In this document: piece by piece, positions 1 through 64,000 of the stretch | Layout of the letters: every line of letters begins with the position of its first letter | Position numbering within the stretch: position 1 is the stretch's first letter | DNA from: Chara braunii | Taxonomy: Eukaryota > Plantae > Charophyceae | NCBI GenBank assembly: GCA_003427395.1 | Contig: BFEA01000010.1 | Location: forward strand, 2,894,235-2,958,234 | DNA length: 64,000 nucleotides | Direction: 5' to 3' | Notes under the pieces: generated by a model | The model's database searches: none | What the model was told of the DNA's origin: nothing | The model's input: only the letters and a program-made list of their open reading frames with translations | Made by a program: the position numbers and the translations under genes

Positions 1-1257
1 CAGATCATGCCACCTTTCTTCCACCAGCTTGACGAAATAATCCAATTTTTGGGTGACTGCCCAAGCGTGGAAGTCACTACCATACCCCTGTAATTTCACG
101 TACCCACTTAACCACCTTGCTGCATTCCCCTCCTGATAGGAGGCAACCACAAACACTTCCTCGTGAGGCAAGGTTAACTTGCACTTCACATAGATTGGCA
201 CCAACCTCAACCAGTTGTTGAGGTCCTCACCCTTCTTATCTCGTGAGAAGGGCTTTGGTGATGCGATGGCAGTCTTTGGAACACACTGTCCCTGTCCCGG
301 TGCCTGCGCAACTCCAAATTGTGGAACGTGGGGTCCAGGTTGCTGCACCTGCTGCTGCGCTTGCTGCGAAACAGCAGGCTGTCCTGATACGGCAGTCGGC
401 AAAGGAGGTTGGGACAACACCATCTGAACAGGAACCTGTACACTAGGACTTGTTGAGAACCCGCCTGTCAAAGGCATACCAAGGTGGGAACCGGCCTGTA
501 CCGATACCGGAGGAAGCATAGATGGGACTACCCCGATTACCGGTGGGACAAAAGGAGGAGGCTGTACCAAGGGCCAGGCACCTGGCCCAAATGGTGATGG
601 TGTAACCTGAACTCGCTCGACCAGAACGGCCAGGCTCCTCTGAATGTCTTGCAAGAGGGACGTATGGTAGTCCTGCACCTCCACTACATCCAGCAGGACT
701 GTCCCAACGTTCCTTACATAGTCATCCATGTTTGTCAGGTCCGTTTCCTCTAACTCCCGGATGTCCGCTTCTCTCCGCTGCATCCTCGCTCGACGTCTAA
801 TCATTCTCTCCTTCTTTGCCTGTATCTCATCTAGTGCCTGTTGTAGATGTGCTGCGTGCGTTTGCTCGTTGAATGACGACCTCCTTGGGAGTCAACACTA
901 ATTGCTGGCTAGCCATCACACCAACGGACTGACTCTGGGTATGTGGGTATGTGCCATCGCTGCACCCACAACCCCTGAACTACTAGCCTGGGAACTCTGT
1001 TGCGTCCCGGAATTACTCACTTGAGAGCCCTGTTGTGCAGAAGTGGCCATTACGGCCGGTAAAGCAGCTGCCTTTCTTGCTAAAGCCCTGCCAGCCTCTG
1101 CGTCCCTGTCCCCCCTCTGCTGACACTGCCTTTCCCTAGCCTGTCTGAACAGGAGGTGGTCTCCCTCAGCTCCTAAAGCTACGTGGACCAACGGGAGTCT
1201 ACAGCTTGACGAACACAGGATCCGATCGTCCGGTTCAGGGTCCTCCCTGTCGCTCAT
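1..1257 (-). pseudogene. retrotransposon gag, interrupted by stops
   Basis: ATG at 1257 (MSDREDPEP..), stops near 890-918, then coiled-coil, Pro/Gln-rich and capsid-like segments; the ERWHD motif resembles the KRWHDP motif in the gag at ~39260. Confidence 0.75.
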
Positions 1258-2412
1258 ATGCTACAGCACTGTGCAGTGTCTGCACTAGAACACACTCGGT
1301 TGCCTACCGCAGCGTAGTGCTCAGACCGATTTAAAATAATAAAATTAATTAACCCGTGACATTGTAAGAGAATACACAATTGGGTCCAACAGGTAAGTCC
1401 AGATTCCTACAAACGAAACTATTTTACTCGACTAGTCCGCGAACAGAAAACAAATAAGCAAAATCAGAAAGTTCTACCTATGTTGTCTGTCAGATGTGTT
1501 AGTGGTTGTACACCTAACTAATAAAAATAAAAATAGAATCATTCGTATGGCTGTTTGCAGAGTGGAATTTTCCCGAACTGATCACCTGAAACCTACCCCT
1601 CCCTCAATTCTCCTTGATGTCACTTGACGTCAGCTTTCCTGAGGCATCCAGATAGTGTGTGTGTCTAAAGGTGTGCACACGGCCAACCCCTGTGCCCCAA
1701 GTCAATGCTCTCGGCCATGTTCACCCTCGCGTGCAGCGAGCCTTACACCGACCGATTGGCTGATCAAGAGGCAGTTTAAGGACGGCCCCTCAGGTCCCGT
1801 AGGGCTGGCCTGCCCCTCATGACCTATCCATAGCGCAGCCGACAGACAAAGGACAAAGCAGCAAAGCATGCGTGATCTACTCCCGGTGGGTTGGCATGGT
1901 GATCGTGACCCAGTGCTTCGACCGGGGCCCTTCAGATGGCAACGCCCTCTCCTTCCAGATGCTCCACGTGAACAATGCAGATTCTCAAGGTTGAGCGCAC
2001 TCGACTCCTCACATGAGAGGACTCTCAAGACAGAACACACATCCTCACGGTAAGAAGTGTCGAAGAGGGTAGATAAGGTTAAGAGCAACGTACCTAAAAA
2101 TAGCCACCCCCAACCACAGATATTCTCACCAGTTGACCTGACGTCGATTGTGATAACCAATCCTTGCTTCGGCACAACCAGCATTACACCCCTGTTCCAG
2201 CTTAGCATCGATCGCACATCAGATAGTTCTCATCACACTGCGAAACACCCAATATCACCTCTCAGCCTTCCTGGCAATACCCCTCTCCGCCTGGGTCGCC
2301 TGCTTGCCTTCACCCTCCTCACTGCTTACTACCCATGGTCGCTCACCCAGCTACCCATGTGCATGCACCGTATAAACAGAAGACAAGCACTGGATTAGAG
2401 CAACGTACCACA

Positions 2413-2424
2413 GCTCTGACACCA
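2413..2424 (-). promoter_or_regulatory. primer binding site, tRNA-iMet type
   Basis: Minus strand TGGTGTCAGAGC, 1 mismatch to canonical TGGTATCAGAGC, 3 nt from the LTR end. Confidence 0.85.
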
Positions 2425-2427
2425 AAA

Positions 2428-3243
2428 TGCAAGGAAAATAAGCGATTGCGAATTCCAAAAACCAAGCAGCATCATACACATGAAACCAGATAGTCTCGAC
2501 CTCGAACCAAAAACAGAATTGCAACTCGAGTTCCACCAAATAAGACGAATGGCAGATCCTATCTAGCCTATCCACAATGCCGCTGGTGATGTCAACAGCT
2601 TCCCGAAGTACGAGCGGATCTCGGCCAATGCTGTTCGCCTCACCAGGTATGTCTCACGCTTCACTCACAACCTCGATCCCCCACACAGATGCCACATGCA
2701 CCCAAGGACCACCATGCGCCCCATCCAGCTATGCGCAGGCCAGCTCGGCTATGGCTGCCTGCATCCTCCCTGCTCGCCCCTGAGCGAGTAGGCACATGCG
2801 AGCAAATAGCGCAGCATGCAGCATGTGCCCGAATGTCCAGCCCGCAGCCAGGCCCTTTCCTTTATGGAATGGGGCTGCCAGGCTGGCCTGGGCCTCCCCA
2901 CGGAAGCTTCCGGTAGGGCACAAGTGGCTGAGCCCCTGTCCCAGGGAATCTTCCACAGGGCCTGGGTTGGTTACCCGTGTCCAACTGTGTTTGCCTCATG
3001 CGCCGTGTCTGGCCCAGGGCCTGCCTCGATGCATTTGGGAAAAGGCAGGCAGGGCCTGGACTCACTCAGCCAACTGGTGCTGCGCAACTGCCTGAATTTC
3101 CCAGCTGCGTCAAAACCCAAAAATAGGCCTCTCGTCACTTGTCAGGCCCACCTTCACTTAGGGCGGCCGTACTTGCTGAAACGGGGGCCCAGTAGGGCTT
3201 ACCTAGGCCTTGAGCCTCGCAGTCGTCCCACAAATACGTGACA
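2428..3243 (-). repeat. 5' LTR (~816 bp)
   Basis: TG...CA termini adjacent to the PBS; same terminal pattern as the LTR at 58371-59345; outer boundary inferred because no second copy is in the window. Confidence 0.65.
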
Positions 3244-3379
3244 TCAAACACACCCCTTTTCTCACCCATATAAGCCATTCCAGCCGGCTAGGATTTTATC
3301 TGCAATTTGGAAGAGCACTGTCCGACCTGTTTTTTCCCCTTTCTTAAATTTCTCATTCACAAGAGCACTTACCCACCCC

Positions 3380-3509
3380 TGCAGTAAGATTTTCCACCCC
3401 AGGAGAACGGTGCCATAATTTCGAAGTAGTCATGTTTACAAGTTGCAGTAACATTTCCACCCAGGAGAACGGTGCCATAATCTCAAAGTAGTCATGCTTA
3501 CACGTTGCA
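3380..3509. repeat. 64-bp tandem duplication (2 copies)
   Basis: tgcagtaa..ccaggagaacggtgccataat..aagtagtcatg starts at 3380 and again at 3444. Confidence 0.9.
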
Positions 3510-3859
3510 AATGATAGGATTCTTGAGATATTATTCTAGACCAGGCCAGAAAGACTGCCAGCCTCTGGTGACACGGAATTCTAGTCAAGTTGCTTCCCAC
3601 AGATTCCTTGAAATTCTTTGGAAAGCCAAGAGCACAGTCAGAAAGCTTTTGCTGGGATTACCATCCATACAGTAGCCCAGTGCAACAGAAAAAAAAGGGA
3701 TGGATTTCATCCAAACCATCCCTCCCTGCTGACATAACAAACGGGATGCCGGACAAGAGGGAACTTAGTTCTCTTCTTTCTTTTTTTCTCCCCTGACATA
3801 CCAATGAAGATCAGAAGAAACAGCCAGAGGACTTTGTTTTTGTTTTGTGCTGCTCAAGG

Positions 3860-3861
<2 letters not shown>

Positions 3862-3946
<85 letters not shown>
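3862..3946. repeat. compound (TC)n(AC)n microsatellite
   Basis: direct reading. Confidence 0.98.
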
Positions 3947-3947
<1 letters not shown>

Positions 3948-4172
3948 CTACAAATGAGACTGCCAATAGCCTGATGAAACCTTTGACCGCAGTCACGCTT
4001 TCTCTTTGGCGTGGTGTTTAGGAACATCACAATGCCCATGACATAGAGAACAGAGACAGTCGACTTGAGTTGAAACACAAACCCTCAAAGATTCATGATC
4101 TTAGCGCCAAGAAAACGAAAACAGAAATCAGCAAAAATAAGTGCACTGCTCCTCTACATTTATCATCAATTG

Positions 4173-4402
4173 TTAAGCCGCTTCCTCGGAGTCTGTAGTT
4201 GGATCCTTCTTTCCCATGAGTTTGCAAACGGGGAGAGTGAGATCTCTGACCAAAATTCTCACATTTGGACTCAATTTCACATCCTTCAGCAAAACCCTAT
4301 CGCCTATTTCCAGCTGACTCAAGTCAACCTCCACAACTGGCGGGATCTCGTTGGCCGGGCACAGAAGCTTCACCTTTCGCCAGATAGTGTTCAGCCAACC
4401 AC
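4173..4402 (-). CDS. terminal coding exon of organellar 50S ribosomal protein L25 (bL25/CTC, C-terminal beta domain)
   Basis: Acceptor ctgctccAG|GT at 4403/4402, then GWLNTIWRKVKLLCPANEIPPVVEVDLSQLEIGDRVLLKDVKLSPNVRIL...EEAA*; matches the plant L25 pattern LNTIxRxVKxLCPxxxIPPxIEVDLSxLxIG; no frame defects. Confidence 0.88.
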
Positions 4403-5412
4403 CTGGAGCAGCAGGTGGAAAGGGCAGAGAGAGTCCGACGATATCAAGCAGACAAGAAAACCACAGACTTTAGTGTCATGCCATCATCCCATCCTGGTCA
4501 GCCGTTTTTACATCAAGTGAGCAAGAAAGAAACAGCTGCAGCAGTAGCAACAACATTTTTAACCCAGAAAATAACAAATGGTTTGGCAGGGACAGGGCGT
4601 GGGAGGCCACAGGAGAGGGGAGGTGCAGAGGGAGAAGGGACGAGGAAAACACACGACAATCTGAAGCAAAAGACTGCCATAATCAATTGGATCAAACTTC
4701 TGCCCATGAGCCCCAGCACTCCACTGCCATCCCCATTGATAGCTCCTTTCACACAGTTCCACAGCCTTCATGTGACCACCATAACCCCTTTTTTCAAAAC
4801 CCCCCAAACCCATCCCTCTCCTCCTTCACAGACATGCTATAATGACCAACATCTGTATCTGGACTGCAAGGAAAATGAGCGATAGCGAAAATGACAGAAA
4901 TCCAGAATGCAAAATCACATTGAAAGCCGCAAGTCCAACGCTGTCCAGAAAGCAGAAATGCACTAATATTCCACCAACGGAGAACCAAAGCACTGAATCC
5001 GAATGTCAATGAGAGCATACTCTCGCCACCACCAACATATGTATCCAGAGTCCTTCCTCCTACTTGGCGCTCAGCGCCCAGACTACTATCGCACAGCCAA
5101 ATAGCAGCCTACGAATTGACAATGCATCCAGTTGACATCAGCAGCAGAACCGAAATACATGAAGATGTCGACCCTTGTAGACCATTCCCACGACCAGGTA
5201 CGTGCCCTCACATCATCAACCTCGTCTCTCTCTCTCTCACACACACTCGACTTTCACACCCACGTCTTCACCCTCATGCATGAAGACCACCACCACCTCC
5301 ACTGGCTATACCCAGGCCAAGCCCAGCTATGGGGGATGCTGCCCTCCGCAGCGCCCTGCACCGCGGGCACGCGCCTGCTGCAAGGCCCTAGCCAGGGGGG
5401 TAAGCCCTCACA

Positions 5413-7087
5413 CTCCATCCTCCTTTACTTCTATAGTCCTCTGAGAAGTCATTACACAGCAGGCTGCTTCCCTTCCAAATTTCGTTCATAGATAATTTCG
5501 GGAGCAGTCTTCATGAACTATTCTCTGGTGAACCACTGATCTTCTTTAGGATCAGTATGATGTTCGAACCGCACTCGATACTGCATCTGCGGTTTAGGAG
5601 GGCATCCCCTGCCTGGATGCTTGGACACAGGCATCAGCTTGTGCTCGACGCTATTGTCAATGTCCACATGTCCGTCCATGGTTGGGGGCAGCATCGATCT
5701 TCTTGAGGGAAACCGTTCAGTTTCAGCGAAGGGTGCCAACTTAGATGCATGGAAAACAGGGTGTGTATGGAGGTGACCAGGAATGCGAATAACATATGGA
5801 CCATCGGGTTGATCTCCTACTATGTCTAGAATTTCCCAAGGTCCAAAGTACTGTGGCATCAGTTTGCGTGATATTCCCAACTCCTATCCCAACTCAGATG
5901 ACTTTACCCAGACTTGTTCACCTACCTGATATGCAGACAGTCGTCTGTGTCTGTTCTCAGATGCAACCATGGCATCTTGAGCTTTCGTGATGTGCTCGAC
6001 AGCCTGCCGCAGCATCTGTTCGTACTTGATAGCGAACTCTATGATGCCAGGTGCTGCGGTTGGCTGGTTTTCAGGCAACAGGAAGTCAACAGCAGATCTG
6101 GGCTTCCAGCCAAGATGCAGCCGGTTGGGAGTCTTACCGGTAGTGCTGTGCACAGCATTGTTGTACAATCTGGCAATGAGAGGTAACTTCTCATCCCAGT
6201 CATCTTGACTTGGCTTAATATAATGCCGAAGCAAGTGCTGCACTACCCGGTTCATCTGCTCGGCCTGTCCATTTGACTCAGGGTAGTTCCCTGATGTCAT
6301 TTGCAGTCGGGTGCCCATCTGTTGGGCTGTACTTTGCCACAGTTCGCTAGTGAAATCTGACATCCCTGTCGCTTACAATAGACTTAGGGAGACCAAAGTC
6401 ACTTACCCACTTGTCCATGAGTAGCTTGATGACATGGTCAGTCCTAACTGTCTCAGGCATAGCGATGAGTCTAGCATACTTAGTGAACCTGTCCACAGTC
6501 ACGAAGATGTGCGTCTTACCACTCTTGCTGGTCACAAGAGTATCCATGAAGTCCATGGACACACTCTGACCAGGTCCAGCAGGGATAGGGAAGGGCTTAA
6601 TAATCCCAAGCGGTGCCTGCGTCCTTGGTTTGTCACGTTGACAAACCTGGCAAGCCTCTACATACTTTTTTGCATCCTCCATCATTGTGGGCCACCAAAA
6701 TTTTTGGACTAAATTTGTTGCTGTCTTTTTTATAACCGAAGTGTTCGGTTGCATCGTGGCATTCACCTAAACGTAAAGACTCTATTTGAAATACATAAGC
6801 GTTTATTCCCACCTTCTCAAGGAACAACAAGCCTTCAACCAGCACAAACTCATCGGAAGTAGCTTTGTCTTCAACTTCAAGTTTGCAAATGATCTCAGAC
6901 ATGATTGTGTCCTCTTGATAGGCTTCCACCAAAGATCGAGTTACATCATCAGATATCCCAAACTCAGTCACTAGCGCGTCCAGATAGTCTGCCCTACGCG
7001 ATAGTGCATCAGCCACTTTGTTGTACTCTCCCTTCAAAGGGTCGCGCTTGAAGTTATACATATCTATGACTTCAATCCACCTCTTAA
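5413..7087 (-). mobile_element. element C, 3' half: decayed gypsy pol (end of RNase H, integrase, chromodomain-like tail) and PPT
   Basis: YNKVADALSRR, ECHD..HFGYKK, CQVCQRDK, VSMDFMD, SDRDVRF, GQAEQMNR, HPVFHASKL, QYRVRF; purine tract AAAGGAGGATGGAG (5413-5426) followed by TG of a presumed 3' LTR at 5412. Confidence 0.9.
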
Positions 7088-7356
7088 ACCATCACTCTAC
7101 CCGACATTGTGAAAGTCGGCGGACCGGTAACACATGTTCATGAGGGCTACCAGTAGCATAGTGTGGAGACTCGGCAGAGACCCAAAAATGAAAAACCCCA
7201 CAAATTGCCGCCACCACTTATTTCATGGTTAAAATGATTTATTTTTTTTTTGAATATTTCTCCCGAAAAGATCACGATAAAATCTACGGACCCTCCAATT
7301 TTCAGATTTTTTAATGAATTCTTCTGAGCGTGAAAAATCGCTGAAATTGGGGTTTG
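7088..7356. mobile_element. non-autonomous TIR DNA transposon, left part
   Basis: TTAA (7084-7087) then ACCATCACTCTACC, inverse complement of the right end at 36869-36882 (13/14 match). Confidence 0.8.
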
Positions 7357-8420
7357 TGCAATAACCCATGCCATATGTCTCGTGGAACTGAGGGTCATCA
7401 GAGGGCCTACTTGACCACCCTCAGCCCAGGCCGAACAAGGGCAGAAAAGGCCCTTCACAAATTCAGGGCCTGGGCGTGTGACAGTTGACTTTAGTCAACT
7501 GTCGGTCCACCCAACAGTCAAAGTCCAAGGGTACCTAGCCCAGGCCGCAGGTCAAGCACACACACTTGTTTGTATGCAGGTACCCAGACAGCATCAGGTC
7601 CAAGGGAGAAGTTTGTAACTGTACAATCCGGGCCTTCAGCTGTGAGTCAATCTGGACGATTGAAGGGAAAAGCACCGAGGCCAGACAGCCTCGCTTATTG
7701 CTACTTAAGGCTGGCCTCGAGAGAGTCAAGGCATTCCAGTCTTGCTATGCTGCTTTGACGCTGGCTCGACTTTGAACCCGACGCTCGCTTCATGCTGGCT
7801 GTGCACAAGCATTGCGGACGACGGCACGAGGTGGAGGCAGCATGCCGGCACTTCCTCAGTGCGTCATGCCATGCTGATGTGGCACTGCCTCTGGTATATG
7901 TGGGCTGCCTTTGGTCTACGTGGCATGCTGATGTGGCGCTGCCTCTAGTCTACGTGGCATGCTGATGTGGCGCTGCCTCTGGTGTGGCGCTGCCTATGGT
8001 CTACATGGCATACTGATGTAGCGCTGCTACATTGTCCACACTGTCTACATGAAGTGATTGGTTGCGAGGAGGAGGAAAATCGGGATCCGTGGTTGAGGGA
8101 GAACAGGTACTCACCTGGGTTTGAAGTCAATACTGGAATCTGCAATTGAGTGCCATGTGGCACTTCCGTGTGTGATCAAGAATATACTTATTATCATTGT
8201 TGATGTGAAGAGGGAAGAAGCCCGGAGAAGGAGAGGGTCAGCAGGGATTATTGTTTGATTCTTCATCTTCTGCTTTGTCTGTTCCCCCTCCCCTCTCTTC
8301 TATTGATGATAATGAGATATTGTTTGATATATTTTTTCACGAATTGGAGACTTTGATGCATATACTGACTCTACAGGTATTGGACGACTTCAATGTATCT
8401 GTCAGACCGGGTTCGTTACA
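7357..8420 (+). repeat. element A 5' LTR (1064 bp)
   Basis: TGCAATAACCC...TTACA; direct repeat of 14997-15628 plus 35927-36363. Confidence 0.93.
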
Positions 8421-8423
8421 ATT

Positions 8424-8435
8424 TGGTATCGGAGC
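8424..8435 (+). promoter_or_regulatory. primer binding site, tRNA-iMet type
   Basis: TGGTATCGGAGC 3 nt after the LTR end. Confidence 0.9.
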
Positions 8436-9259
8436 GAACTTCTTCATCGCGATCTGCTCTTTTGTCAGGTGTTGACGTGGCACCCAGGTAAGTGGGAGGT
8501 GCCGCATGTGCAACACGAACGCGTTCATTAACGTGAGCGGTCATACCGCAAGTCTAGACATTGTAGTAATGCAGTTGTGAGCAGCCGTCCCTTGAAGACT
8601 GATGACGTAGCTGCATTGACGACACCGGCGAGAGCTTCATTGGCAACAGGCTGACACGGCGCCAGTCCAGATAGATAAAGTGTGTGAATTATACCGCTGA
8701 TGTGGCATAATACGGAATGCTGACGTGTTATTTTGGCAAGGCATGGTCTGACGTGGCACTTACCTGTGTCGTGAGTACATGCTGACGTGGCATGCCAGTT
8801 CAAGCACGCATTGCTGACGTGGCATTCCCCTTGTACACCCTCCGGGTTTTTTATGTGCTAACGTGGCAGACTCCATTGAGCTGCTGTGTTGGCATTCCAG
8901 GGGTGACACGTGGCCTGCGTGGCTGAGTGAGGTGTTGAGTGTGTAATGTGTTTGGTTGCTGCAGATAGTACAGCCATAAGAGAGGAAGATAACAATTGAT
9001 TTTGTTGGAGTGTTGGTTTTACTCACCTGATTGGTTGTTCTGTGATGTCCTTGCATACTTACCTGTATGTTGTTGTCTTGATCACACTGGTCGTGGCTGC
9101 GGTACCTGTACACATGCTGTAGGACGTCATCACATAGAAAGAATAGACAACGAAGTTAGACTTAGTAAAACATATGTTTCTTTGTATTTGCTTTGAATAA
9201 TTCTTGTTATAAAAGTTGTGTGCGTCGTGGAATTTATTTTTGTCTTTTAATTTTATTTA

Positions 9260-11130
9260 TTGTGCGGCATCTGCACGTTTGACAAAATGAGTTCTCTCTG
9301 GAAATGTCTGCGTGCCTCTACCTTGACTCGGTTCATACCGCTTCTTTTCTTCCCCATTCCTCTTACCGTGTTTGCCGATGAAGAGGGAGTGGAACTGAAA
9401 ACCCGTGGTCAGATTGGCACAAGGAGGCAGACTTTGGTCGGCCTCCTTCGCCAGCTTGTTGGTGAGATACATGGTGTCGGTCCAGATGCTGAACAGCACG
9501 TTCACGGACAGATCAATCTGCGTGATGCAGAAAGAGATCTGCAGGCCGTTGAAACTGCTGTTCAGATGATGGAAACAGGCAAGAGGGTCAAAGATCTCAT
9601 AAAGCAAGGACGATTGATCCTTGATCAATATGTCACCGAGAGCTTTGAAAAGATGGATCAAAACGGGAAAGAAGAAAAAAATGGAGAGAAAGAAAGAAAG
9701 AAACAAAGAAAGGAACCACAATTGTCAGTGGAAATAATGGAGGAAAACGTCAGACAGCTAGAGAGTACATTAAGAGAAGAGAGAACTAAGATTGAAGAGT
9801 ACAGGAGATTGAAAGAACAACAAGAAGAAGAAGAAAGAGTGATGAATAAATTGAGGCAAAAGTTTCATTACGAAGAAACAAGTAGTGAGGTTGCATCTAT
9901 TCCTCAGTCTATTATGGTCTACCTCGTTCATAACGAGGAGAAGATCGACAGTAACACCCCCGCTATGGAGACAATGATCATAATGACAAAAGAAAAAGAA
10001 AAGGTGGTGTATGAGGAGGTGGCCAAGTGGGGAGAAAACAAGAAGGAACCCCAAGAAAAATTAATGAAGGATGTGATGAAACGAGTCACACCCGAGAAAC
10101 CCGAAGGTTCTAAGAAAGAACCTGAGAGACAAGTTGAGAAGAAGGAATCGCCCACCGAAAAGAAAGCAGAACCGGTGAAGAAAGCAGAAAAACCGAAGAA
10201 GAAAGAGAAGGTGAAAATGAAACTGCAATTCACGTACAACAACAAGAAGGAAGAGTACTTCTTGTTGTGGATTGCGGAAATTCAAACCTACATCGGAAAA
10301 GCGCCCGTTGAGCCCAAGAGTCAGGTCGCTTTCTCCACCTCGTGTTTGGGAGGAGTGGCTAAGGAGTGGGTGCTGGCCGAAGCCAATGCTGCTGACTTCG
10401 AGGATATAGGTGAGTGGGCTAAGACCTTGACGTTGAGACAATTTCTCCAAAAGATTAAGGAGAGATTTCTCGGTAAAACGACAGTCGATAAGGCTTTCGA
10501 CAAACTCACCACCATTGGCCAGAAGCGTTGGTCTTCGGTTGATTCACTGTCTCGTGAAGTTGATCGTCTTTTGCAGGCACCCGGGTTGAATTTGCAGGAT
10601 AACCAGGTCCTGTACATTTACTCACGAGCATTGTCCGAAACCACTCATGGACAACTCGTGGCAGAATCAAAGTCTGGTAAGTACAATTACCGACAGTTCC
10701 GTGATCTTGCTCTGCAAAGAGAGAAGGTGACCACACAAGTCAAAGGTACGTATGCTTCGGTAGTCAAATCAGGACCGGTTGGTGGGTACGACAAGTGAGT
10801 CCTTTGGCGCCAAAAGCGTCAGGACCATATGCTTGTGCTATTTGACGATGAGACAAAAGAGAAGTTACCCCTCGACAAGTCTGAGGGAGGGGGAGGTAAT
10901 GGCGGCAGCGAGTCCGGGAAGGGTGACGTCGCTGCCGTAATGGCCAACAAGGGAGGCCAAAGTCAGTGGAAGAAGAAGAAGAGGCCACACTCGTTTCCCG
11001 AGCATCCCAGCATCGCGTTCGGAACACCCTGCGAAAATATGAACATGACTCGGGAGGAGTGGCAGTAGAAAATAGACAATCGCTAGTGCCTCAAGTGTGG
11101 CACCGTGGGGCACGTGATAGCCATGTGCCC
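9260..11130 (+). pseudogene. element A gag (long charged N-terminus, capsid region, CCHC knuckle), with premature stops
   Basis: 512-aa ORF 9260-10798, continuing through stops to CLKCGTVGHVIAMC at 11087-11128. Confidence 0.85.
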
Positions 11131-12760
11131 ACTTACTCGAAACCCAAAAGCGAGCAGCCAGTAGGAGTAACATTTGCTCCTACTGAGTCGAAGGCGACGA
11201 AGGGTTTAGACCAAGATAAAGGTAAGGCGCCTACAACCCCTTCCACCCCTTCGACTCTCAAGGCAGAGGATGACTTTTTTTCTGCCCGTCACCCAGACCA
11301 CCCTGACACAATACTTCGTTCTGTCTCATTGGACGATTCCCTTGACGGGCTCGACAATGCACTGATAGCACTACGGAGTTCGTAGACGAAGAAAGCAAAG
11401 CTTAGGGTGAGTTGATGATCGCGAATGTTGAGATCGCGCACAAGTAGGTTCCCTGTTAGATCCAAGATCGACGCGGTCTTATATCTCATAGAAGGCAATT
11501 CGTAAGTTGCATCAGGGAATGAAGGTAAAGGATTTACATAGACCTGTCACGTCTATACTGACTGACAAGAACACGATCACTGGCTCTCAATACGTCGATC
11601 GTGTTAAGTGTTATTTTAGAACAAAGGAAGGCAAGAAGATTCTACACAAGATATCCTTCCTAATTGAGAACAATTTACCCTTTGACATAATTTTGGGTAT
11701 GGATTGGCATGAGGAAGCAGTCCCAGAACTCAAGTTCAAAGATAAAATTGTCAAACTCAAGGAAGAGAAGTCCGAATTGTGTGCGATGAAGTTGTATCAT
11801 AAGTCTAGCTCTGACTCTACTCTGTCTTTCTGTTGTATGAGTTACCCAACTTTCCGATCAATGGTAGTAAAAGAAAAGTTGGATCAGGAGGTGATGATGG
11901 TACTCGTCAAGCGAGTAGGTAGTGTTCCTCATCTTATCCACCTTCTATTGAAAAAGTTTTTGACGAGTACAAGGACTTGCAGTCTGAACCGACGGGAATT
12001 ACTGAGCGTGCTATCAAGCACATTATTGACATCATTCCCGGAAGCAAGATTCCCAAGGGTCCCATTTACCGAATGTCTCCTAGGATACTTGAGAAACTGC
12101 AAAAGCAGCTACAAGAACTTACTGACAAGGGATGAATTCGCCCTAGCTCATCTCCTTATGGTGCACCTGTCTTATTCGTGCCCAAAAAGGAAGGTGAACT
12201 TCGTTTATGTAGTGATTATCACGGACTGAATTTCGTCACTGTTAAAAACGCGAAACCTCTTCCCCGCATTGACGATCTATTGGATCCGTTGCAGGGGTGT
12301 AGATATGTTAGCAAGATTGATCTCAAGTCCATGTACCACCACATTGAGGTGGCTCCTGAGGATCAACACAAGACGGCTTTCCGAACCAGGTATGGTCAAT
12401 ACGAGTTTGTGGTTATGCCCTTCGGTCTGACCAATGCACCTGCGACCTTCCAAAGGTCAATGGATGAGTTATTTCGTCAATGGCTTGACCAGTTCGTAGT
12501 AGTCTATCTCGATGACATTCTAATGTATAGCAAAACACTAAAGGATTATTAAAAACACCTACGAATGGTTTTGCAGAAGTTGCGCGAGGGCAACTTCAAA
12601 CTGGATCCGAAGAAGTCTGAGTTTGCTAAGCCTGAAGTTTTGTACTTAGGGCATACAGTAAACGAGGAAGGACAAAGGCCTGAAGAAAAGAAGATTGCAA
12701 CAATCACAGATTGGCCACAACCTAAGACTATAATTGAACTAAGGTCTTTCTTAGGACTAA

Positions 12761-12836
12761 AATTCTGACTTGTCGGAGGAATAGGAACCGGACTGTTGCT
12801 CCCCAGAATTGCAAGAGCCGGAACCGAAAGGTTCTG

Positions 12837-12868
<32 letters not shown>
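12761..12868 (+). mobile_element. short polyadenylated retroposed insert (SINE or 5'-truncated LINE 3' end)
   Basis: 76 nt plus A32 flanked by the direct repeat GGACTAA (12754-12760, 12869-12875); removal restores pol LRSFLGLTNYY. Confidence 0.9.
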
Positions 12869-12870
<2 letters not shown>

Positions 12871-14141
12871 ACTAACTAACTATTATAAGAAGTTCGTCAA
12901 AAACTTCTCCTTTATAACTGCTCCTATAAGAAGATTACTGAAAAAGGAAAAGCTTTGGTTGTGGGACAAAGATTGTGAGTCATCGTTTAGAAAGTTGAAA
13001 CATACCTTGACTCACTACCCTGTCCTAAAGATTGCTGACCCTTCTCTTCGTTTCATTGTCACGACTGACGCAAGTCAGTATGGGATTGGGGTTGTGCTAC
13101 CGTAAGGGATATCCACCTATTGAGTTTATCTCGAGAAGACTTCCGTCAGAAAAAGTAGCTAACTCTACATATGAAAGGGAACTGTATGCCTTGGTAGTTG
13201 CACTAGATACCTGGAAGCACTACTTGTTAGGGAGACATTTCACTGTCTACTCTGATCATTCTATATCAAAGTGGATCGAAACTCAGCCCAAGCTCTCCGA
13301 CAAGTTGGTAAGGTGGTCCGCATTTCTTGACACATTTGACTTTGAGGTGAAAACCATCAAAGGTAAGTCTAACGTGGTTGCGGATGCTTTGTCTAGGCGT
13401 GCAGATTTCTTTGGAACTATTGTCTCCTATCTCGATATTGGAAATGAACTGAAAGAACAAATCCGCCAGGGTTATGGGAGAGATCCTATTTGGAGTCCTA
13501 TCATTGGAATACTACGAAAGAACCCTGAGTTGTTTTCAAAATATCGAATGATTGATGACTTACTCTTCTTGCTAGACAAAACCGAAGAACGATTGTGTAT
13601 TGCTCACTTAGAATCAATTAAGAGTTTGATCATTGGGGAATGCCATGATGTAGAAGGACAATTTGGTTTAAAGAAGACGTATGCCGATGTGCATGAACGT
13701 TTTCAGTGGAAAGGAATGAACGAAAGTGTACTAACGTATATGCGGACTTGTCTTGTCTGTCAAAGGAACAAACCCTCACATGAGAATCCGATGGGACTAT
13801 TGCGACCACTACCTATTCCAAGTGAGCCAGGTGCGTCTATCTCTATCGACTTTATGAGCCTCACTAAGAGTCGAAACGACAATAGTCAGGTAATGGTAAT
13901 CATTGATGGATTCTCTAAGTATGCTATGTCCATTCCTTTGCCTGCTGAAGCTAGAACCGAACTAGTCATCCAAAAGTTTCAAATGCGATGGGTCTCCCAG
14001 TATGGATTTCCCAAAACCATAGTATCAGATAGAGATGTTCGGTTCACCAATCTACAATGGCAAAAGTTCATGGAAGTCAATGGAACCAGGTTAACCATAT
14101 CGTCAGGTAGACATCCTGAAACTAATGGCCAAACTGAGCAA

Positions 14142-14233
14142 ATGAATCGTCTTTGTCAACAACTTTTGCGAATGTATGTTCGTCCAGATGAATCGTCTCT
14201 GTCAACAACTTTTGCGAATGTATGTCCGTCCAA
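14142..14233 (+). repeat. 46-bp tandem duplication frameshifting the integrase
   Basis: atgaatcgtct..gtatgt.cgtcca at 14142 and 14188. Confidence 0.92.
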
Positions 14234-14996
14234 ATCAGATTGACTGGGATGAGAACTTGCCTAAAATTGCCAGTGCATATAACAACAGTATACATATTGT
14301 CACAGGTACAACACCTAACGCACTGCATAAAGGATGGAAGCCTAGGCGTCCCATTGATGCATTAACGAGGGACCAGATTCAACGGCTACCCCTAGGGACG
14401 CGCGAATTCGCAGTTTTGTATGAAGAAGATATCAAGAAGGTGAAGGAGAACATACAGAAAACCAACTGCAAATGATTGAACAAGCTAATAAACATTCTCG
14501 TCCTTTCACAATTCCAAGAAGGGGACTTTGTCTAGGTTAAGTCGAAAGAGTGTTCCTTAGAAGAAAATTTGTCTCAAAAACTGCTACCTGTCTACTATGG
14601 ATCCTGGGAAGTTCTCAAAGTAATTGGAGGTGAAGATGCCGTATAGATATACCTCCACATCTCATGACATACCCTCTCTTCCATGCGTCTAAGCTGCTAC
14701 CTTATGTAGAAAGTGACGATTTTCCAAATAGGTCATCTATGATTCCACCTCCTATGAATGGAGGCTACCAAGTTGAGAAAATATTGGAACATGGCTATTT
14801 CTCTACAGGTGGCACAAGACGACCTGAGAAGCAGTACAACGTAAAGTTCAAGTCCCAACCCTCATCTGAAGCCAGATGGTTTAGTAGTAAGGAACTACTA
14901 CCCACTGCCCCTGATATTATTGTTGCATATGAACGTGGGTTAACAAAGAATTAATGAATTTTCTGCTATGGGACTCGAAAACCGGGTCGGCAGGAA

Positions 14997-15628
14997 TGCA
15001 ATAACCCATGCCATATGTCTCATGGAGCTGAGGGTCATTAGAGGGCCGACTTGACCGCCCTCAACCCAGGCCGAACAAGGGCAGAAAAGGCCCTTCACGA
15101 ATTCAGGGTCTGGGCATGTCAACTGTCGGTCCACCCAACGGTCAAAGTCCAAAGGTACCTAGCCCAGGCCACAGGTCAAGAACACACACTTGTTTGTATG
15201 CAGGTACCCAGATCGCATCAGGTCCAAGGCAGAAGTTCGTAATTGTACAATCCGGGCCTTCAACTGTGAGTCAATCTGCACAACTGAAGGGAAAAGCACC
15301 GAGGCCAGACAACCTCGCTTATTGCTACTTAAGGCTGGCCTCGAGAGAGTCAAGGCATCCAGTCTTGCTATGCTGCTTTGACGTTGGCTTCATGCTGGCT
15401 GTGCACAAGCGTTGCGGACGACGGCACGAGGTGGAGGCAGCATGCCGGCACTTCTTCAGTGCGTCATGCCATGCTGATGTGGCGCTGCCTCTGGTCTACG
15501 TGGCATGCTGATGTGGCGCTGCCTTTGGTATATCTGGCGCTGCCTCTGGTCTACGTGGCATGTTGATGTGGCGCTGCCTCTGGTATGTGTGGCGATGCTA
15601 TGGAATACGTGGCATACTGATGTAGCGT
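14997..15628 (+). repeat. element A 3' LTR, left fragment
   Basis: repeat of 7357 to ~8023; broken by element B. Confidence 0.93.
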
Positions 15629-16829
15629 TGTCGGCCAGCTCCCTCCTTCGATCACCACCGGTTGCTGCTGGTCCCACTCCCTTTTAACGGCGCCTCCCGT
15701 GATGGCAACTGCCTGTCTTCATTCCGTTCTCTAGCGGCTTTCGGCCCTCTGGTTGGCTCCAAGGGAGCCGGTTCTCGAAGGGGTACTCGCTAAAAACCAG
15801 CTTTTCCCAGTGCGCCCCGACAGAACGACGGAACTGCGATTCGCAAAAGAAGGAGACTCCGACCGAACTCAGTTTTCCGAAGAGAATGACAGAACTACGA
15901 CCTTGCAAAAGAAAGTGGACCTGGACTGAAATCAATTTTCCCAAGTGGGCTCAACAGAACTGCGAGTTCGCAAGAGAAGTAGGCCCAGACTGAACTCAGT
16001 TTTCCCAAATGGACCCTAAGAGAACAACAGAAGCGCAGCTTTTGCAAAAGAATTGTACTCCGACCGGAAACAATTTTTTTTTGACCCTAAGAAAACAACA
16101 GAACCGTGATTTCGCGAAAGAAGTGGACCGGACCGAAATCGGCTTTTCCAAATGGACCCGGAAGAGAACAACAAAACTTAGATTTCGTAAAAGCCGTAAG
16201 GGTCGCCAACAGGGTTTCGATCGGGGCTCAGAAGTTCGTTGCAAATGTAACGCCNNNNNNNNNNNNNNNNNNNNNNNNNNNNNNNNNNNNNNNNNNNNNN
16301 NNNNNNNNNNNNNNNNNNNNNNNNNNNNNNNNNNNNNNNNNNNNNNNNNNNNNNNNNNNNNNNNNNNNNNNNNNNNNNNNNNNNNNNNNNNNNNNNNNNN
16401 NNNNNNNNNNNNNNNNNNNNNNNNNNNNNNNNNNNNNNNNNNNNNNNNNNNNNNNNNNNNNNNNNNNNNNNNNNNNNNNNNNNNNNNNNNNNNNNNNNNN
16501 NNNNNNCTCTCTCCCCCTCTCTCTCTCTCGCCCTCTCTCGCCCTCTCTCTCTCTCTCTCTCTCTCTCTCCCCCTCTCTACTATACACACCGAACTCTTTG
16601 ATAAGTACAAATTCAAAATCTTGACCTTCCGGCTTCAAACCTGCCCCCCCGAAGAAGCCGCGACTCGCCTTAATTCGCGCGCCCGTTCCCCTATCAGCCC
16701 AAGCGCACAGCCCGAACGAGCAGCGAACGGCCCGGAGATGGGCGATTTTCCTTGGAACCTCGACCCGCCGTGCCTTGCACGAGACTGCGCGACTACCGCG
16801 CTGCTGGAGTCGGAGGTCGAAGCAACTAT

Positions 16830-16905
<76 letters not shown>

Positions 16906-17250
16906 CGAGTCGCTCCGCCCTTCCTTCTTCCTCTCTCTCCCTTTCTTCGACTTATACGTAGTCCCCTCTGTCCGTCCTCCCTTGATTTCGGGCAGCGTCG
17001 CCAGCCGACGCCCCTCCTTACCTTAGCTCGAGCCTTCGAACTCCGGGGGTCCGTCGCCTGTCGGAACGCGGAGGTTTGCCCCTCGCTCCTCTTCTGGGGA
17101 GATGGTCGTTCACTTGCTCGTGCACTGTCCAGTGTCCCTTGTGCGCTGTCCAGTGTCCCTTGTGCGCCTCTCTCTCTCAGTCGGCCCAGCCGCTACCTGT
17201 GATCGTTCTTCGGAGCCATACCCCCCCCCCTTCACGACGCGAGTACTTGA

Positions 17251-17287
<37 letters not shown>

Positions 17288-18666
17288 ATGCTCGTTGATG
17301 CGGAGACACGAACGCCTTCTCCCACCTGCTCGCGGTTTCACTCCCTATCTCACGCGATGGTGGCCCTAGCGTTCTGCCCCTCCCTCTCTCTCTCCCTCAC
17401 TCTCCCTCTAATACGCTGGCCGAGCTCGTCTGCGGCGCATACGTCCTCGTGCGCCTCTCCCTCTTCCTCGTAGTTTGTTCTCCCGCCTCGCGCGTCGACT
17501 GCCCGTAAGTGAGCACTTTACGCCTTCCTATCTCCCTCCCTCACTCTCTCTAGTGCGCTGATCGCACGCGGCCGCGGCCGCGAGTCCTCGAGCGCCCCGA
17601 ACGCACGCGCGTTCCGTTCGATTTTCTCTCTCCCCCTCCCCCTCTTTTCCCTCTTCCTTATATGCCGGTTGCTTCCCCGAGTTCTCTTCTTCCCGATCCT
17701 CGTCCTCACGTTACGCCCCCGCCTGTCGGCGCTATTCTCCAAATTTCTGAATTTTTCGCTCTTTCCCGCCATATTCTTCTCTTCCCACCTCGCAATCCAT
17801 CGCCTGTCTATTCTAGCCAATAGCAGCTCGTGTCCACTCCTCTCCTTGGATTTCCACCACGCGAGGCCGCGCAGGAAGGACTCGCGATCGCGCGTTCCAG
17901 TTCCCGCCGCTTGCCTCGTCTCCATCGACGGACTCACACACTAACAGCTCCCCCTCTCTTGCGGCTGACAGTTATCAAGAACCCGTCTCGCGCTCTTTCC
18001 CGGGGTAACCGTTTATGCGAAGTCTCCTTCCCCCTTCCCGCGTTCGTATTCTTGTTCTTTCCCACATTCTTCTCCCCCTCCCTCTGTGTGTTATCTCGCC
18101 ATCCCATCGCCAGTTAAGCCTGGCACTTGGTCGGCTTCGCCACCTACCCCCTTTTTCCTCATTATGCAGCCTGCGGCCCGTCCCTATCTGGAGCAACGAA
18201 GTCGATAACCCTTCTCCCTGAGGCGCCCTCCGCCAACCCAACATCCTTGGATTTCACACCTTTCGTATATGGCGGTCCCTCAACCGGCTCAATTGCCTCC
18301 CCGCGTTCCGTCAGGACAACCCCGCAGCTGCATGCAGCCAAAATAAGTGGGCCCATCTCCGCACCCAGTTTCTTCTCGGTTTCCCCCTTGATCTTATGTC
18401 GGCCGCCTTCCCCCCTATTCTTCTCACGCCACGCCGGACTCCCATATTTTAGTCTGCTTCCGACATCGTTTACGACCTTGCGTTGATTGTCTTCATCACT
18501 GCTTGCTTAACGTTAGTGGAAGTCAAAAGGAACCCCAAGGTTTCCCCAAACCCCTCAGGTCTCACGCATCCACGCATCCAGTCATGCAAGAACAAAAGAA
18601 ACATGTCCAAAAAAAAATTGAGTTTAGCAAGAAGAGCGTAATCGGCTGGTAGGCAGCCGCCCGACA
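15629..18666 (-). repeat. element B 3' LTR (~3.0 kb including a gap)
   Basis: direct repeat of 32343-35922 (about 94-95% identical in a 110-nt sample); contains ~65-bp tandem units and (CT)n tracts. Confidence 0.95.
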
Positions 18667-18681
18667 ACCAGCCCACACCCC
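18667..18681 (-). promoter_or_regulatory. polypurine-tract position of element B
   Basis: G-rich GGGGTGTGGGCTGGT immediately before the 3' LTR TG. Confidence 0.6.
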
Positions 18682-19002
18682 GAATCTCGTCGTCCCCGAT
18701 GAGTGCCTCAGTAGCCCCTTTTCCCAACCCTTCTCTTATACCCCGTGCTCCCTTTTCCTTTCCCCAGGCACACTTGTCTTTCTTTCCCATCTTCACGGTT
18801 TTTTTCATCACCGCCTTTATCGGATTACGTTCCCCCTGCTTTCCCCCACCCTACCCCGAAACTATGATACCCGTCTTAACTTGACGGTTTTTAGACGGCA
18901 TTGCATAATTATGGTACAGTCCCCCCTTAGTTTTCCTTCTTTGGAATTATGATACATGTTTTTCCTAGCTATGGTACAGTTCCTCTTTTCCCTTAAGGAA
19001 TT

Positions 19003-19284
19003 CTACACTCGTCTCCGCCTCCTCATTCTCTTCTCTCGCCTCTCTCTCTTTCGTTTCTTCTCTTCCCTCTCGCGTTTGGATCTTAAGGTCTTCCTCGAGG
19101 TGCTTCTTCTTTCTCTCAACCTGCGTTTTCCTAGCTGGTCGGTATCACTGTCGTCGTCCCTTGGCCTCTTCTTTTTCCTAGGCGTCTTGGGCAGGGAAGG
19201 TATCCGAACCTTATACCTCTTCTTGAGCGGTCGTGAAGAGGCCCCTAGTTCCGACGTCTCTCTTTTTTCGTAGGCAATGGTCAT
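19003..19284 (-). CDS. small, highly basic (Arg/Lys) ORF downstream of integrase; function unknown
   Basis: 93-aa ORF PKTPRKKKRPR...KREREEKKRKRERREKRMRRRRRV; may be a detached integrase tail. Confidence 0.35.
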   Translation of the reverse strand: MTIAYEKRETSELGASSRPLKKRYKVRIPSLPKTPRKKKRPRDDDSDTDQLGKRRLRERRSTSRKTLRSKREREEKKRKRERREKRMRRRRRV

Positions 19285-19329
19285 CTCTATGTCAACTGCC
19301 TCCTTCCCTTTTCTTTTCGGTTCTTCTCT

Positions 19330-22300
19330 AGGGGTCCCCCTCGATCGGAAAGTTTGAGGCGAGCCCCCGTGATAGGGTCTCGTAACCTGGTCCCGTCTAA
19401 TTCGACAGGGAGATACGCTCCCCTATCCAATCTTTTTAGGACGGTACGGCCCCATCCACCGGTTGGCTAGCTTCCGGCTCCACGTCTTCTCTAGCGACGA
19501 GTCGTACATCAGGACGAGGTCACTAGTCCCTATCGGCTTTTGTCGGACCCGCAAATTCTTGTCCCACCTTTCCTTTCCTTTCGTCCTCTCTTTCTCGATG
19601 TTTCTCCCCGCCTCGGTAAGTCCGGAGTCTAGGTTTTCGGCTATTTGTCGTATCCTCGCCTCTAACAACTCCCCCCTTGTCATGTTGGTCTTCCACGTGA
19701 CACTTGTCGACGTGGAATTTGATGGGCAGGGGGCAGTGCCTACCGAACCAAAGGGCGTAGGGGGGATACCCCGTACTTGATTTGACTGTGATGTTGTCGG
19801 CCCAAACCGCATAGCGCAAATACTTTGGCCATTGTTCCTCACGCCCCTTGCACCACTTGGCTAAGGCATCTACAAGCGTCTGGTGACCTCTTTCGACTGG
19901 GGCGTTGCTTTGGGGGTGATATGCGGTTGTGTAGGCCGCCCTAATCCCTGCCTTTTCTAATATCGCTTTGACCTTTTGGCTTGAGAACTCGGACCCCCTT
20001 ATCCATGACTATCTTCCCGACACACCCGTACCTGGCGATGTATTCTAGGAGAAAGTCACTCACCTCCTCGGCCGTCTTCCTCTTAATGGCCTTAGCTTCT
20101 ACGAATCCAGCGAGGTCATCGCGGGCATTGATTATGTACCAAAGTCCACCGACTCCCTTGGGCATGGTCACCAAGTCCACATGGATCTTCTCGCCCGGCA
20201 CTGTGGGGAGCGATGGAACTAGGGGTTCATTATAGCGAACAATCGCCCTCTTTTGGCAAGCTTCACAGGTCGAACAATATTTTTCCACCTCCCCGTATTG
20301 TCCGTCCCACCAGTAAAGTCGTAGAACCTTATCAAACGTCCCTTTTACCCCCCGGTGACCGCCGACGACCCCATCGTGTAATTCTTCTATGACTGCCTTC
20401 TTTTCTTCCGGGTCGCAAAGGACCCTCATGGGAATTGCGAACTTCGTGGGCCTCTTAAAGAGGTGGCCTCCTCGTAAGGATTACCCGAGTGCCTCCCTTT
20501 TGACTACTTCGGTGCCTTCTTCCCGACCCGCCAGGTATAATCCTATATCTCGATATTTCCCGTTGTGAAGGTTAGCGAGGACCATCCTAGGGCCTTCGCC
20601 TTCTCCTCGGATGGTCACCGCTACTTGCGCTTTGTTAGCGGCGACTTGGATCATCTCGGCCTTGGACATTGCTAGCCTAGCTTCCTCTAATCGGGGATAA
20701 TCCTCTTCTCTGATTGGGAATCGGGACAACCCGTCGGCGACCTGATTTTTGGCCCCAGAGATCCTCTTGACTCTAAAATAGTAGAGCCTAATGTGGATCA
20801 TCCACCTAGCGATAGTCGGGTCGGTTAGCGAGAAGTCCTTTTGAAGGACAGCTGCCACCGCGGTTGGGTCCACTCTTAGGAGGAACCGCCTCCCGTAGAT
20901 GTAGTGGCGGAAGGTCTTTAGGCAGTGCAACACCCCTAGCACCTCTTTCTTGAATTGGTTGTAGTTCCTCTCGGCGGGATTTAAGGCTCGACTCTCAAAA
21001 CGCAGGGGTCTTTCTTTCCCGTCTCCATCCCTTTGCGACTGAAGCCCCCCTATGGAGTATGGCCCCGCATCTATAGATACTATAAACAGGCGGTTCTCCT
21101 CGTCCTCGAAGAACAGAACGCCTAGGACTTGCCCCCCCTCTCGGAATTCGTCCTTAAGGGTTTCCATGGCCGCGGCCTGCTCTTCTCCCCAGACCCATCC
21201 TTCAACTTTCCTAAGCAGCCGCCTTAGTGGCTCCGCCTTCTCGTTGTAGCCTTCTATAAAGATCCTCCAGTAGCCTACCACCCCTAAAAACTGCCTAACC
21301 TCCGTGATGGACTTTAGCGACGACGGCCAGGTCATCAATTTTTCTATTTTTTCAGGATCGGGCCTCCGTCCATCCTTGTCACAGATGAAGCCCAATATCT
21401 TGATTGACGATACTCCCCATCGACTCTTCGCTCCACTTACCGTGATGGACTTTACCGGCGACGACCAGGTCATCAATTTTTCGAATTTCTCGGGATCGGG
21501 CCTCCGCCCATCCTTGTCGCATATGAAGCCCAATATCTTGATTGACGATAATCGCCAGTGACTCTTCGTTCCACTTACAGTAAGGTTGGCGTCATCTAAT
21601 TTCGTGAGGACCTCCCTTACATCTACCATGTGATCCACCACAAACTTCCTTACTCCGGGGAAGACCTCCATCTCATCTTTTTGGACTGACCCTTTTATCG
21701 GGAAGTCGTCAAGGAAGACCTCTACCTTATCCGATATGAATTCCTTGAGGACTGCGATCATGGCTCTTTGGAATACCACCACCCTGTTTGTCCATCCCAT
21801 AGGCACTACCATCATTTGAACCAGCCCTAGAGGCGTGTGCATCGCTGTCATGTGTCTATCACATTAGTCTAAGGGGATTTCGTCATAGCCCGAGAAGAAG
21901 TCGCAGATCGAGTAAATCGAGCGACCCGCCGATCCTTCTGCGAGTAAATCCGCCTCAGGTATAGACCCCACATCTCATATGGTGACTGCATTGGTCTTTT
22001 GGAGATTTTGGATCCACCTCAATTTGTTGCTATCCCCTTTCCTCAGAAAGAACCATTTGTTGGAATAGACACTCTCACAAGGCTCCGCGACAAACGTCCT
22101 TATCTTCTCTTTGATGAAGGCCACTATCTCTTCCTTCTCTTTTTGCACATACTTCCACGGTGGTCTATCTTTCCAAGGAACGTGAGGGACCGTATGGATC
22201 CAGGCGGGCTTAGCGTACCTTGGGTCTATCCTTTCTCTTTCCGAATCATCGAAGGCTATGGCCTTATCGCAATCCCTTAGGGTCATAGCCACATATCCCT

Positions 22301-23773
22301 TCTCTTGTTTCGTTAGGTTTCCATCCCCTATGTTCATTTTTGCTAGCCTATCAGCTGTAATTCTTTGCCCTTCGGTCTCCTTCCGCTTCCGGATAATATC
22401 GGTTATCTCCTCCTCCGATATCGAAGCTTCCCCCATTCTATCCCGACTGACCGCGGCGGGTTTCACTTTTTCCGCTACGGTTTTATGCTTCTTACCTCTG
22501 CCAGCTAGAGGGATTCCCCGCAAAAAGACAGCCTTATGCACCCGCCGAATTCCTCGTCTTCATCCTCCTTTTCATATCCGACCCCATCGATGATTATCCC
22601 GTCGCCAATCTCCTCGACTTCTACCCGTTCCCCTGGGGGTTCCTTCTCGGCGAAGGGGGACTCTTCTAGTCAGACCCGACAAACTCGTGACTGGGCTTCT
22701 CTCCTCCTTGGCACACTCGTGCGATTCCTCTCATCTTGAGCATCCACCGTCCTTAGGACCACTCGAATTTCATCCAGATTTTGGATCGAGAGGGTCTGGC
22801 TTCCGTCTGGAAGATCGACCGTAGTAGCATGGACCACGCTTAGCCAAGTTCGCCCGAGGATCAACTCGGAGGAACATTCTTTCACTGAGAATATTGGGAT
22901 GGTCGCTTCTACGCCAACGACCTCGATCATAGGGTTGTGACACACCCCTTCCACTGGTTGGAGCTTGTTGTCCGCAACTACCATGGACATCGACACTCCT
23001 CTATCGACTTCTAACCCTAACTCCCTTGCAATGAAGTCTCGACATACGGTAGATTCGAACCCATTGTCCACTAGGGCTCTCATTTTTTTTCCACTCACCA
23101 CGGCTTGGAGTTGGCCGCTCCCTAATACATAGAATTTCTTGACCTCTTCCTCCGAGAAGAAACTCATCGGCAGTTCTTCCATCGCGATCCGAGAGGACTG
23201 CACCTCTTCCTTGGCGGGTCCATCCCCAGGAACGGTTGACCCTTCTGCGAGCAGAATTCTCACCTTCTTAGTGATGCACAGGAGCTCGTCTCTAGCACTC
23301 TTGCTTGCTGCTAAGTATTCAAGAAGAGTGCATTGCATTGGCTGCATTAGAGTCCTCCGTAGGGGTGCAATCGTATCTATCTCGTCCAAGGTGCACTTCA
23401 TCTTGAACTTCTTTGGTCCTTTCTTTCTAGGTGATTTAGGCGACGTGGGCTCTTCCCCGTTCCTCTCCTCCACGACTTTGGCGTCGACCATCGGTTGGTC
23501 GTCGTCACCACTCCTCCCTCCATCTACCGTTGCAATTTCCTTGCTCTTAGACGGCCCGGCCCCAACTTGGGTCCTTACTCTTAGGCACGGTCCCTCTTCT
23601 TCAGGCTTGGTCTCAACGAATTTGATGCTAGACACCTGCGGCTCCCTTATGGACACGCCTCCTGGAGCCTCCGTCATTTGGACGCGGGAGGAGCTGGAGG
23701 TCCCACCGACCTCAGGCTTCTTTCCCAGTCTTGCCTCTCGTAGGGCAACCCTTTTGTCCACATTTATATTCAT
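19330..23773 (-). pseudogene. element B pol: aspartic protease, RT, RNase H, integrase; stops and frameshifts
   Basis: ALVDNG..LILGRTW (protease); LRWIQNLQKTNAVTI, PMGWTN, FLDDF (RT); IDAGPYSIGG, VADGLSR (RH); HDGVVGGHRG..CEACQ, IHVDLV (INT); no chromodomain seen. Confidence 0.93.
21303..21578 (-). repeat. in-frame 138-bp (46-aa) tandem duplication in RT
   Basis: two copies of TVSGxKSxWxxSSIKILGFICDKDGRRPDPEKxEKLMTW; 15 differences in 138 nt by manual count. Confidence 0.95.
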
Positions 23774-23779
23774 CGAGGG

Positions 23780-25547
23780 TTAGACGGAGACCGCTTCTCC
23801 ATCATCCCCCCATACGACCCACTTATTTTCATTTAACTTCACCACCCCTAACCTTAGGGCCTCTGTGAGGTGAGGACACTCCCGCTTCACATGATTATCT
23901 TCATTGCAATAGACACACCCGCTTTGAGGCGGCGGATTGTTAAAGCGAGGGGCCACTTGAGGTGCCACCCCCATAGTCGTTGAAGGACCGGGTGGCTGCG
24001 AAGCTCTAGCCTGACTTACCTCGGGACGAGTCCCCGTGGCTCTAGGTTGCGGAGGGTCTCCCCACCTCCCATCTCTAGCATCTTTCCAATGGGAATTCCC
24101 CCAGTCAGATCCTCGATTGCCCCCAACTTCCCGGTCATTTCTCCAATTCCCTTGGTTTCCGGACTCGTTCCGCCAACTTGCGGGCCCCCCTCCCCAGTGT
24201 TGGCAGGGAGGCCCAGGTGGCGGCCTATCGTTCCCGCGAGGACCATCGTTCCGTTGGATACGCATGCTTCGGAGTGCCATGTTCAGACTCTCCTTCATAT
24301 ACTCCCGTACGTCGACTCCCCCCCCCCCGTAAAGACCACTTCAGCGACTCTTTCGAAATTTGTCGAGTCTCTAGGGGCCCTCTCGAGAACCTCTTTCCTC
24401 TTCTCTTCCGGCAGGTGCAGCATAAACATTACATACCTATCCACTTCCGAGAGCATCCCCCTATCCACCAAAGCTTGCGACAAGCGTTTTAACCATTAAG
24501 CGAAGGCTACCAGGCTTTCTTGTTCTCCTCTTGAGACCGGCGCAACCCTTCTAACGTAGGGATCAAGTCGTCGCAGGCGAAGGTCCGCAACAAGCTGCTC
24601 TTGAAGGTCTTCCACCTCCCATCCACCGGGTATATTGCCCTAATGGCCTGGTTTAGTTCAAGATCCGAATGTTGTATAAAATGGTTGATCCATTCCTTCT
24701 TCGATAATTTCTTCCGGAAGGCGTAGCTTTCCCATTTCTCGACGAACCCGATCACGTCCCTCCCGTTAAAGTAGAGCGTCTCAAGTCCTAGGTTCACATC
24801 GTAGTAGGGGACTCGTCGGTCGTCATACCGACAGAAGTAGGGACCTTCCGTCGGCCCAACTATCACTGGGTCATAGGGTTTGTACCAAGCGGGGTCTAGA
24901 TCCTCCATCCATGGCCGAGCCCTCGGAGGTCCCCACAGTTCCTCCTCACGGCGGCCTCTCTCACACGGGTCCTTTTGCTCCCAGCGTTTAGGTTCTTGGA
25001 CTCTAAACCCTCTCCAGGCATCTCCAAGTCCTCTCGCACTCCTCCTCGTCATCTCTTTCGGCGCCCATGCAGGGTCTATCTCTCGCCCGACCCACCTCCG
25101 TGGTCCTCCCAACGTCTCCACAGGTCGCTCCTCCCCCAACTCTCTCCTTCTTAAGCTCCCTTTTTCACCCCTCTTGGGCGCCCAACTCCCCAACCTTTCA
25201 CGCGAAAAATCTTGGCCTTCTCCGGTCCTTTCTCCCATATCTACTCGATCTGCCCATCGGGTCTCGACAGGGAAGCCCGTAGAGGTTTCCATTGCCCTTT
25301 CTCTAGCGGATACCCGCGGCTCGACCTCCCTATTCGGACACACCTCGATGCTCGCTCTCTCTCCTACAGCAGATTTTCTCTCGCCGAGAGAAGGTTCCAG
25401 GCTTCTCTCAGCCCTACCTATCTCCTCCATTCTTTCGGTTGTCTCCTCGGTCACCTCACTTAATCTAGCCCCTAAAACGACATCTTTCTCGATCTGTCCC
25501 ATGGTCTCAGGTGGTCTAGAAATCCCGGGCTCCACTTCACTCTCCAT
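23780..25547 (-). pseudogene. element B gag (capsid plus CCHC knuckle), frameshifted
   Basis: FNGRDVIGFVEKWESY..WKTFKSSLL capsid-like block; CVYCNEDNHVKREC knuckle; directly upstream of and in frame with the protease ORF. Confidence 0.85.
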
Positions 25548-25565
25548 GCACCCTATTGCTTCTTT

Positions 25566-26771
25566 TTAGTTGCTTCCCTCACTAGTGTCACTCCCTTGCC
25601 CTTCCGCTTCGCCTCTTTCTTTTGAGCTCTCTTCCCCCTCACTTGATTCTTGTTCCTCACTATCACCCTCGGATTCTTCACTAGTCATGGTCCACCAAGA
25701 GTCGCGTACTCGTTTCTCTTTGCAAGCAGCTAACGCGAGGTTGGCAATCTCTAGATCGAAAATGCCCCTAATCAATTCTTGAGAACACCTTTTAATCAGA
25801 GCTCTATCCACCTCTTCGGCTTGCCCTTTAAACAGAGGCTTAATGAACTCCCCTACTAATGCCCACCACTCGAAGTCCGTATGCTCCCACGACTCCCAAC
25901 ACTGGGTGAATAACTCGTGTCCCTTCTCCTCTCCTAGGGGAAATTTTTCAATGACTTGTCCTCTATGCAGGACCTTCCTCACGGCTGCGTCGTCGGGGTA
26001 GAGCAACCGGTACGCCCAAGCCGGAATTTCCCAGGTCCGGTCGTGAGCCGCCCTAGGGACCTCTAGCCTCCCTCGGTACTCAACCCTATCTACCACGCGT
26101 CCTTCGGCGGCACCCCCTCTCAACCCCCTAAGCCGGTCTAGGGCTTTTCGGGCGATACCTAGAGGGTCCTTTCCTTCTGCTAACTCGGTCGCAAAGAACT
26201 GCCTATCGTCGTGAGACAATTTCAGCCCTTCACGTGCGGGTACCTCCCTCAAAAACTATCGAAAAACGAACTATCGTTTCCTGCCCGTAGATCTCGAAGA
26301 ACTCCGTAATAACCTCTCCTACCTCCCTATTCTTGGGGAGGGTTACTCTATACCTAGCCCCCGACTTCCAATCCCTCTCCAAGGTCCCGACAGGGCTTCC
26401 CCTGTCGTATCTCCCGTCCTATCCCAGAAACGGGCCTCAACAAGGTGCAACCTGGCTTTGAAGGGAGACCCGAGCCACCTAGAGTCCTCAAACTTTGTCT
26501 CGACCTCAAGCAAGGGTTCTCTCCAAGTCCTAGAGAACCGTACTTCCCCCGCCTTACTAACAAAAACCGAAAACTTCGCTTACGCGCTCCAGGATCTCCT
26601 CTTCCACAAAGCTAACCGTCGGATCTCGACAAGGAACTCCTTAGCTCGAGCCTCCTGGTTCTCTCCGAGACCCGGGCTAAGTTCCGCCCCCCTTTCTACC
26701 TCGACCTCGGGGCCGTCATCCCGCGTCTCTAATTCCCAGGCTATTGAGTCAGAGGCGAAGGTAGCTCTCAT
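25566..26771 (-). pseudogene. accessory paralog P5 (unknown domain plus acidic tail); 2 stops and 1 frameshift
   Basis: ATG 26771; LKLSHDDRQFFATELAEGKDPLGIARKALDRL aligns with P4 ILLSKEGFLEVVRSLKLGEDPLLYARAVQDRL; EVPRA and LFTQC motifs. Confidence 0.7.
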
Positions 26772-26773
26772 GC

Positions 26774-27710
26774 CTATCTTCCTCCCGAGAGCAGCTCCTC
26801 CTTCAATTCGTCGAAGATCTCAACTGTGGTGGTCTCAAGTTATTTGATCTTGCACAAAGATCTTGGCCTTGCCCTTCTCTCCTCTTCCCAGCAAAGGGTC
26901 AGGATTCTATACACTTCTGCCCTCACCCTCTCTAGTCCCACTAGTTCTCTGGTGTCAGGCTCCCTCATGCCTCAGGTTCCTTTGCCAACACGCAATTGCG
27001 ATCCGAATTAGATCCGAGGGGTCCCATCCTTCTAACCCCGCCTCACAGATCTCCCCCAAGTACCTCCACGAAATGGTCGATGCCCTTACGTGTTGGCCCC
27101 AGCCTTCAAAGGCGTAGCCCAGGTCCTCTAGTGACGACCCATTGTCTTGGTACGGATTTCGAAGGCACCACGATAACAGGGCGTGCAGGTCTGATCCCGT
27201 GAACCGAAATTGGTTCAAGATCAAGATCCTACGCTCTATTGCCCTCTTGACCGCTTCGGAGGGGTAGACCCACTCAAGGATGAAACGAGGGACTCCTACG
27301 GGGTCACTGGCGACAAATAGCGGTACCTCTTCCCAACCCTCGTACGTCACTTGATATATCCTTTGGTACCTCTCTCTAGCACTCACCTCCTCCACTAGTC
27401 TCTCTAGACGGTCTTGTACCGCTCGCGCGTATAAGAGCGGGTCTTCCCCCAACTTCAAACTCCGGACTACCTCTAGGAAACCCTCCTTCGAAAGGAGTAT
27501 CTTGGCTTCCCCAATCACCAACCCCTCCTCGCTACTCACTGACAACCGAATGAACGCCTTCCCTCGGCGGATTTCGGACACTTCCCTTCGAATGGTTCTC
27601 GTCGGACCCTCCAGGCTCGTCTTTGGTAATGTGATGTGGACANCCNCCCCCGCCTCTTCTACAGGCTCTATCGAGGCCCAAAGAGTTCCGAAAATTCCCC
27701 TTATCATCAC
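26774..27710 (-). pseudogene. accessory paralog P4 (unknown domain plus helical tail); 1 frameshift and 1 stop
   Basis: 251-aa ORF 26955-27710; tail in another frame ends LLSGGR-TAG 2 nt before the P5 ATG. Confidence 0.7.
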
Positions 27711-27737
27711 CTCGTCCGAGCCTCGTACCCCCTCCGG

Positions 27738-28468
27738 TTAGTCTTGCTCTTCCCCAAAGGGGCGGGCATATGGGACATCAACAACGTGAGCTCTCACCCC
27801 CTCAAACTCCCTTAACCTTTCGAATATAGGTGCTAGCTCTCTCCTAGGGGGAGCCCCAGCGTCGACACACCGAGTGTAGAGCCAAAATAGCCCTTGCGTC
27901 CGCACCCCGAATTGTTGCGGGCTTCGGAGTATTTCTAACACTCTCCCTTCCGGATCCTGTAGGAGCGATCGCACCAGGAATTCGGGCAAGGCAGCGTGGA
28001 GCACCCTGGAAGCTCGAGGGACTTCGCCTGGCTCGGCGAAGGACACCTGCGTCCACGACTTGAAAGTCCCTTCTTCGTAACTGCTTAGTGCCAGATCGTT
28101 CGCTACCTTCCTTGCGAGCTCAAGGTACTCCGTATGAGTCTCTAAACCGGTCACTAAACCCTTCCAAATTTCGGTCCACGAACCTTCGTCGAGGAATACC
28201 GTAGCCTGAAACTCTAGGAACCGTCCACGGTGAGGCGGACCTCCCCTCTGCACCCCTTCCTTCCAGGTGAGTCGACGAGCTCGAACCCACGCGTAAGCAC
28301 CTTCTCTGATGTTCTCTCCTTCTCAACACTCGACCAGTAGGGAGTTACGCGAGGGTGGTTGCACTGGGAGCCAGTGCTTGTTATATCACCAGGGATCAAG
28401 AACTGGCCTCTGTCACCGACCTCTATCGTTTTTACCACTCCGTTTTCACTGAGCGCAAACCTTACCAT
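27738..28468 (-). pseudogene. accessory paralog P3 (unknown domain); 1 frameshift near 28325
   Basis: MVRFALSENG..YWSSVEK / GENIREGAYAWV..QATVFLDEGSWTE..GEVPRAS..GLFWLYTRCVD. Confidence 0.75.
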
Positions 28469-29132
28469 CTACCGACGTTGTTTTGAAGACCCACTCGCGG
28501 TACTTCTCAGGTGAGAAGGCGACAGACTTTTCCAGAGACCCAAGTCTCCTAAAAATACCCCAGAGTTTCCTTCGCTAAGGGATTCCCTGGTCGATACAAT
28601 GAGTGTACAGTACCCACAGAGCCCTAAATGGTAGGCCTAAACTTCTTCCTCCCTCCAAGAGTCTTACTACCCTATCCTCGTCTGTGCTCAAGAACACAAA
28701 GCCCGGGGCCCTTATGATTACCAGATAACTCGCCCTCGGGAGCTCACCTGCCCGAGCGAACCTTTCCACCTCTATCGCCACAAAGCTAAATCCCCTCCGG
28801 GTCCTAATTATCCACCTTCTCCTCACTGCTCTTACTTCTTGGATCAATAGGTCCAGCCCACCCCCTTGGCCTAAGACCAGGGGTACTGCAACCTTTGCCC
28901 AAGCGCCCGGCTCGACGAAGATTATCACAGTGACTTTGAGATGCACCTCAGTCGCTCCATCCCTTACTTCTTCCGACTCTATCCACACGAAATTCCCGCC
29001 GACCGTGATTTCTCCACCTTCCAACCTCCTCCAATCGGGGACTGCCCCGTTGCTCGGAACCAAGCTATGAACCCCTCGCTCGTCTAAGGGGGATTCGACA
29101 AACTTACCGAGGTCCTTGTCAAAAAGAATCAT
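28446..29132 (-). pseudogene. accessory paralog P2 (unknown domain); 1 internal stop at 28575
   Basis: VTVIIFVEPGAWAK..GELPRAS..LGLPFRALWVLYTHCID; frame stays open past the TAG and stays similar to P3 (RRKLWGIFRRL vs RRELAPIFERL). Confidence 0.75.
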
Positions 29133-29137
29133 TCATG

Positions 29138-29879
29138 CTAACCTACCTTTTGGCGGACTCCAAATACACTTCGATAAGGGTAGCCTCTTCCGCCTTCACG
29201 GTCTCGCTCCGATTCCAGAGAGATCCTTTCTCGGATCCGATCGGCCCTGACTCTGTATGGCACTGGGTTGTCCACACAATAGGAGTAGAACCAATGAAGC
29301 GAACGAAAGGACAACCCTCTCCTTTTCTCCCGCCTTATAGACCACGACCTTCTCGTACTCGGCCCTCTCTCCACACACTCTCCTGAAGACGTAAGCCGGA
29401 AATATGGCTTCGACGCAACCCGTAGCATGAGGGTATTCCTCGTCCCGAGCACAAGTCACTCGCAAACGGAACGGCAGGTTGTGCCGAAGGCGTACCTCCT
29501 CGAAGATCTGTTTAAGAATAGGCCCCACGCGTACCTCCCAATGGTCCGCCCGATACCACCCCAATGCCCAGTGGGTGACGTACTCTACCCAGGCCTCCTG
29601 ACTCAAGTAGATCGTGCCCTCAGCACGAACCGCCGCTCGTCGAGCCTTTCCCCCGTTCGCAGGTCTACTCTTGGTCCACTGATCTCCTTCCCAAATATCT
29701 ACAGCAAATCGCGCCCAGAGAAAAAATCCCTTTTCGAGTTCTAGGCCTCTCTCGCGTCCGACTAAATATCTCTCCGTACAATGGTCTAAAGGGACGCTGA
29801 AGCACTCCCTCTCCTTGTCGAGGTCGGCCTTTTCGATTTGGACCCTACCGTCGCCAGTCGCCTCTACAATCCTGACCAT
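29138..29879 (-). pseudogene. accessory paralog P1 (unknown domain); 1 frameshift
   Basis: MVRIVEATGDG..KGFFLWA..EGTIYLSQEAWVE..EYPHATG, then in the second frame GLSFRSLHWFYSYCVD. Confidence 0.75.
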
Positions 29880-30573
29880 GGACCACCTCCTCGATGATTC
29901 CTACTAACACCTTCCAACCGTCCGACCCGTCGAGATAGGCCTCTGGCATAGTCGGGGTGGGTCGCTCTCCTTGTCGGAAGGTCCGGTAACCCAATGTGTA
30001 GAAGTACCGGATCCCGTAATTTCCTAAAAGTTCCCTTTCTAGCTGAGCGTAGCTAACAACCTCTTCCCAGCTACTGAGGAAGTCTTCCCCTCGATCCGAA
30101 CCTTCCTCTACATAGAGCGCTATATCAAAATCCCCGGTCCATAGATAAAAGTTGTAACACCATACGTCTATATCCCCACAACTACCCACGCTAATGCCCG
30201 TCGGCTCAGACTCCAAAACTCCTAGGCTCCCCACTATCTCCTCTATGATCGCGACCAATACTCTCCACCCGTCCGACCCGTAGAGATAGGCGTCCGGAAT
30301 CACTGGCGTAGGTCGACCGCCCCTAGGATAAGTCCGGTACCCGAGAGAGTAGAAGTATCGAAACCCGTATCCTCGCAGCTCCCCTCTTTCCATACGAGAG
30401 TGGTCGGCCGCCTCCTCCCATCCGCGAAGGAAATTTTCCCCCTGATCTTGCCCTTCCTCTACATAGATGGCAATGTCGAAATCTCCCGTCCACAGACGAA
30501 AGGTGTAGCACCACACGTCGACTCCACCGTGACTACTCACACTAATCCCTTCCGAGACCGCCTCTAAGCTCAT
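29845..30573 (-). CDS. accessory ORF0, intact 242-aa protein made of two ~117-aa repeats; function unknown
   Basis: DVWCYxFxLWTGDFDIAxYVEEG..YGxRYFYxLGYRT..PTPxxPxAYLxGSDGWxVLVxIIEExV occurs twice with mostly conservative substitutions. Confidence 0.8.
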   Translation of the reverse strand: MSLEAVSEGISVSSHGGVDVWCYTFRLWTGDFDIAIYVEEGQDQGENFLRGWEEAADHSRMERGELRGYGFRYFYSLGYRTYPRGGRPTPVIPDAYLYGSDGWRVLVAIIEEIVGSLGVLESEPTGISVGSCGDIDVWCYNFYLWTGDFDIALYVEEGSDRGEDFLSSWEEVVSYAQLERELLGNYGIRYFYTLGYRTFRQGERPTPTMPEAYLDGSDGWKVLVGIIEEVVHGQDCRGDWRR

Positions 30574-32320
30574 ACATCCTACTCAAAGAAGGTCCTTTTT
30601 GTCACCCTAACTTTAGGTCACTCGAGAGACCAGCCCTACCCTGCAAGGAGAAGGTGCCTGTGAGCTCAGCAGGATCAAATGGACCAGAGAAGGAACGCCG
30701 TCTCACTCGGCTACCTTCTTGTCCTCCCCTGCTGAGAGGTCCTCCCACTTCCATGTATAGAAACTAGCCGCGAACACAGGTTATCCCCGAAGAGGGGTGC
30801 CAACCCCCTCTCCGTAGTTGGACCGTAGTCACACACTCGTGCCCTACGTCCCCCACCGAACCGACCCCTAGTCCTAAGTTAGCCTATCCGGCACCACGCC
30901 CCTACTCGGCCCCCCTCGAGCGTGGAATTACCCGGGTTCCAGGACTTTATCCGCCTATCGATCAATGATCACTAGCCTGTCAACTCCCTCCCATTCTTCT
31001 CCTTATATCATGAACTCTTCTCACTTCGTTCCCTTCTTCCTATTCGCCTCCGTCGAACTCTTTTCTCTCTCGGAATCGGAGAATTTAATCGAGGTCTTCA
31101 CACAAAAGGGTGGGGAATTAGAACTTTAGAAAGAGAGTCTCTCAAGTTTGGCCACTTTAAATACGTACCTTGTAGTCTTCGACCTTTTTAGAATTCGTTC
31201 TCGTAGTCCTAGTAGTCCCCGAGATCCGAGTCCGAGAAATCGGCTAGACACCGGTCCACCCAAGAGTCGGCCTCCGATTCGTCGTCCAAGGTGCCCCACA
31301 TATCTCTCCTCTCTTCTTCTCGAATTAGCCCCCTACCCCCTCCGTTCTCAACGGCGGCTGGAGTTCCCTCGACCCTTTGCCCCGGAACCCGAAGCACTAC
31401 CCTTCTCGCTCCCGAGTCCCGAACAGCACCCGTTTGAGAATTTCGCTCCCTCGAGGGAGTCGTGTCCCGCGCGAGTCCCGTCCACAATCCGCGTGGGTCG
31501 AGAACAGAGAACCCTGCCCCCTCTCGAGAAGCCTGTTCGCCCGCGGGAATTTCGTCCCGTGCGGGTGACGTCCACAACCCGTGTGGGTCGAGGATATTTG
31601 GCAAGCCTCTCTCCCTTTGGACCAACCCTCTTGGATCCCAAACAGATGGCGTCCAAGGACCCTCTCGAACCGCCCTTTCCTCTCTTCCCCAAGCGTTCAC
31701 TCTCTCTTCCCCACGTGCGGACCCACTCACACAATTTCCCCGCACGACTCTTCTTCCCCCCCTTAGATTGTTTTTCACCCTCATTCAAGCCCCACAAGCA
31801 AACTGTTTCACCCTCTTAATTTGAGAATTTTGTTTTTTTTTTGAAATAAACACACATAAAAATTATCACACTACCCAGCAAGAGTCTGACCTGGATTTTT
31901 GGAAGGAGCAAGTGGGGCCGAAGTCGCAAGTGGGGCCGGCGCGGACCTGCAAAACCAAGAGAACCGAACACCCCAAGCCCCTCGCACCCAAGCAACCCAG
32001 TAACCCCTTCCACACGGAAAACAAGACCTCAGACAAACACACGCCCCGACGCTGCCTGAAGCCACCCAAAAGGCACCGGGGACCTTGGAATGCCAAAAAA
32101 AAAGGTCGATGCCGAAATACCGTCGAAATAATCGATGCCGAAAACGAAACGGCCGTAGAAACTGATGCCGATATAATGCCGTCGAAACATTTGACGCCTA
32201 AACGAACTTGTCGAAGAAACTGATGCCGATACCAAAAAAAATGCACCCTCCACCACCTGTCAGGCTCGTCCTCCCTCACACCGCGGTCCTTGAGCCAACC
32301 GAGACCGCGGGAGAATGCTC

Positions 32321-32339
32321 ATCCCCGGCAACGGCGCCA
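32321..32339 (-). promoter_or_regulatory. primer binding site complementary to plant tRNA-Asp
   Basis: Minus strand TGGCGCCGTTGCCGGGGAT, 3 nt from the 5' LTR; same PBS type as Athila-like elements. Confidence 0.9.
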
Positions 32340-32342
32340 CTT

Positions 32343-33060
32343 TGTCAGCAAGCTCCCTCCTTCGATCACCACCAGTTGCTGCTGGTCCGACTGCTGGTAG
32401 TTCGGGGGGGCGCTCCCTTTTAGCGACGCCTCCCGTGACGGCAGCTGCCTGTCTTCCTTCTGGTCTCTGGCAGCTTTCGGCCCTCTGGTTGTCTCCAAGG
32501 GAGCCCGTTCTCGGAGCGGTACTTGCTAAAAAACAGCTTTTCCCAGTGCACCCTGACAGAACTGCGATTCGCAAAAGAAGGAGACCCCGACCGAACTCGG
32601 TTTTCCGAAGAGACTGACAGAACTACGACCTTGCAAAAGAAAGTGGACCTGGACCGAAACCAGTTTTCCCAAGTGGGCTCAACAGAACTGCGAGTTCGCA
32701 AGAGAAGCAGGCCCAGACCAAGCTCAGTTTTCCCAAATGGACCGTAAGAGAACAACAGAACCGTGGTTTTTGCAAAAGAAGTGTACCCCGACCGGAAACA
32801 ATTTTTTTAAAATGGACCCTAAGAGAACAACAGAACTACGATTTCGCGAAAGAAGTGGACCGAACCGAAATCGGTTTTTCCAAATGGACCCGGAAGAGAA
32901 CAACAAAACTTAGATTTCATAAAAGCAGTAAGGGTCGCCAACAGCGTTTCGATCGGGACTCAGAAGTTCGTTGCGAACGTAACGCTTCCCCCCCACCGAG
33001 CCAGAAGCCCCGATATGCCTCCCTTCCCCGCCGTGAAGCCGATATCTTTCTCTCTCTCTC

Positions 33061-33139
<79 letters not shown>

Positions 33140-33499
33140 NNNNNNNNNNNNNNNNNNNNNNNNNNNNNNNNNNNNNNNNNNNNNNNNNNNNNNNNNNNNN
33201 NNNNNNNNNNNNNNNNNNNNNNNNNNNNNNNNNNNNNNNNNNNNNNNNNNNNNNNNNNNNNNNNNNNNNNNNNNNNNNNNNNNNNNNNNNNNNNNNNNNN
33301 NNNNNNNNNNNNNNNNNNNNNNNNNNNNNNNNNNNNNNNNNNNNNNNNNNNNNNNNNNNNNNNNNNNNNNNNNNNNNNNNNNNNNNNNNNNNNNNNNNNN
33401 NNNNNNNNNNNNNNNNNNNNNNNNNNNNNNNNNNNNNNNNNNNNNNNNNNNNNNNNNNNNNNNNNNNNNNNNNNNNNNNNNNNNNNNNNNNNNNNNNNN

Positions 33500-33583
<84 letters not shown>

Positions 33584-35922
33584 AGTCGCTCCGCCCTTCC
33601 TTCTTCCTCTCTCTCCCTTTCTTCGACTTATACCTAGTCCCCTCCGTCCGTCCTCCCTTGATTTCGGGCGGGGTCGCCAGCCGGCGCCCCTCCTTACCTG
33701 AGCTCGATCCTTCGAACTCCGGGGGTCCGTCGTCTGTCGGGACGCGGAGGTCTGCCCCTCGCTCCTCTTCTGGGGAGATGGTCGTTCACTTGCTGGTGCG
33801 CTGTCCAATGTCCCTTGTGCGCCTCTCTCTCTCAGTCGGCCCAGCCGCTACCTGCGATCGTTCTCCGGAGCCATACCCCCCCCCTTCACGACGCGAGTAC
33901 TCGATTCCTCTCTCTCTCTACATGCTCGTTGATGGCGGACGCGGAGACACGAACGCCTTCTCCCACCTGCTCGCGGTTTCACTCCCTATCTGCGCGATGG
34001 TGGCCCTAGCGTTCTGCCCCTCCCTCTCTCTCTCCCTCACTCTCCCTCTAATACACTGGCCAAGCTCGTCCACGGCGCGTAGGTCCTCGTGTGCCTCTCC
34101 CTCTTGCTCGTAGTTTGTTCTCCCGCCTCGTGCGTCGACCGCCCGTCAGTGAGCACTTTACGCCTTCCTATCTCCCTCGCTCACTCTCTCTAGTGCGCTG
34201 ATCGCACGCGTCTGCGGCCGCGAGTCCTCGAGCGCCCCGAACGCACGCGCGTTCCGTAGGATTTTTTCTCCCCCCCTCCCCCTCTTTTCCCTCTTCCTTA
34301 TATACCGGTTGCTTCCCCGAGTTCTCTCCTTCCCGATCCTCGTCCTCGCGTTACGCCCAGGCCTGTCGGCGCTATTCTACAAATTTCTGAATTTTTCGCT
34401 CTTTCCTGCCATATTCTTCTCTTCCCACCTCGCAATCCATCGCCTGTCTATTCTAGCCAATAGCAGTGCGTCTCCACTCCTCTCCTCGGATTTCCACCCC
34501 ACAAGGCCGCGCAGGAAGGACTCGCGATCGCGCGTCCCAGTTCCCGCCGCTTGCCCCGTCTCCGTCGGCGGACTCACACACTAACAGCTCCCCCTCTCTC
34601 GCGGCTGACAGTTATCATGAACCCGTCTCGCGCTCTTTCTTGGGGTAACCCTTTATTCGAAGTCTCCTTCCCCCCTCCCACGTTCGTATTCTTGTTTTCC
34701 CACATTCTTCTCCCCCTCCCTCTGTGTGTTATCTCGCCATCCCATCGCCAGTTAAGCCTGACACTTGGTCGGCTTCGCCACCTATCCCCCCTTTCCTCAT
34801 TATGCAGCCTGCTGTCGTCCCTAAATCTTTCTCCATTCGTCAAGGCGGCCTGGCCGATCGTTCTCTATCCCCTCCAACTCATCCTTTGGCCGATCCTTCC
34901 TTACGTTCGCTTCACCCAATGGCGACGCGAAGCTGCCCGCCTCTCGGATTCAGCTTCACCCAAGCGCTCAACCACCTCGCTCGTGGCCCACCTCTTCAGC
35001 CCAGCTTCAGCGTTCGTAACAGTTGACGAGCGCGCTCCTCCTCTCAACCGTCGTCTCTCCGTTTGCCGGGTCGATCTTCTCTTCCTCCCTCAGCCGTCAA
35101 TTCGCGCAGTCCCCTCCTTTCCTCATTCATTTTCCCTCCATACAAGGTTCTCAGCCGTTGAAGCTAGTATTCGACTAGCTCGATCATTCAGTCGGCCACC
35201 CCTCCCAACTCTGTCTTGCACATACACCCCGAGTCGTCGGGTCACATCGGTTACCCCGCTGCCTGCTCCAGAAGTTCTTTGACGGATCAAACCTACCCAC
35301 CGAGCGACGATGTTTGGGTCGGGGCTGGTCACGCAGCACTGTTTGGGCCAGCCCTAGTGTACCAAAGCCGACCCTAGAGTGGCAGCCATAACGACTTGTG
35401 TACAGTCAAGGGTGACTGCCTCGAGGCCTGCGGCCCGTCCCTATCTGGCGCAGCGAAGTCGATCACCCTTCTCCTTGAGGCGCCCTCCGCCAACCCAGCA
35501 TCCTTGGATTTCACACCTTTCGTATGTGGCGGTCCCTCGGCCGGCTCAATTGCCTCCCCACGTTCCGTCAGGACGACCCCGCAGCTGCGTGCAGCCAAAA
35601 TAAGCAGCCCATCTCCGCACCCAATTTCTTCTCGGTTTCCCCCTTGATCTTATGTCGGCCGCCTTCACCCCTATTCTTCTCGCGCCACGTCGGACTCCCA
35701 GATTTTAGTCTTTTTCTGGCACCGCTTACGACCTTGCGTTGATTGCCTTCATCCCTGCTTGCTTAACATTAGTGGAAGTCAAACGGAACCCCAAGGTTTC
35801 CCCAAACCCCTCAGGTCTCACGCATCAACGCATCCAGTCATGCAAAAACAAAAGGAACATGTCCAAAAAAAAATTGAGTTTAGCAAGAAGTGTGCGATCG
35901 GCTGGTAGGCAGCCGCCCGACA
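32343..35922 (-). repeat. element B 5' LTR (~3.6 kb including a gap)
   Basis: repeat of 15629-18666 plus 619 extra nt (34813-35431). Confidence 0.95.
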
Positions 35923-35926
35923 GCGC

Positions 35927-36363
35927 TGCTACTGGTCTACATTGTTGACGTGGCATTGTCCACGCTGTCTACATGAAGTGATTGGTTGCGAGGAGGAAGA
36001 TCGGGATTTGTGGTTGAGGGAGAACGAGTACTCACCTGGGTTTGATGTCAATACTGGAATCTGCAATGTCTTCATGGTCTTCATGATATTGAGTGCCACG
36101 TGGCACTTCCGTGTGTGATCAGGAATATACGTATTATCATTGTCGATGTGAAGAGGGGAGAAGCCCGGAGAAGGAGAGGGTCAACAGGGATTATTGTCTG
36201 ATTCTTCATCTTCTCCTTTGTTTGTTCCCCCTCCCCTTTCTTCTATTGATGATAATGAGATACGGTTTGATATATTTCTTCACGAATTGGAGACTTTGAT
36301 GCATATACCGACTCTACAAGTATTGGACGACTTCGGACTATCTGTAAGACCGGGTTCATTACA
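35927..36363 (+). repeat. element A 3' LTR, right fragment
   Basis: matches ~8025-8420 and ends gggttcattACA. Confidence 0.93.
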
Positions 36364-36367
36364 TTCG

Positions 36368-36882
36368 TTTCTCGTTGACCCACAAGTAGTTGAGTGGCAA
36401 AAATCAAGAATGAGACAAATCGGCACGACATTTATTTCACCGACTAAGCATTTTTTACAATTTAAAACATGTTTCGTGGAAAGATCACAACCAAATCTAC
36501 AGACTCTTCAATTTTCAAAGTTTTCAAGGCATTCTTCGGAGCGCGAAAAATCACAGAAGTTAGGGTACTCTTCCTTTTGGCCCACATGTTGGAGTGGCAA
36601 AAATGAAAAATGTGACAAATTTGTGCGGCATTTATTTCATGGTCTAAAAGCTTTTTTTTTTTTTTTTTTGATATTTTTTCCCGTAAAGATCACGACCTAA
36701 TCTACAGGATCTCGAATTTTCAGACTTTTTCACTTATTTTTCTGAGCGCGAAAAATCGCCCAAGTTGGTAAGTGAAAATTGCGGGACTGGACCCGCCTGC
36801 GCCACCCGGTCGGCAGCCCCCCTAAAGACCCACTCCAAACTCACCGGAATGCCACATTTTCGGTGGCAGGTAGAGTGGTGGT
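36368..36882. mobile_element. non-autonomous TIR DNA transposon, right part, with two more ~190-200 bp internal units
   Basis: ends GGTAGAGTGGTGGT then TTAA (36883-36886); units share caaaaat..ttatttca..aaagatcac..aatctac..gagcg.gaaaaatc with 7180-7350. Confidence 0.8.
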
Positions 36883-36886
36883 TTAA

Positions 36887-39290
36887 GTGCATCGGAGAGC
36901 ACGAGTTGTGTCTTAATACACTGCAACGTCTCATGGTCAAATCTCACATAAAAGAATCTACCTAGGACGTAGTGCCTCCAATAGACCAGCACTCTATAGA
37001 GGGCATAGAGCTCACACTCTTACGTGGCCTTACCTAATTTCTAAGATGGCATCTTTTTGCTCAATGTACTCGAACGACCTAAACTTTTTCCCCTTCTTTT
37101 GCACAAGAACCTCGCCTATGGTCACAACAAAGGGTTGTTCAGGATCCGGAACTTTTGAGGACTTCATAGTGCGTCAGGGAATACTTCAATCTCTTGAAGG
37201 GTGCCTCACACTCTTCGGTTCACTTCCATGGGGTGTCATGCAGAGTGAGGTCAGATAGAGGGGAGAATACAATACTATAATTCTTGACAAACGGGCGGTA
37301 GTAGCCTGTCATCCCCAAGAATGACCTCACCTCAGTCACAGACTGAGTTTTGGGCCAGTCACATATTCTGGCCACTTTTCTGTAAGGGGACGTACTTGGC
37401 CATATCCGGCCCTTCTCTATAAGCTCCTTGAGCTGGCGGCGGAGCTCATCTAACTTCGAAGGAGACATCCTATAGATCCTCCCTCTAGGCTACCGGGACG
37501 ACTTCTATCGCGTGTACAATCTCCCTTTCTACCATACCCCTAGGCTCTTCAAAGAGGTCTGAATATTGTGCAACGACTGCCTGCATCTCTGGGGGTGATT
37601 TTACGACCTCCCCTTTTTCAGAGACAAAGACTAGGTACATTCCTTCCTCGCGACTCTGCTTGTAGGAGTCATAGAAAAAATACGTGCACATGCAACCATA
37701 GTTCTCCACTAGTCTGCCAGCCTTGAACTTCTGCAGCCTAACGGTCCTTCCGCCTGACAACTTGTGGATCATCATCTTCCTATCCCATCAAATTGACGCT
37801 TAGCAACCTCGAGGTAGTACATGCCTAGCAACATGTCAAATCGCAGCTCGTCGCTCACCAAGAATAAGATTTCGTGTCTCGGTTCCCCTCCTCCATAGGA
37901 GAAGGTGCAGGCCGCGTCCTTGACATAATCCTTCACTATTATGGAGTGCTTGTTGGCTAAGGTAGATGCTACAGATCTGCTAAGCACTTGATCCCCTAGG
38001 CGCAGCCTATCCACACAAGCACGACTGATGAAGTTTCGTGAAGAACCTATACCTTTGAAGGCGCCAACCTTTCGACCAACTACATCGGCTTCTACCTCGA
38101 AGTGTTCACCGTTTGGACCTTTGTTCAACATCGCCCAGGAGTCTCTAGGGTCTTCTCAAAACATTCAGTCTCTAACTCCTCTAAGGACTCAGACACATCC
38201 ATCGAACAATGCATCGATTGGTCTGGATCTGTCTGCTAGGCGATCATGGGGTTAGTAGCCTTGGCCATCGTTTGAAATGGAGAAGGTAAGGTTACCACTT
38301 CAGCACGAGTAAGAGTTAACACTCCTACTTGCCCCCAGGTGTTTCCTTGCGAAGTGCTCGCAAAAGCACCACCTTAGTTGGTAGATTCAACCGTCACTAT
38401 CGAGGACGCGACCTTCCCAGCGACCTGCTTACTCTTGGACTCGGCCATTGTGTGCCCATAGGCCCCAATTTAGGCAAGCGCCTCGCACATTACGGTCTCG
38501 CCACGCGTCGTACTCCAGACCAAGCTTCACACATATGGGTGGCCGGCCTACCTTCTGCTTCCCGGCTTCCTTACCCTTTTCTCTAATGGGCGCGGCCACT
38601 CCACCATCTAAAGTTTCCCCAAGCCCATCTATCTCTATTTCTTCCCCAGGGTCATTGAACTCTTCAATCTCGTTTGACCATCATTGTCGATGAACAAAAG
38701 ATTGCCTTTCTTCCTCGCATCCGGAGGAAACTTCTTCTTCCTCCCATCAACCGGTCCTTGATGGGCACTCCCAAGCTTACCTCTATGTCTAGGGCTTTCT
38801 TGTTGAACGAGGTGAAGTTATGCATGTCTATGGAGGCCTCTGGGACCAACTTATTCTTGACATCTATAGGCAGACTTCGCAAATAAATTGTGAGGAGTAC
38901 CTGCGGTTCGTACCCCACACCTGGGACAACAATCAGTTGCTCTACGACGTCTGTTACGTCGCAAATTCTTCGGTACCTCTTCGATCCTAGACTAGCTAAT
39001 AAGTTTGTGTCTATGTCTAGGGCTTTCTTGTTGAACGAGGCGAAGTTATGCACGTCTATGGAGGCCTCTTCGACCAACTTTTTCTTGACATCCATAGGCA
39101 GACATCACAAATAAGTTGTGAGTAATTGCGGTTCGTACCCCACGCCAGGGACAACAATCAATCGCTCTACGACGTCTGTTACCTCGCAAATTGTCTGATA
39201 TCTCTTCAATCCTAGACTAGCTAGCGAGTTTGTGACCATCTGAGCTCCTTGAGGGTCATGCCACCTTTTCCGATTACGTACACCCTGCGT
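36887..39290 (-). mobile_element. element C, 5' half: gag fragment, protease, internally deleted RT, RNase H
   Basis: Removing 7088-36886 restores DHETLQCIKTQLVLSDAL-KRWIEVID; RT core missing (PSTSPY joined to KVARICDWPK near 37383); 228-bp gag duplication at 38782-39237. Confidence 0.88.
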
Positions 39291-39731
39291 CTGACAGAGC
39301 ACAACCTGGTCCTGAGTGCCCTCAACATAGCTTACAGCAGATAATTGAACTCTTGGTGGATTGGCCCAGATGATTGAACAAGTGAACAAAATTTGGTACG
39401 GCCCAATGGTGCGTGCGCGTGTGTCTTTTCAAGAAATACCCAACTATCTCTCTCATTCCATCCACAAATCATCACAAACCATCCATAAAACAAAACAGGT
39501 ATAAATATTAGATAGGCAATCCAGTAGAAGATGCAAGGTTGGACATGTTTGTGTAGTTGAGCACCACGTGCCCACACACCCATCTGCCGCTGGAGCTGCA
39601 CAGTTGGACAAATAGAAGATAAAAGCACCCTCCAGACTGTTCATTCAATACAAGATGTTTTCAGATACAGGCTATTAATGGCCACTATCACCCAATGAAC
39701 CGAACCACATAACCTTTACCCCCCCCCTCCT

Positions 39732-39770
<39 letters not shown>

Positions 39771-40414
39771 GTTCACTCAACACTTGAGGCACTCATCCTC
39801 GCTGCTCGTTATTCTCTCAGTCTTGGATTGCTCCCTCTCACTTCCTCAATACACCCGCTCGCCTAACCAACTTCTCCTCCTTCCTGCTCAGCTATCCTTC
39901 CTCAACTTTACACCTGAGTACACAATCCGTCGCTCGCACAAGCGCTACAACAGAGCTTCCGCAACATGCGAATTGACAATTGATGTTGCACTATCGCAAC
40001 TATAAATAGCAGTAGAAGTGAATCGTTGTCCGCTCCACACCCATACCGGTCCTTGCGGCCTATCGGTTGCAGCTGCCAGTTCTGGAACTTGCCGAACTTT
40101 CTCTGGATGCTGCTTCAAAATTGGAGTTTGGGACTGCAAACTTTTCTTATCGGGTACTCGGCCTAAGACTGCTAACAACCTGACTGTTGGACCCTATACA
40201 CCTACGACGCTTCAGACTCTAGATACTACCAAACTCCTAGGACCCTCTAACTGGGACCTACCGGGACAGACTGGGACTGGGCCCAGTTGGACGTCTGGGT
40301 CCGCGATGGAACTCTGGGTCTGAGACTCCGGACATGGACACAACGTGAAATCCTTTCACTCCTGCCGGCCTAATTTTGAGGTCCTCCAAGAAAGATCTTC
40401 TCCTTGTTTGTCCA

Positions 40415-40684
40415 CTACATTCTCTCCAATCCCAGCCCACTCGTAATACGAGATGATGTCGGGGCAGTCTCTCTTAGTTCATCACTCTCCTACCAAGGGT
40501 CATCTTCTGGTTCCTGCTACTGAAACCGAACTTTGCAATGTCGATGTGGCTACATTCTCTCCAATCCCAGCCCACTCATAATACGAGATGATGTCAGGGG
40601 CGGTCTCTCTTAGTTCATCTCTCTCCTACCAACGATCATCTTCTGCTTCCTGCTACTGAAACCGAACTTGGCAATGTCGATGTG
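40415..40684. repeat. 135-bp tandem duplication (2 copies)
   Basis: ctacattctctccaatcccagcc.. at 40415 and 40550. Confidence 0.92.
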
Positions 40685-41334
40685 ACCTCCCCCTTCGACC
40701 AGATCTGCAAGTATCTTAATCTAGAATGCTATCAATTTCAGACTTTCCATCACTATCTGGCGGAATCATCGACCTTTGCGAGGGGAAATCATTTGTGACT
40801 CAATGCAACAACTGTGACACATGGAACATAGGATAAGCATGTAGATGGGCCAAATGTCAACTGTGTATGACAAACCAGCTGCATCTCCCTTCATGTCTAG
40901 GACTTCCCACAGTCCACGATATGCAGATAGAAAACTTATGTGAAGTTTCGTCTTTAGGGAGGAATTCCTTGGGCCTAAGTCGTGTTTCGGGGCCCATAGA
41001 CCCCACTGCTAGTTGAACGACGAAAGAAAAAGCCCGGTGCCCCCCTGAATTCGCAAAAACAAAAGCGGCCCATCGGCCACTGATGTTTGTCAATCGGAAG
41101 CCCAGATCGGCCGCAATTCAAACTGCGAGAACGCACTGGAGATCGTCACGAATGACTACCACGCCCTGCCCATACGTGTCCAAGTTTGAAGGAGTTCCCC
41201 CACTTGGACGACACGCGACCCCGCTATGCTGTTTGGCCTTGGAGACGCGCTGCGCCAGCCCGCCGTCGTCTTCGGTAAGTCGCCTCCCCTGCTACTGTCG
41301 GCCACACCAGCCCACCATTGCCTCTTCAAGTGTG

Positions 41335-41344
41335 CGTGTGTGTG

Positions 41345-41402
<58 letters not shown>

Positions 41403-41950
41403 GCGGGCCTCTCTTCTTGTTCTTGTTCTTGTTGTTGTTCTTCTTCTTCTTGTTCTTCTTCTTCTGCTGCTGCTGCTGCTTCTTCGCCACTACTTCCTCC
41501 TCTCGTATTTATCATCATCATCGTCATCTCCTCCTCCTCCTCCTCCTCCCCCCCCTCCCNNNNNNNNNNNNNNNNNNNNNTTCCTACTCTCCGATTCCTC
41601 TTTTTTTACTTGTTCTTATACTCCTCCACAACTTCTTCCTCCTCTCCAGTTCATCATCATCATAGTCATCTTCTCGTACTCCTACTTTTCTTCTTCTTCG
41701 GTCTTCCTTCTTCTTCTTCTTCTTCTTCTTCTTCTTCTCCTTCTCCTCTTCTCCTCTTCTCCTCTTCTCCTCATCTCATCGTCGTCGTCTTGTTCTTCCT
41801 CCTCTCCCATTTTTATTGTTTCGCCCGGCGTCACAACACCGAGTTGCGAACCCCTCCCTCTCGTCAACCTCCCACCTCCCACCTTGTATGATGATGCCCA
41901 TAGTTGCTGTAACACCCGCACTAAGACCCCCACCCTCACCATAACCTGTC

Positions 41951-41993
<43 letters not shown>

Positions 41994-42380
41994 TTTTTAT
42001 ATATACCCCTTTTTTTTTTCCCCCCCCCCCCCCACCCCCCCCCCCCCCCCTTCCTCCCCTCCCCCCCCCCCCCCCCCCCCCCCTTGTCTTCCTCCTCTTC
42101 TATTTATCATCATCATCTTCATCTTCTCGTACTCTTCTTCTTCTTCTTCTTCTTCATCTTCTTCTTCTTCGTCTTCGTCTTCGTCTTCTTCTTATTCTTC
42201 TTCTCGTCATCGCCCTCTTGTTCTTCCTCCTCTCCCTTTTTTTATTGTTTTGGCGTCACAACACCAAGTTGCCAACCCCTTTCTCTCGTCAACCTCCCGC
42301 CTTGTCTGCTGATACCCATGGTTGCTGAAACACCCGCACTAAGACCCCCACCCTCATCATAACTTGTATGACCCCCCCAC
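41335..42380. repeat. low-complexity block ((GA)n, (CTT)n, poly-C) containing a duplicated ~300-bp unit
   Basis: ggcgtcacaacacc..acacccgcactaagacccccaccctca occurs at ~41827-41938 and ~42252-42356. Confidence 0.85.
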
Positions 42381-42499
42381 CCCATCACAGATTTCTTTCC
42401 AGATTCTGACTGCTCTCCGCGAGCGCAGTCAAACCCCTCCAAAAAAAAAATATAATAAAAAAAAAAATCGACCATTTTTTAGCCCAACCAGAATTCCGG

Positions 42500-44244
42500 C
42501 TAGAGGCCCAACACTAATTCACAACTACCATAACCTGGCTATTCCCGTTTCAATTCTTAACCTTCATGTCCATGAAATCGATGGAGATTTGAGTCCCAGG
42601 CGCCTGATGGTGTAGGTAACGGTCTCAGCAGTACAAGCGGGGGTTGTGTGGAACTCTTGTTCCGCTGTGAAAGACTTGGCTGCCCTGAACATACAAGATA
42701 CAATCATGTTTCATACCTATTCAGGTATACGATTATAAGAGGTTGGCATAAATCTTCCTGCAACGGAAATGACCTTCAGAATCATGACACTCCCCAAAAC
42801 CTGACTTTGAATTCCCTCATCGTTCGGGATATACAACCAGTCGCCTACATTTGTCTTCTCAAACAGTAACCCATCACCCATACAGTACTCCGCGACTTCA
42901 TGCGGGATTTCTTTCCCTTTACGTATGTTCTCCCTAAGATGCTCACTATTTGGGTACGCATCTCTGATTTCTGCCGCAGTTCAGCTCCTACGTCGAGGTA
43001 AGTGCCCTTCAACTTAGTGCGTCGGCAACAACATTATATTTGCCTTTGACTGACTTTGGTTCAAAGTCAAACTCGTCTATCTCTATGGCCCACCTAGCCA
43101 ACTTCATAGACATACGGGTCTCTGCATCTTGAGCTAGCGAAGTGTCTCATGATCTGAGTACACTTTAAGATGTCGATAGTTTCGCCAATCTGACAGGGCC
43201 TCTCTCAATGCAAACAACTCTCTTTCATACGTAGATGCAACGACCCTCTCGCAGGGCAAACTGCGAAACATAAATTCTATGGGTCGGTAACCGTTTCCAT
43301 TTTATGTTGGAGTACAACACCAATGTCATGCTGCCTCACTTCTGTAGTTATGATAAACGATAGTGATGGGTCTGCTATCTTGAGGAATGGATACTCTATT
43401 AGACATTCCTTCCACTTCTTGAAAGCGGACATGCAGTCTTTGTCCCATTGCCAAAAAATCTCTTTCTTTAGCAACTTGTGTAGTGGTGCGCCACTGGACG
43501 AAATGTTCATTACAAACTAACGGTAGTAGTTGGGCAGTCCTAGGAATGGTTGTAGTTCCGTCATTGTGTGTGGTGTTGGCCAATCTCTGGTGACTGCTAT
43601 CTTTGTGTTTTTTGGCCTAACTCCATCCCTGCTACAACATGTCCTTAATATAGAATCTGGGCTTGGCCCATTCACATTTTATTGGGTTCAACTTGAACTT
43701 AGCTTCTCGTAGCTCGCCGAGTATTAAACCTATTCATGATGTTCATCAAGAGTTTTGTTGAACACCAGAATATCATCTAGGTACACCACTACAACATTGT
43801 CCAACCATTCTCTAAAAAGTCGTTCTAGACCGTTGCAAAGTTGCAAGGGCATTTATCAGCCCAAACGACAATACTACAGACTTCCAGTGTCCATATCGCA
43901 TCCTGATGGCAGTCTTCTGCTGATCCTAGGGATGTAACTCTATATAATCGTACCCCGGTTTCAGGCCTAGCTTAGAAAAATACTTGCATCCCTCCACTTC
44001 GTCTAACAAATCATCAATCCTAGGTAGGGTGATGGCCCTGAGTGTTGGTCACATTGAGGTAGGATAGTAGGGACAGGGGGTGTGCTAGGAGTATTGACTG
44101 GGGATGGATAGGGTAGGTGGCCTATCCTGTCATGACAACCATTGGCTGCCGCTACCAACAATCACACCGGGCCTGGTCCATGTCCTCTACAACACCCTGG
44201 GCTTAAAAAAAAAAGAAAAAAAAAAGGGTAGCGGTTCAACATTC
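42500..44244 (-). pseudogene. highly decayed gypsy pol fragment (RT-RH-INT)
   Basis: [47 protein letters not shown] remnants. Confidence 0.85.
44028..44226 (+). mobile_element. ~200-nt polyadenylated retroposed insert
   Basis: A-tail at 44205-44225; GGTAG direct repeats at 44023-44027 and 44227-44231; removal restores EPLPRIDD. Confidence 0.8.
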
Positions 44245-44601
44245 TAATTAAAAAAAAAAAAGGACCGGCTTCAACTTGTTAGAGTAAGTGATATGAGCAG
44301 CTCCCCCTAGCAAGCCTATTACCAACACCCCAGCGTATTGGTGGGGAGCCTCACCTGCAAGAAACTGGGTCCATCGTCATAAAATTACATGTATACAATG
44401 TACGAGCATCACTAATCTTATACCACGGACCTATGTATGTGACGGTTTGAACGCCCAGAACACACGTTCCTGTTCAAAAGGGCCCGTTCAAACCTCCACG
44501 TGGCACGTGGCAGGGGATGGGGGGGAAAATGAACGCGCCCCCCCCGTCGGAGTGCATGTGTAGCAAGCCTTCGGGAGGTGCGCACAGTTCGAAAAATAAA
44601 A

Positions 44602-44616
44602 GGTGTGTGTGTGTGC

Positions 44617-44711
<95 letters not shown>
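44602..44711. repeat. compound (GT)n(CT)n(CA)n microsatellite
   Basis: direct reading. Confidence 0.97.
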
Positions 44712-44714
<3 letters not shown>

Positions 44715-45416
44715 ATTCAATCGATATGGTCGATCGAATCGATTCGATTGAGTCGGTTCGATCAATTCAATCGATCGTGTCAATTTTTTTTTTTTTGGTG
44801 TGTGTGCATGTGCGTGTGTGTGTGTGACTGCGCGCTTGCGCAAGCACACGCACACTCACAAGCTGAGGATTCGAACGATGTTGATGAAATGGATTCGACA
44901 GATTCGATCAATCGTCGATCTGATTTTTATTATTATTATTATTATTATTGAGTGTGTTTGTTTCTTTTTTTTGTCCTGTCACCCCCTTCCCCCTCCCCAC
45001 GCCCCCCCCCCACACACCAACCCCTCCCGAATCCTGCCCTCCTCGACACGTTACGACCCTTGCGCAAATACGTCAAAAGCGTTCAGGGCCGTTCAATGAA
45101 CGTGCATTCAAGGCATTCAAAAAATGAACGTGGAACATGCGTTCATTGAACCCACGCCAACACAGCCAAGGACATCCTGTAGATGCACCCGTGCTAACCT
45201 CTTTGATCCTGTGTCGGGCCCGCCAACATTGTTTGCTCTAGAAAACCAGGGGATCACCTGCGTGAACTCAATAAGGGTGTCTGCAGCAGTCGGGAGGGTT
45301 TACAACAAAAGGTCAGGAGGGGGGAGATGTCCTCTCCTGAGGTCTCCGAAGAGCCCATCCCCTTCCTCCCTTCCTCACCTTCCTTTCCCCACCCCTTGGC
45401 CACGTTCTTGAGTCCT

Positions 45417-48330
45417 TCAGGAAGATGTAGAGAACCATAAGGCTACCAACCTTTCTTCACTATGCATGAAGTCGTGCAGCCGCTCAATCGCCCTCTTGCG
45501 GAGCTCGATTGTAGATAATGGTTGTGGACGAGGGAAGGGGTCGAAAAAGTACAAAGTGGGTCTTAGATGGATACCGAGGTCGATTGCTGTCCAATAACGG
45601 AAACACAGCCTGTAGTCCCTGTTGACTTCGTCCCTCAACTGGTCCTCCTCAGCTGGTAGCGGCTGGGCAGCATCTTCTGCCCAAATGACCACCACCATCC
45701 AGCCCCCCCCCCTTCCCCAGTCAGTCCTTACAGAAACAAGTAATCGTGGCATCCATATCTTTCTTCATATAAAGAGACTCGTTTTTCCTTGGCTGCCTGC
45801 CATTGGTTGTTGATCTCGGCTTGGACCATCTACCTAATTTGGTCTGTAACCTCTCCTGCCTGTACCCTTGCGCCCTCCATCTCCATAATAATCTCTGCCA
45901 CCACAGATCCCAAAGAACGGACCGTCTCCCCACACAAAACATGTCTCTTTGAACCGTTCATCCCCGAGCTGGAGGCAATCGTCTGTGAGGAGGGCCCTCT
46001 AATCCCATGGCCATAGCGAGTCAGGGACTGTTTGCCGCCAAATTTTATCCCACCACCAAAAAATGTGCTCTATGGTTTCAGGCCACTTCCACACTGGATA
46101 ACTTTGCAGACAACATTTGCACTAGGGGAGGGGCCGACCCTACTGATCAAGGTTCATATGGTCTATCAACCAATTGTTGGTTGGAAGGCAGGGGTGGGCC
46201 ACTTGCCATTGGAGTGATGAAACTTTCGCCAGCCGTAGCTTGTACTCCTTGAACCAATGGATGGGTTTGAGCAAATCAGCCCCAACATTCAGGTGCTTCT
46301 GCCATATATCGCATACTATGTCTCTCAACATCCTTCAAGGCCTCAAAAGTCTATATGCCATTTTCACCGTGATGTCCGCCCGAGTCAGTGGTTTTTGCCC
46401 CCTCCATCCCCCCCCCCCTCTGCTCTTCCCGAGACCACCTCCATTCTATTGGATCCAGTGGAAGCTTGTCAATGGGTGTGTCCGGGCGGTAAGCCTTCTC
46501 TTCTTTCTCAACCAAAAGGACACTGGTGCAGAACAACCTTTCCGCGGTCATCTGTGTGTATCGTGCCACATTGGCCCACCTTGCAATTCGATCAGCACGT
46601 CATACGGCCGGACTAGGTGCACCTGTCCCACTTGATCAGCGAAGTCCAACAATCGCACCCAGTCCCCTCTATCAACATAGGGCCCTTTCTTAATATCTAG
46701 TACCAAGCAAGGGGGAGGCTATCGATCATGTCCTCCAAGGCAAACTTTGTTTGGTGACAGTTCGCATCTGATCTAGACTCCACCAGTTCCTCCCCTCCAT
46801 ATCCCACAAGTCCCCTACTAGCACTACCCATGCCTGACCCATCCCTTCCAGAGGGAGGCCAAGCTGCACCTGACCCGGCTGTGGGAATCTAGGATCCATG
46901 CGTTTCCAAAGACGGGTTGTCTTAGGATCTCCTCATTTCTGTCTGGGGGTGGCTGGTTCAGGATCAGAAGCTTCGTCCATGTTTTCAGCAAACGTGCCCA
47001 AAACTCCTCGACCTCTTCTCCTTCTTTCTACTTTCGGGGTATCCTCCAGTACTTGTCCTCCACCCACATCATAGGATCGATCGGTGGGGCCATGGTGGCG
47101 ATTTGTGCAAGAGCCAGAGGGATCCAAGGAGATGAGGTTACAAAGATAGAGCATTTGGAGCCACCTTAAACTAAGCTCTTGGACTTGTGTGGGCAGTTCA
47201 ATGACCCCCAAGCCGCCCTTGAACTTGGCTGGATGATGTAGTCCCATGCTACCCTATTGATGGCAAGTGGGCTTTCACTATCCCTCTCCAGAGGAAGGCT
47301 GCCAAACGGTGCTTTTGTGCTCACAGCCCTATTCTACTCAAGGGCCATAGTATTTGATTTGTACCAAAGAGCGTCCAGCACCACATTATTCACGATTAGG
47401 GCCCACTCGAAACTGAAGTGTGTTTGTTGTTCCAGCTGCTCAATTTAGTTGTTGTCGAGGCACAAACCCATTCGTCATTCGCCCCTGCCTTACCCAAGGC
47501 TGTCATTTGGGCCCCTAAGAGCCTAATTGGGGCCCCCACGGGTAGCCAGGTGATGTGCAGCCTCTCTGGGGGACGGCCTCCTTGGTGGTGTATCCACCAT
47601 CCAATACTCTTTTGCCACCAATTAACTCACATGTTTGAAAGACGACAAAATTGGCTCATTAGATTCCGAATCTCTTCCATATTTCTGACGGTGGCCTCCA
47701 CCATTGATGGCGAGGTCATCGACGAAGAGGGAACAAAGCAGAATTACCTCCTTCGGTATCCCTCGTAGTAGCATTGTTATGTAGTATGGGCACACAACGT
47801 CTGAATGATGGGCCAAAGTTCATCTTCTCCATGCATGAGTCGAGAAACTGCCAATCTACATGACCGTACACTTTCTCGAAGTTGATGAAGACTACGGCCA
47901 GGTTCTGCTTGTGGCATCAAGCTAGACTAACGACTCCATTTACGAGGAGGATGTCCTCCTAAAACTTCCTATTGCTCATGAAGGCGGATTGGGCGAGGTG
48001 GATCACATCCTCCATGGCATCGATCTTTCGGTTAGCCAACGCCTTAGCCAACATCTTGTAGACCACAGTTAGTAAGGTGATTGGTATGTAATTTTTCAAA
48101 TTGCCAAACCTGTGAATAGAACTCCATCAGGTCCGGGCTCAAGGTCACCCACATGGCTTCCCAGAGTTCCTGGGGAAGCCACCAACGCCCGGGGTCCTAT
48201 CCTCCTCCATCTGGAGCAAAGCCGTCCAAATCTCTTCCTTGGATAGCGGGGCGTCCCAGACATATGAACGACTGGGCACAAGCCTAGACACTTCAAAGCT
48301 TCATGGACCTTGTGGAGGCGCGATGACACA
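45417..48330 (-). mobile_element. decayed L1/Tx1-like LINE ORF2 (RT and C-terminal region); boundaries approximate
   Basis: PGPDG, YKMLAKALANR, QSAF, INFEKVY..VDW, LFVDDL, KGGLGV motifs in L1 order. Confidence 0.8.
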
Positions 48331-48339
48331 ACCCTAAGC

Positions 48340-51300
48340 AGGCTCAACAAGCCATTGATGTGTTGACCCCTCTTGATACCAGCAAATTAAAGACGGCGCG
48401 AGAACTCACAAGTGTCGTGGAGAAACTGGTAGAAGTATCGTGAGTTCGTTATGATCCCCAAGTCCTAACCATATTCTTCATATATTCCCCCACAGACATC
48501 AAGAATTTGTTGGTTAGTGAGGTCGGCCTTGAGTATCACACCCTCGAGTCTTTCAGCAACAATGCCTTAGACTTAGAGGCAAGGTTCGGAGGTGCTCAAC
48601 AAGTAGCTAGGGATGGAAGAAAGAAGACGACTCCACAAGAGTGGAAGAAGAAGGGAAGCCGATTAATGATGGTTGATTCCGATGGGAATCAAACTGAGAT
48701 CGACGACCTTGCTGAACTTGTGGAGGAGACATAGATAGGCAGCGAGGAGAGTGCAGAAGGTAGCAACCTCGCCGCCATAACAAAAGGAAAGGCGGTTGGC
48801 CGCGGGAAGGGCGGTCAACGAAAGAGTCAAGGCCAGGATCAAAACTCAAACAAGACTCCGACTTGGGTGAGGGCGGCCTGGATGAAGATGTGTGGACGTA
48901 CTGATATTCACGAGGGGCTTGCATTAACTGCGGTGAGTATGGCCATCAACAATTTAAGTGTAAGAATGCGAAGGTTGCTCAAAAGATTATGCCCAAAGGT
49001 GATTTTGGGGGATCTTTCGCTCGAAAAGGTGCTACTACGAGCGCCAACTCGGGATGAGACGGTTGAAGCTGTTAACTTTTTAGTCACCCCGCAGAAACAT
49101 CTAGACCAAACGACAATCTATTTGTTGGACGTGTCTGAAGCCTTAGAAAACTTAGAAATTGAGTGGTCAGCAAGGGCCCCTCTGGGGTCTTGGGTGGCAT
49201 TGTCCAAAGATCCAAAAAGGGAACATTTCCTTGTAGACGTCGGTGTACGTGGCTGCAAGTGTGGTGCCTTCGTAGACATTGGCTCTACACGAAACTTCAT
49301 TAGTCGCGACTGCGTTGATAGACTGCGCCTAGGGGATTGGGCGGAGCGCTCGAGTAGATTTGTAGCATCTACTCTAGCCAACAAAGAGCGCATATTGGTT
49401 ACGAACTATGTTAAAAACATGGTCTGCACCTTCTCTTATGGAGGTGGGGAACTTAATCATCAAATTTCGTTCCTGAGTAGACATGTCGTTGGATATGTAC
49501 TACCTTGAGGTTGCCAAGCCCTAGTTCGACTAGGACCGAAAAGTACATAAGCATGTGTGACCTGATGGGAGAACTGTTAGACTAGCTAAGTATAGAGCTA
49601 GCAAGTTAGTTGACTCCTATGGGTGTATGTGTGCGATTGCATTTTATAATTATTATAAACAGAACCAAGCGGAGGGTATGTACTTAGTTTTTGTCTCTAA
49701 GAAAGGGGAGGCCGCTAAAATACCCCCCAAGATAAAGACCATCGTCGCTAAATACCCAGATCTGTTTGAGGAGCCTTCAGGAGTCGTAAACAGGGAGATT
49801 GTCCACGCCATCCCAGTGAGTAAAACCTCAAAGGGGAGGATCTATAGGATGGCTCCTGCCGAGTTGGACGAAGTTCGTCAGCAACTGAAAGATCTCACAG
49901 AGAAGGGTTGGATACGACCTAGTACCTTCCCTTCGGCTCACAAGTTCTACTTGTCCTGAAAAAGGGGGGGACGATGAGGATTTGGATTGATTATAAAGGC
50001 CTCAATGACATCACTGTTAAAAACGCAGAGCCTCTACCATGCATCGACGACCTATTGGATAGGGTGCAGAGATTTAAGTACTTCACAAAGATAGATTTGA
50101 AGTCCGGCTACCATCAAATTGCCATTAGACCAGAAGATCGGCACAAAAACCCATTTCAGACCAAGTATGGTCTCTATGAGTTTGTGGGGATGCCTTTCGG
50201 CCTTCACAATGCGTCGGGTACATTCCATCATGCCACGAATAGAATGTTTCATGACTACTTGGATAAGTTCGTGTACCTTGATGATATACTTCCTTAGTAG
50301 GACTGTAGAGGAGCATGCCCAACATGTAGAAACCGCACTGTCACTCGTGTGACAACACAAGTATAAGATAAACTTAGAAAAATGTGAGTTCAGTCGGACT
50401 AGAATCTTGTACTTGGGTCATTAGATATTTGCGGAAGGGATTAGGCCCGAAGATGCAAAGGTGGCTAGCATTCGTGACTGGCCACGACCCCAATCTCTGA
50501 TTGAGGTCAGATCATTCTTAGGGATGTGTGGCTACTACCGCAATTTCGTGAAGAATTATAGTACGGTGGCCTCCCCTTTGACTGATCTAACGCGCCTTGA
50601 CACACCATGGGAATGGACAGATGCATGTGAGGCTGCTTTCAAAAGGTTGAAGTATGCCCTCACACAGCATGAGATTCTCATGGTCCTCGATCCGAAGAGG
50701 CCATTCGTTATAACCATTGACGCACGCCAACATGGCATTGGCACAGTGCTGGCCCAACAGGAAGGGAAGAAATTGAGGCTGATCAAATACATGAGCAAGA
50801 AAATAACATAAAAGAAACTGACAAAGTCCACCTATGAAAAGGAACTTCAATTGCCCTCTACAAAGCAATTGTCCACTAGAGGCACTATCTGCTTGGTAGA
50901 CTCTTTTATTTCAGAACAGACCATCAGACACTCAAGTGGATCAAGACACAACCTGTTCTCTCCAATGCACTCAAATGTTTGATTGAAGTCATAGACCAAT
51001 ATGACTTCAAGCTAGATAACTTGAATGGAGAGTACAACAAGGTTGCCGATGCGCTGTCCCGTAGGCCAGCTTACCCAGGTGCGTTGATTACTGAGTTTGG
51101 CTTATCCTACAAGGAAGACCCCGTTATGATGACCATCATACGCAAACTTGAGGCTCAAGACAAGGCCACATTGACAAGTTTTTATTGGAAAGGCAGGCTT
51201 TAAAAGGTTGTGTGTTCCTTCTAGAGAGATTCTTCGTACTTTGTTCTTAGGAGAGTGTCACTACGCAACCGGTCACTTCGGCTATAAGAAGACTAGTGCT

Positions 51301-52345
51301 GATTTCGTGTTGCGTTTCTGGTGGCCTAACATGCTTGACGATGTAAAAAAGTACGTACAGACTTGTCTGGTCAGTCAGCGGGACAAGTTATTAAAGTCGT
51401 TGCCCATTCCTGCTGGTCCGAGAAACAATCTCTCCATGGACTTCATGGATACTGTCGTGACCAGCAAGAGTGGCAAAAGGCACATATTCGTCATAATAGA
51501 TAGGTTTAGTAAGTACGCTTAGACTAATCCCTATGCAGGAAACAGCAAAAACAGAGCACGTCATCACGTTTTTTATGGATAACTGGGTGCGTGACTTTGG
51601 ACTGCNNNNNNNNNNNNNNNNNNNNNNNNNNNNNNNNNNNNNNNNNNNNNNNNNNNNNNNNNNNNNNNNNNNNNNNNNNNNNNNNNNNNNNNNNNNNNNN
51701 NNNNNNNNNNNNNNNNNNNNNNNNNNNNNNNNNNNNNNNNNNNNNNNNNNNNNNNNNNNNNNNNNNNNNNNNNNNNNNNNNNNNNNNNNNNNNNNNNNNN
51801 NNNNNNNNNNNNNNNNNNNNNNNNNNNNNNNNNNNNNNNNNNNNNNNNNNNNNNNNNNNNNNNNNNNNNNNNNNNNNNNNNNNNNNNNNNNNNNNNNNNN
51901 NNNNNNNNNNNNNNNNNNNNNNNNNNNNNNNNNNNNNNNNNNNNNNNNNNNNNNNNNNNNNNNNNNNNNNNNNNNNNNNNNNNNNNNNNNNNNNNNNNNN
52001 NNNNNNNNNNNNNNNNNNNNNNNNNNNNNNNNNNNNNNNNNNNNNNNNNNNNNNNNNNNNNNNNNNNNNNNNNNNNNNNNNNNNNNNNNNNNNNNNNNNN
52101 NNNNNNNNNNNNNNNNNNNNNNNNNNNNNNNNNNNNNNNNNNNNNNNNNNNNNNNNNNNNNNNNNNNNNNNNNNNNNNNNNNNNNNNNNNNNNNNNNNNN
52201 NNNNNNNNNNNNNNNNNNNNNNNNNNNNNNNNNNNNNNNNNNNNNNNNNNNNNNNNNNNNNNNNNNNNNNNNNNNNNNNNNNNNNNNNNNNNNNNCAAGC
52301 CCAACCAAGATGACTGGGATGAGAAACTTCCCCTCATCGCCAAAG
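48340..52345 (+). mobile_element. element D: decayed gypsy gag-pro-RT-RH-INT fragment spanning a gap; related to element C
   Basis: AFVDIGSTRNFISR, KNAEPLPCIDDLLD, YLDDIL, YNKVADALSRR, SMDFMD; KPNQDDWDEKLPLIA after the gap. Confidence 0.9.
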
Positions 52346-52490
52346 TGGATCAAGACATACGTAGTATTTGCTGCAAAATCTTATTCATTTGCTCAGTTTG
52401 CCCATTTGTCTCAGGGTGTCGGCCTGATGACATTGTCAACTTAGAGCCATAGACACTCATTAGTTGCTCCCATTGTTCACTGGTGAACCG

Positions 52491-52637
52491 AGAGTCTCTG
52501 TCACTAACGATAGTCAAGGGATGTCCGTAGTAGTAGGAATAGGGAAATTCCAACCTCCTAAATAGAGCACTACAGCAAATAAAGATGAGACTAATAAGAG
52601 TCTCTGTCACTAACGATAGTCAAGGGATGTCCGTAGT
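52491..52637 (-). mobile_element. 65-nt insert between two identical 41-bp direct repeats
   Basis: 52491-52531 = 52597-52637; the insert ends in CTA repeats on the minus strand. Confidence 0.7.
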
Positions 52638-55600
52638 CTTTCACCCAATGGTTAAAAAATTCCCGAATTACTAAGTCACTTTTAGCTTCCGCAGGTAATG
52701 CTACACAAACAGCAAACTTGTTGAACCTATCAACAATTACCATCACTTGGCTTTTCCCATTCCTGCTATTCACCTTAGTGTCCATTGAATTTATGGACAC
52801 AGAGTCTCCAGGACCTGTTGGGATAGGCAAGGGCTTCAATAGACCAAGGGGAGGCTGTGTGGTGCTTTTGTTCCATTGGCACACTTGACAGCCGTGCACA
52901 TATGCAATACATCCAGGTTTCATTCGAGGCCAGGTGTAAGAACGCAAGAAATTAACGTAGGTTTTCCTCCACCCGAAATGGCCTTCGGTGTCATGGCATT
53001 CCCCTAAGATCACACTTTTAATCTCTTCATTATTTGGAATACAAAGCCTATCTTGCACATCAGTTCTTTCAAATAGTAGTCCTTGGGTTACCCGATAAGT
53101 TAGGAAACTCTTCTGGCGCTTCTTGAACACGTTTCAACATAGCGCCATAAACAGGATCAGTGGAATAAGCATTCCTAATCTTATCTTGTAAATCGATGCC
53201 TATGTCTAAATAGGTTACGATAGCACCGAAGAAATCAGATCTTCGACTCAGTGCGTCAACAACAATGTTATACTTACCCTTTACTGGCTTTAGCTCAAAA
53301 TCGTATTGATCGATTTCCGCAACCCACCTAATTAGTTTAGGTGTCATCTGGGTCTGCGCTTTTAGCCAGCGAAGTGTCTCATGATCTGAGTACACTTTGA
53401 AGTGGCGACCTAGGAGATAATGACGCCAATGATCCAAAGCTTCCCGGAGTGCGTATAGCTCTCTTTCATACGTGGAAGTGGCGACCTTCTCACTAGGCAG
53501 TCCTCGGGACATAAACTCGACAGGCTTGTATCCATTCCCGTCATCTTGTTGGAGTACAGCGCCTATCTCGTATTGAATAGCGTCGGTAGTAACAACGAAG
53601 GGCAAAGAAGGATCAGCAACTTTCAAAACCGGATCGTTCATCAAACATTTCTTAAGACGCTTAAATGAAGACGTACAGTTTTGGTCCCACTTCCAAATTG
53701 TTTCCTTCTTCAATAGTCAGCGAAGGGGAGCAACAATTATCGTAAAGTGTCTTACGAACTTACGGTAGTAGTTAGCCAATCCACGGAACGATCGTAGTTC
53801 CGTAAATGTACGCGGATTGGGCCAATCTCGAATAGCTGCAATTTTTGCGTCTTCCGGTTTAATTCCATCTCCATCTATAACATGCCCCAAATATAGTACC
53901 TGACGCTTTGCCCACTCACACTTCTTTGGGTTTAGTTTCAACTTTGCCTCACGCAACTTATTTAGCACAAGTCGAAGGTGCTCACAGTGTTCACTCGGAC
54001 TTTTACTAAAAATCAAGATATCATCTAGATATATAACAACGAATTTAACAAGCCATTCACGAAAAAGTTCATTCATCGTTCGCTGGAAAGTCACAGGTGC
54101 ATTAGTAAGACCAAAGGGCAACACAATGAACTCATAGTGCCCATACCTTGTACGAAAGGCAGTCTTATATTGGTCTTCTGGCTCTACCTCAATCTGATGG
54201 AAGCCAGACTTCAGGTCGATTTTCGTAAAGTACCTGCTCCCTTGAACTCGATCCAACAAATCATCGATTTTGGGTAATGACTCAGCATTCTTAATAGTTA
54301 TATCATTTAATCTCCTATAATCAATACACATGCGGACCCCGCCATCTTTCTTTGGCACAAATAGCACTGGTGCACCATAAGGCGAGGAGCTAGGCCTTAT
54401 CCATCCCTTTTCTAACATTTCATCGAGCTGGGTTCGTAGTTCATCCAATTCTTTGGGTGACCTTCTATAAATCGGGCCCTTTGGAATATGGCTTCCAGGG
54501 ATAATTTCAATGCGATGTTTGATTGGTCATTCCACCACACCGCTTGGGGCCTCTACCACATCTGCGAATTCTTTCAGAATTTTCTCAATTTTTGGGGATT
54601 TTCCCTCTTCCTTAGCTTCACGTTCCTTAACTGGGTGCACATATGCCACAAACACTTGATCATACAAATTATGTTTTTTCACATGGCGGGCGAATGCGGA
54701 GGCACTCATACAACAATGAGCCAAGCTGCTTTCCTTACCAGATTCATGGAATAGGCGGATTTTCTTTTTTCCACCCTACGGACTAGGGAGCCAACACTCA
54801 CGATCCTTAATTTTATATCCGCATCTGAAGCTTCACCCCAATACATGCCTAAAAAAATATCAAAAGGGAGACTATCTTCCACCAAGAGAGTCAGAGAGTG
54901 GAGAACGCGTTCCACCTTCCCCTTTGCTTCGAGACAAAAGTATGTCTGAATCCCTTCAACATATCTATCTAACACAATTTCGCTATTATTTGCTAATTTA
55001 CTTACTACGGGCTCATCTAGTTGTTTAACCTTTAGCCCGAGACGCAACTTTTGCGAACCCTTCTTACTTATATAGTTGCGTGTTGATCCGCTATCAACCA
55101 ATCCACCTACTCTTACTTTATTAATTTCTAGATCAACAATTATTAACTGTCCCTTACTTTTTTTCATTTCGGTACAAGCTTTGCGACGAGTGGCCAACTC
55201 ATCACCTATGCCTGCGAGGGAACCACCTAGAGAGGTACATACACTAACTACCTCTGGACAGCTAACTAGGTGGGGACAAACAGACCGTCTTTCTTTTCAG
55301 TTTCTGCCAGTGGAACCTTCGGATAGGTGGATGCCTGTTTATTTGCATCCAAAGTTCCTGTAGAGGCAACTGAGACCCCTATTGGTTGTTCCCTTTTGGT
55401 ACCTTATAATCTGGGCAATAGGAACAATGTGGTTGGGTTCACTACATTTAAGGCACTGGTCTACAACTTTCCTTTCTTGCCAGACTTTCTCTGTAATCCC
55501 TAACTTTTCCCAGGGTCTGCCTTCCGGCAATCCAAGATGGGGTGGATACGGAATATCCCAATTCCCATACCATGTGCCTCTTCCTCTACCCCAAGTGGAG

Positions 55601-58354
55601 TGGAAACCTCGGCCACCTTGCGAGGGACCATTGCCCCTTCCACCCACATAGTAGCTACCTTCGCCACCACCCCTGTGGGTGTTGGGTCCTCTTCCTCCAC
55701 GTCCGCGGCCTCCTCTACCTCGGCCACGACCTCTTCCTTGTCGCCCTCCCCCGCGAGCTACAACGATCGCGTAGCCCCCCTCCTGAACTACCGTACCGTT
55801 GGGAGCTCCCTCCAGACCATAGTCTATTTGGTCATAGGAGAGAGTCTCGACACCTCCTTCTTCAAAGGTTAGAAGAAGGTTGTCTTTCCCAGGTATATTC
55901 CTTGAGATTGTGCGGTTCTGCCACTTCTTTCCCACTTGCAAATCTTTCCAGTAGTCATCCCCTCTTCCTTGAGATTGTGCGGTTCTGCCACTTCTTTCCC
56001 GCCTGCAATAATTTGCTTCTGCCAGGAAGCCAGCATGATCTAGTGCGATCTTACTGAATTTCTCATATGTCATCCCCTCTTCTTTGATGCGGGGATATAA
56101 TTGAGTGCGGAGAGGATCGGGTAGTTCTCTTGCAAAATTATTAAGAATCTGCGGCGGGGTAAGTCCATGTTCAACGCATTGCAACAGTTCATCCATGGCA
56201 AACTTAAGTGCGAATACACTTTTCCATTTTCTATCAGCGATATTCAAGATTAACATTTCAGTTCTTCGGGCTAAATTTTTATCTTCAAATCGTTCCCGAA
56301 TCGCTTTAAAGAAATCTTCAATACGGGGTCGCTGTGAATACTCTACCATAGACTGACAATTAGCTTCCTTCTGCAGGGAAATTGCAAAAGCTCATTGCAT
56401 CTCCGACCATGCACGAACTGGCCATGAGAACCCTGTCCCAATACGGAATATGCTACCCGTACACATAGGACTCGACCGTTGCAATCCAATGCAAAACAAT
56501 TCCTTCCTTCTTGTCGGTGTATGTCCACGACACCTTTACTTTTATTTTCTTAACTTCCCCTGTGTCTTCTTGCAACACTCCCTTTTTCTTCTTATCTCCG
56601 TCTCCATCTCCTCCATCTCCTCCACCGCTACTTACCAATTTCTCAATCACGACGGGTGTTAGAGTTTTGTTGATCTGCTCGTCTAATTTTACAATATATG
56701 CTTGTACATGTTGGTTTACTTTTGTTGCAGTTTTTTGCAGGAAGGTATTCCAGACTCCCTCAAACTCATACTGGTGAGCTTCAACTTTCTGCAAGGTCTT
56801 GTTTATCGCCGCCAACTCTTGTTTTGTATGGAGAACTGTTGCTGTTAAGAGGGCAAGTTGTTCTTCGGTTGCTGTTTGTTTTTCCTTCTTCGCCTGTAAT
56901 TCTCTTTGCAACCTTTCACCCTCTGCATGCAATCTTTTCCTCTCTTCGAGCTCTTGTCGTTTTGCTGCTATCATTTTAATGTGCAGTTATGATCGTTTTT
57001 CTTCTAACAAAAGTTCCCTTTCCCTTTTATCTTTAATGGATGCAATTTTTGCAACAAACGTGTCCTTTTCTTCCTTTGTCTCTTCAATCCTGTTACTGGA
57101 ATAACTATACTGGTCATAGCAGTTTAAGGGATTGACCTGTATATTCAACCCACCAGACTGACTGCTTTCGCCTTTTTCAGTTCGACGTCTGATGAGTCTG
57201 TCATCCGCAGGCTCATGTTCTTCTTCTATACTCCTTAATTCCTCCTGCAATTTCTTTTTCATTCTCTCTTTCAATTCCTTCTTCCATTTGCACTTTCTTT
57301 TCATCTCTTCCTCTTTCTGTCTCTTTCTATCTTCTTTCTCTTTCTTTTTCTCGGCCTGCCGGCGTTCTACTTCAGCCTGTTCTGCAGCCGAGGGCCCTGA
57401 CTTCACATTGCCTGATCTCATCATCATACGGGAGGTACATATCCTCCCAAAGCCCAGGGGAAAAAAGATTCTGAAAAGGGGCCCCAACAACACTGATAGG
57501 GCCAACAACCCCTGCATGGGATATTCGTCCATGGTGGATGTCTGCACAAGAATGACCTCCGCTGGCCCACCCAGTAGATACCCCAGATCCTAATCTGCCT
57601 TCTGTGTGGATGGGATCTGTAACTTTCTTTTTTTTTAAGTCTGGATGTCGCTGCTTCAGAATAACGAAATTTAATAATGCAAAAGATATATACTATTTTC
57701 CTAATCAATATGCGAAGTAGGAACTTTTTTTTTTTTTTTTCCCCTTCCTTCTTCCTTTGTTTGCTGTCTGTTTAGTTAATTAGCTGGTCTATGCCTTCAA
57801 TGGTCTTGTCTGGTCTCTTTCGTTAGGTAGCCAGGTGATACTCAAACTTACTTCAAAAACAAATTCAGTTTACCACAATTATCTCAGCTCTCAGCTTCTT
57901 ACACTCTGACGTGGCAGTACACAGTTCCCTGACTCAACCTTCCTTCCCTACCTATCAACAGACCAAATGGACAACACGAAGACCAGATGTTGACTCTCTA
58001 ATCCTATCTGTCAATTCAGACCAGGCCACCGGTTTCGTCCAGACAGCAGCAGCGACCACCAGAATGGAGGGGGAAGAGATACACGACACACATATTTGCA
58101 ATCAATCGAGGTAAGTGGGGCAGGAGGTTCTTCTCTGCTTTGTAGCCGTTGATGAAGACTCCATGTTCGCTCCAATCGCTCCAATCGCAGGTAAGTCCTC
58201 TCCTCCTTACTTAGCCCCTTCTTCTTCGGCCAACTTCCCCCTCTATCCCAATCCAACACCTCTTCACCTCAACTCTCGCCAGCTGTACTCAAGCCAGCTT
58301 TCCTCCTCGCCGGCCTTGATCATGCTAGCGCGTCCTGTGAGAGTAACAAGTTCT

Positions 58355-58366
58355 GCTCTGATACCA
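58355..58366 (-). promoter_or_regulatory. primer binding site, tRNA-iMet
   Basis: exact TGGTATCAGAGC 4 nt from the LTR. Confidence 0.93.
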
Positions 58367-58370
58367 AATT

Positions 58371-59345
58371 TGCAAGGAACCCGACTGTTCATCACTTGCT
58401 GGAGTGCATCAGATCACATGCATAGACACTGATTTCCCAGATTGCGAAGACTCACACAAAGCCCAATAGAAGATGAATGAGAACCAGGAAGCTCAACTCA
58501 ATTATCAAACCCAGAATTAGAGAGAGAACATCGTGAGTTCAAAGTGCATAGCGCTGAACAAAGTTCAAGTCTTCTTCAATCATCATGAGTTCCAAGCCTG
58601 GCGCTCATCAACGTCAGCTGCCAAACGTCAACAACAGCGCTCAGCAGGTAAGTGTTACCATAGCTCACACTTCCCCCCTCTCTCGTCTGCCTTCTTCTCT
58701 CTCTCTCCCTCTATGTCTATAGTCCTGGTCTACCTTCACTGCACACTCCCTATCACACGAGGATCTACTCTGAATACTACTCACTGGTATCTCCTACTGA
58801 CTATCCCAACTAACATACTTAACTAGTGCCGGCACAGCTATGGCTGCCTTCCCTCTTGCCAGCACTCTCTTCCTTCCTTCAAAGCGCTGCTCTTCAGCCT
58901 AGCGCAGCTCACACACATCTAGCGCACAAGTGCCACGACACTTTCACACTCTCATGCGAAGTGAGCATCTGTCCAAATAGGAGGCTGGCCAGTCCTTTAT
59001 AGTGCTGGATTGGTCTGGCGTGGCCTGCATTCAGCCTCAAATGTGCCGGGGACTCCTGCCCAATACCGATTGTTGCAAAGTGTGTGTCCCAGTATCTTTT
59101 CCCATGGTCTGCTGCTGCTTTGGCCATCGGGCCTGTCTGTTGGACTCCTGGTCTGAATCAGGACTGACTCGTGGGATTATGACTGGACTGGGACTGTAGC
59201 CTTTGACTCATTGTCGAACAGACACGACTTTTCAACGAGGAGACATGACCCTAACTCAGTCTTGAAAACTGTCCCTGATACCTCTTTGTGCAGGCCCTGT
59301 TTGTGACTGTTTGAAACGACTTTTCATTTCATTATGGATGTGACA
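58371..59345 (-). repeat. element E 5' LTR (~975 bp)
   Basis: TGTCAC...TTGCA termini on the minus strand adjacent to the PBS; outer end inferred. Confidence 0.7.
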
Positions 59346-59388
59346 TATGCCTCAGGGAACTTTGTCTTTTGAGTCTCTGCTCATGAAT

Positions 59389-59860
59389 TTAGTTCTGGCC
59401 AACAGAGCCCTGGGGTCTAATTCGTAAAGGCCCTTTCAATGCACACAAAAATTCATTTATGTTGAAAATAGCCTGAATCATTGTCCCACCATCCCACAGT
59501 TCCCACTGGGCAGCTGCACGAATCAGTGCCATATAATGCCCGGGTCTCTGCAAAATACAGGCAGAAATATGAGGATGGTCATTAAGGTCATCGCCTGGCG
59601 TTGCAAGATGCATAAGAAGGTGGCGGGGCCGTGGAAAGCTAGCTGTAAGACATTTACAGTAAAGCCTCTTGAAGTAGTATAATTACTACCTTCAGGAGGC
59701 GGACCATTATGGTCATACAACAACTGATTTTCAACAGCGTCAAGCTGATAAGCAATCGTAACAAAATGGGAAGCAGTATAACATTGATGCTGATAAGCCT
59801 GTAGGCAGACATTTGTGGCTGTCAACCCACAAGCATTTGGTAGATCTGCCCACAGATCCA
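59389..59860 (-). pseudogene. Josephin-like (ataxin-3/MJD family) cysteine protease domain, 1 frameshift
   Basis: NACGLTATNVCLQ..IAYQLDAVE..NYTTSRGFTVNVLQLAF / ACILQRPGHYMALIRAAAQWELWDG; Cys 59829-31, His 59536-38, Asp 59491-93. Confidence 0.7.
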
Positions 59861-60044
59861 ATTCGGTCACCACTGGAAAGCTAGGTCTGATCTGGCGGGG
59901 TCGGCGCATAAATGACGAACGCCGTCGACGTGGCAGAGAAGGCTGTCGGTAAGACAAAGAACCCCGCAGATCAGCATCAACACAACGTTGAGAGGAAGGG
60001 GGACTGAGAGGAGGAGAGAATGAAGCAACCTGCCGACCTCCAAA

Positions 60045-63000
60045 CTGATCCCAATCGTGTTGGTGTGGATGACAATACTTCCGCAGGATTCTCTGGAGTG
60101 TATCGTTTATCTTCTCTGTTTGTCCATCGGTCTGTGGGTGGAATGCAGTGCTGTACTTGAGCGTGGTTCCGTAGGCCGTGAAGAGGTGTTTCCAAAATTG
60201 TGAGAGGAAGCGAGGATCACAGTCACTGATGATGTTCTCGGGGAGGTCGTGATGGCGAGCAACATGGTCGAAGAAGACTGTGGCAAGGTCATTGGCACTC
60301 TGCGAGGTCGTGCAAGGGACGAAGTGGGCACGTTTGGTCAAGCGGCAGACAATGACGTAGATGCAATCATGCCCGCAGTCGGTTTTGGGGAGGCTGCACA
60401 CGAAGTCCATGGAGATGGACTGCCACCGATGAGTTGGGATGGGCAATGATTGGAGCTTGCCGGGTTTGACCCGGTTCGAGGGGTTGACAGCTTGACACGT
60501 GGGGCATGAGCGAATGTAGGCCTTGACGGCGACGAGTAGGGAAGGTCAGTAGAAGTAGCGGGAGATGGTGTCAAAAGAAACCGAGATGTCCTGTGGTCTT
60601 GGCGTCGTGGTGCTCGGCCAAGAGTTGAGTACGGAGGCCTCGTGCGTCGGCCCTCGGGGATGCAAAGTCGGCGAGTGCCTTTGGTATCGATGTAGAGGAG
60701 ATTGTTGTGGAGGGAGTAGTCGGGAACTGGGTCAAGATCGCGAAGCTTGTTGTAAATGGTGGCGAAGTCTGAGCAGGAGAGATAGCCTTGGGTGTATCGA
60801 TGATGAAGTGATGGAAGGAGTTGAATACGAGTCATGGCGGCGTAGACTTTCTTGGGGGTCTTGTGGTCGGGTCGTCGAGAGAGGGCATCCGCAACGCGGT
60901 TGCTTTTGCTGGGGGTATGGCAAATGGTGAATGTGAACTGGGCAGGGCTTGGCGTGGAGTGATATCTTTCTTGGAGAGGATGGAGGAGACGATGGTGTTG
61001 TCAGTGCGGATGGTGAAGTATTGCCCGTCGAGGTACGGGCGCCAAATTGTGAGGGCGTCAATCACGACGAGAGGTTCGTTCTCGTTGGAGGGGTAATTCA
61101 TCTCCGAGGGAAGGAGCTTCTTGCTTGCGAAGGCGATGGGGTATTCGCCAGGTGGAGCCTTGGGGTGAGTGGGCGAGTCCTTGATGGAGGGGGTCTCGGC
61201 GGTGTCGCGGGGGAAATGTTGGGACAGTACGGCTCCGGTGGCGAAGTCGGAGGCGTCAGTGGTGACATAGAAATGGCGAGTGGGGTCGGTGATCTTGAGG
61301 GCAGGGGCCGTGGTGATGGTTTGCTTGAGTAAGTCGAAAGCGTGTTGGCGGCGATCGTTCCAATGGAAGGGCTCGTCCTTGCGGGTGAGTTCGTGGAGAG
61401 GGTAAGAGATCTCGGAAAAGTTGCGAATGAACGGACGGTACTGGTTGGCAAGGTCGAGGAAGGAACAGAGCTGGAGGAGGGTCTTGGGTGGGGGGTACTC
61501 GACGAGGGCTGTGACCTTCGAGGGGTCCATACGGATGCCTTCAGCGGAGACAATATGGTCGAGGTATTCGATGCTCGAAGCGGCAAACGTACATTTGCTG
61601 AGCTTGGCGTATAATTTTTGCTCTTGGAGGATAGAGAGGACTTGACGGAGATGCTGAAGGTGGGACTCGAAGGTGGGGCTGAAGACAAGGTTTGTCATCA
61701 AGGTAGACGACGACACAGACTTCGAGGAGGTTGCGGAAGTTGTGGTTCATGGTAGATTGGAAGGGAACGGGGGCATTGGTGAGTCCGAATGGCATCACGA
61801 GGAACTCGTAGTGCTCGAACCGAGAGCGGAAGGCGGTCTTGTGGGTGTCCTCCTCGCGGATACGGATGTGGTGGAAGCCAGTGTGAAGGTCGATCTTGGT
61901 AAAGTACTTGGCTCCGCGGAGACGATCAAGGAGCTCGGAAATCCGAGGTAGGGGGTACTTGTTCTTGATCGTGATCCGGTTCAAGGCGCGGTAGTCTGTG
62001 CACATGCGGAGTTCCGAAGTTCCACCTTTCTTGACAAAAAGGCAGCTGGTTCCGAAGGGNNNNNNNNNNNNNNNNNNNNNNNNNNNNNNNNNNNNNNNNN
62101 NNNNNNNNNNNNNNNNNNNNNNNNNNNNNNNNNNNNNNNNNNNNNNNNNNNNNNNNNNNNNNNNNNNNNNNNNNNNNNNNNNNNNNNNNNNNNNNNNNNN
62201 NNNNNNNNNNNNNNNNNNNNNNNNNNNNNNNNNNNNNNNNNNNNNNNNNNNNNNNNNNNNNNNNNNNNNNNNNNNNNNNNNNNNNNNNNNNNNNNNNNNN
62301 NNNNNNNNNNNNNNNNNNNNNNNNNNNNNNNNNNNNNNNNNNNNNNNNNNNNNNNNNNNNNNNNNNNNNNNNNNNNNNNNNNNNNNNNNNNNNNNNNNNN
62401 NNNNNNNNNNNNNNNNNNNNNNNNNNNNNNNNNNNNNNNNNNNNNNNNNNNNNNNNNNNNNNNNNNNNNNNNNNNNNNNNNNNNNNNNNNNNNNNNNNNN
62501 NNNNNNNNNNNNNNNNNNNNNNNNNNNNNNNNNNNNNNNNNNNNNNNNNNNNNNNNNNNNNNNNNNNNNNNNNNNNNNNNNNNNNNNNNNNNNNNNNNNN
62601 NNNNNNNNNNNNNNNNNNNNNNNNNNNNNNNNNNNNNNNNNNNNNNNNNNNNNNNNNNNNNNNNNNNNNNNNNNNNNNNNNNNNNNNNNNNNNNNNNNNN
62701 NNNNNNNNNNNNNNNNNNNCTTCGGGGACAGAGAGTTGGTATGGAGGGCGGCAAGGTGGAGAATGTCCGGGTTCCAAATCGATGGTATGGGATACGCCAC
62801 GATCCGGAGGTAGTCCGACGAGTAAGGACTCGGGAAAGACGTCCCTGAACTCATCGAGGATTGAGGTGATGGCAGGGTTGGAGGGGGGGGCTTGATCGGG
62901 TTTGTCCGTCGGGAGTAAGTCCTTGGGACTTCCGCGATCAAGGACAAGACAATAGTAGGCGGAGTCGGGGCTTAGGCCAGCCATGTGGAGGAATTGGTAG

Positions 63001-64000
63001 GGGTGACAGAGCCTTCGGAGGTCGGATATGGGAGATAGGGGATGTCGATGGTTGTGTCGGGGGGGTTGGTGAGGTGAAGGAAGTTGGGGTGGAATGCGTA
63101 TGGCATGTAGCGGTCCAGCCAGGGTTCCTAAGACGATGTCGCACATCAAGTGCATGACATCAAACGAGACCTGACTGCGGAGGGTTCCGACGGTCATGGT
63201 GGTCTCGGGAACCGTGCGGTCTACTACGACAGCTGTGTCTTTGTCCCCTAGGCGAATCGTGATCGGGGAGTCACAACCGGTAGAGGTAAGACCGACTTTG
63301 CTGACACACGCGTCAGTGATGAAGTTACCGGTGGCTCCAATGTTGAGGAGGGCCCCGAACTTAGTTGTAGACGCACCAAGAGTGGCAGCGATGAATTTGA
63401 GGTGGAAACGAGATGAGTTGGTAGTGGAGATGATGGTGTTGAGGCGACGTTGTTCGTTGCCTAAGCGGACAAGCCGATCATGTCGGGCTTGTTCCTCAAC
63501 AACATCGGAGAAGGTGATAGTGGATGGGTTTGGAAGAAGGGTAGAGGAGCATGAGCCAGTGGGAGGCGTTTGCGACGCCTGGGAGTCGTCCGGTGGAGGG
63601 GGCGTCGCCGGAGAGGGGGAAGGCAGACGAATTGTCAATGCCAGATGGGCCATCGGTGGGACAGAGGACGTCACCGATGGGTGGGCCGAGAGACGCGATG
63701 TCGATGTCGGGTCAATGTCCTGGGGACTGTGTTGATGAGGAGGAGGGGCCCGCGTTTGTCGAGGGCGGTGATGCGGAGGTTGCGGGTCGAGTGGAGGCGG
63801 ACTGGCGGGTGAATCGTGCGGCGTTGGGGCAGTTGGTTTGTTGGTGCCCCAATTGGCGACAACAGAAGCAACCCCCTTTTGCTTGGAGGTAGGTGCGCTC
63901 CTTGGGGGTGAGTTTCTTGAGGCGGGAGGGTGGGGTAGATGAGGGTGGTAGGGAGCTGCGATCTTTGCGCTCCATTCTCATGAATTGGACGACATTGAGT
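60045..64000 (-). mobile_element. element F: decayed Ty3/gypsy gag-end, pro, RT, RH, INT, truncated within INT; continues beyond the window
   Basis: [67 protein letters not shown]. Confidence 0.92.

Follow-up and report, generated by a model that had tools for sequence, protein, structure and literature searches.

Results

The window, that is the whole 64,000-nt stretch of Chara braunii contig BFEA01000010.1 analysed here, carries on its minus strand a 20-kb Ty3/gypsy LTR retrotransposon that hosts a cassette of accessory reading frames upstream of gag. This copy is decayed and has many breaks, and its assignment to Ty3/gypsy is based on two LTRs, a primer binding site and gag followed by PR-RT-RH-IN. 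From 5' to 3' on that strand, the features are:

32343..35922, minus: 5' LTR with TG...CA ends, including a run of N and 0.6 kb of sequence without counterpart in the 3' LTR
32322..32339, minus: primer binding site, 3 nt from the LTR end, presumably of the tRNA-Asp type
30574..32321, minus: leader with short repeats, 9 ATGs against 16.1 expected
29845..30573, minus: ORF0, 242 aa, two 104-aa repeats, intact, 7 ATGs against 7.5 expected
25548..29876, minus: ATG-depleted tract between the starts of P1 and gag, 14 ATGs against 41.5 expected
29138..29879, minus: P1, belonging to the paralog family, its frame broken near 29340 in this copy
28446..29132, minus: P2, paralog, with an internal stop (28577-28575) that is private to this copy
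27738..28468, minus: P3, paralog, in this copy with a foreign 35-nt piece (28357-28391) and a frame break near 28315
26955..27707, minus: P4, paralog of 250 aa, uninterrupted in this copy, with two N bases
26774..26968, minus: P4b, 64 codons, ATG at 26968, private internal stop at 26842-26840
26412..26771, minus: P5a, truncated by a deletion near 26411, private internal stop at 26582-26580
25566..26412, minus: P5b, full-length P4 paralog with an acidic tail, frame break near 26220
23780..25547, minus: gag, broken in this copy, zinc knuckle weak
19423..23779, minus: pol (protease, RT, RNase H and integrase, in Ty3/gypsy order), broken
15629..18666, minus: 3' LTR, aligned to the 5' LTR

The LTRs share 93.2% identity across 2500 aligned bases, the two copies of the target-site duplication differ at one base, the polypurine tract is ill-defined, and only ~750 nt separate pol from the 3' LTR. 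The Athila lineage is marked by its RT/RH/IN phylogeny, a primer binding site of the tRNA-Asp type and a 3' env-like ORF. The archaeal-type RNase H domain that marks the Ogre/Tat lineage had no Pfam hit among the broken pieces of pol in this copy, and a 191-codon frame in the leader (31784-31209) has no support as a gene. The family is multi-copy, and its named relatives are all from Chara braunii.

Several cassette ORFs had been assembled in the first-pass annotation by joining frames that are broken in this copy; reads from other copies support most of these joins. Among the gene models, P0129, from another copy, starts at the same ATG as ORF0, P0124 starts at the ATG of P2 and runs on beyond the P5a deletion point, and P0125 reads through the position of the P2 internal stop, where 96% of the other copies' depth differs from this copy. 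P5 had been described as one ORF, yet it spans the deletion near 26411 and resolves into two units, P5a and P5b. That deletion removed the start of P5b in this copy; the homologous Met is the first residue of P0002 and P0127, and four other-copy proteins (P0121-P0123 and P0128) terminate at the homologous P5b stop. The stop before P5 belongs to the P4b frame, which overlaps the P4 stop by 14 nt and may be either a separate small ORF or the shifted end of P4. Counting P5a, P5b and the possible P4b, gag is the 8th or 9th cistron rather than the seventh.

Judged by sequence comparison, P1, P2, P3, P4 and P5b are members of one paralogous family: P2 matches P3 (E 1e-11), P4 matches P5b (E 2e-6), the C-terminal frame of P1 matches P3 (E 2e-5) and P2 (E 2e-4), and a profile-profile comparison links P4/P5b to P1-P3 (probability 93.5%, E 2.4e-7). 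Tandem duplication of a single accessory gene is the most likely origin of the array. The homolog search found no P4 homologs of near length, a profile search of 1.84 billion representatives gave 8 matches, 6 of them Chara braunii gene models, and an ORF0 search at longer lengths gave 2, both from Chara. P4-related loci were absent from metagenome and viral contigs, the scan for P5b-related loci returned one 1297-nt contig, and the gag-start motif was not present in the viral or prokaryote contigs scanned. The ESM Atlas gave no match for P4 and, for ORF0, nucleotidyltransferase clusters at 0.79, under the lead threshold. Searches with the cassette proteins gave no match in PDB sequences, no Pfam, PDB or confident fold match and no match resembling the caulimovirus transactivator/viroplasmin (TAV). 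Predicted structures were poor (mean pLDDT 48.5 and 38.1), and fold searches on these models found nothing that reached E 0.001 or Z 5; the top-ranked hits, RNase H-like folds for P5b and PUR repeats for ORF0 (E 0.37), missed these thresholds and were rejected as evidence. There is no clear membrane segment, the best 19-residue hydropathy being 1.9, in a post-break frame.

The six junction spacings reported earlier are all present in the sequence, namely a 35-nt overlap at ORF0/P1, a gap of 5 nt at P1/P2, a 23-nt overlap at P2/P3, and gaps of 30 nt at P3/P4, 2 nt at TAG-GC-ATG (26776-26769) and 18 nt at P5/gag, although the P3/P4 gap seems private to this copy. All seven junctions lie within -35 to +30 nt (chance ~0.115 each), with stop and start no more than 30 nt apart at six and 35 nt at the other. 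At P5/gag the independent, diverged copy L001 has 19 nt where this copy has 18, with an identical start context. Other copies depart from this one in length just before the P3 stop and in the P3/P4 spacer, and in variant tables read by eye (8 and 4 contigs, and 6 contigs) P3 likely ends on a stop overlapping the P4 ATG. Among the 40 strongest differences to other copies in each comparison (638 and 293 further ones rank below these), we found all three internal stops (28577, 26842 and 26582) and none of the seven junction stops or seven starts. Five of the seven junctions shift frame without an indel there among the differences listed, and one diverged contig retains the P1 stop. Private changes fall mostly at codon positions 1-2 (32/39 and 26/32, and 10/10 in P4), a pattern that fits maintenance of the proteins in other copies.

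The tract between the P1 and gag starts is poor in ATG in all frames. Its 14 ATGs comprise five starts, one triplet abutting the P2 start and eight internal ones; ATG is the lowest of all 64 triplets (P 7e-7 against a first-order Markov expectation), while the reverse-strand control, CAT, occurs 32 times against 24 expected. The same count gives 36 against 27 expected in gag and 80 against 70 in pol, and the depletion ends exactly at the gag start. Observed/expected ATG is 0.34-0.38 in the tract, compared with a minimum of 0.81 and a median of 1.05 in 321 other 4.3-kb segments of the window. Out of frame, the tract has 9 ATGs against 24.6+-3.6 (0/2000 synonymous shuffles were as low), and Met occupies 1/1372 cassette codons versus 37/1500 in gag-pol. 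Three of the eight internal ATGs are private, differing in ~93% or more of the other copies' depth (expected 0.34, P 0.005); the remaining five include the strong-context ATG at 28960. In the cassette proteins of other copies, 8 stretches totalling 1556 residues include 2 internal Met, compared with 2.0-2.5% in the gag-pol of those copies. Upstream of its gag start, L001 has 7 ATGs against 11.3 expected, a much weaker depletion. ORF0 and the leader keep ATGs, one of those in the leader in strong context.

None of the eight starts combines a purine at -3 with G at +4, versus 5/11 of the next ATGs in gag, by a -3/+4 rule that may not be Chara's own consensus. The AGG reported near most starts is indeed found within 12 nt at 7/8 (background 36%, P 0.004, for a distance picked post hoc), but it is not conserved at two junctions: one diverged contig lacks it at P1/P2, and six contigs lack it at P3/P4. 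Within the same distance, AG occurs at 8/8 starts and TAG at 5/8 (background 0.71 and 0.19), the TAG excess being due in part to adjoining stop codons; an AG-G five bases upstream of the gag ATG is kept in L001. AGG as a Shine-Dalgarno sequence was rejected for this nuclear element, two starts driving the signal (duplex mean -5.9 vs -4.2, P 0.04). The UGGGA (TURBS) motif lies upstream of 1/7 stops, at background density, and there is no stable structure around the starts (z -1.33 to 1.65), in a decayed copy that lowers the power of both searches; Rfam gave no match. Upstream pyrimidine content is 0.21-0.43 versus 0.42, with no pyrimidine-rich tract. RNA read coverage is thin: X5 has 0 reads, X6 has 116 and 123, mostly <90% alike and on both strands, and X7 has 17, all on the foreign piece, with no joints in these thin data.

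Discussion

To our knowledge, it is very unusual for a eukaryotic mRNA to hold more than two or three long ORFs. The element belongs to a multi-copy Ty3/gypsy family with 7-8 abutting accessory ORFs ahead of gag and with ATG cleared between the P1 and gag starts; these ORFs are probably translated from one RNA by leaky scanning. The 40S subunits would scan the block, a fraction initiating at each weak or moderate AUG, and the remainder would cross the AUG-free ORF bodies to the next start and lastly to gag-pol, giving a graded output. Clearing of ATG in all frames matters only if 40S subunits scan the ORF bodies, and the 4.3 kb so cleared contradicts the earlier statement that simple scanning cannot reach gag. 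Since ORF0 (7 ATGs, 7.5 expected) and the leader (9 ATGs, 16.1 expected) keep their AUGs, scanning from cap to gag alone is unlikely; subunits could instead enter the block by reinitiating downstream of ORF0 or of the very small ORFs inside it, or on an RNA that begins, or has its splice acceptor, close to the ORF0 end, both weaker parts of the model. Reinitiation may contribute, above all after ORF0, and, again more weakly, could supplement each step at close stop-start pairs. The full version, in which eight or nine proteins, gag-pol last, would be made from a single RNA by scanning >4.3 kb of AUG-purged coding sequence, with tandem amplification and doses set by position in the string, is possible but somewhat doubtful. 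As counterpoints to leaky scanning, few ribosomes would remain after eight leaky steps to make gag, which is structural, and reinitiation explains the tight stop-start spacing at least equally well.

The first-pass annotation had proposed termination-reinitiation or a set of spliced or subgenomic RNAs, neither of which predicts the ATG depletion; neither is the best fit. We regard it as unlikely that sequential reinitiation at adjacent AUGs, of the calicivirus, SART1 or TAV-like kind and perhaps aided by cassette proteins, is the main route. It would account for seven junctions within -35 to +30 nt despite the rarity of ATG, for the likely fused P3/P4 stop-start in two copy sub-groups despite a 9-nt spacer difference, for the near-constant P5/gag spacer with its identical start context, and for an ORF0 that overlaps P1 though not ATG-poor. 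However, translating ribosomes ignore internal AUGs, and thus the depletion is left unpredicted; UGGGA stands at only one of seven stops, stable structure and an Rfam match are lacking, no cassette protein has a TAV-like match, and the ORF0/P1 overlap of 35 nt exceeds the ~30-nt TURBS limit given in the accessible text (PMC10275272). Nested spliced or subgenomic RNAs on which each ORF comes first, the AG before each ATG acting as 3' splice acceptor, would resolve both the ORF0 entry problem and gag dosage and are in line with the AG, TAG and AGG counts near the starts (8/8, 5/8 and 7/8) and the AG-G kept in L001. We nevertheless hold this improbable: ATG loss across whole ORF bodies is unpredicted, the upstream pyrimidine-rich tract is absent, the TAG excess is partly stop codons, and AGG is absent at two junctions in other copies.

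A single continuous polyprotein, or non-coding DNA, with junctions that are artefacts of decay and of how the reader joined frames, is very improbable, even though the copy is decayed (LTRs at 93.2%, numerous breaks), no frame change occurs at P3/P4 or P5/gag here, P5a/P5b and P4/P4b are possibly single ORFs, and gene models join the cassette to gag-pol. Those joined models resemble predicted splicing, and the frame changes at 5/7 junctions without a listed indel, the codon-position 1-2 bias of private changes and the four other-copy proteins ending at the P5b stop all argue against it. Because the P5/gag and P1/P2 stops are found in other copies too while internal stops are private, the cassette is not one polyprotein, and for these two junctions the sequences suggest that this explanation is largely refuted; at P5/gag, in-frame readthrough is ruled out by the out-of-frame spacer of L001. 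The polycistronic organisation itself is upheld by separate, conserved paralogous ORFs, stops in common and that same spacer.

The leaky-scanning reading has its closest parallel in the pregenomic RNA of rice tungro bacilliform virus (RTBV) and badnaviruses, where, in the available text, ribosomes scan leakily through ORFs I and II to ORF III (PMC5902531). As far as that source describes them, these viruses resemble the Chara element in being reverse-transcribing, in having accessory ORFs before the capsid/RT ORF and close or fused stop-starts, and in AUG-cleared ORF bodies with weak or moderate starts, features found here for P1-P5b together with sub-optimal upstream start contexts. A passable first ORF and leader, as in RTBV, is not found here (ORF0 and leader counts above). 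The viral case comprises three ORFs and ~900 nt in that account, compared with 7-8 starts and at least 4.3 kb in Chara, so that, tentatively, the tract would be about five times, and the cistron number about three times, those known from plant pararetroviruses. Unlike RTBV, the Chara element is an LTR retrotransposon with integrase, and its accessory ORFs are tandem paralogs. Bicistronic nuclear genes of the green algae Chlamydomonas and Auxenochlorella, as portrayed in the text at hand (PMC11291117), share a weak first start and ATG depletion (ratios 0.43-0.49; 0.34 in the Chara tract) and show that green-lineage ribosomes are capable of leaky scanning, but they are pairs of short host ORFs with short 5' UTRs in chlorophytes, whereas the Chara cassette lies in a streptophyte mobile element.

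Ogre, with its ORF1, and other plant eORF-5'F elements are comparable in being large gypsy elements, not chromovirus-like, whose LTRs are long and which carry an additional sense ORF ahead of gag; Ogre has one long ORF, and the portions available mention neither a paralog array nor ATG clearing (PMC6317226, PMC1142308, PMC7264820). The Drosophila MDG1 group, also gypsy elements, has translated accessory ORFs before gag, but its two ORFs, sORF1 and sORF2, encode 70-110 aa; one product is a membrane fusogen, and a polyA site separates the ORFs (10.1101/2025.03.14.642691). The Chara cassette proteins, at 200-280 aa and with no clear membrane segment, are unrelated to sORF1/sORF2. Calicivirus TURBS and SART1 similarly have stop and start within ~30 nt, sometimes fused, yet as summarised in the available text they concern a single junction with a dedicated RNA element and need no AUG clearing (PMC10275272); in the Chara cassette no such dedicated motif or hairpin was detected.

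Our literature search, thin on subscription papers and with the Chara genome paper outside it, found neither a description of this cassette nor any LTR retrotransposon in which gag is reached by leaky scanning. If the leaky-scanning reading is true, a natural 4.3-kb array of seven to eight starts would set a new bound on useful 40S leakage and offer a ready design for multi-gene expression off one transcript in plants and algae. The five paralogous accessory proteins would constitute a family retained by a successful retrotransposon family, and all-frame ATG depletion could serve as an easy means of spotting polycistronic cassettes hidden in transposons. Host gene models of Chara absorb pieces of the cassette; the annotated models that fuse such pieces to gag-pol skip thousands of bases in a manner resembling predicted splicing.

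A coding cassette with separate ORFs ahead of gag

The cassette of ORF0, P1, P2, P3, P4, P4b, P5a and P5b is a real feature of a 20.3-kb LTR retrotransposon, in which it lies on the minus strand ahead of gag. The element is bounded by two LTRs that are 93.2% alike over 2500 aligned bases:

35922-32343, minus strand, 5' LTR
18666-15629, minus strand, 3' LTR

A primer binding site is found 3 nt inside the 5' LTR, gag is followed by protease, RT, RNase H and integrase, and the element is a member of Ty3/gypsy. A search with RT/RNase H found 213 relatives; the 120 that were listed are all gene models of Chara braunii, and the best of these reach 75-84% identity.

This copy has broken ORFs, and we compared it with other copies of the family represented by contigs from two DNA runs, by gene models and by one 1297-nt contig (L001), most positions being covered by tens of distinct contigs (up to 55 in one row). 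The best 40 differences per comparison, beyond which lie 638 and 293 further ones, included all three internal stops, each differing in 87-100% of depth, and none of the seven junction stops or seven starts. Judged by these best 40 differences, this copy has no private changes in its junction codons, which does not imply that those codons are invariant. Moreover, 32/39 and 26/32 scored rows place the private change at codon position 1 or 2, as expected if other copies agree there and vary at the third position, and we therefore regard the cassette as coding. Among gene-model proteins from other copies, P0129 starts at the ATG of ORF0 and P0124 at that of P2, P0125 reads through the internal stop of P2, and P0121, P0122, P0123 and P0128 terminate at the stop preceding gag.

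The six junction spacings reported in the first-pass annotation are as found in the sequence. L001 (69% DNA identity) retains the stop preceding gag, with a spacer of 19 nt, out of frame, versus 18 nt here, and has an identical gag start context behind a diverged acidic tail. Read by eye, one diverged contig, present in both runs, retains the P1 stop, its frame unchanged, and its spacer is shorter by one base. At P3/P4, a length difference of two bases at 27742 is seen in 8 and 4 contigs (36% and 16% of depth), and in six contigs the spacer is reduced by nine bases; in both arrangements the P3 stop, again read by eye, overlaps the ATG of P4. Given the copies that retain their stops, a continuous polyprotein or readthrough is excluded for at least P5/gag and P1/P2.

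The ORF map itself required revision. Many contigs break off at 26410-26412, from both sides, P0124 extends beyond this breakpoint, and the first Met of P0002 and P0127 corresponds to the place homologous to the first residue of P4; this copy therefore carries a deletion, and what was annotated as P5 likely represents two ORFs, P5a and P5b. Downstream of the P4 stop at 26955, a frame from an ATG at 26968 to a TAG at 26774 is open in other copies, and this P4b could be the shifted end of P4 or else a small ORF of its own. With these additions gag becomes the eighth or ninth cistron rather than the seventh.

ATG depletion between P1 and gag

The 4329 nt from the P1 start to the gag start contain 14 ATGs versus 41.5 expected from dinucleotide content, and ATG is the most depleted of the 64 triplets in this tract. 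The depletion is absent from the reverse strand, gag and pol, and in 321 other same-size windows of this 64 kb the ratio never falls below 0.81. Out-of-frame ATGs number 9 versus 24.6 ± 3.6, below all 2000 shuffles that keep protein sequence and codon usage fixed, and Met codons account for 1/1372 in the tract versus 37/1500 in gag-pol. Five of the 14 ATGs are starts, one adjoins the P2 start and eight are internal; since three of these eight are private mutations (0.34 expected), the active family was cleaner of ATG than this copy. Proteins of other copies carry 2 internal Met across 8 stretches. Three results count against such clearing: L001, with 7 ATGs versus 11.3 before gag, shows weaker depletion, ORF0 is not depleted (7 versus 7.5) and the leader is so only mildly (9 versus 16.1). 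No start combines a purine at -3 with G at +4.

Candidate routes of translation to gag

Because internal AUGs harm scanning ribosomes alone, the clearing of every frame as far as the gag start implies transit of 40S subunits through the ORF bodies. We therefore lean towards leaky scanning, in which subunits would scan on through P1-P5b to the gag start, as the probable route, a mechanism that we infer from sequence. How they pass ORF0 is conjectural: they might reinitiate once ORF0 has ended, 35 nt past the P1 AUG, or enter on an RNA starting or spliced near the end of ORF0. Termination-reinitiation, proposed in the first-pass annotation, accounts for the tight stop-start spacing but leaves the ATG depletion unexplained; of the usual TURBS signals (PMC10275272), UGGGA precedes only 1/7 stops, and we found no stable hairpins and no Rfam match, which makes it unlikely as the main route, although the two processes may well act together. 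The other earlier proposal, that several spliced or subgenomic RNAs are made, fits the AG ahead of each start but likewise not the depletion, and the pyrimidine tracts expected for splicing were not found; we consider it quite improbable. Four mappings (6-13% of each run) gave 0, 116, 123 and 17 RNA reads, with no joints among so few. The AGG noted near most starts does lie within 12 nt of 7/8 starts in this copy versus 36% of positions (P 0.004, uncorrected), but the copies with altered spacers lack it at P1/P2 and P3/P4, and it is at most a weak signal.

Rice tungro bacilliform virus and badnaviruses have about 900 nt of AUG-free ORFs I and II and reach ORF III by leaky scanning (PMC5902531), and leaky scanning in green-algal bicistrons was shown by mutation (PMC11291117). 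Judged by its sequence signature, translation here would work as in rice tungro bacilliform virus, but along a tract about five times as long and with two to three times the starts. Extra sense ORFs ahead of gag are already known: Ogre has one long ORF (PMC1142308, PMC6317226), and the MDG1 group of Drosophila has two small ones that are translated (10.1101/2025.03.14.642691). In the literature searched, with the Chara genome paper outside its scope, we found neither a description of this cassette nor a tandem array of paralogs preceding gag, and no LTR element in which gag is reached by leaky scanning.

Cassette proteins and other features of the element

P1, P2 and P3 are mutually paralogous (E 1e-11 to 2e-4), as are P4 and P5b (E 2e-6); a further match links the first group to the second (probability 93.5%, E 2.4e-7). 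We found no relatives of the cassette proteins beyond this genome's family, and fold searches were uninformative. ORF0 encodes a distinct protein with two repeats of 104 aa (window 29887-30549; 66-70% alike), each predicted to form three strands and one helix. In both repeats an out-of-frame start-stop, ATG-TAG, occupies the equivalent position. PUR repeats and nucleotidyltransferase clusters are weak, non-significant leads.

Within P3, a 35-nt piece (window 28357-28391) is not covered by other copies. RNA reads match it at ≥99% with unrelated flanks and its depth in one DNA run is very high, so its source is some other, abundant sequence. The encoded peptide may resemble mitochondrial nad5, and the piece is likely filler DNA of organellar origin, inserted where a break was repaired.

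P0001, P0002, P0121-P0126, P0129 and P0130 are annotated as genes of Chara braunii but are chimeric predictions, in which parts of the cassette are joined to unrelated exons from elements or from the host. Between integrase and the 3' LTR lies a frame of 139 codons (window 19003-19422), very basic and rich in Arg/Lys, which gave no match in a Pfam search. The gag/protease boundary holds an in-frame stop (window 23780-23782) that P0003, a gene model from another copy, reads through, so that in the family gag and pol likely form a single ORF. RT contains a tandem duplication of about 140 nt (window 21302-21581; 89% alike), which related gene models lack. About 600 nt of the 5' LTR (window 34824-35425) are missing from the 3' LTR, and both LTRs contain long GA microsatellites with N gaps. 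A second gypsy element harbours the present one in its LTR (window 7357-8420, 14997-15630 and 35954-36363), and the gag-pol of that second element (about 9250-14250, plus strand) has normal ATG density (95 versus 87.6).

Follow-up and report, generated by a model that had tools for sequence, protein, structure and literature searches.

The window, a 64,000-nt stretch of Chara braunii DNA, contains an LTR retrotransposon, element B, with a row of additional open reading frames ahead of gag. Its features, read from 5′ to 3′ on the minus strand, are as follows.

15629–35922, minus strand: element B, Ty3/gypsy, LTR- and TSD-bounded, decayed
32343–35922, minus strand: 5′ LTR, from blastn between both LTR regions; ends TGTCGG...CTGACA
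32322–32339, minus strand: PBS-like 18-mer starting TGG, 3 nt past the 5′ LTR end, from sequence reading
30574–32321, minus strand: untranslated leader, 1.76 kb, between the PBS-like site (32339–32322) and the ORF0 start at 30573
29845–30573, minus strand: ORF0, 242 aa; sister P0018 begins at the same Met
29196–29879, minus strand: P1, 227 aa, P-module; ATG in a different frame, 35 nt ahead of the ORF0 stop
28575–29132, minus strand: P2, 185 aa, P-module; ATG 63 nt past the P1 stop
27738–28468, minus strand: P3, ~243 aa, P-module; starts MVRF in another frame
26955–27707, minus strand: P4, 250 aa, P-module; ATG 30 nt past the P3 stop
26343–26771, minus strand: P4b, an additional seventh ORF, 158 aa long in sister P0130
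25566–26418, minus strand: P5, ~283 aa, P-module; acidic Ser/Glu tail; overlaps the P4b end
23780–25547, minus strand: gag; ATG 18 nt past the P5 stop; frameshift-broken
19003–23779, minus strand: pol (protease, RT, RNase H, integrase), from Pfam; sisters 75–82% identical
15629–18666, minus strand: 3′ LTR, from blastn between both LTR regions

A gypsy element of about 20.3 kb bounded by LTRs and a TSD had been described by a sequence-only reading of this DNA, and this description holds. The element measures 20,294 bp, its LTRs are direct repeats with TG..CA ends and about 90–92% identity across aligned blocks, and its TSD is 4 bp long with one mismatch. It is nested within the 3′ LTR of a neighbouring element, element A, and the empty site is visible in the uninterrupted 5′ LTR of element A. 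The 5′ LTR of element B contains a masked (GA)n/N stretch (33140–33499), and ~600 bp of it (34823–35426) are missing from the 3′ LTR. No tRNA genes were found within the 64-kb window. Pfam places aspartic protease, RT, RNase H and integrase in this order on the minus strand, and nine of the RT matches listed are 26–37% identical. Pol carries frameshifts, stops and a tandem duplication within RT. Gag combines a disordered N-terminal part rich in E and R with a capsid-like part and with a CCHC knuckle that is readable in the translation of 23783–24340. Element B is thus a decayed Ty3/gypsy (Metaviridae) LTR retrotransposon.

Between leader and gag lie seven sense ORFs (ORF0, P1, P2, P3, P4, P4b and P5) of 143–283 aa, and the spacers from ORF0 through gag are −35, 63, 106, 30 and 183 nt, an overlap of ~75–120 nt, and 18 nt. 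Six sense ORFs fully tiling the PBS–gag interval had been claimed; their places and strand stand, but the count rises to seven with P4b, which occupies a presumed 'gap' at 26256–26957, and the tiling applies from 30573 on, with the leader preceding ORF0. The starts of P3 and P5 lie upstream of, and in different frames from, those implied by stop-to-stop ORFs.

Many of these boundaries recur in sister copies. ORF0 is built of two tandem repeats of ~112 aa each (64% identity) and is matched by P0018 at 74% identity across 70 aa. The P2 ATG is immediately preceded by an in-frame stop and its Met is also the start of sisters P0123 and P0132, with P0128 and P0093 spanning P2 at 57–58% identity. P3 has a private frameshift near 28322 in the window, a site across which P0135, which begins at the P3 start, and P0122, which spans P3 and P4 at 70% identity, are both unbroken. 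Neither the P4 stop nor the P4b start ATG has a listed difference, so both are common to most sister contigs. P4b carries a private stop at 26580–26582, with every contig differing at 26581, as well as a private frameshift near 26420; P0130 begins at its start, and P0130 and P0138 end alike. P5 has lost its start codon in the window and has a private frameshift near 26219, and sisters P0003 and P0133 begin MIRY at the P5 start. Its acidic tail is shared by P0125, P0126, P0127 and P0134, whose ends lie within ~2 codons of the P5 stop in the window; the end of P0131 lies ~10 residues beyond this stop.

P1–P5 are paralogues of one orphan domain, to which P4b is unrelated. The relationship was detected by tblastn between P2 and P3 (E 2e-11) and between P4 and P5 (E 3e-5), and P1 reaches E 1.4e-5 with a profile built without it, against 0.0091 for the best among 5000 shuffles. 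P1 has no counterpart among the 21 sister protein records. The accessory module that had been proposed is supported and, P1 excepted, conserved in sisters, but its five P-module ORFs are paralogous and do not represent five different functions.

The cassette also recurs beyond this copy. Thousands of diverged DNA contigs cover the P4–P5 part in the same way as gag and pol, and pieces of ORF0, P2, P3, P4, P4b or P5 occur in 21 sister protein records; 11 of these also include same-family gag or pol. A one-off insertion of the cassette can be dismissed. All named sister records are from Chara braunii. This sister support is at the protein level and comes mostly from automatic gene models, which are visibly chimeric. 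A phmmer search of P2–P5 against 1.84 billion proteins returned 15 matches, all 50–68% identical, the named ones again from Chara braunii, and no cassette relatives outside these, a negative that is weak because TE proteins often go unannotated. Pfam, PDB, Atlas, two AlphaFold models and Foldseek yielded nothing on the function or fold of the P proteins, and no clear transmembrane segment was detected in the seven cassette ORFs.

Across 1797 codons the coding frame contains 18 stops, while the two remaining frames hold 95 and 107 and shuffling gives 86.5±8.9 (300 shuffles, minimum 57). Over 24510–29900, 17 of the 18 in-frame stops fall at or between ORF ends, and the only one inside an ORF is private to this copy. 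Thus the decay noted earlier is real as far as the private frameshifts and stop are concerned, but the stops are not scattered. Sister start Mets coincide with the starts of ORF0, P2, P3, P4b and P5, and a Met occupies the shared start column in 11 of 17 module rows of alignment A4. Each paralogue keeps 53–77% identity between diverged copies without internal stops, and the cassette is conserved as well as gag, or better (P3–P4 70% vs gag 61% within P0122; P5 72% vs gag-protease 72% within P0124). With starts and ends shared in this way, the evidence supports the view that the cassette ORFs behave as conserved coding units.

Because P1 to gag lie in one frame in the window, our initial idea was a single ORF, a long Gag extension broken by decay; it was rejected, since stops at ORF ends and Mets at ORF starts are seen again in sisters. 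Such an N-terminally extended Gag would be a polyprotein of ~1,800 aa continuous with gag, its stops being decay. P1, P2, P3, P4, P4b, P5 and the first 352 gag codons do share one frame with few stops (18 vs 95–107 elsewhere), and one Chara model, P0137 (3090 aa), joins four modules in a single predicted protein with normal Met content. We nevertheless give this explanation little credence: the stops cluster at module ends, the ends of P5, P4 and P4b reappear in sister copies, as do the start Mets of the modules, only some 4 of the 7 junctions stay in frame once the private P3 and P5 frameshifts are considered, which is near chance, and a single ORF offers no reason for a purge of ATG from three frames. 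An array of duplicated junk without present function, carried as a passenger in a family mobilised in trans, would fit the facts that all copies seen are broken or known solely as fragments and that neither a homologue of known function nor a confident fold was found. This deserves hardly any weight, given that each paralogue keeps 53–77% identity between diverged copies without internal stops and is conserved like gag or more, and given the selection visible at synonymous sites that is described below.

That selection concerns ATG itself. In the one decayed copy from which the nucleotide statistics were drawn, the cassette has 23 ATG against 89.6±8.4 expected (z −7.9), whereas gag (37 vs 29.8) and pol (82 vs 80.2) are normal. 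In P1–P5, none of the 64 trinucleotides falls as low as ATG relative to a dinucleotide-based expectation (15 vs 41.6, ratio 0.36), while CAT stands at 1.32 and ATG in gag-pol at 1.2. Out-of-frame ATGs in P1–P5 number 8 vs 22.8±3.5, a value as low being reached in 0 of 1000 synonymous-codon shuffles, compared with 21 vs 19.2 in gag and 39 vs 38.9 in pol. The depletion is specific to one strand and to ATG, affects all three frames throughout the 4.3 kb that separate the beginning of P1 from the gag start, and ends at gag; selection is visible at synonymous sites of the cassette. The leader is also ATG-poor (9 vs 31.2±5.5 in shuffles; 1764 nt, 30574–32337), and it shows no unusual folding (z −0.33 and −0.39). 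ORF0 shows no depletion, with 9 ATG (z −1.4) and 6 vs 7.1 out of frame. At the protein level, internal Met accounts for 6 residues out of 2880 (0.21%) over 15 cassette segments from sisters and for 122 of 5369 (2.27%) over six gag-pol segments. The fold can accommodate Met: in Chara families that are more distant, this domain has 34 Met among 766 residues (4.4%). Four non-start ATGs lie in 26690–27170, two of them private to the window (94–98% of contig depth differs).

The near-absence of ATG across the cassette suggests that its genes are all read from one RNA by leaky scanning, and the earlier 'operon-like' reading thereby gains a concrete mechanism. We put the probability at roughly 60% that the seven ORFs and gag are translated successively from one long RNA in this way. 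Scanning 40S subunits would bypass each weak start with some probability, and a share of ribosomes would reach every cistron and finally gag-pol. None of the seven starts, as read in this decayed copy, has the optimal context (purine at −3 plus G at +4), and five have T at −3. Ribosomes might get past ORF0 thanks to its weak start and its short internal ORFs; alternatively, re-initiation at the 35-nt overlap might bring them to P1. Several observations speak against leaky scanning. Because ORF0 is not depleted, simple cap-based scanning would encounter eight internal ATGs there; the non-start ATGs at 26968 and 26719 lack any listed difference, which makes them common to most sister contigs; the gag start context is only moderate; and the AUG-poor tract of 4.3 kb, or 6.8 kb including the leader, is far beyond the 0.9 kb documented for rice tungro bacilliform virus (RTBV).

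Two other routes of expression were weighed against leaky scanning. Spliced subgenomic mRNAs could serve to express the accessory ORFs, a route taken by complex retroviruses and by CERV of the C. elegans element Cer1, which is made from spliced RNA (PMC10309623); the ATG depletion would then have another cause. Sister models P0003, P0002, P0018 and P0093 join different cassette exons to window position ~22511, just before RT. However, these junctions are automatic predictions on decayed copies that skip gag and protease, no RNA joint was present among the matches listed, and the loss of ATG in all frames, ending at the gag start, is left unexplained; we regard splicing as unlikely. The 445 RNA reads on the region are mostly <90% alike and on both strands. 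Termination followed by re-initiation after each long ORF, in the style of cauliflower mosaic virus, would suit the short spacers, the overlaps of ORF0/P1 (35 nt) and P4b/P5 (~75–120 nt), and the absence of depletion in ORF0. In cauliflower mosaic virus this requires a viral transactivator (PMC5902531), which is not recognisable in element B by Pfam, and re-initiation does not require ATG-free ORFs, making it a distinctly improbable general route.

What the proteins do can be addressed only by guesses of low confidence. The P proteins would be soluble, mostly acidic, ~20–30 kDa in size, and would adopt an orphan fold. That five paralogues diverged long ago and are each retained in sisters suggests accessory factors with distinct partners. 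Antagonism of host silencing or defence is the likeliest guess, though a tentative one, and particle-associated helpers like badnaviral P1/P2 would come next as a more doubtful proposal.

Overall, the observation made in the sequence-only reading is confirmed and its interpretation supported. A literature search spanning few subscription journals found no description of such an architecture, in agreement with its not being already catalogued. The closest parallels are RTBV and the badnaviruses (Caulimoviridae), which like element B are reverse-transcribing and Ty3/gypsy-related, with consecutive sense ORFs separated by short spacers or overlaps upstream of a capsid-protease-RT gene, few internal AUGs upstream, suboptimal starts and a long leader. 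Badnaviral and RTBV ORFs I and II precede the MP-CP-PR-RT polyprotein on a genome-length RNA; leaky scanning has been shown for RTBV ORFs I–III and proceeds through long AUG-free ORFs, a tract of 0.9 kb in RTBV (PMC5902531). Element B differs in having LTRs, an integrase and a TSD, seven upstream ORFs and not two, and an AUG-poor tract of 4.3 kb; its upstream AUG clearance is a strong depletion and not a total absence, with ORF0 as the exception. Folding detected no shunt-type structured leader, and Pfam no movement-protein or other caulimovirid domain. The upstream proteins are orphans unrelated to caulimovirid ones, and their translation is predicted.

In legume Ogre elements, of the Tat lineage, there is one extra 5′ ORF, ORF1. 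The Tat-lineage elements Retrosat2, RIRE3 and RIRE8 of rice have one orphan ORF0 between the 5′ LTR and gag-pol, which evolves faster than pol (PMC3485330). Tat-lineage elements resemble element B in large size, LTRs of ~3 kb or more and an orphan sense ORF before gag-pol, but element B has seven extra ORFs, five of them paralogous, in place of a single one, and the available portion of the rice study reports no ATG depletion (PMC3485330). No homology to the ORF0/ORF1 of Tat, Ogre or Retrosat2 emerged from phmmer of P2–P5 against 1.84 billion proteins, which is weak evidence with TE proteins often unannotated. Drosophila MDG1-group gypsy elements carry sORF1 and sORF2 upstream of gag (10.1101/2025.03.14.642691); these too are sense ORFs between leader and gag in an env-less gypsy, but they encode one or two tiny membrane proteins, compared with seven ORFs of 143–283 aa in element B.

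Bicistronic mRNAs of green algae are translated by leaky scanning, with a weak ORF1 start context and start codons under-represented before ORF2 (PMC11291117), indicating that the mechanism works in the green lineage. Those cases are nuclear host genes of chlorophytes with two cistrons and short distances, whereas element B is a charophyte retrotransposon with eight cistrons counting gag. Set beside these systems, element B is an LTR element with a seven-ORF cassette in which start codons are depleted over 4.3 kb, a pattern that we infer to be a leaky-scanning signature.

Element B, a gypsy-type element on the minus strand inside the 3′ LTR of the neighboring gypsy element A, is a bounded Ty3/gypsy element of 20,294 bp on the basis of its LTRs, the order of its Pfam domains, the empty target in element A and a flanking duplication. 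Self-comparison gave two direct repeats (15629-18666 and 32343-35922) with TGTCGG...GACA ends that are ~90-92% identical over aligned blocks, and B is thus old enough for ~9% LTR divergence. On the minus strand between the LTRs, Pfam models were matched in the order aspartic protease, RT, two RNase H models and integrase zinc domain, and the translation of 23783-24340 contains a CCHC knuckle. The uninterrupted target is visible in the intact 5′ LTR of element A, and a 4-bp duplication, mismatched at one position, borders B on either side. An 18-mer starting with TGG lies 3 nt past the 5′ LTR; the 64-kb window holds no tRNA gene for PBS comparison.

Several other features of this region were recorded. 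Element A has its internal part at 9251-14243 on the plus strand and LTR pieces at 7401-8700, 15041-15627 and 35954-36363; its LTRs are 85-88% identical, below those of B, which fits the nesting order. The 5′ LTR of B has ~600 bp (34823-35426) that are absent from the 3′ LTR, and both LTRs carry a (GA)n microsatellite, N-masked in part (16255-16506 and 33140-33499). The RT ORF of B contains a tandem duplication of ~46 residues (20675-20815). At least one sister copy is without it, because two DNA runs have one contig apiece that jumps over 139 bases at precisely this place. Two more decayed gypsy elements lie on the minus strand at 52594-57589 and 59526-61746. The former has ORFs at 56456-56986 and 56990-57589 upstream of gag, which encode charged, coiled-coil-like extensions and not the orphan domain described below.

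Features of element B in window positions, listed 5′ to 3′, with the number of sister protein records (21 in total) that have pieces aligned to each cassette ORF
30574-32321, minus strand, leader
29845-30573, minus strand, ORF0, 1 record
29196-29879, minus strand, P1, covered by none of the 21 records
28575-29132, minus strand, P2, 5 records
27738-28468, minus strand, P3, 2 records
26955-27707, minus strand, P4, 1 record
26343-26771, minus strand, P4b, 3 records
25566-26418, minus strand, P5, 13 records
23780-25547, minus strand, gag
19003-23779, minus strand, pol

The sequence-only reading had placed six accessory ORFs on the gag-pol strand, and all six were found where it had put them; the total is seven, however, with P4b in the supposed 700-nt gap between P4 and P5. 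These ORFs are not due to chance, because one frame of 24510-29900 has 18 stops in 1797 codons, whereas the other frames have 95 and 107 and shuffled sequences 86.5±8.9 (n=300). Their GC content by codon position agrees with that of the protease and RT. P1 through the first 352 codons of gag form a single reading frame in the window, and a giant single Gag extension broken by decay was our first reading. It was overturned by the placement of the stops, the start methionines, private frameshifts and recurring ends. The stops, which had been described as scattered, lie at or between ORF ends in 17 of 18 cases, and the one inside an ORF is a different letter in all sister contigs covering the site and is thus private to the window copy. 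The modules have their start Met in one common alignment column (M-V/I-R and variants), which in the window falls 0-10 codons past an in-frame stop. Relative to its sisters the window has private frameshifts in P3 near 28322 and in P5 near 26219. Since these put the true N-terminal parts in other frames, the impression of a single frame is in part a chance product of decay.

Recurring ends were found for three of the ORFs. Four sister records (P0125, P0126, P0127 and P0134) share the acidic tail of P5 and stop within ~2 codons of the window's stop, and a fifth (P0131) ends ~10 residues beyond it. P4b ends alike in two sister ORFs (P0130 and P0138), and a sister ORF from a contig of 1.5 kb gives it a length of 158 aa. 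No difference is listed for the P4 stop or the ATG that starts P4b, so both are common to most of the ~370-390 contigs over 26690-27170. The end of P4b overlaps the start of P5, and the end of ORF0 overlaps the start of P1 by 35 nt.

The sequence-only reading had also named a one-off insertion as a possibility, and this is not what was found. Pieces of the cassette occur in 21 sister records, with 53-77% identity for most aligned pieces, and same-family gag or pol is also present in 11 of these. Being visibly chimeric gene predictions, the long sister records were used solely for local continuity, starts and ends. In contigs from two DNA runs (7007 and 7340), aligned at a threshold of ≥80% likeness with over half of the contigs <90% alike, P4-P5 are covered like gag and pol, and a second contig alignment over 26690-27170 gave cover in 29 of 29 bins. 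When P1-P5 were read through (X at stops), a word-based search found five proteins; with ORF0 as the query it gave no match among proteins of 134-429 aa. An exhaustive phmmer search of P2-P5 against 1,835,955,588 representatives returned 15 matches, all 50-68% identical, and every named organism was Chara braunii (six of six, from 10 looked up). With the RT-RNase H ORF, Chara braunii "hypothetical proteins" matched at 71-73% identity and nine further listed matches at 26-37%, which makes Chara braunii or a near relative the probable origin of the window.

Five of the seven ORFs (P1-P5) are one family with 15-30% mutual identity, because tblastn gave clear pairs (P2 and P3, E 2e-11; P4 and P5, E 3e-5) and a profile started from only P4 and P5 recruits P3 (3.6e-5), then P2-type sequences, then P1. 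Against a P1-free profile, P1 has an E of 1.4e-5; among 5000 shuffles the lowest value was 0.0091. The module profile matched neither P4b nor ORF0, nor any ORF in the window outside element B; ORF0 itself is made of two tandem repeats (64% identity over 112 aa). Further matches to the profile lie in the N-terminal part of two more distant Chara gypsy models (P0060 and P0063, RT ~44% identical to the window) and at four places in P0137.

P0137 (Chara braunii, 3090 aa; 292-363 and 1426-1880) thus has four P modules in one predicted protein of a distant gypsy family, with a normal Met content in the modules (23 of 462 residues), and may be a fused, non-polycistronic form of the array. On the minus strand at ~22511, just before RT, four independent Chara gene models (P0003, P0002, P0018 and P0093) join differing cassette exons (ORF0, P2 and the P5 tail) to one and the same point (KKHKTVAEKVKPA). 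The annotation pipeline may have used a strongly predicted acceptor at this junction, or the junction may hint at genuine subgenomic splicing.

The cassette is strongly depleted in start codons, with 23 ATGs in 5006 nt versus 89.6±8.4 expected (z -7.9), as is the leader, with 9 in 1764 nt versus 31.2±5.5 in shuffles; gag (37 vs. 29.8) and pol (82 vs. 80.2) show no deficit. In 600-nt steps the deficit spans 29922 to 25723 (P1-P5) and stops at gag. Within P1-P5, ATG is the lowest of all 64 trinucleotides (15 vs. 41.6 from a dinucleotide-based expectation), while its reverse complement CAT has a ratio of 1.32 and ATG in gag-pol one of 1.2. When the protein and codon usage of each ORF were held constant in 1000 synonymous-codon shuffles, none was as low as the observed number of out-of-frame ATGs in P1-P5 plus P4b (8 vs. 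22.8±3.5), and no such deficit was seen in gag (21 vs. 19.2), pol (39 vs. 38.9) or ORF0 (6 vs. 7.1). Sister copies agree: internal Met makes up 6 of 2880 residues (0.21%) in 15 cassette segments versus 122 of 5369 (2.27%) in six gag-pol segments. The P fold tolerates Met, because copies of the domain in distant Chara families contain 4.4% (34 of 766 residues). Four non-start ATGs occur in the window at 26690-27170, two of them private to it (94-98% of contig depth differs) and two with no difference listed and therefore common to sister copies. None of the seven start contexts is optimal, and five have T at -3.

In the literature, leaky scanning is recognized by the combination seen here: ATG is avoided in every frame of the sense strand, but not of the antisense strand, as far as the start of gag, the spacers are short and the start contexts weak. 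Because of this match, the cassette is interpreted as a polycistron in which P1, P2, P3, P4, P4b, P5 and gag-pol would each capture part of the scanning ribosomes, and the new evidence points to one specific expression mechanism. Against leaky scanning, ORF0 is without ATG depletion, two extra non-start ATGs are common to sister copies, and the scanning distance is to our knowledge several-fold beyond any documented case. A further weak point is that leader folding energies are ordinary and reveal no special fold, for which reason a shunt-type structured leader was also dropped. By eye, the leader has short direct repeats on the minus strand (~31610-31460 and ~32215-32115), with a ~45-nt unit present twice that begins CTCGACCCAC and several copies of a unit with TCGGCATC. 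The sole RNA evidence, another weak point, is 445 aligned reads of low identity on both strands; run X5 had zero aligned reads.

The function of the cassette proteins was approached by several searches. No Pfam family was matched by ORF0, P1-P5 or the N-terminal part of gag; the PDB sequence search gave no match for ORF0 or for P2-P5 (read through, X at stops); and in the ESM Atlas, ORF0 had no usable match and the P5-type module chance-level ones only (scores ≤0.80). Two AlphaFold2 models of the P5-type module are poor (mean pLDDT 52.5 from an 8-row alignment, 48.3 from a 17-row one), and the three strands, two helices and fourth strand at residues 33-120 of the second (pLDDT 57-76) are not to be relied on. 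Foldseek against BFVD and PDB found nothing at E≤0.001 (TM ≤0.55, short alignments). In composition the proteins are Trp-rich and for the most part acidic to neutral, with a Ser/Glu tail on P5; the search for transmembrane segments gave nothing stronger than windows of borderline hydrophobicity in ORF0, P1 and P2. Since five old paralogues are each retained, distinct partners are suggested. We would guess that the P proteins are host-defence antagonists or, as the second choice, particle helpers.

Taken as a whole, the proposal is that a charophyte gypsy lineage has a caulimovirus-style polycistron of seven accessory cistrons plus gag-pol, with an AUG-purged scan of >4 kb and a P family of tandemly diversified host-defence antagonists; we consider it improbable, at roughly 0.15. 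If true, a quarter of the element is seven extra cistrons, with start codons purged over 4.3 kb, keeping gag reachable. Leaky-scanning polycistronic translation would be extended from pararetroviruses to integrating retroelements, and the multi-ORF strategy of plant pararetroviruses would also be present, or have arisen, among the integrating Metaviridae of streptophytes. The tract would be the longest AUG-purged one known, which would redefine the length over which scanning operates, and it would provide a natural design for multi-gene expression in the plant lineage. The cassette also points to an unknown protein family duplicated five times by a selfish element.

By the textbook, an LTR retrotransposon has two genes, and the exceptions known to us have one or two added ORFs. 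Ogre elements have one orphan 5′ ORF and long LTRs, and B resembles them in both features. Retrosat2, RIRE3 and RIRE8, as described, likewise combine an orphan 5′ ORF with long LTRs, but have one such ORF each where B has seven (PMC3485330), and the extra ORFs of plant elements are placed mostly after pol in reviews (PMC7264820). The earlier suggestion of an undescribed accessory module is supported. No LTR retrotransposon with several AUG-free pre-gag ORFs was found in a search of literature mostly outside the subscription journals and not including the Chara genome paper. B as a caulimovirid is ruled out by its LTRs, integrase and TSD. In rice tungro bacilliform virus, ORF III is described as reached by scanning 900 nt across ORFs I and II, which are without internal AUGs, as are badnavirus ORFs I and II (PMC5902531). 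A weak ORF1 start context and a scarcity of start codons ahead of ORF2 are reported, with confirmation by mutation, for green-algal bicistronic nuclear genes (PMC11291117). In its mode of working the cassette of element B would resemble the tungro and badnavirus polycistron.

Follow-up and report, generated by a model that had tools for sequence, protein, structure and literature searches.

An AUG-depleted cassette of ten ORFs ahead of gag in a Ty3/gypsy retrotransposon family of Chara braunii

What are five diverged paralogs of an unrecognised domain doing side by side in the genome of the charophyte Chara braunii? An initial annotation of the window (the whole 64,000-nucleotide stretch analysed, positions 2,894,235 to 2,958,234 of contig BFEA01000010.1) had described such an array, P1–P5, and its paralogy is borne out. 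The three shared motifs lie at the positions claimed, on the minus strand, and when each paralog is compared with a profile made from its four siblings it scores far above shuffled sequences (40.5, 39.3, 81.5, 41.2 and 14.5 bits for window P1, P2, P3, P4 and P5 in a leave-one-out HMM, with shuffle maxima of 7–12). Broken genes entered the searches as their separate pieces and the scripted comparisons as read-throughs with X at each break, with no mended or consensus gene. Pairwise shuffles of these read-throughs gave z values of 25 for P2–P3, 12 for P1–P3, 9 for P4–P5 and 6 for both P1–P2 and P1–P4; P3–P4, and P5 against P1–P3, were not significant alone. Pairwise HHalign with per-paralog profiles likewise joined P1–P2 (2e-8), P1–P3 (6e-12), P2–P3 (6e-18), P1–P4 (9e-7) and P4–P5 (7e-12) but left P5 against P1–P3 without significance. 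P5 is the weakest link of the family and is connected via P4. The five are not strictly tandem, P4 being separated from P5 by ORFs Y (62 aa) and X (158 aa), neither of which is related to them.

The array is part of a 20.3-kb Ty3/gypsy LTR retrotransposon, in which it occupies the interval from the primer-binding site to gag. This context was absent from the initial annotation. All LTR and coding features are on the minus strand. The 5′ LTR (32343–35922; TGT...ACA, ~3.6 kb) is 91% identical to the 3′ LTR (15628–18666) and contains a TATA-like box near 34304, downstream of which sense ATGs are scarce. The primer-binding site (32322–32339), which we take to be of the tRNA-Asp type, lies three bases in from the 5′ LTR edge; its motif is identical in copies L003, L004 and L005 and takes a variant form in L002. 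Flanking the element is a 4-bp target duplication, GCGT on the left (15624–15627) and GCGC on the right (35923–35926), and an empty homologous insertion site is found near 8021. The two target sites, GCGC and CCGT, both fit NCGN, with one transition in one copy of each. The gag-like region (23780–25547) is assigned by position; its part at 24510–25547 has no Pfam match, and the ORF at the gag position is conserved with a dN/dS of 0.14. It is followed by an ORF with an aspartic protease at its end (22670–23773; PF13650, PF13975), a broken reverse transcriptase and RNase H (20481–22541; PF00078, PF17917, PF17919) carrying a 140-nt tandem duplication at 21302–21581, and a broken integrase (19400–20429, lower end approximate; PF17921). 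The domain order PR-RT-RH-INT, the paired direct LTRs with TG...CA ends and the target-site duplication are those of a Ty3/gypsy element. RT_RNaseH was the sole RNase H found, with ~80 aa between RH and INT and no additional archaeal-type RNase H. The candidate polypurine tract before the 3′ LTR is G-rich yet interrupted, and is kept in L002. The window copy as a whole is decayed.

Ahead of gag the element carries ten extra ORFs, and the order U-P0a-P0b-P1-P2-P3-P4-Y-X-P5-gag is fixed in five other copies (L002–L005 and L008), the four measured being 68–70% identical in DNA. ORF U (31209–31784; 181–191 aa) is unrelated to P and shows weaker constraint (dN/dS 0.29–0.54). P0a and P0b (29845–30573) are ~120-aa paralogs, 55–64% identical, forming a second unrecognised family; they are a single fused ORF in the window and two ORFs with an AUGA stop–start in other copies. 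P1 (29138–29879; ~247 aa) is frameshifted near 29342 in the window, P2 (28446–29132; 228 aa) has a premature stop at 28577–28575, P3 (27738–28468; ~242 aa) is frameshifted near 28320, and P4 (26955–27707; 250 aa) has an open reading frame with two N bases. ORF Y (26774–26968; 62 aa in relatives), overlooked initially, has a premature stop at 26842–26840 in the window, and its start ATG is kept in six of six copies. ORF X (26409–26771; 158 aa in relatives) is not homologous to P and has a dN/dS of 0.11–0.15; in the window it is stopped at 26582–26580 and its C-terminus is deleted. P5 (25566–26412; ~296 aa in intact relatives, with an acidic tail) has a stop near 26231 and a frameshift near 26218, and its start was lost through a ~120-nt deletion near 26410. 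The span first given for it, 25566–26252, therefore covers just the C-terminal two thirds. P0 and X had some likeness by eye to further P paralogs, and HHalign and HMM comparisons rejected both.

The cassette is under purifying selection, with dN/dS of 0.06–0.25 for P0, P1–P5 and X and of 0.06–0.14 for the gag core, PR and INT. As had been supposed, the duplications are old and maintained by selection: P1–P5 have dN/dS of 0.10–0.21 between element copies, and the paralogs are ~2 substitutions per site apart. The suggestion of conflict effectors, if read as a fast-turning cluster of host or pathogen effectors, finds no support: gene number and order are fixed, orthology is one-to-one between copies even though their synonymous sites are almost saturated, and there is no sign of birth and death. 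All homologs detected are from Chara braunii, none of the contigs looked to be of human origin, and a second element family carries four paralogs of the same domain, Q1–Q4, which expanded independently and form their own clade (support 100/98). The reverse transcriptases of the two families are 51% identical, and the P paralogs are far more diverged than pol. LTR elements are known to capture genes (PMC7264820), but we consider capture of a host gene family scarcely credible here, and likewise neutral cargo: no host homolog was found, each locus fetched lies inside an element or is a short contig bearing this cassette, and the proteins are still ~55–70% identical between copies despite near-saturated synonymous sites. 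The dN/dS values already contradict this reading. We conclude that P1–P5 are probably accessory genes of a Chara Ty3/gypsy family, and this is the best explanation overall.

Searches with P1–P5 and Q1–Q4 in Pfam, PHROGs and PDB sequences returned no match, as did a single-sequence search with P4, an alignment search with P0, and searches of viral contigs with P1 and the RT and of phage records with P5; exact look-ups of two window ORFs retrieved no annotated gene, and the sole metagenome match shares the BFBZ01 accession prefix with loci L006 and L007. No match to a known transposable-element domain was found, yet these are transposable-element genes by position. Foldseek of both structure models gave nothing at E ≤ 0.001. 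A PUR-alpha match (E 0.6, TM(target) 0.44), a hint of a PC4/PUR/Whirly-type single-strand binder, came from a model of pLDDT 42 and is absent from the list of the better model; neither sequence nor fold searches gave a match that would back binding of nucleic acids by the P proteins. A BTB/POZ fold was rejected, there being no Pfam match and the confident part of the model comprising a beta-meander, two helices and a strand as opposed to a mainly helical core. Just four columns (Pro, Leu, Gly and Pro) are invariant across all nine paralogs, with no catalytic residues in common; isoelectric points run from 4.5 to 9.5, and membrane segments are absent apart from one core hydrophobic stretch in P2. 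We tentatively suggest that the P proteins may be interaction modules of alpha/beta type, soluble and without enzymatic activity, that are produced in fixed proportions to Gag and act on the RNA or particle of the element. That action would be export, packaging or transport, as for Rev-like proteins of retroviruses or the ORF I/II proteins of badnaviruses, and the paralogs might have separate roles or form a hetero-oligomer, the possible heteromeric assembly raised initially.

The main rival to our preferred reading keeps the same anatomy and translation but casts the P proteins as antagonists of host silencing. Each paralog would bind its own host factor or its own sequence in the element, through VANC-like anti-silencing or suppression of RNA silencing, and their number would have grown in an arms race. 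The two independent expansions, a divergence among paralogs much greater than that of pol, the methylation-type decay of copies (ACG to ATG) and the many host contacts predicted for transposable-element accessory proteins (PMC13547354) are all consistent with it. Strong purifying selection and fixed order, as opposed to turnover, argue against it, as does the failure of any member to match a PMD/MAIN-like or zinc-finger domain in Pfam, and we regard it as possible but unlikely. The fixed order of a multi-gene set of soluble proteins, in a layout like that of pararetrovirus genomes, would also suit a selfish toxin–antidote or killer module, or a movement apparatus for cell-to-cell passage. Pararetrovirus genomes carry movement and transmission genes. 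Such a module is nonetheless quite improbable given that the paralogs share no catalytic residues and lack a membrane anchor, and that no toxin, movement-protein or Env match was found in Pfam, PHROGs, PDB or viral folds. As for Env-like ORF traits, the cassette is 5′ rather than 3′ and a membrane anchor is absent.

How the cassette might be expressed is suggested by its start codons. Sense-strand ATG is reduced 3–4-fold across the 6.8 kb ahead of gag and recovers at gag, its density rising from ~5 to ~19 per kb at the gag start codon; four copies have 0–6 ATGs per 500 nt ahead of gag and 6–14 from gag onward. Of all trimers in the leader and array, ATG is the most strongly depleted (observed/expected 0.39, or 0.57 with dinucleotide correction, vs 1.0–1.2 in gag-pol). 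Its antisense counterpart CAT shows no depletion within the array, and ATA, ATC and ATT are close to expected. Internal Met accounts for 2 of 1216 codons in window P1–P5, compared with 39 of 1685 in the element's own gag-pol (p=1.5e-7) and 33 of 1052 in the homologous Q1–Q4 (p=1.6e-9). The ATGs common to all six copies are the ORF starts and one that opens a 1-codon ORF; for those private to single copies, the usual source is ACG or GTG. Of 14 stray shared ATGs that were tested, 13 open ORFs no longer than 8 codons (background 38%, p=4e-4), although counts pooled across copies are not independent since the copies are related. Start contexts are weak, with A at -3 in no start from P0a to gag, and most ORFs abut, with conserved junction spacings of -4, -8, +4, -23, -4, +7/8 and +19 nt. 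Shine-Dalgarno-like G-rich stretches ahead of starts (p=0.013 on non-independent copies) were treated as composition.

These features point to an LTR-driven genomic RNA that is, very probably, polycistronic and read by leaky scanning with stop–start reinitiation. One such RNA would carry all cassette ORFs and gag; scanning ribosomes would leak through the ORFs, which are poor in AUG and have weak start codons, assisted by reinitiation at abutting junctions, so that a share initiates at each ORF and the rest arrives at gag. Counting against this are the ten starts over 7–9 kb, a distance well in excess of the 900 nt shown in RTBV, the strong context of the P1 start in most copies (G at -3, G at +4), and the second family, which has normal Met content, longer spacers and no AUG depletion; since that family has the same domain, the scanning design is not required for the protein's job. 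Alternatively, separate RNAs, spliced or subgenomic, could serve each ORF and gag, or translation could proceed purely by termination–reinitiation, AUG loss being secondary. In favour of this, the AUGA and short overlaps suit reinitiation, an AG lies 5–6 nt upstream of the gag ATG in most copies, CERV of Cer1 comes from a spliced mRNA (PMC10309623), and AUG is not depleted in the second family. Neither route, however, requires in-frame Met to be lost from all the ORFs, even P5 at the end of the row, and the depletion stops at gag; the starts lack pyrimidine-rich acceptors upstream, and a calicivirus-type UGGGA motif is absent within 90 nt. We judge this alternative unlikely, and less likely than silencing evasion.

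Plant Ty3/gypsy elements with a 5′ extra ORF usually have one such ORF, whereas the Chara element has ten, with tandem paralogs. Such forward ORFs occur in 21% of Ogre, 23% of TatII and 33% of Tekay elements (PMC6317226, suppl. 5), which the Chara element resembles in its large size, long LTRs and family-conserved sense coding between PBS and gag. It differs in having no Pfam match to the eORF domains listed for those elements, PMD, Transposase_28, ATHILA ORF-1 or SMC and, from Tat/Ogre, no additional RNase H; we found no description of AUG depletion in plant Ty3/gypsy extra ORFs in the literature. A parallel in expression is the pregenomic RNA of Tungrovirus and Badnavirus, on which ORFs I and II are passed by leaky scanning (PMC5902531): accessory ORFs without internal AUG, with weak starts, abut before a capsid-protease-RT gene, and short stray ORFs are tolerated. 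There, however, two ORFs span 900 nt vs ten over 6.8 kb in Chara, no sequence relation to the cassette proteins was found, and Caulimoviridae lack the LTRs and integrase that the Chara element has. The 4-bp NCGN target duplication (two of two sites) recalls Phygy, a Physcomitrella non-chromovirus that is, unlike the 20.3-kb Chara element with its ten extra ORFs, short, primed by tRNA-Trp and free of eORFs. The primer-binding site, taken as tRNA-Asp type, resembles that of Athila, which differs in its 5-bp target duplication and 3′ eORFs. CERV of C. elegans Cer1 (PMC10309623) and VANC of VANDAL (PMC13547354) are likewise element-encoded accessory proteins, and promote their own element; both are single genes, however, the CERV mRNA is spliced and VANC derives from MAIN-like proteins, and library scans found no similarity of either to P.

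In the literature searched we found no description of this cassette, and it looks as if a one-RNA layout described for some plant viruses (two ORFs), and not found described for retrotransposons, here extends to ten. Extra ORFs are common in plant LTR retrotransposons, their function and expression largely unknown (PMC7264820); the Chara family shows how many one element can carry, and in its case the mode of translation has an answer that can be read from the sequence. More speculatively, the element could be a eukaryotic operon in which scanning ribosomes draw eleven graded products from one RNA, including a five-subunit complex of new fold with a virus-like function (RNA transport, cell-to-cell spread or a silencing shield). 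The cassette also brings a new protein family, with no detectable relatives, that has expanded twice independently, and the second element family provides a built-in control in which the same domain occurs with AUG not depleted. AUG depletion itself is a simple screen for like cassettes in other genomes. If the scanning model is true, the reach of leaky scanning would grow from two ORFs to about ten, and the Chara element would be a design found in nature for expressing many genes from a single eukaryotic mRNA.

The five diverged paralogs P1-P5 form one family. The three motifs described in the initial annotation are present where it placed them in the minus-strand translation, and in leave-one-out comparisons an HMM built from four of the paralogs scored the fifth, in its window copy, above every shuffle. 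Shuffled pairwise scores, computed with an X at each break, link P1-P2-P3, P1-P4 and P4-P5 (z 6-25) and gave no direct link of P5 to P1-P3; the same links are supported by HHalign using profiles from related copies (E 9e-7 to 6e-18). The five family members lie in a row of ORFs, but the unrelated ORFs Y and X separate P4 from P5, and the stretch originally assigned to P5 covers only its C-terminal two thirds.

The array sits on the minus strand within an LTR retrotransposon (5' LTR 35922-32343, 3' LTR 18666-15628), whose LTRs are 91% identical with TGT...ACA ends. This Ty3/gypsy copy, which is decayed, has a 4-bp target duplication on both sides and a PBS 3' of its 5' LTR; a homologous unoccupied site lies near 8021. 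P5 is followed by a gag-position ORF, protease, RT, RNase H and integrase. Its 4-bp NCGN target resembles that of Phygy and its PBS that of Athila, and neither lineage fits (PMC6317226). A conserved but atypical G/T-rich tract replaces a clean polypurine tract (18667-18690; L002:20750-20773), and the LTR interiors (15822-16193, 32530-32929) contain ~60-127-nt short tandem repeats and (CT)n runs with assembly gaps. The RT carries a 140-nt tandem duplication (21302-21581) absent from the related loci L002, L004 and L005, and the N-terminal part of gag (25223-25507) is about 300 nt shorter than the Arg/Glu-rich, internally repeated equivalent in relatives (L002:13749-14330). The insertion lies within an older Ty3/gypsy element on the plus strand (7357-36363) and splits its 3' LTR; the LTRs of this older element are 85-87% identical (7357-8420; split, 14997-15627 and about 35923-36363), with protease near 11507 and RH-INT near 13032. 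Other decayed retroelement regions lie in both orientations at 36882-38236, 43007-44026, 49091-50975, 53241-57547 and 59523-61716, some with RT, RNase H or integrase matches.

When a P-domain profile was run against 1.84 billion representatives, the eight named matches were all Chara braunii gene models and the remaining two were short contigs with the same cassette; a second search added two further Chara proteins. The sequence therefore comes from Chara braunii or a near relation. The gene models holding the domain (P0001-P0007, P0010, P0012) are chimeras of neighbouring transposon pieces, and UniRef labels them RT, integrase or DUF659, none of which fits the domain. Loci L002-L005 share 68-70% DNA identity with the window element and, together with L008, have the identical ORF order U, P0a, P0b, P1, P2, P3, P4, Y, X, P5, gag. 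P0, P1-P5 and X are under purifying selection. Nei-Gojobori dN/dS between copies lies at 0.10-0.21 in P1-P5, 0.11-0.15 in X and 0.06-0.25 in P0, with U at 0.29-0.54; the gag core, protease and integrase have values of 0.06-0.14. These ratios come from non-independent copy pairs and are only rough, since comparisons with the window copy are close to saturation at synonymous sites. P0a and P0b represent a second orphan duplicated family, present as a single fused ORF in the window (29845-30573); P0b is duplicated once more in L008 (L008:5557-6303).

A second retrotransposon family (L001, L009), whose RT is 51% identical to that of the first, carries four P-domain paralogs, Q1-Q4, upstream of gag (L001:10001-13424; L009:8162-11692). 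Their Met content is normal, and the spacers between them are longer, at about 35-120 nt. In the P/Q tree each position forms its own clade, and the groups P2+P3, P4+P5 and Q1-Q4 are supported; the Q array therefore expanded separately. The deepest joins connect long branches and are unsure. Upstream of this second family lie long tandem arrays of ~172-nt and ~53-nt repeats (L001:816-3254; L009:1490-5154), and no LTR pair was found within the retrieved L001/L009 DNA. In both families, reading frames of charged, low-complexity sequence lie between integrase and the 3' end (L001:20757-21365; window about 19400-18900).

AUG has been removed from the cassette. Between PBS and gag, over 6.8 kb, there are 32-40 ATGs, or 0.26-0.33 of base-composition expectation, with ATA, ATC and ATT near expectation and gag-pol ATG at 1.0-1.1. 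Across leader and array ATG is the most depleted of the 64 trimers, antisense CAT shows no depletion in the array, and in four copies ATG rises from 0-6 per 500 nt before the gag start to 6-14 after it. Only 2 of 1216 codons in window P1-P5 encode an internal Met, as opposed to 39/1685 in the element's own gag-pol and 33/1052 in Q1-Q4, and the scarcity is therefore a property of the RNA and not of the fold. All ATGs common to the six aligned copies are ORF starts, except one opening a 1-codon ORF, and copy-private ATGs derive mostly from ACG or GTG, as decay predicts. Stray shared ATGs open ORFs of at most 8 codons in 13 of the 14 tested (background 38%). As a weaker sign, depletion in the window 5' LTR starts near a TATA-like box ~1960 nt before the LTR end. 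At the starts from P0a through gag, position -3 is never A and is mostly a pyrimidine. Junction spacings are conserved (-4, -8, +4, -23, -4, +7/8 and +19 nt), with Y occupying the P4-X gap and about 600 nt between U and P0a.

We consider it likely that the cassette is expressed from a single genomic RNA that is polycistronic and is translated by leaky scanning, with reinitiation playing some part. Depletion extends through the last accessory ORF, which suggests that gag is reached by scanning ribosomes and not through splicing. Rice tungro bacilliform virus and badnaviruses employ the same design across two ORFs (I and II) and about 900 nt (PMC5902531); the AUG-poor cassette spans 6.8 kb. Forward 5' extra ORFs occur in Ogre, TatII and Tekay (PMC6317226); none of their catalogued extra-ORF domains matches the cassette. 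The searched literature, which took in few subscription journals and not the Chara genome paper, describes no AUG-depleted cassette of several ORFs upstream of gag.

Searches with the P domain found no family, solved-structure or phage match. An AlphaFold2 model from 36 sequences has a mean pLDDT of 56, with most of residues 41-150 at 70-88; this part is built of a long meander of three strands, a pair of helices and one more strand. Foldseek gave no significant match in PDB or viral folds. Weak PUR-alpha and PC4 matches come from a poor P4 model and serve as a lead only. Model m66609205914b weakly matched two uncharacterised arthropod-associated virus proteins (prob 0.47 and 0.18; E 0.14 and 0.53) and, also weakly, levivirus-like protein folds, none significantly. 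Only Pro30, Leu104, Gly107 and Pro161 (P1 numbering) are invariant across the nine paralogs, the best-kept polar residues being Glu148 (7/9) and Arg151 (6/9), and a membrane anchor is absent. The paralogs are unlikely to share an enzyme activity or to act as Env, and more probably serve as a module for interaction or nucleic-acid binding. By analogy with CERV, which acts for Cer1 on the element's RNA or particle (PMC10309623), P1-P5 might tentatively be seen as partners that do not duplicate one another's role and may assemble into a hetero-oligomer; their output would be scaled to that of Gag, and their target would be the RNA or particle of their own element. The main rival, in which the P proteins would serve in anti-silencing, is somewhat less likely, and a toxin or movement role less likely still. 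The feature is real and under selection, and it seems not to have been described before: a retrotransposon carries a new protein family in a virus-like, probably polycistronic cassette.
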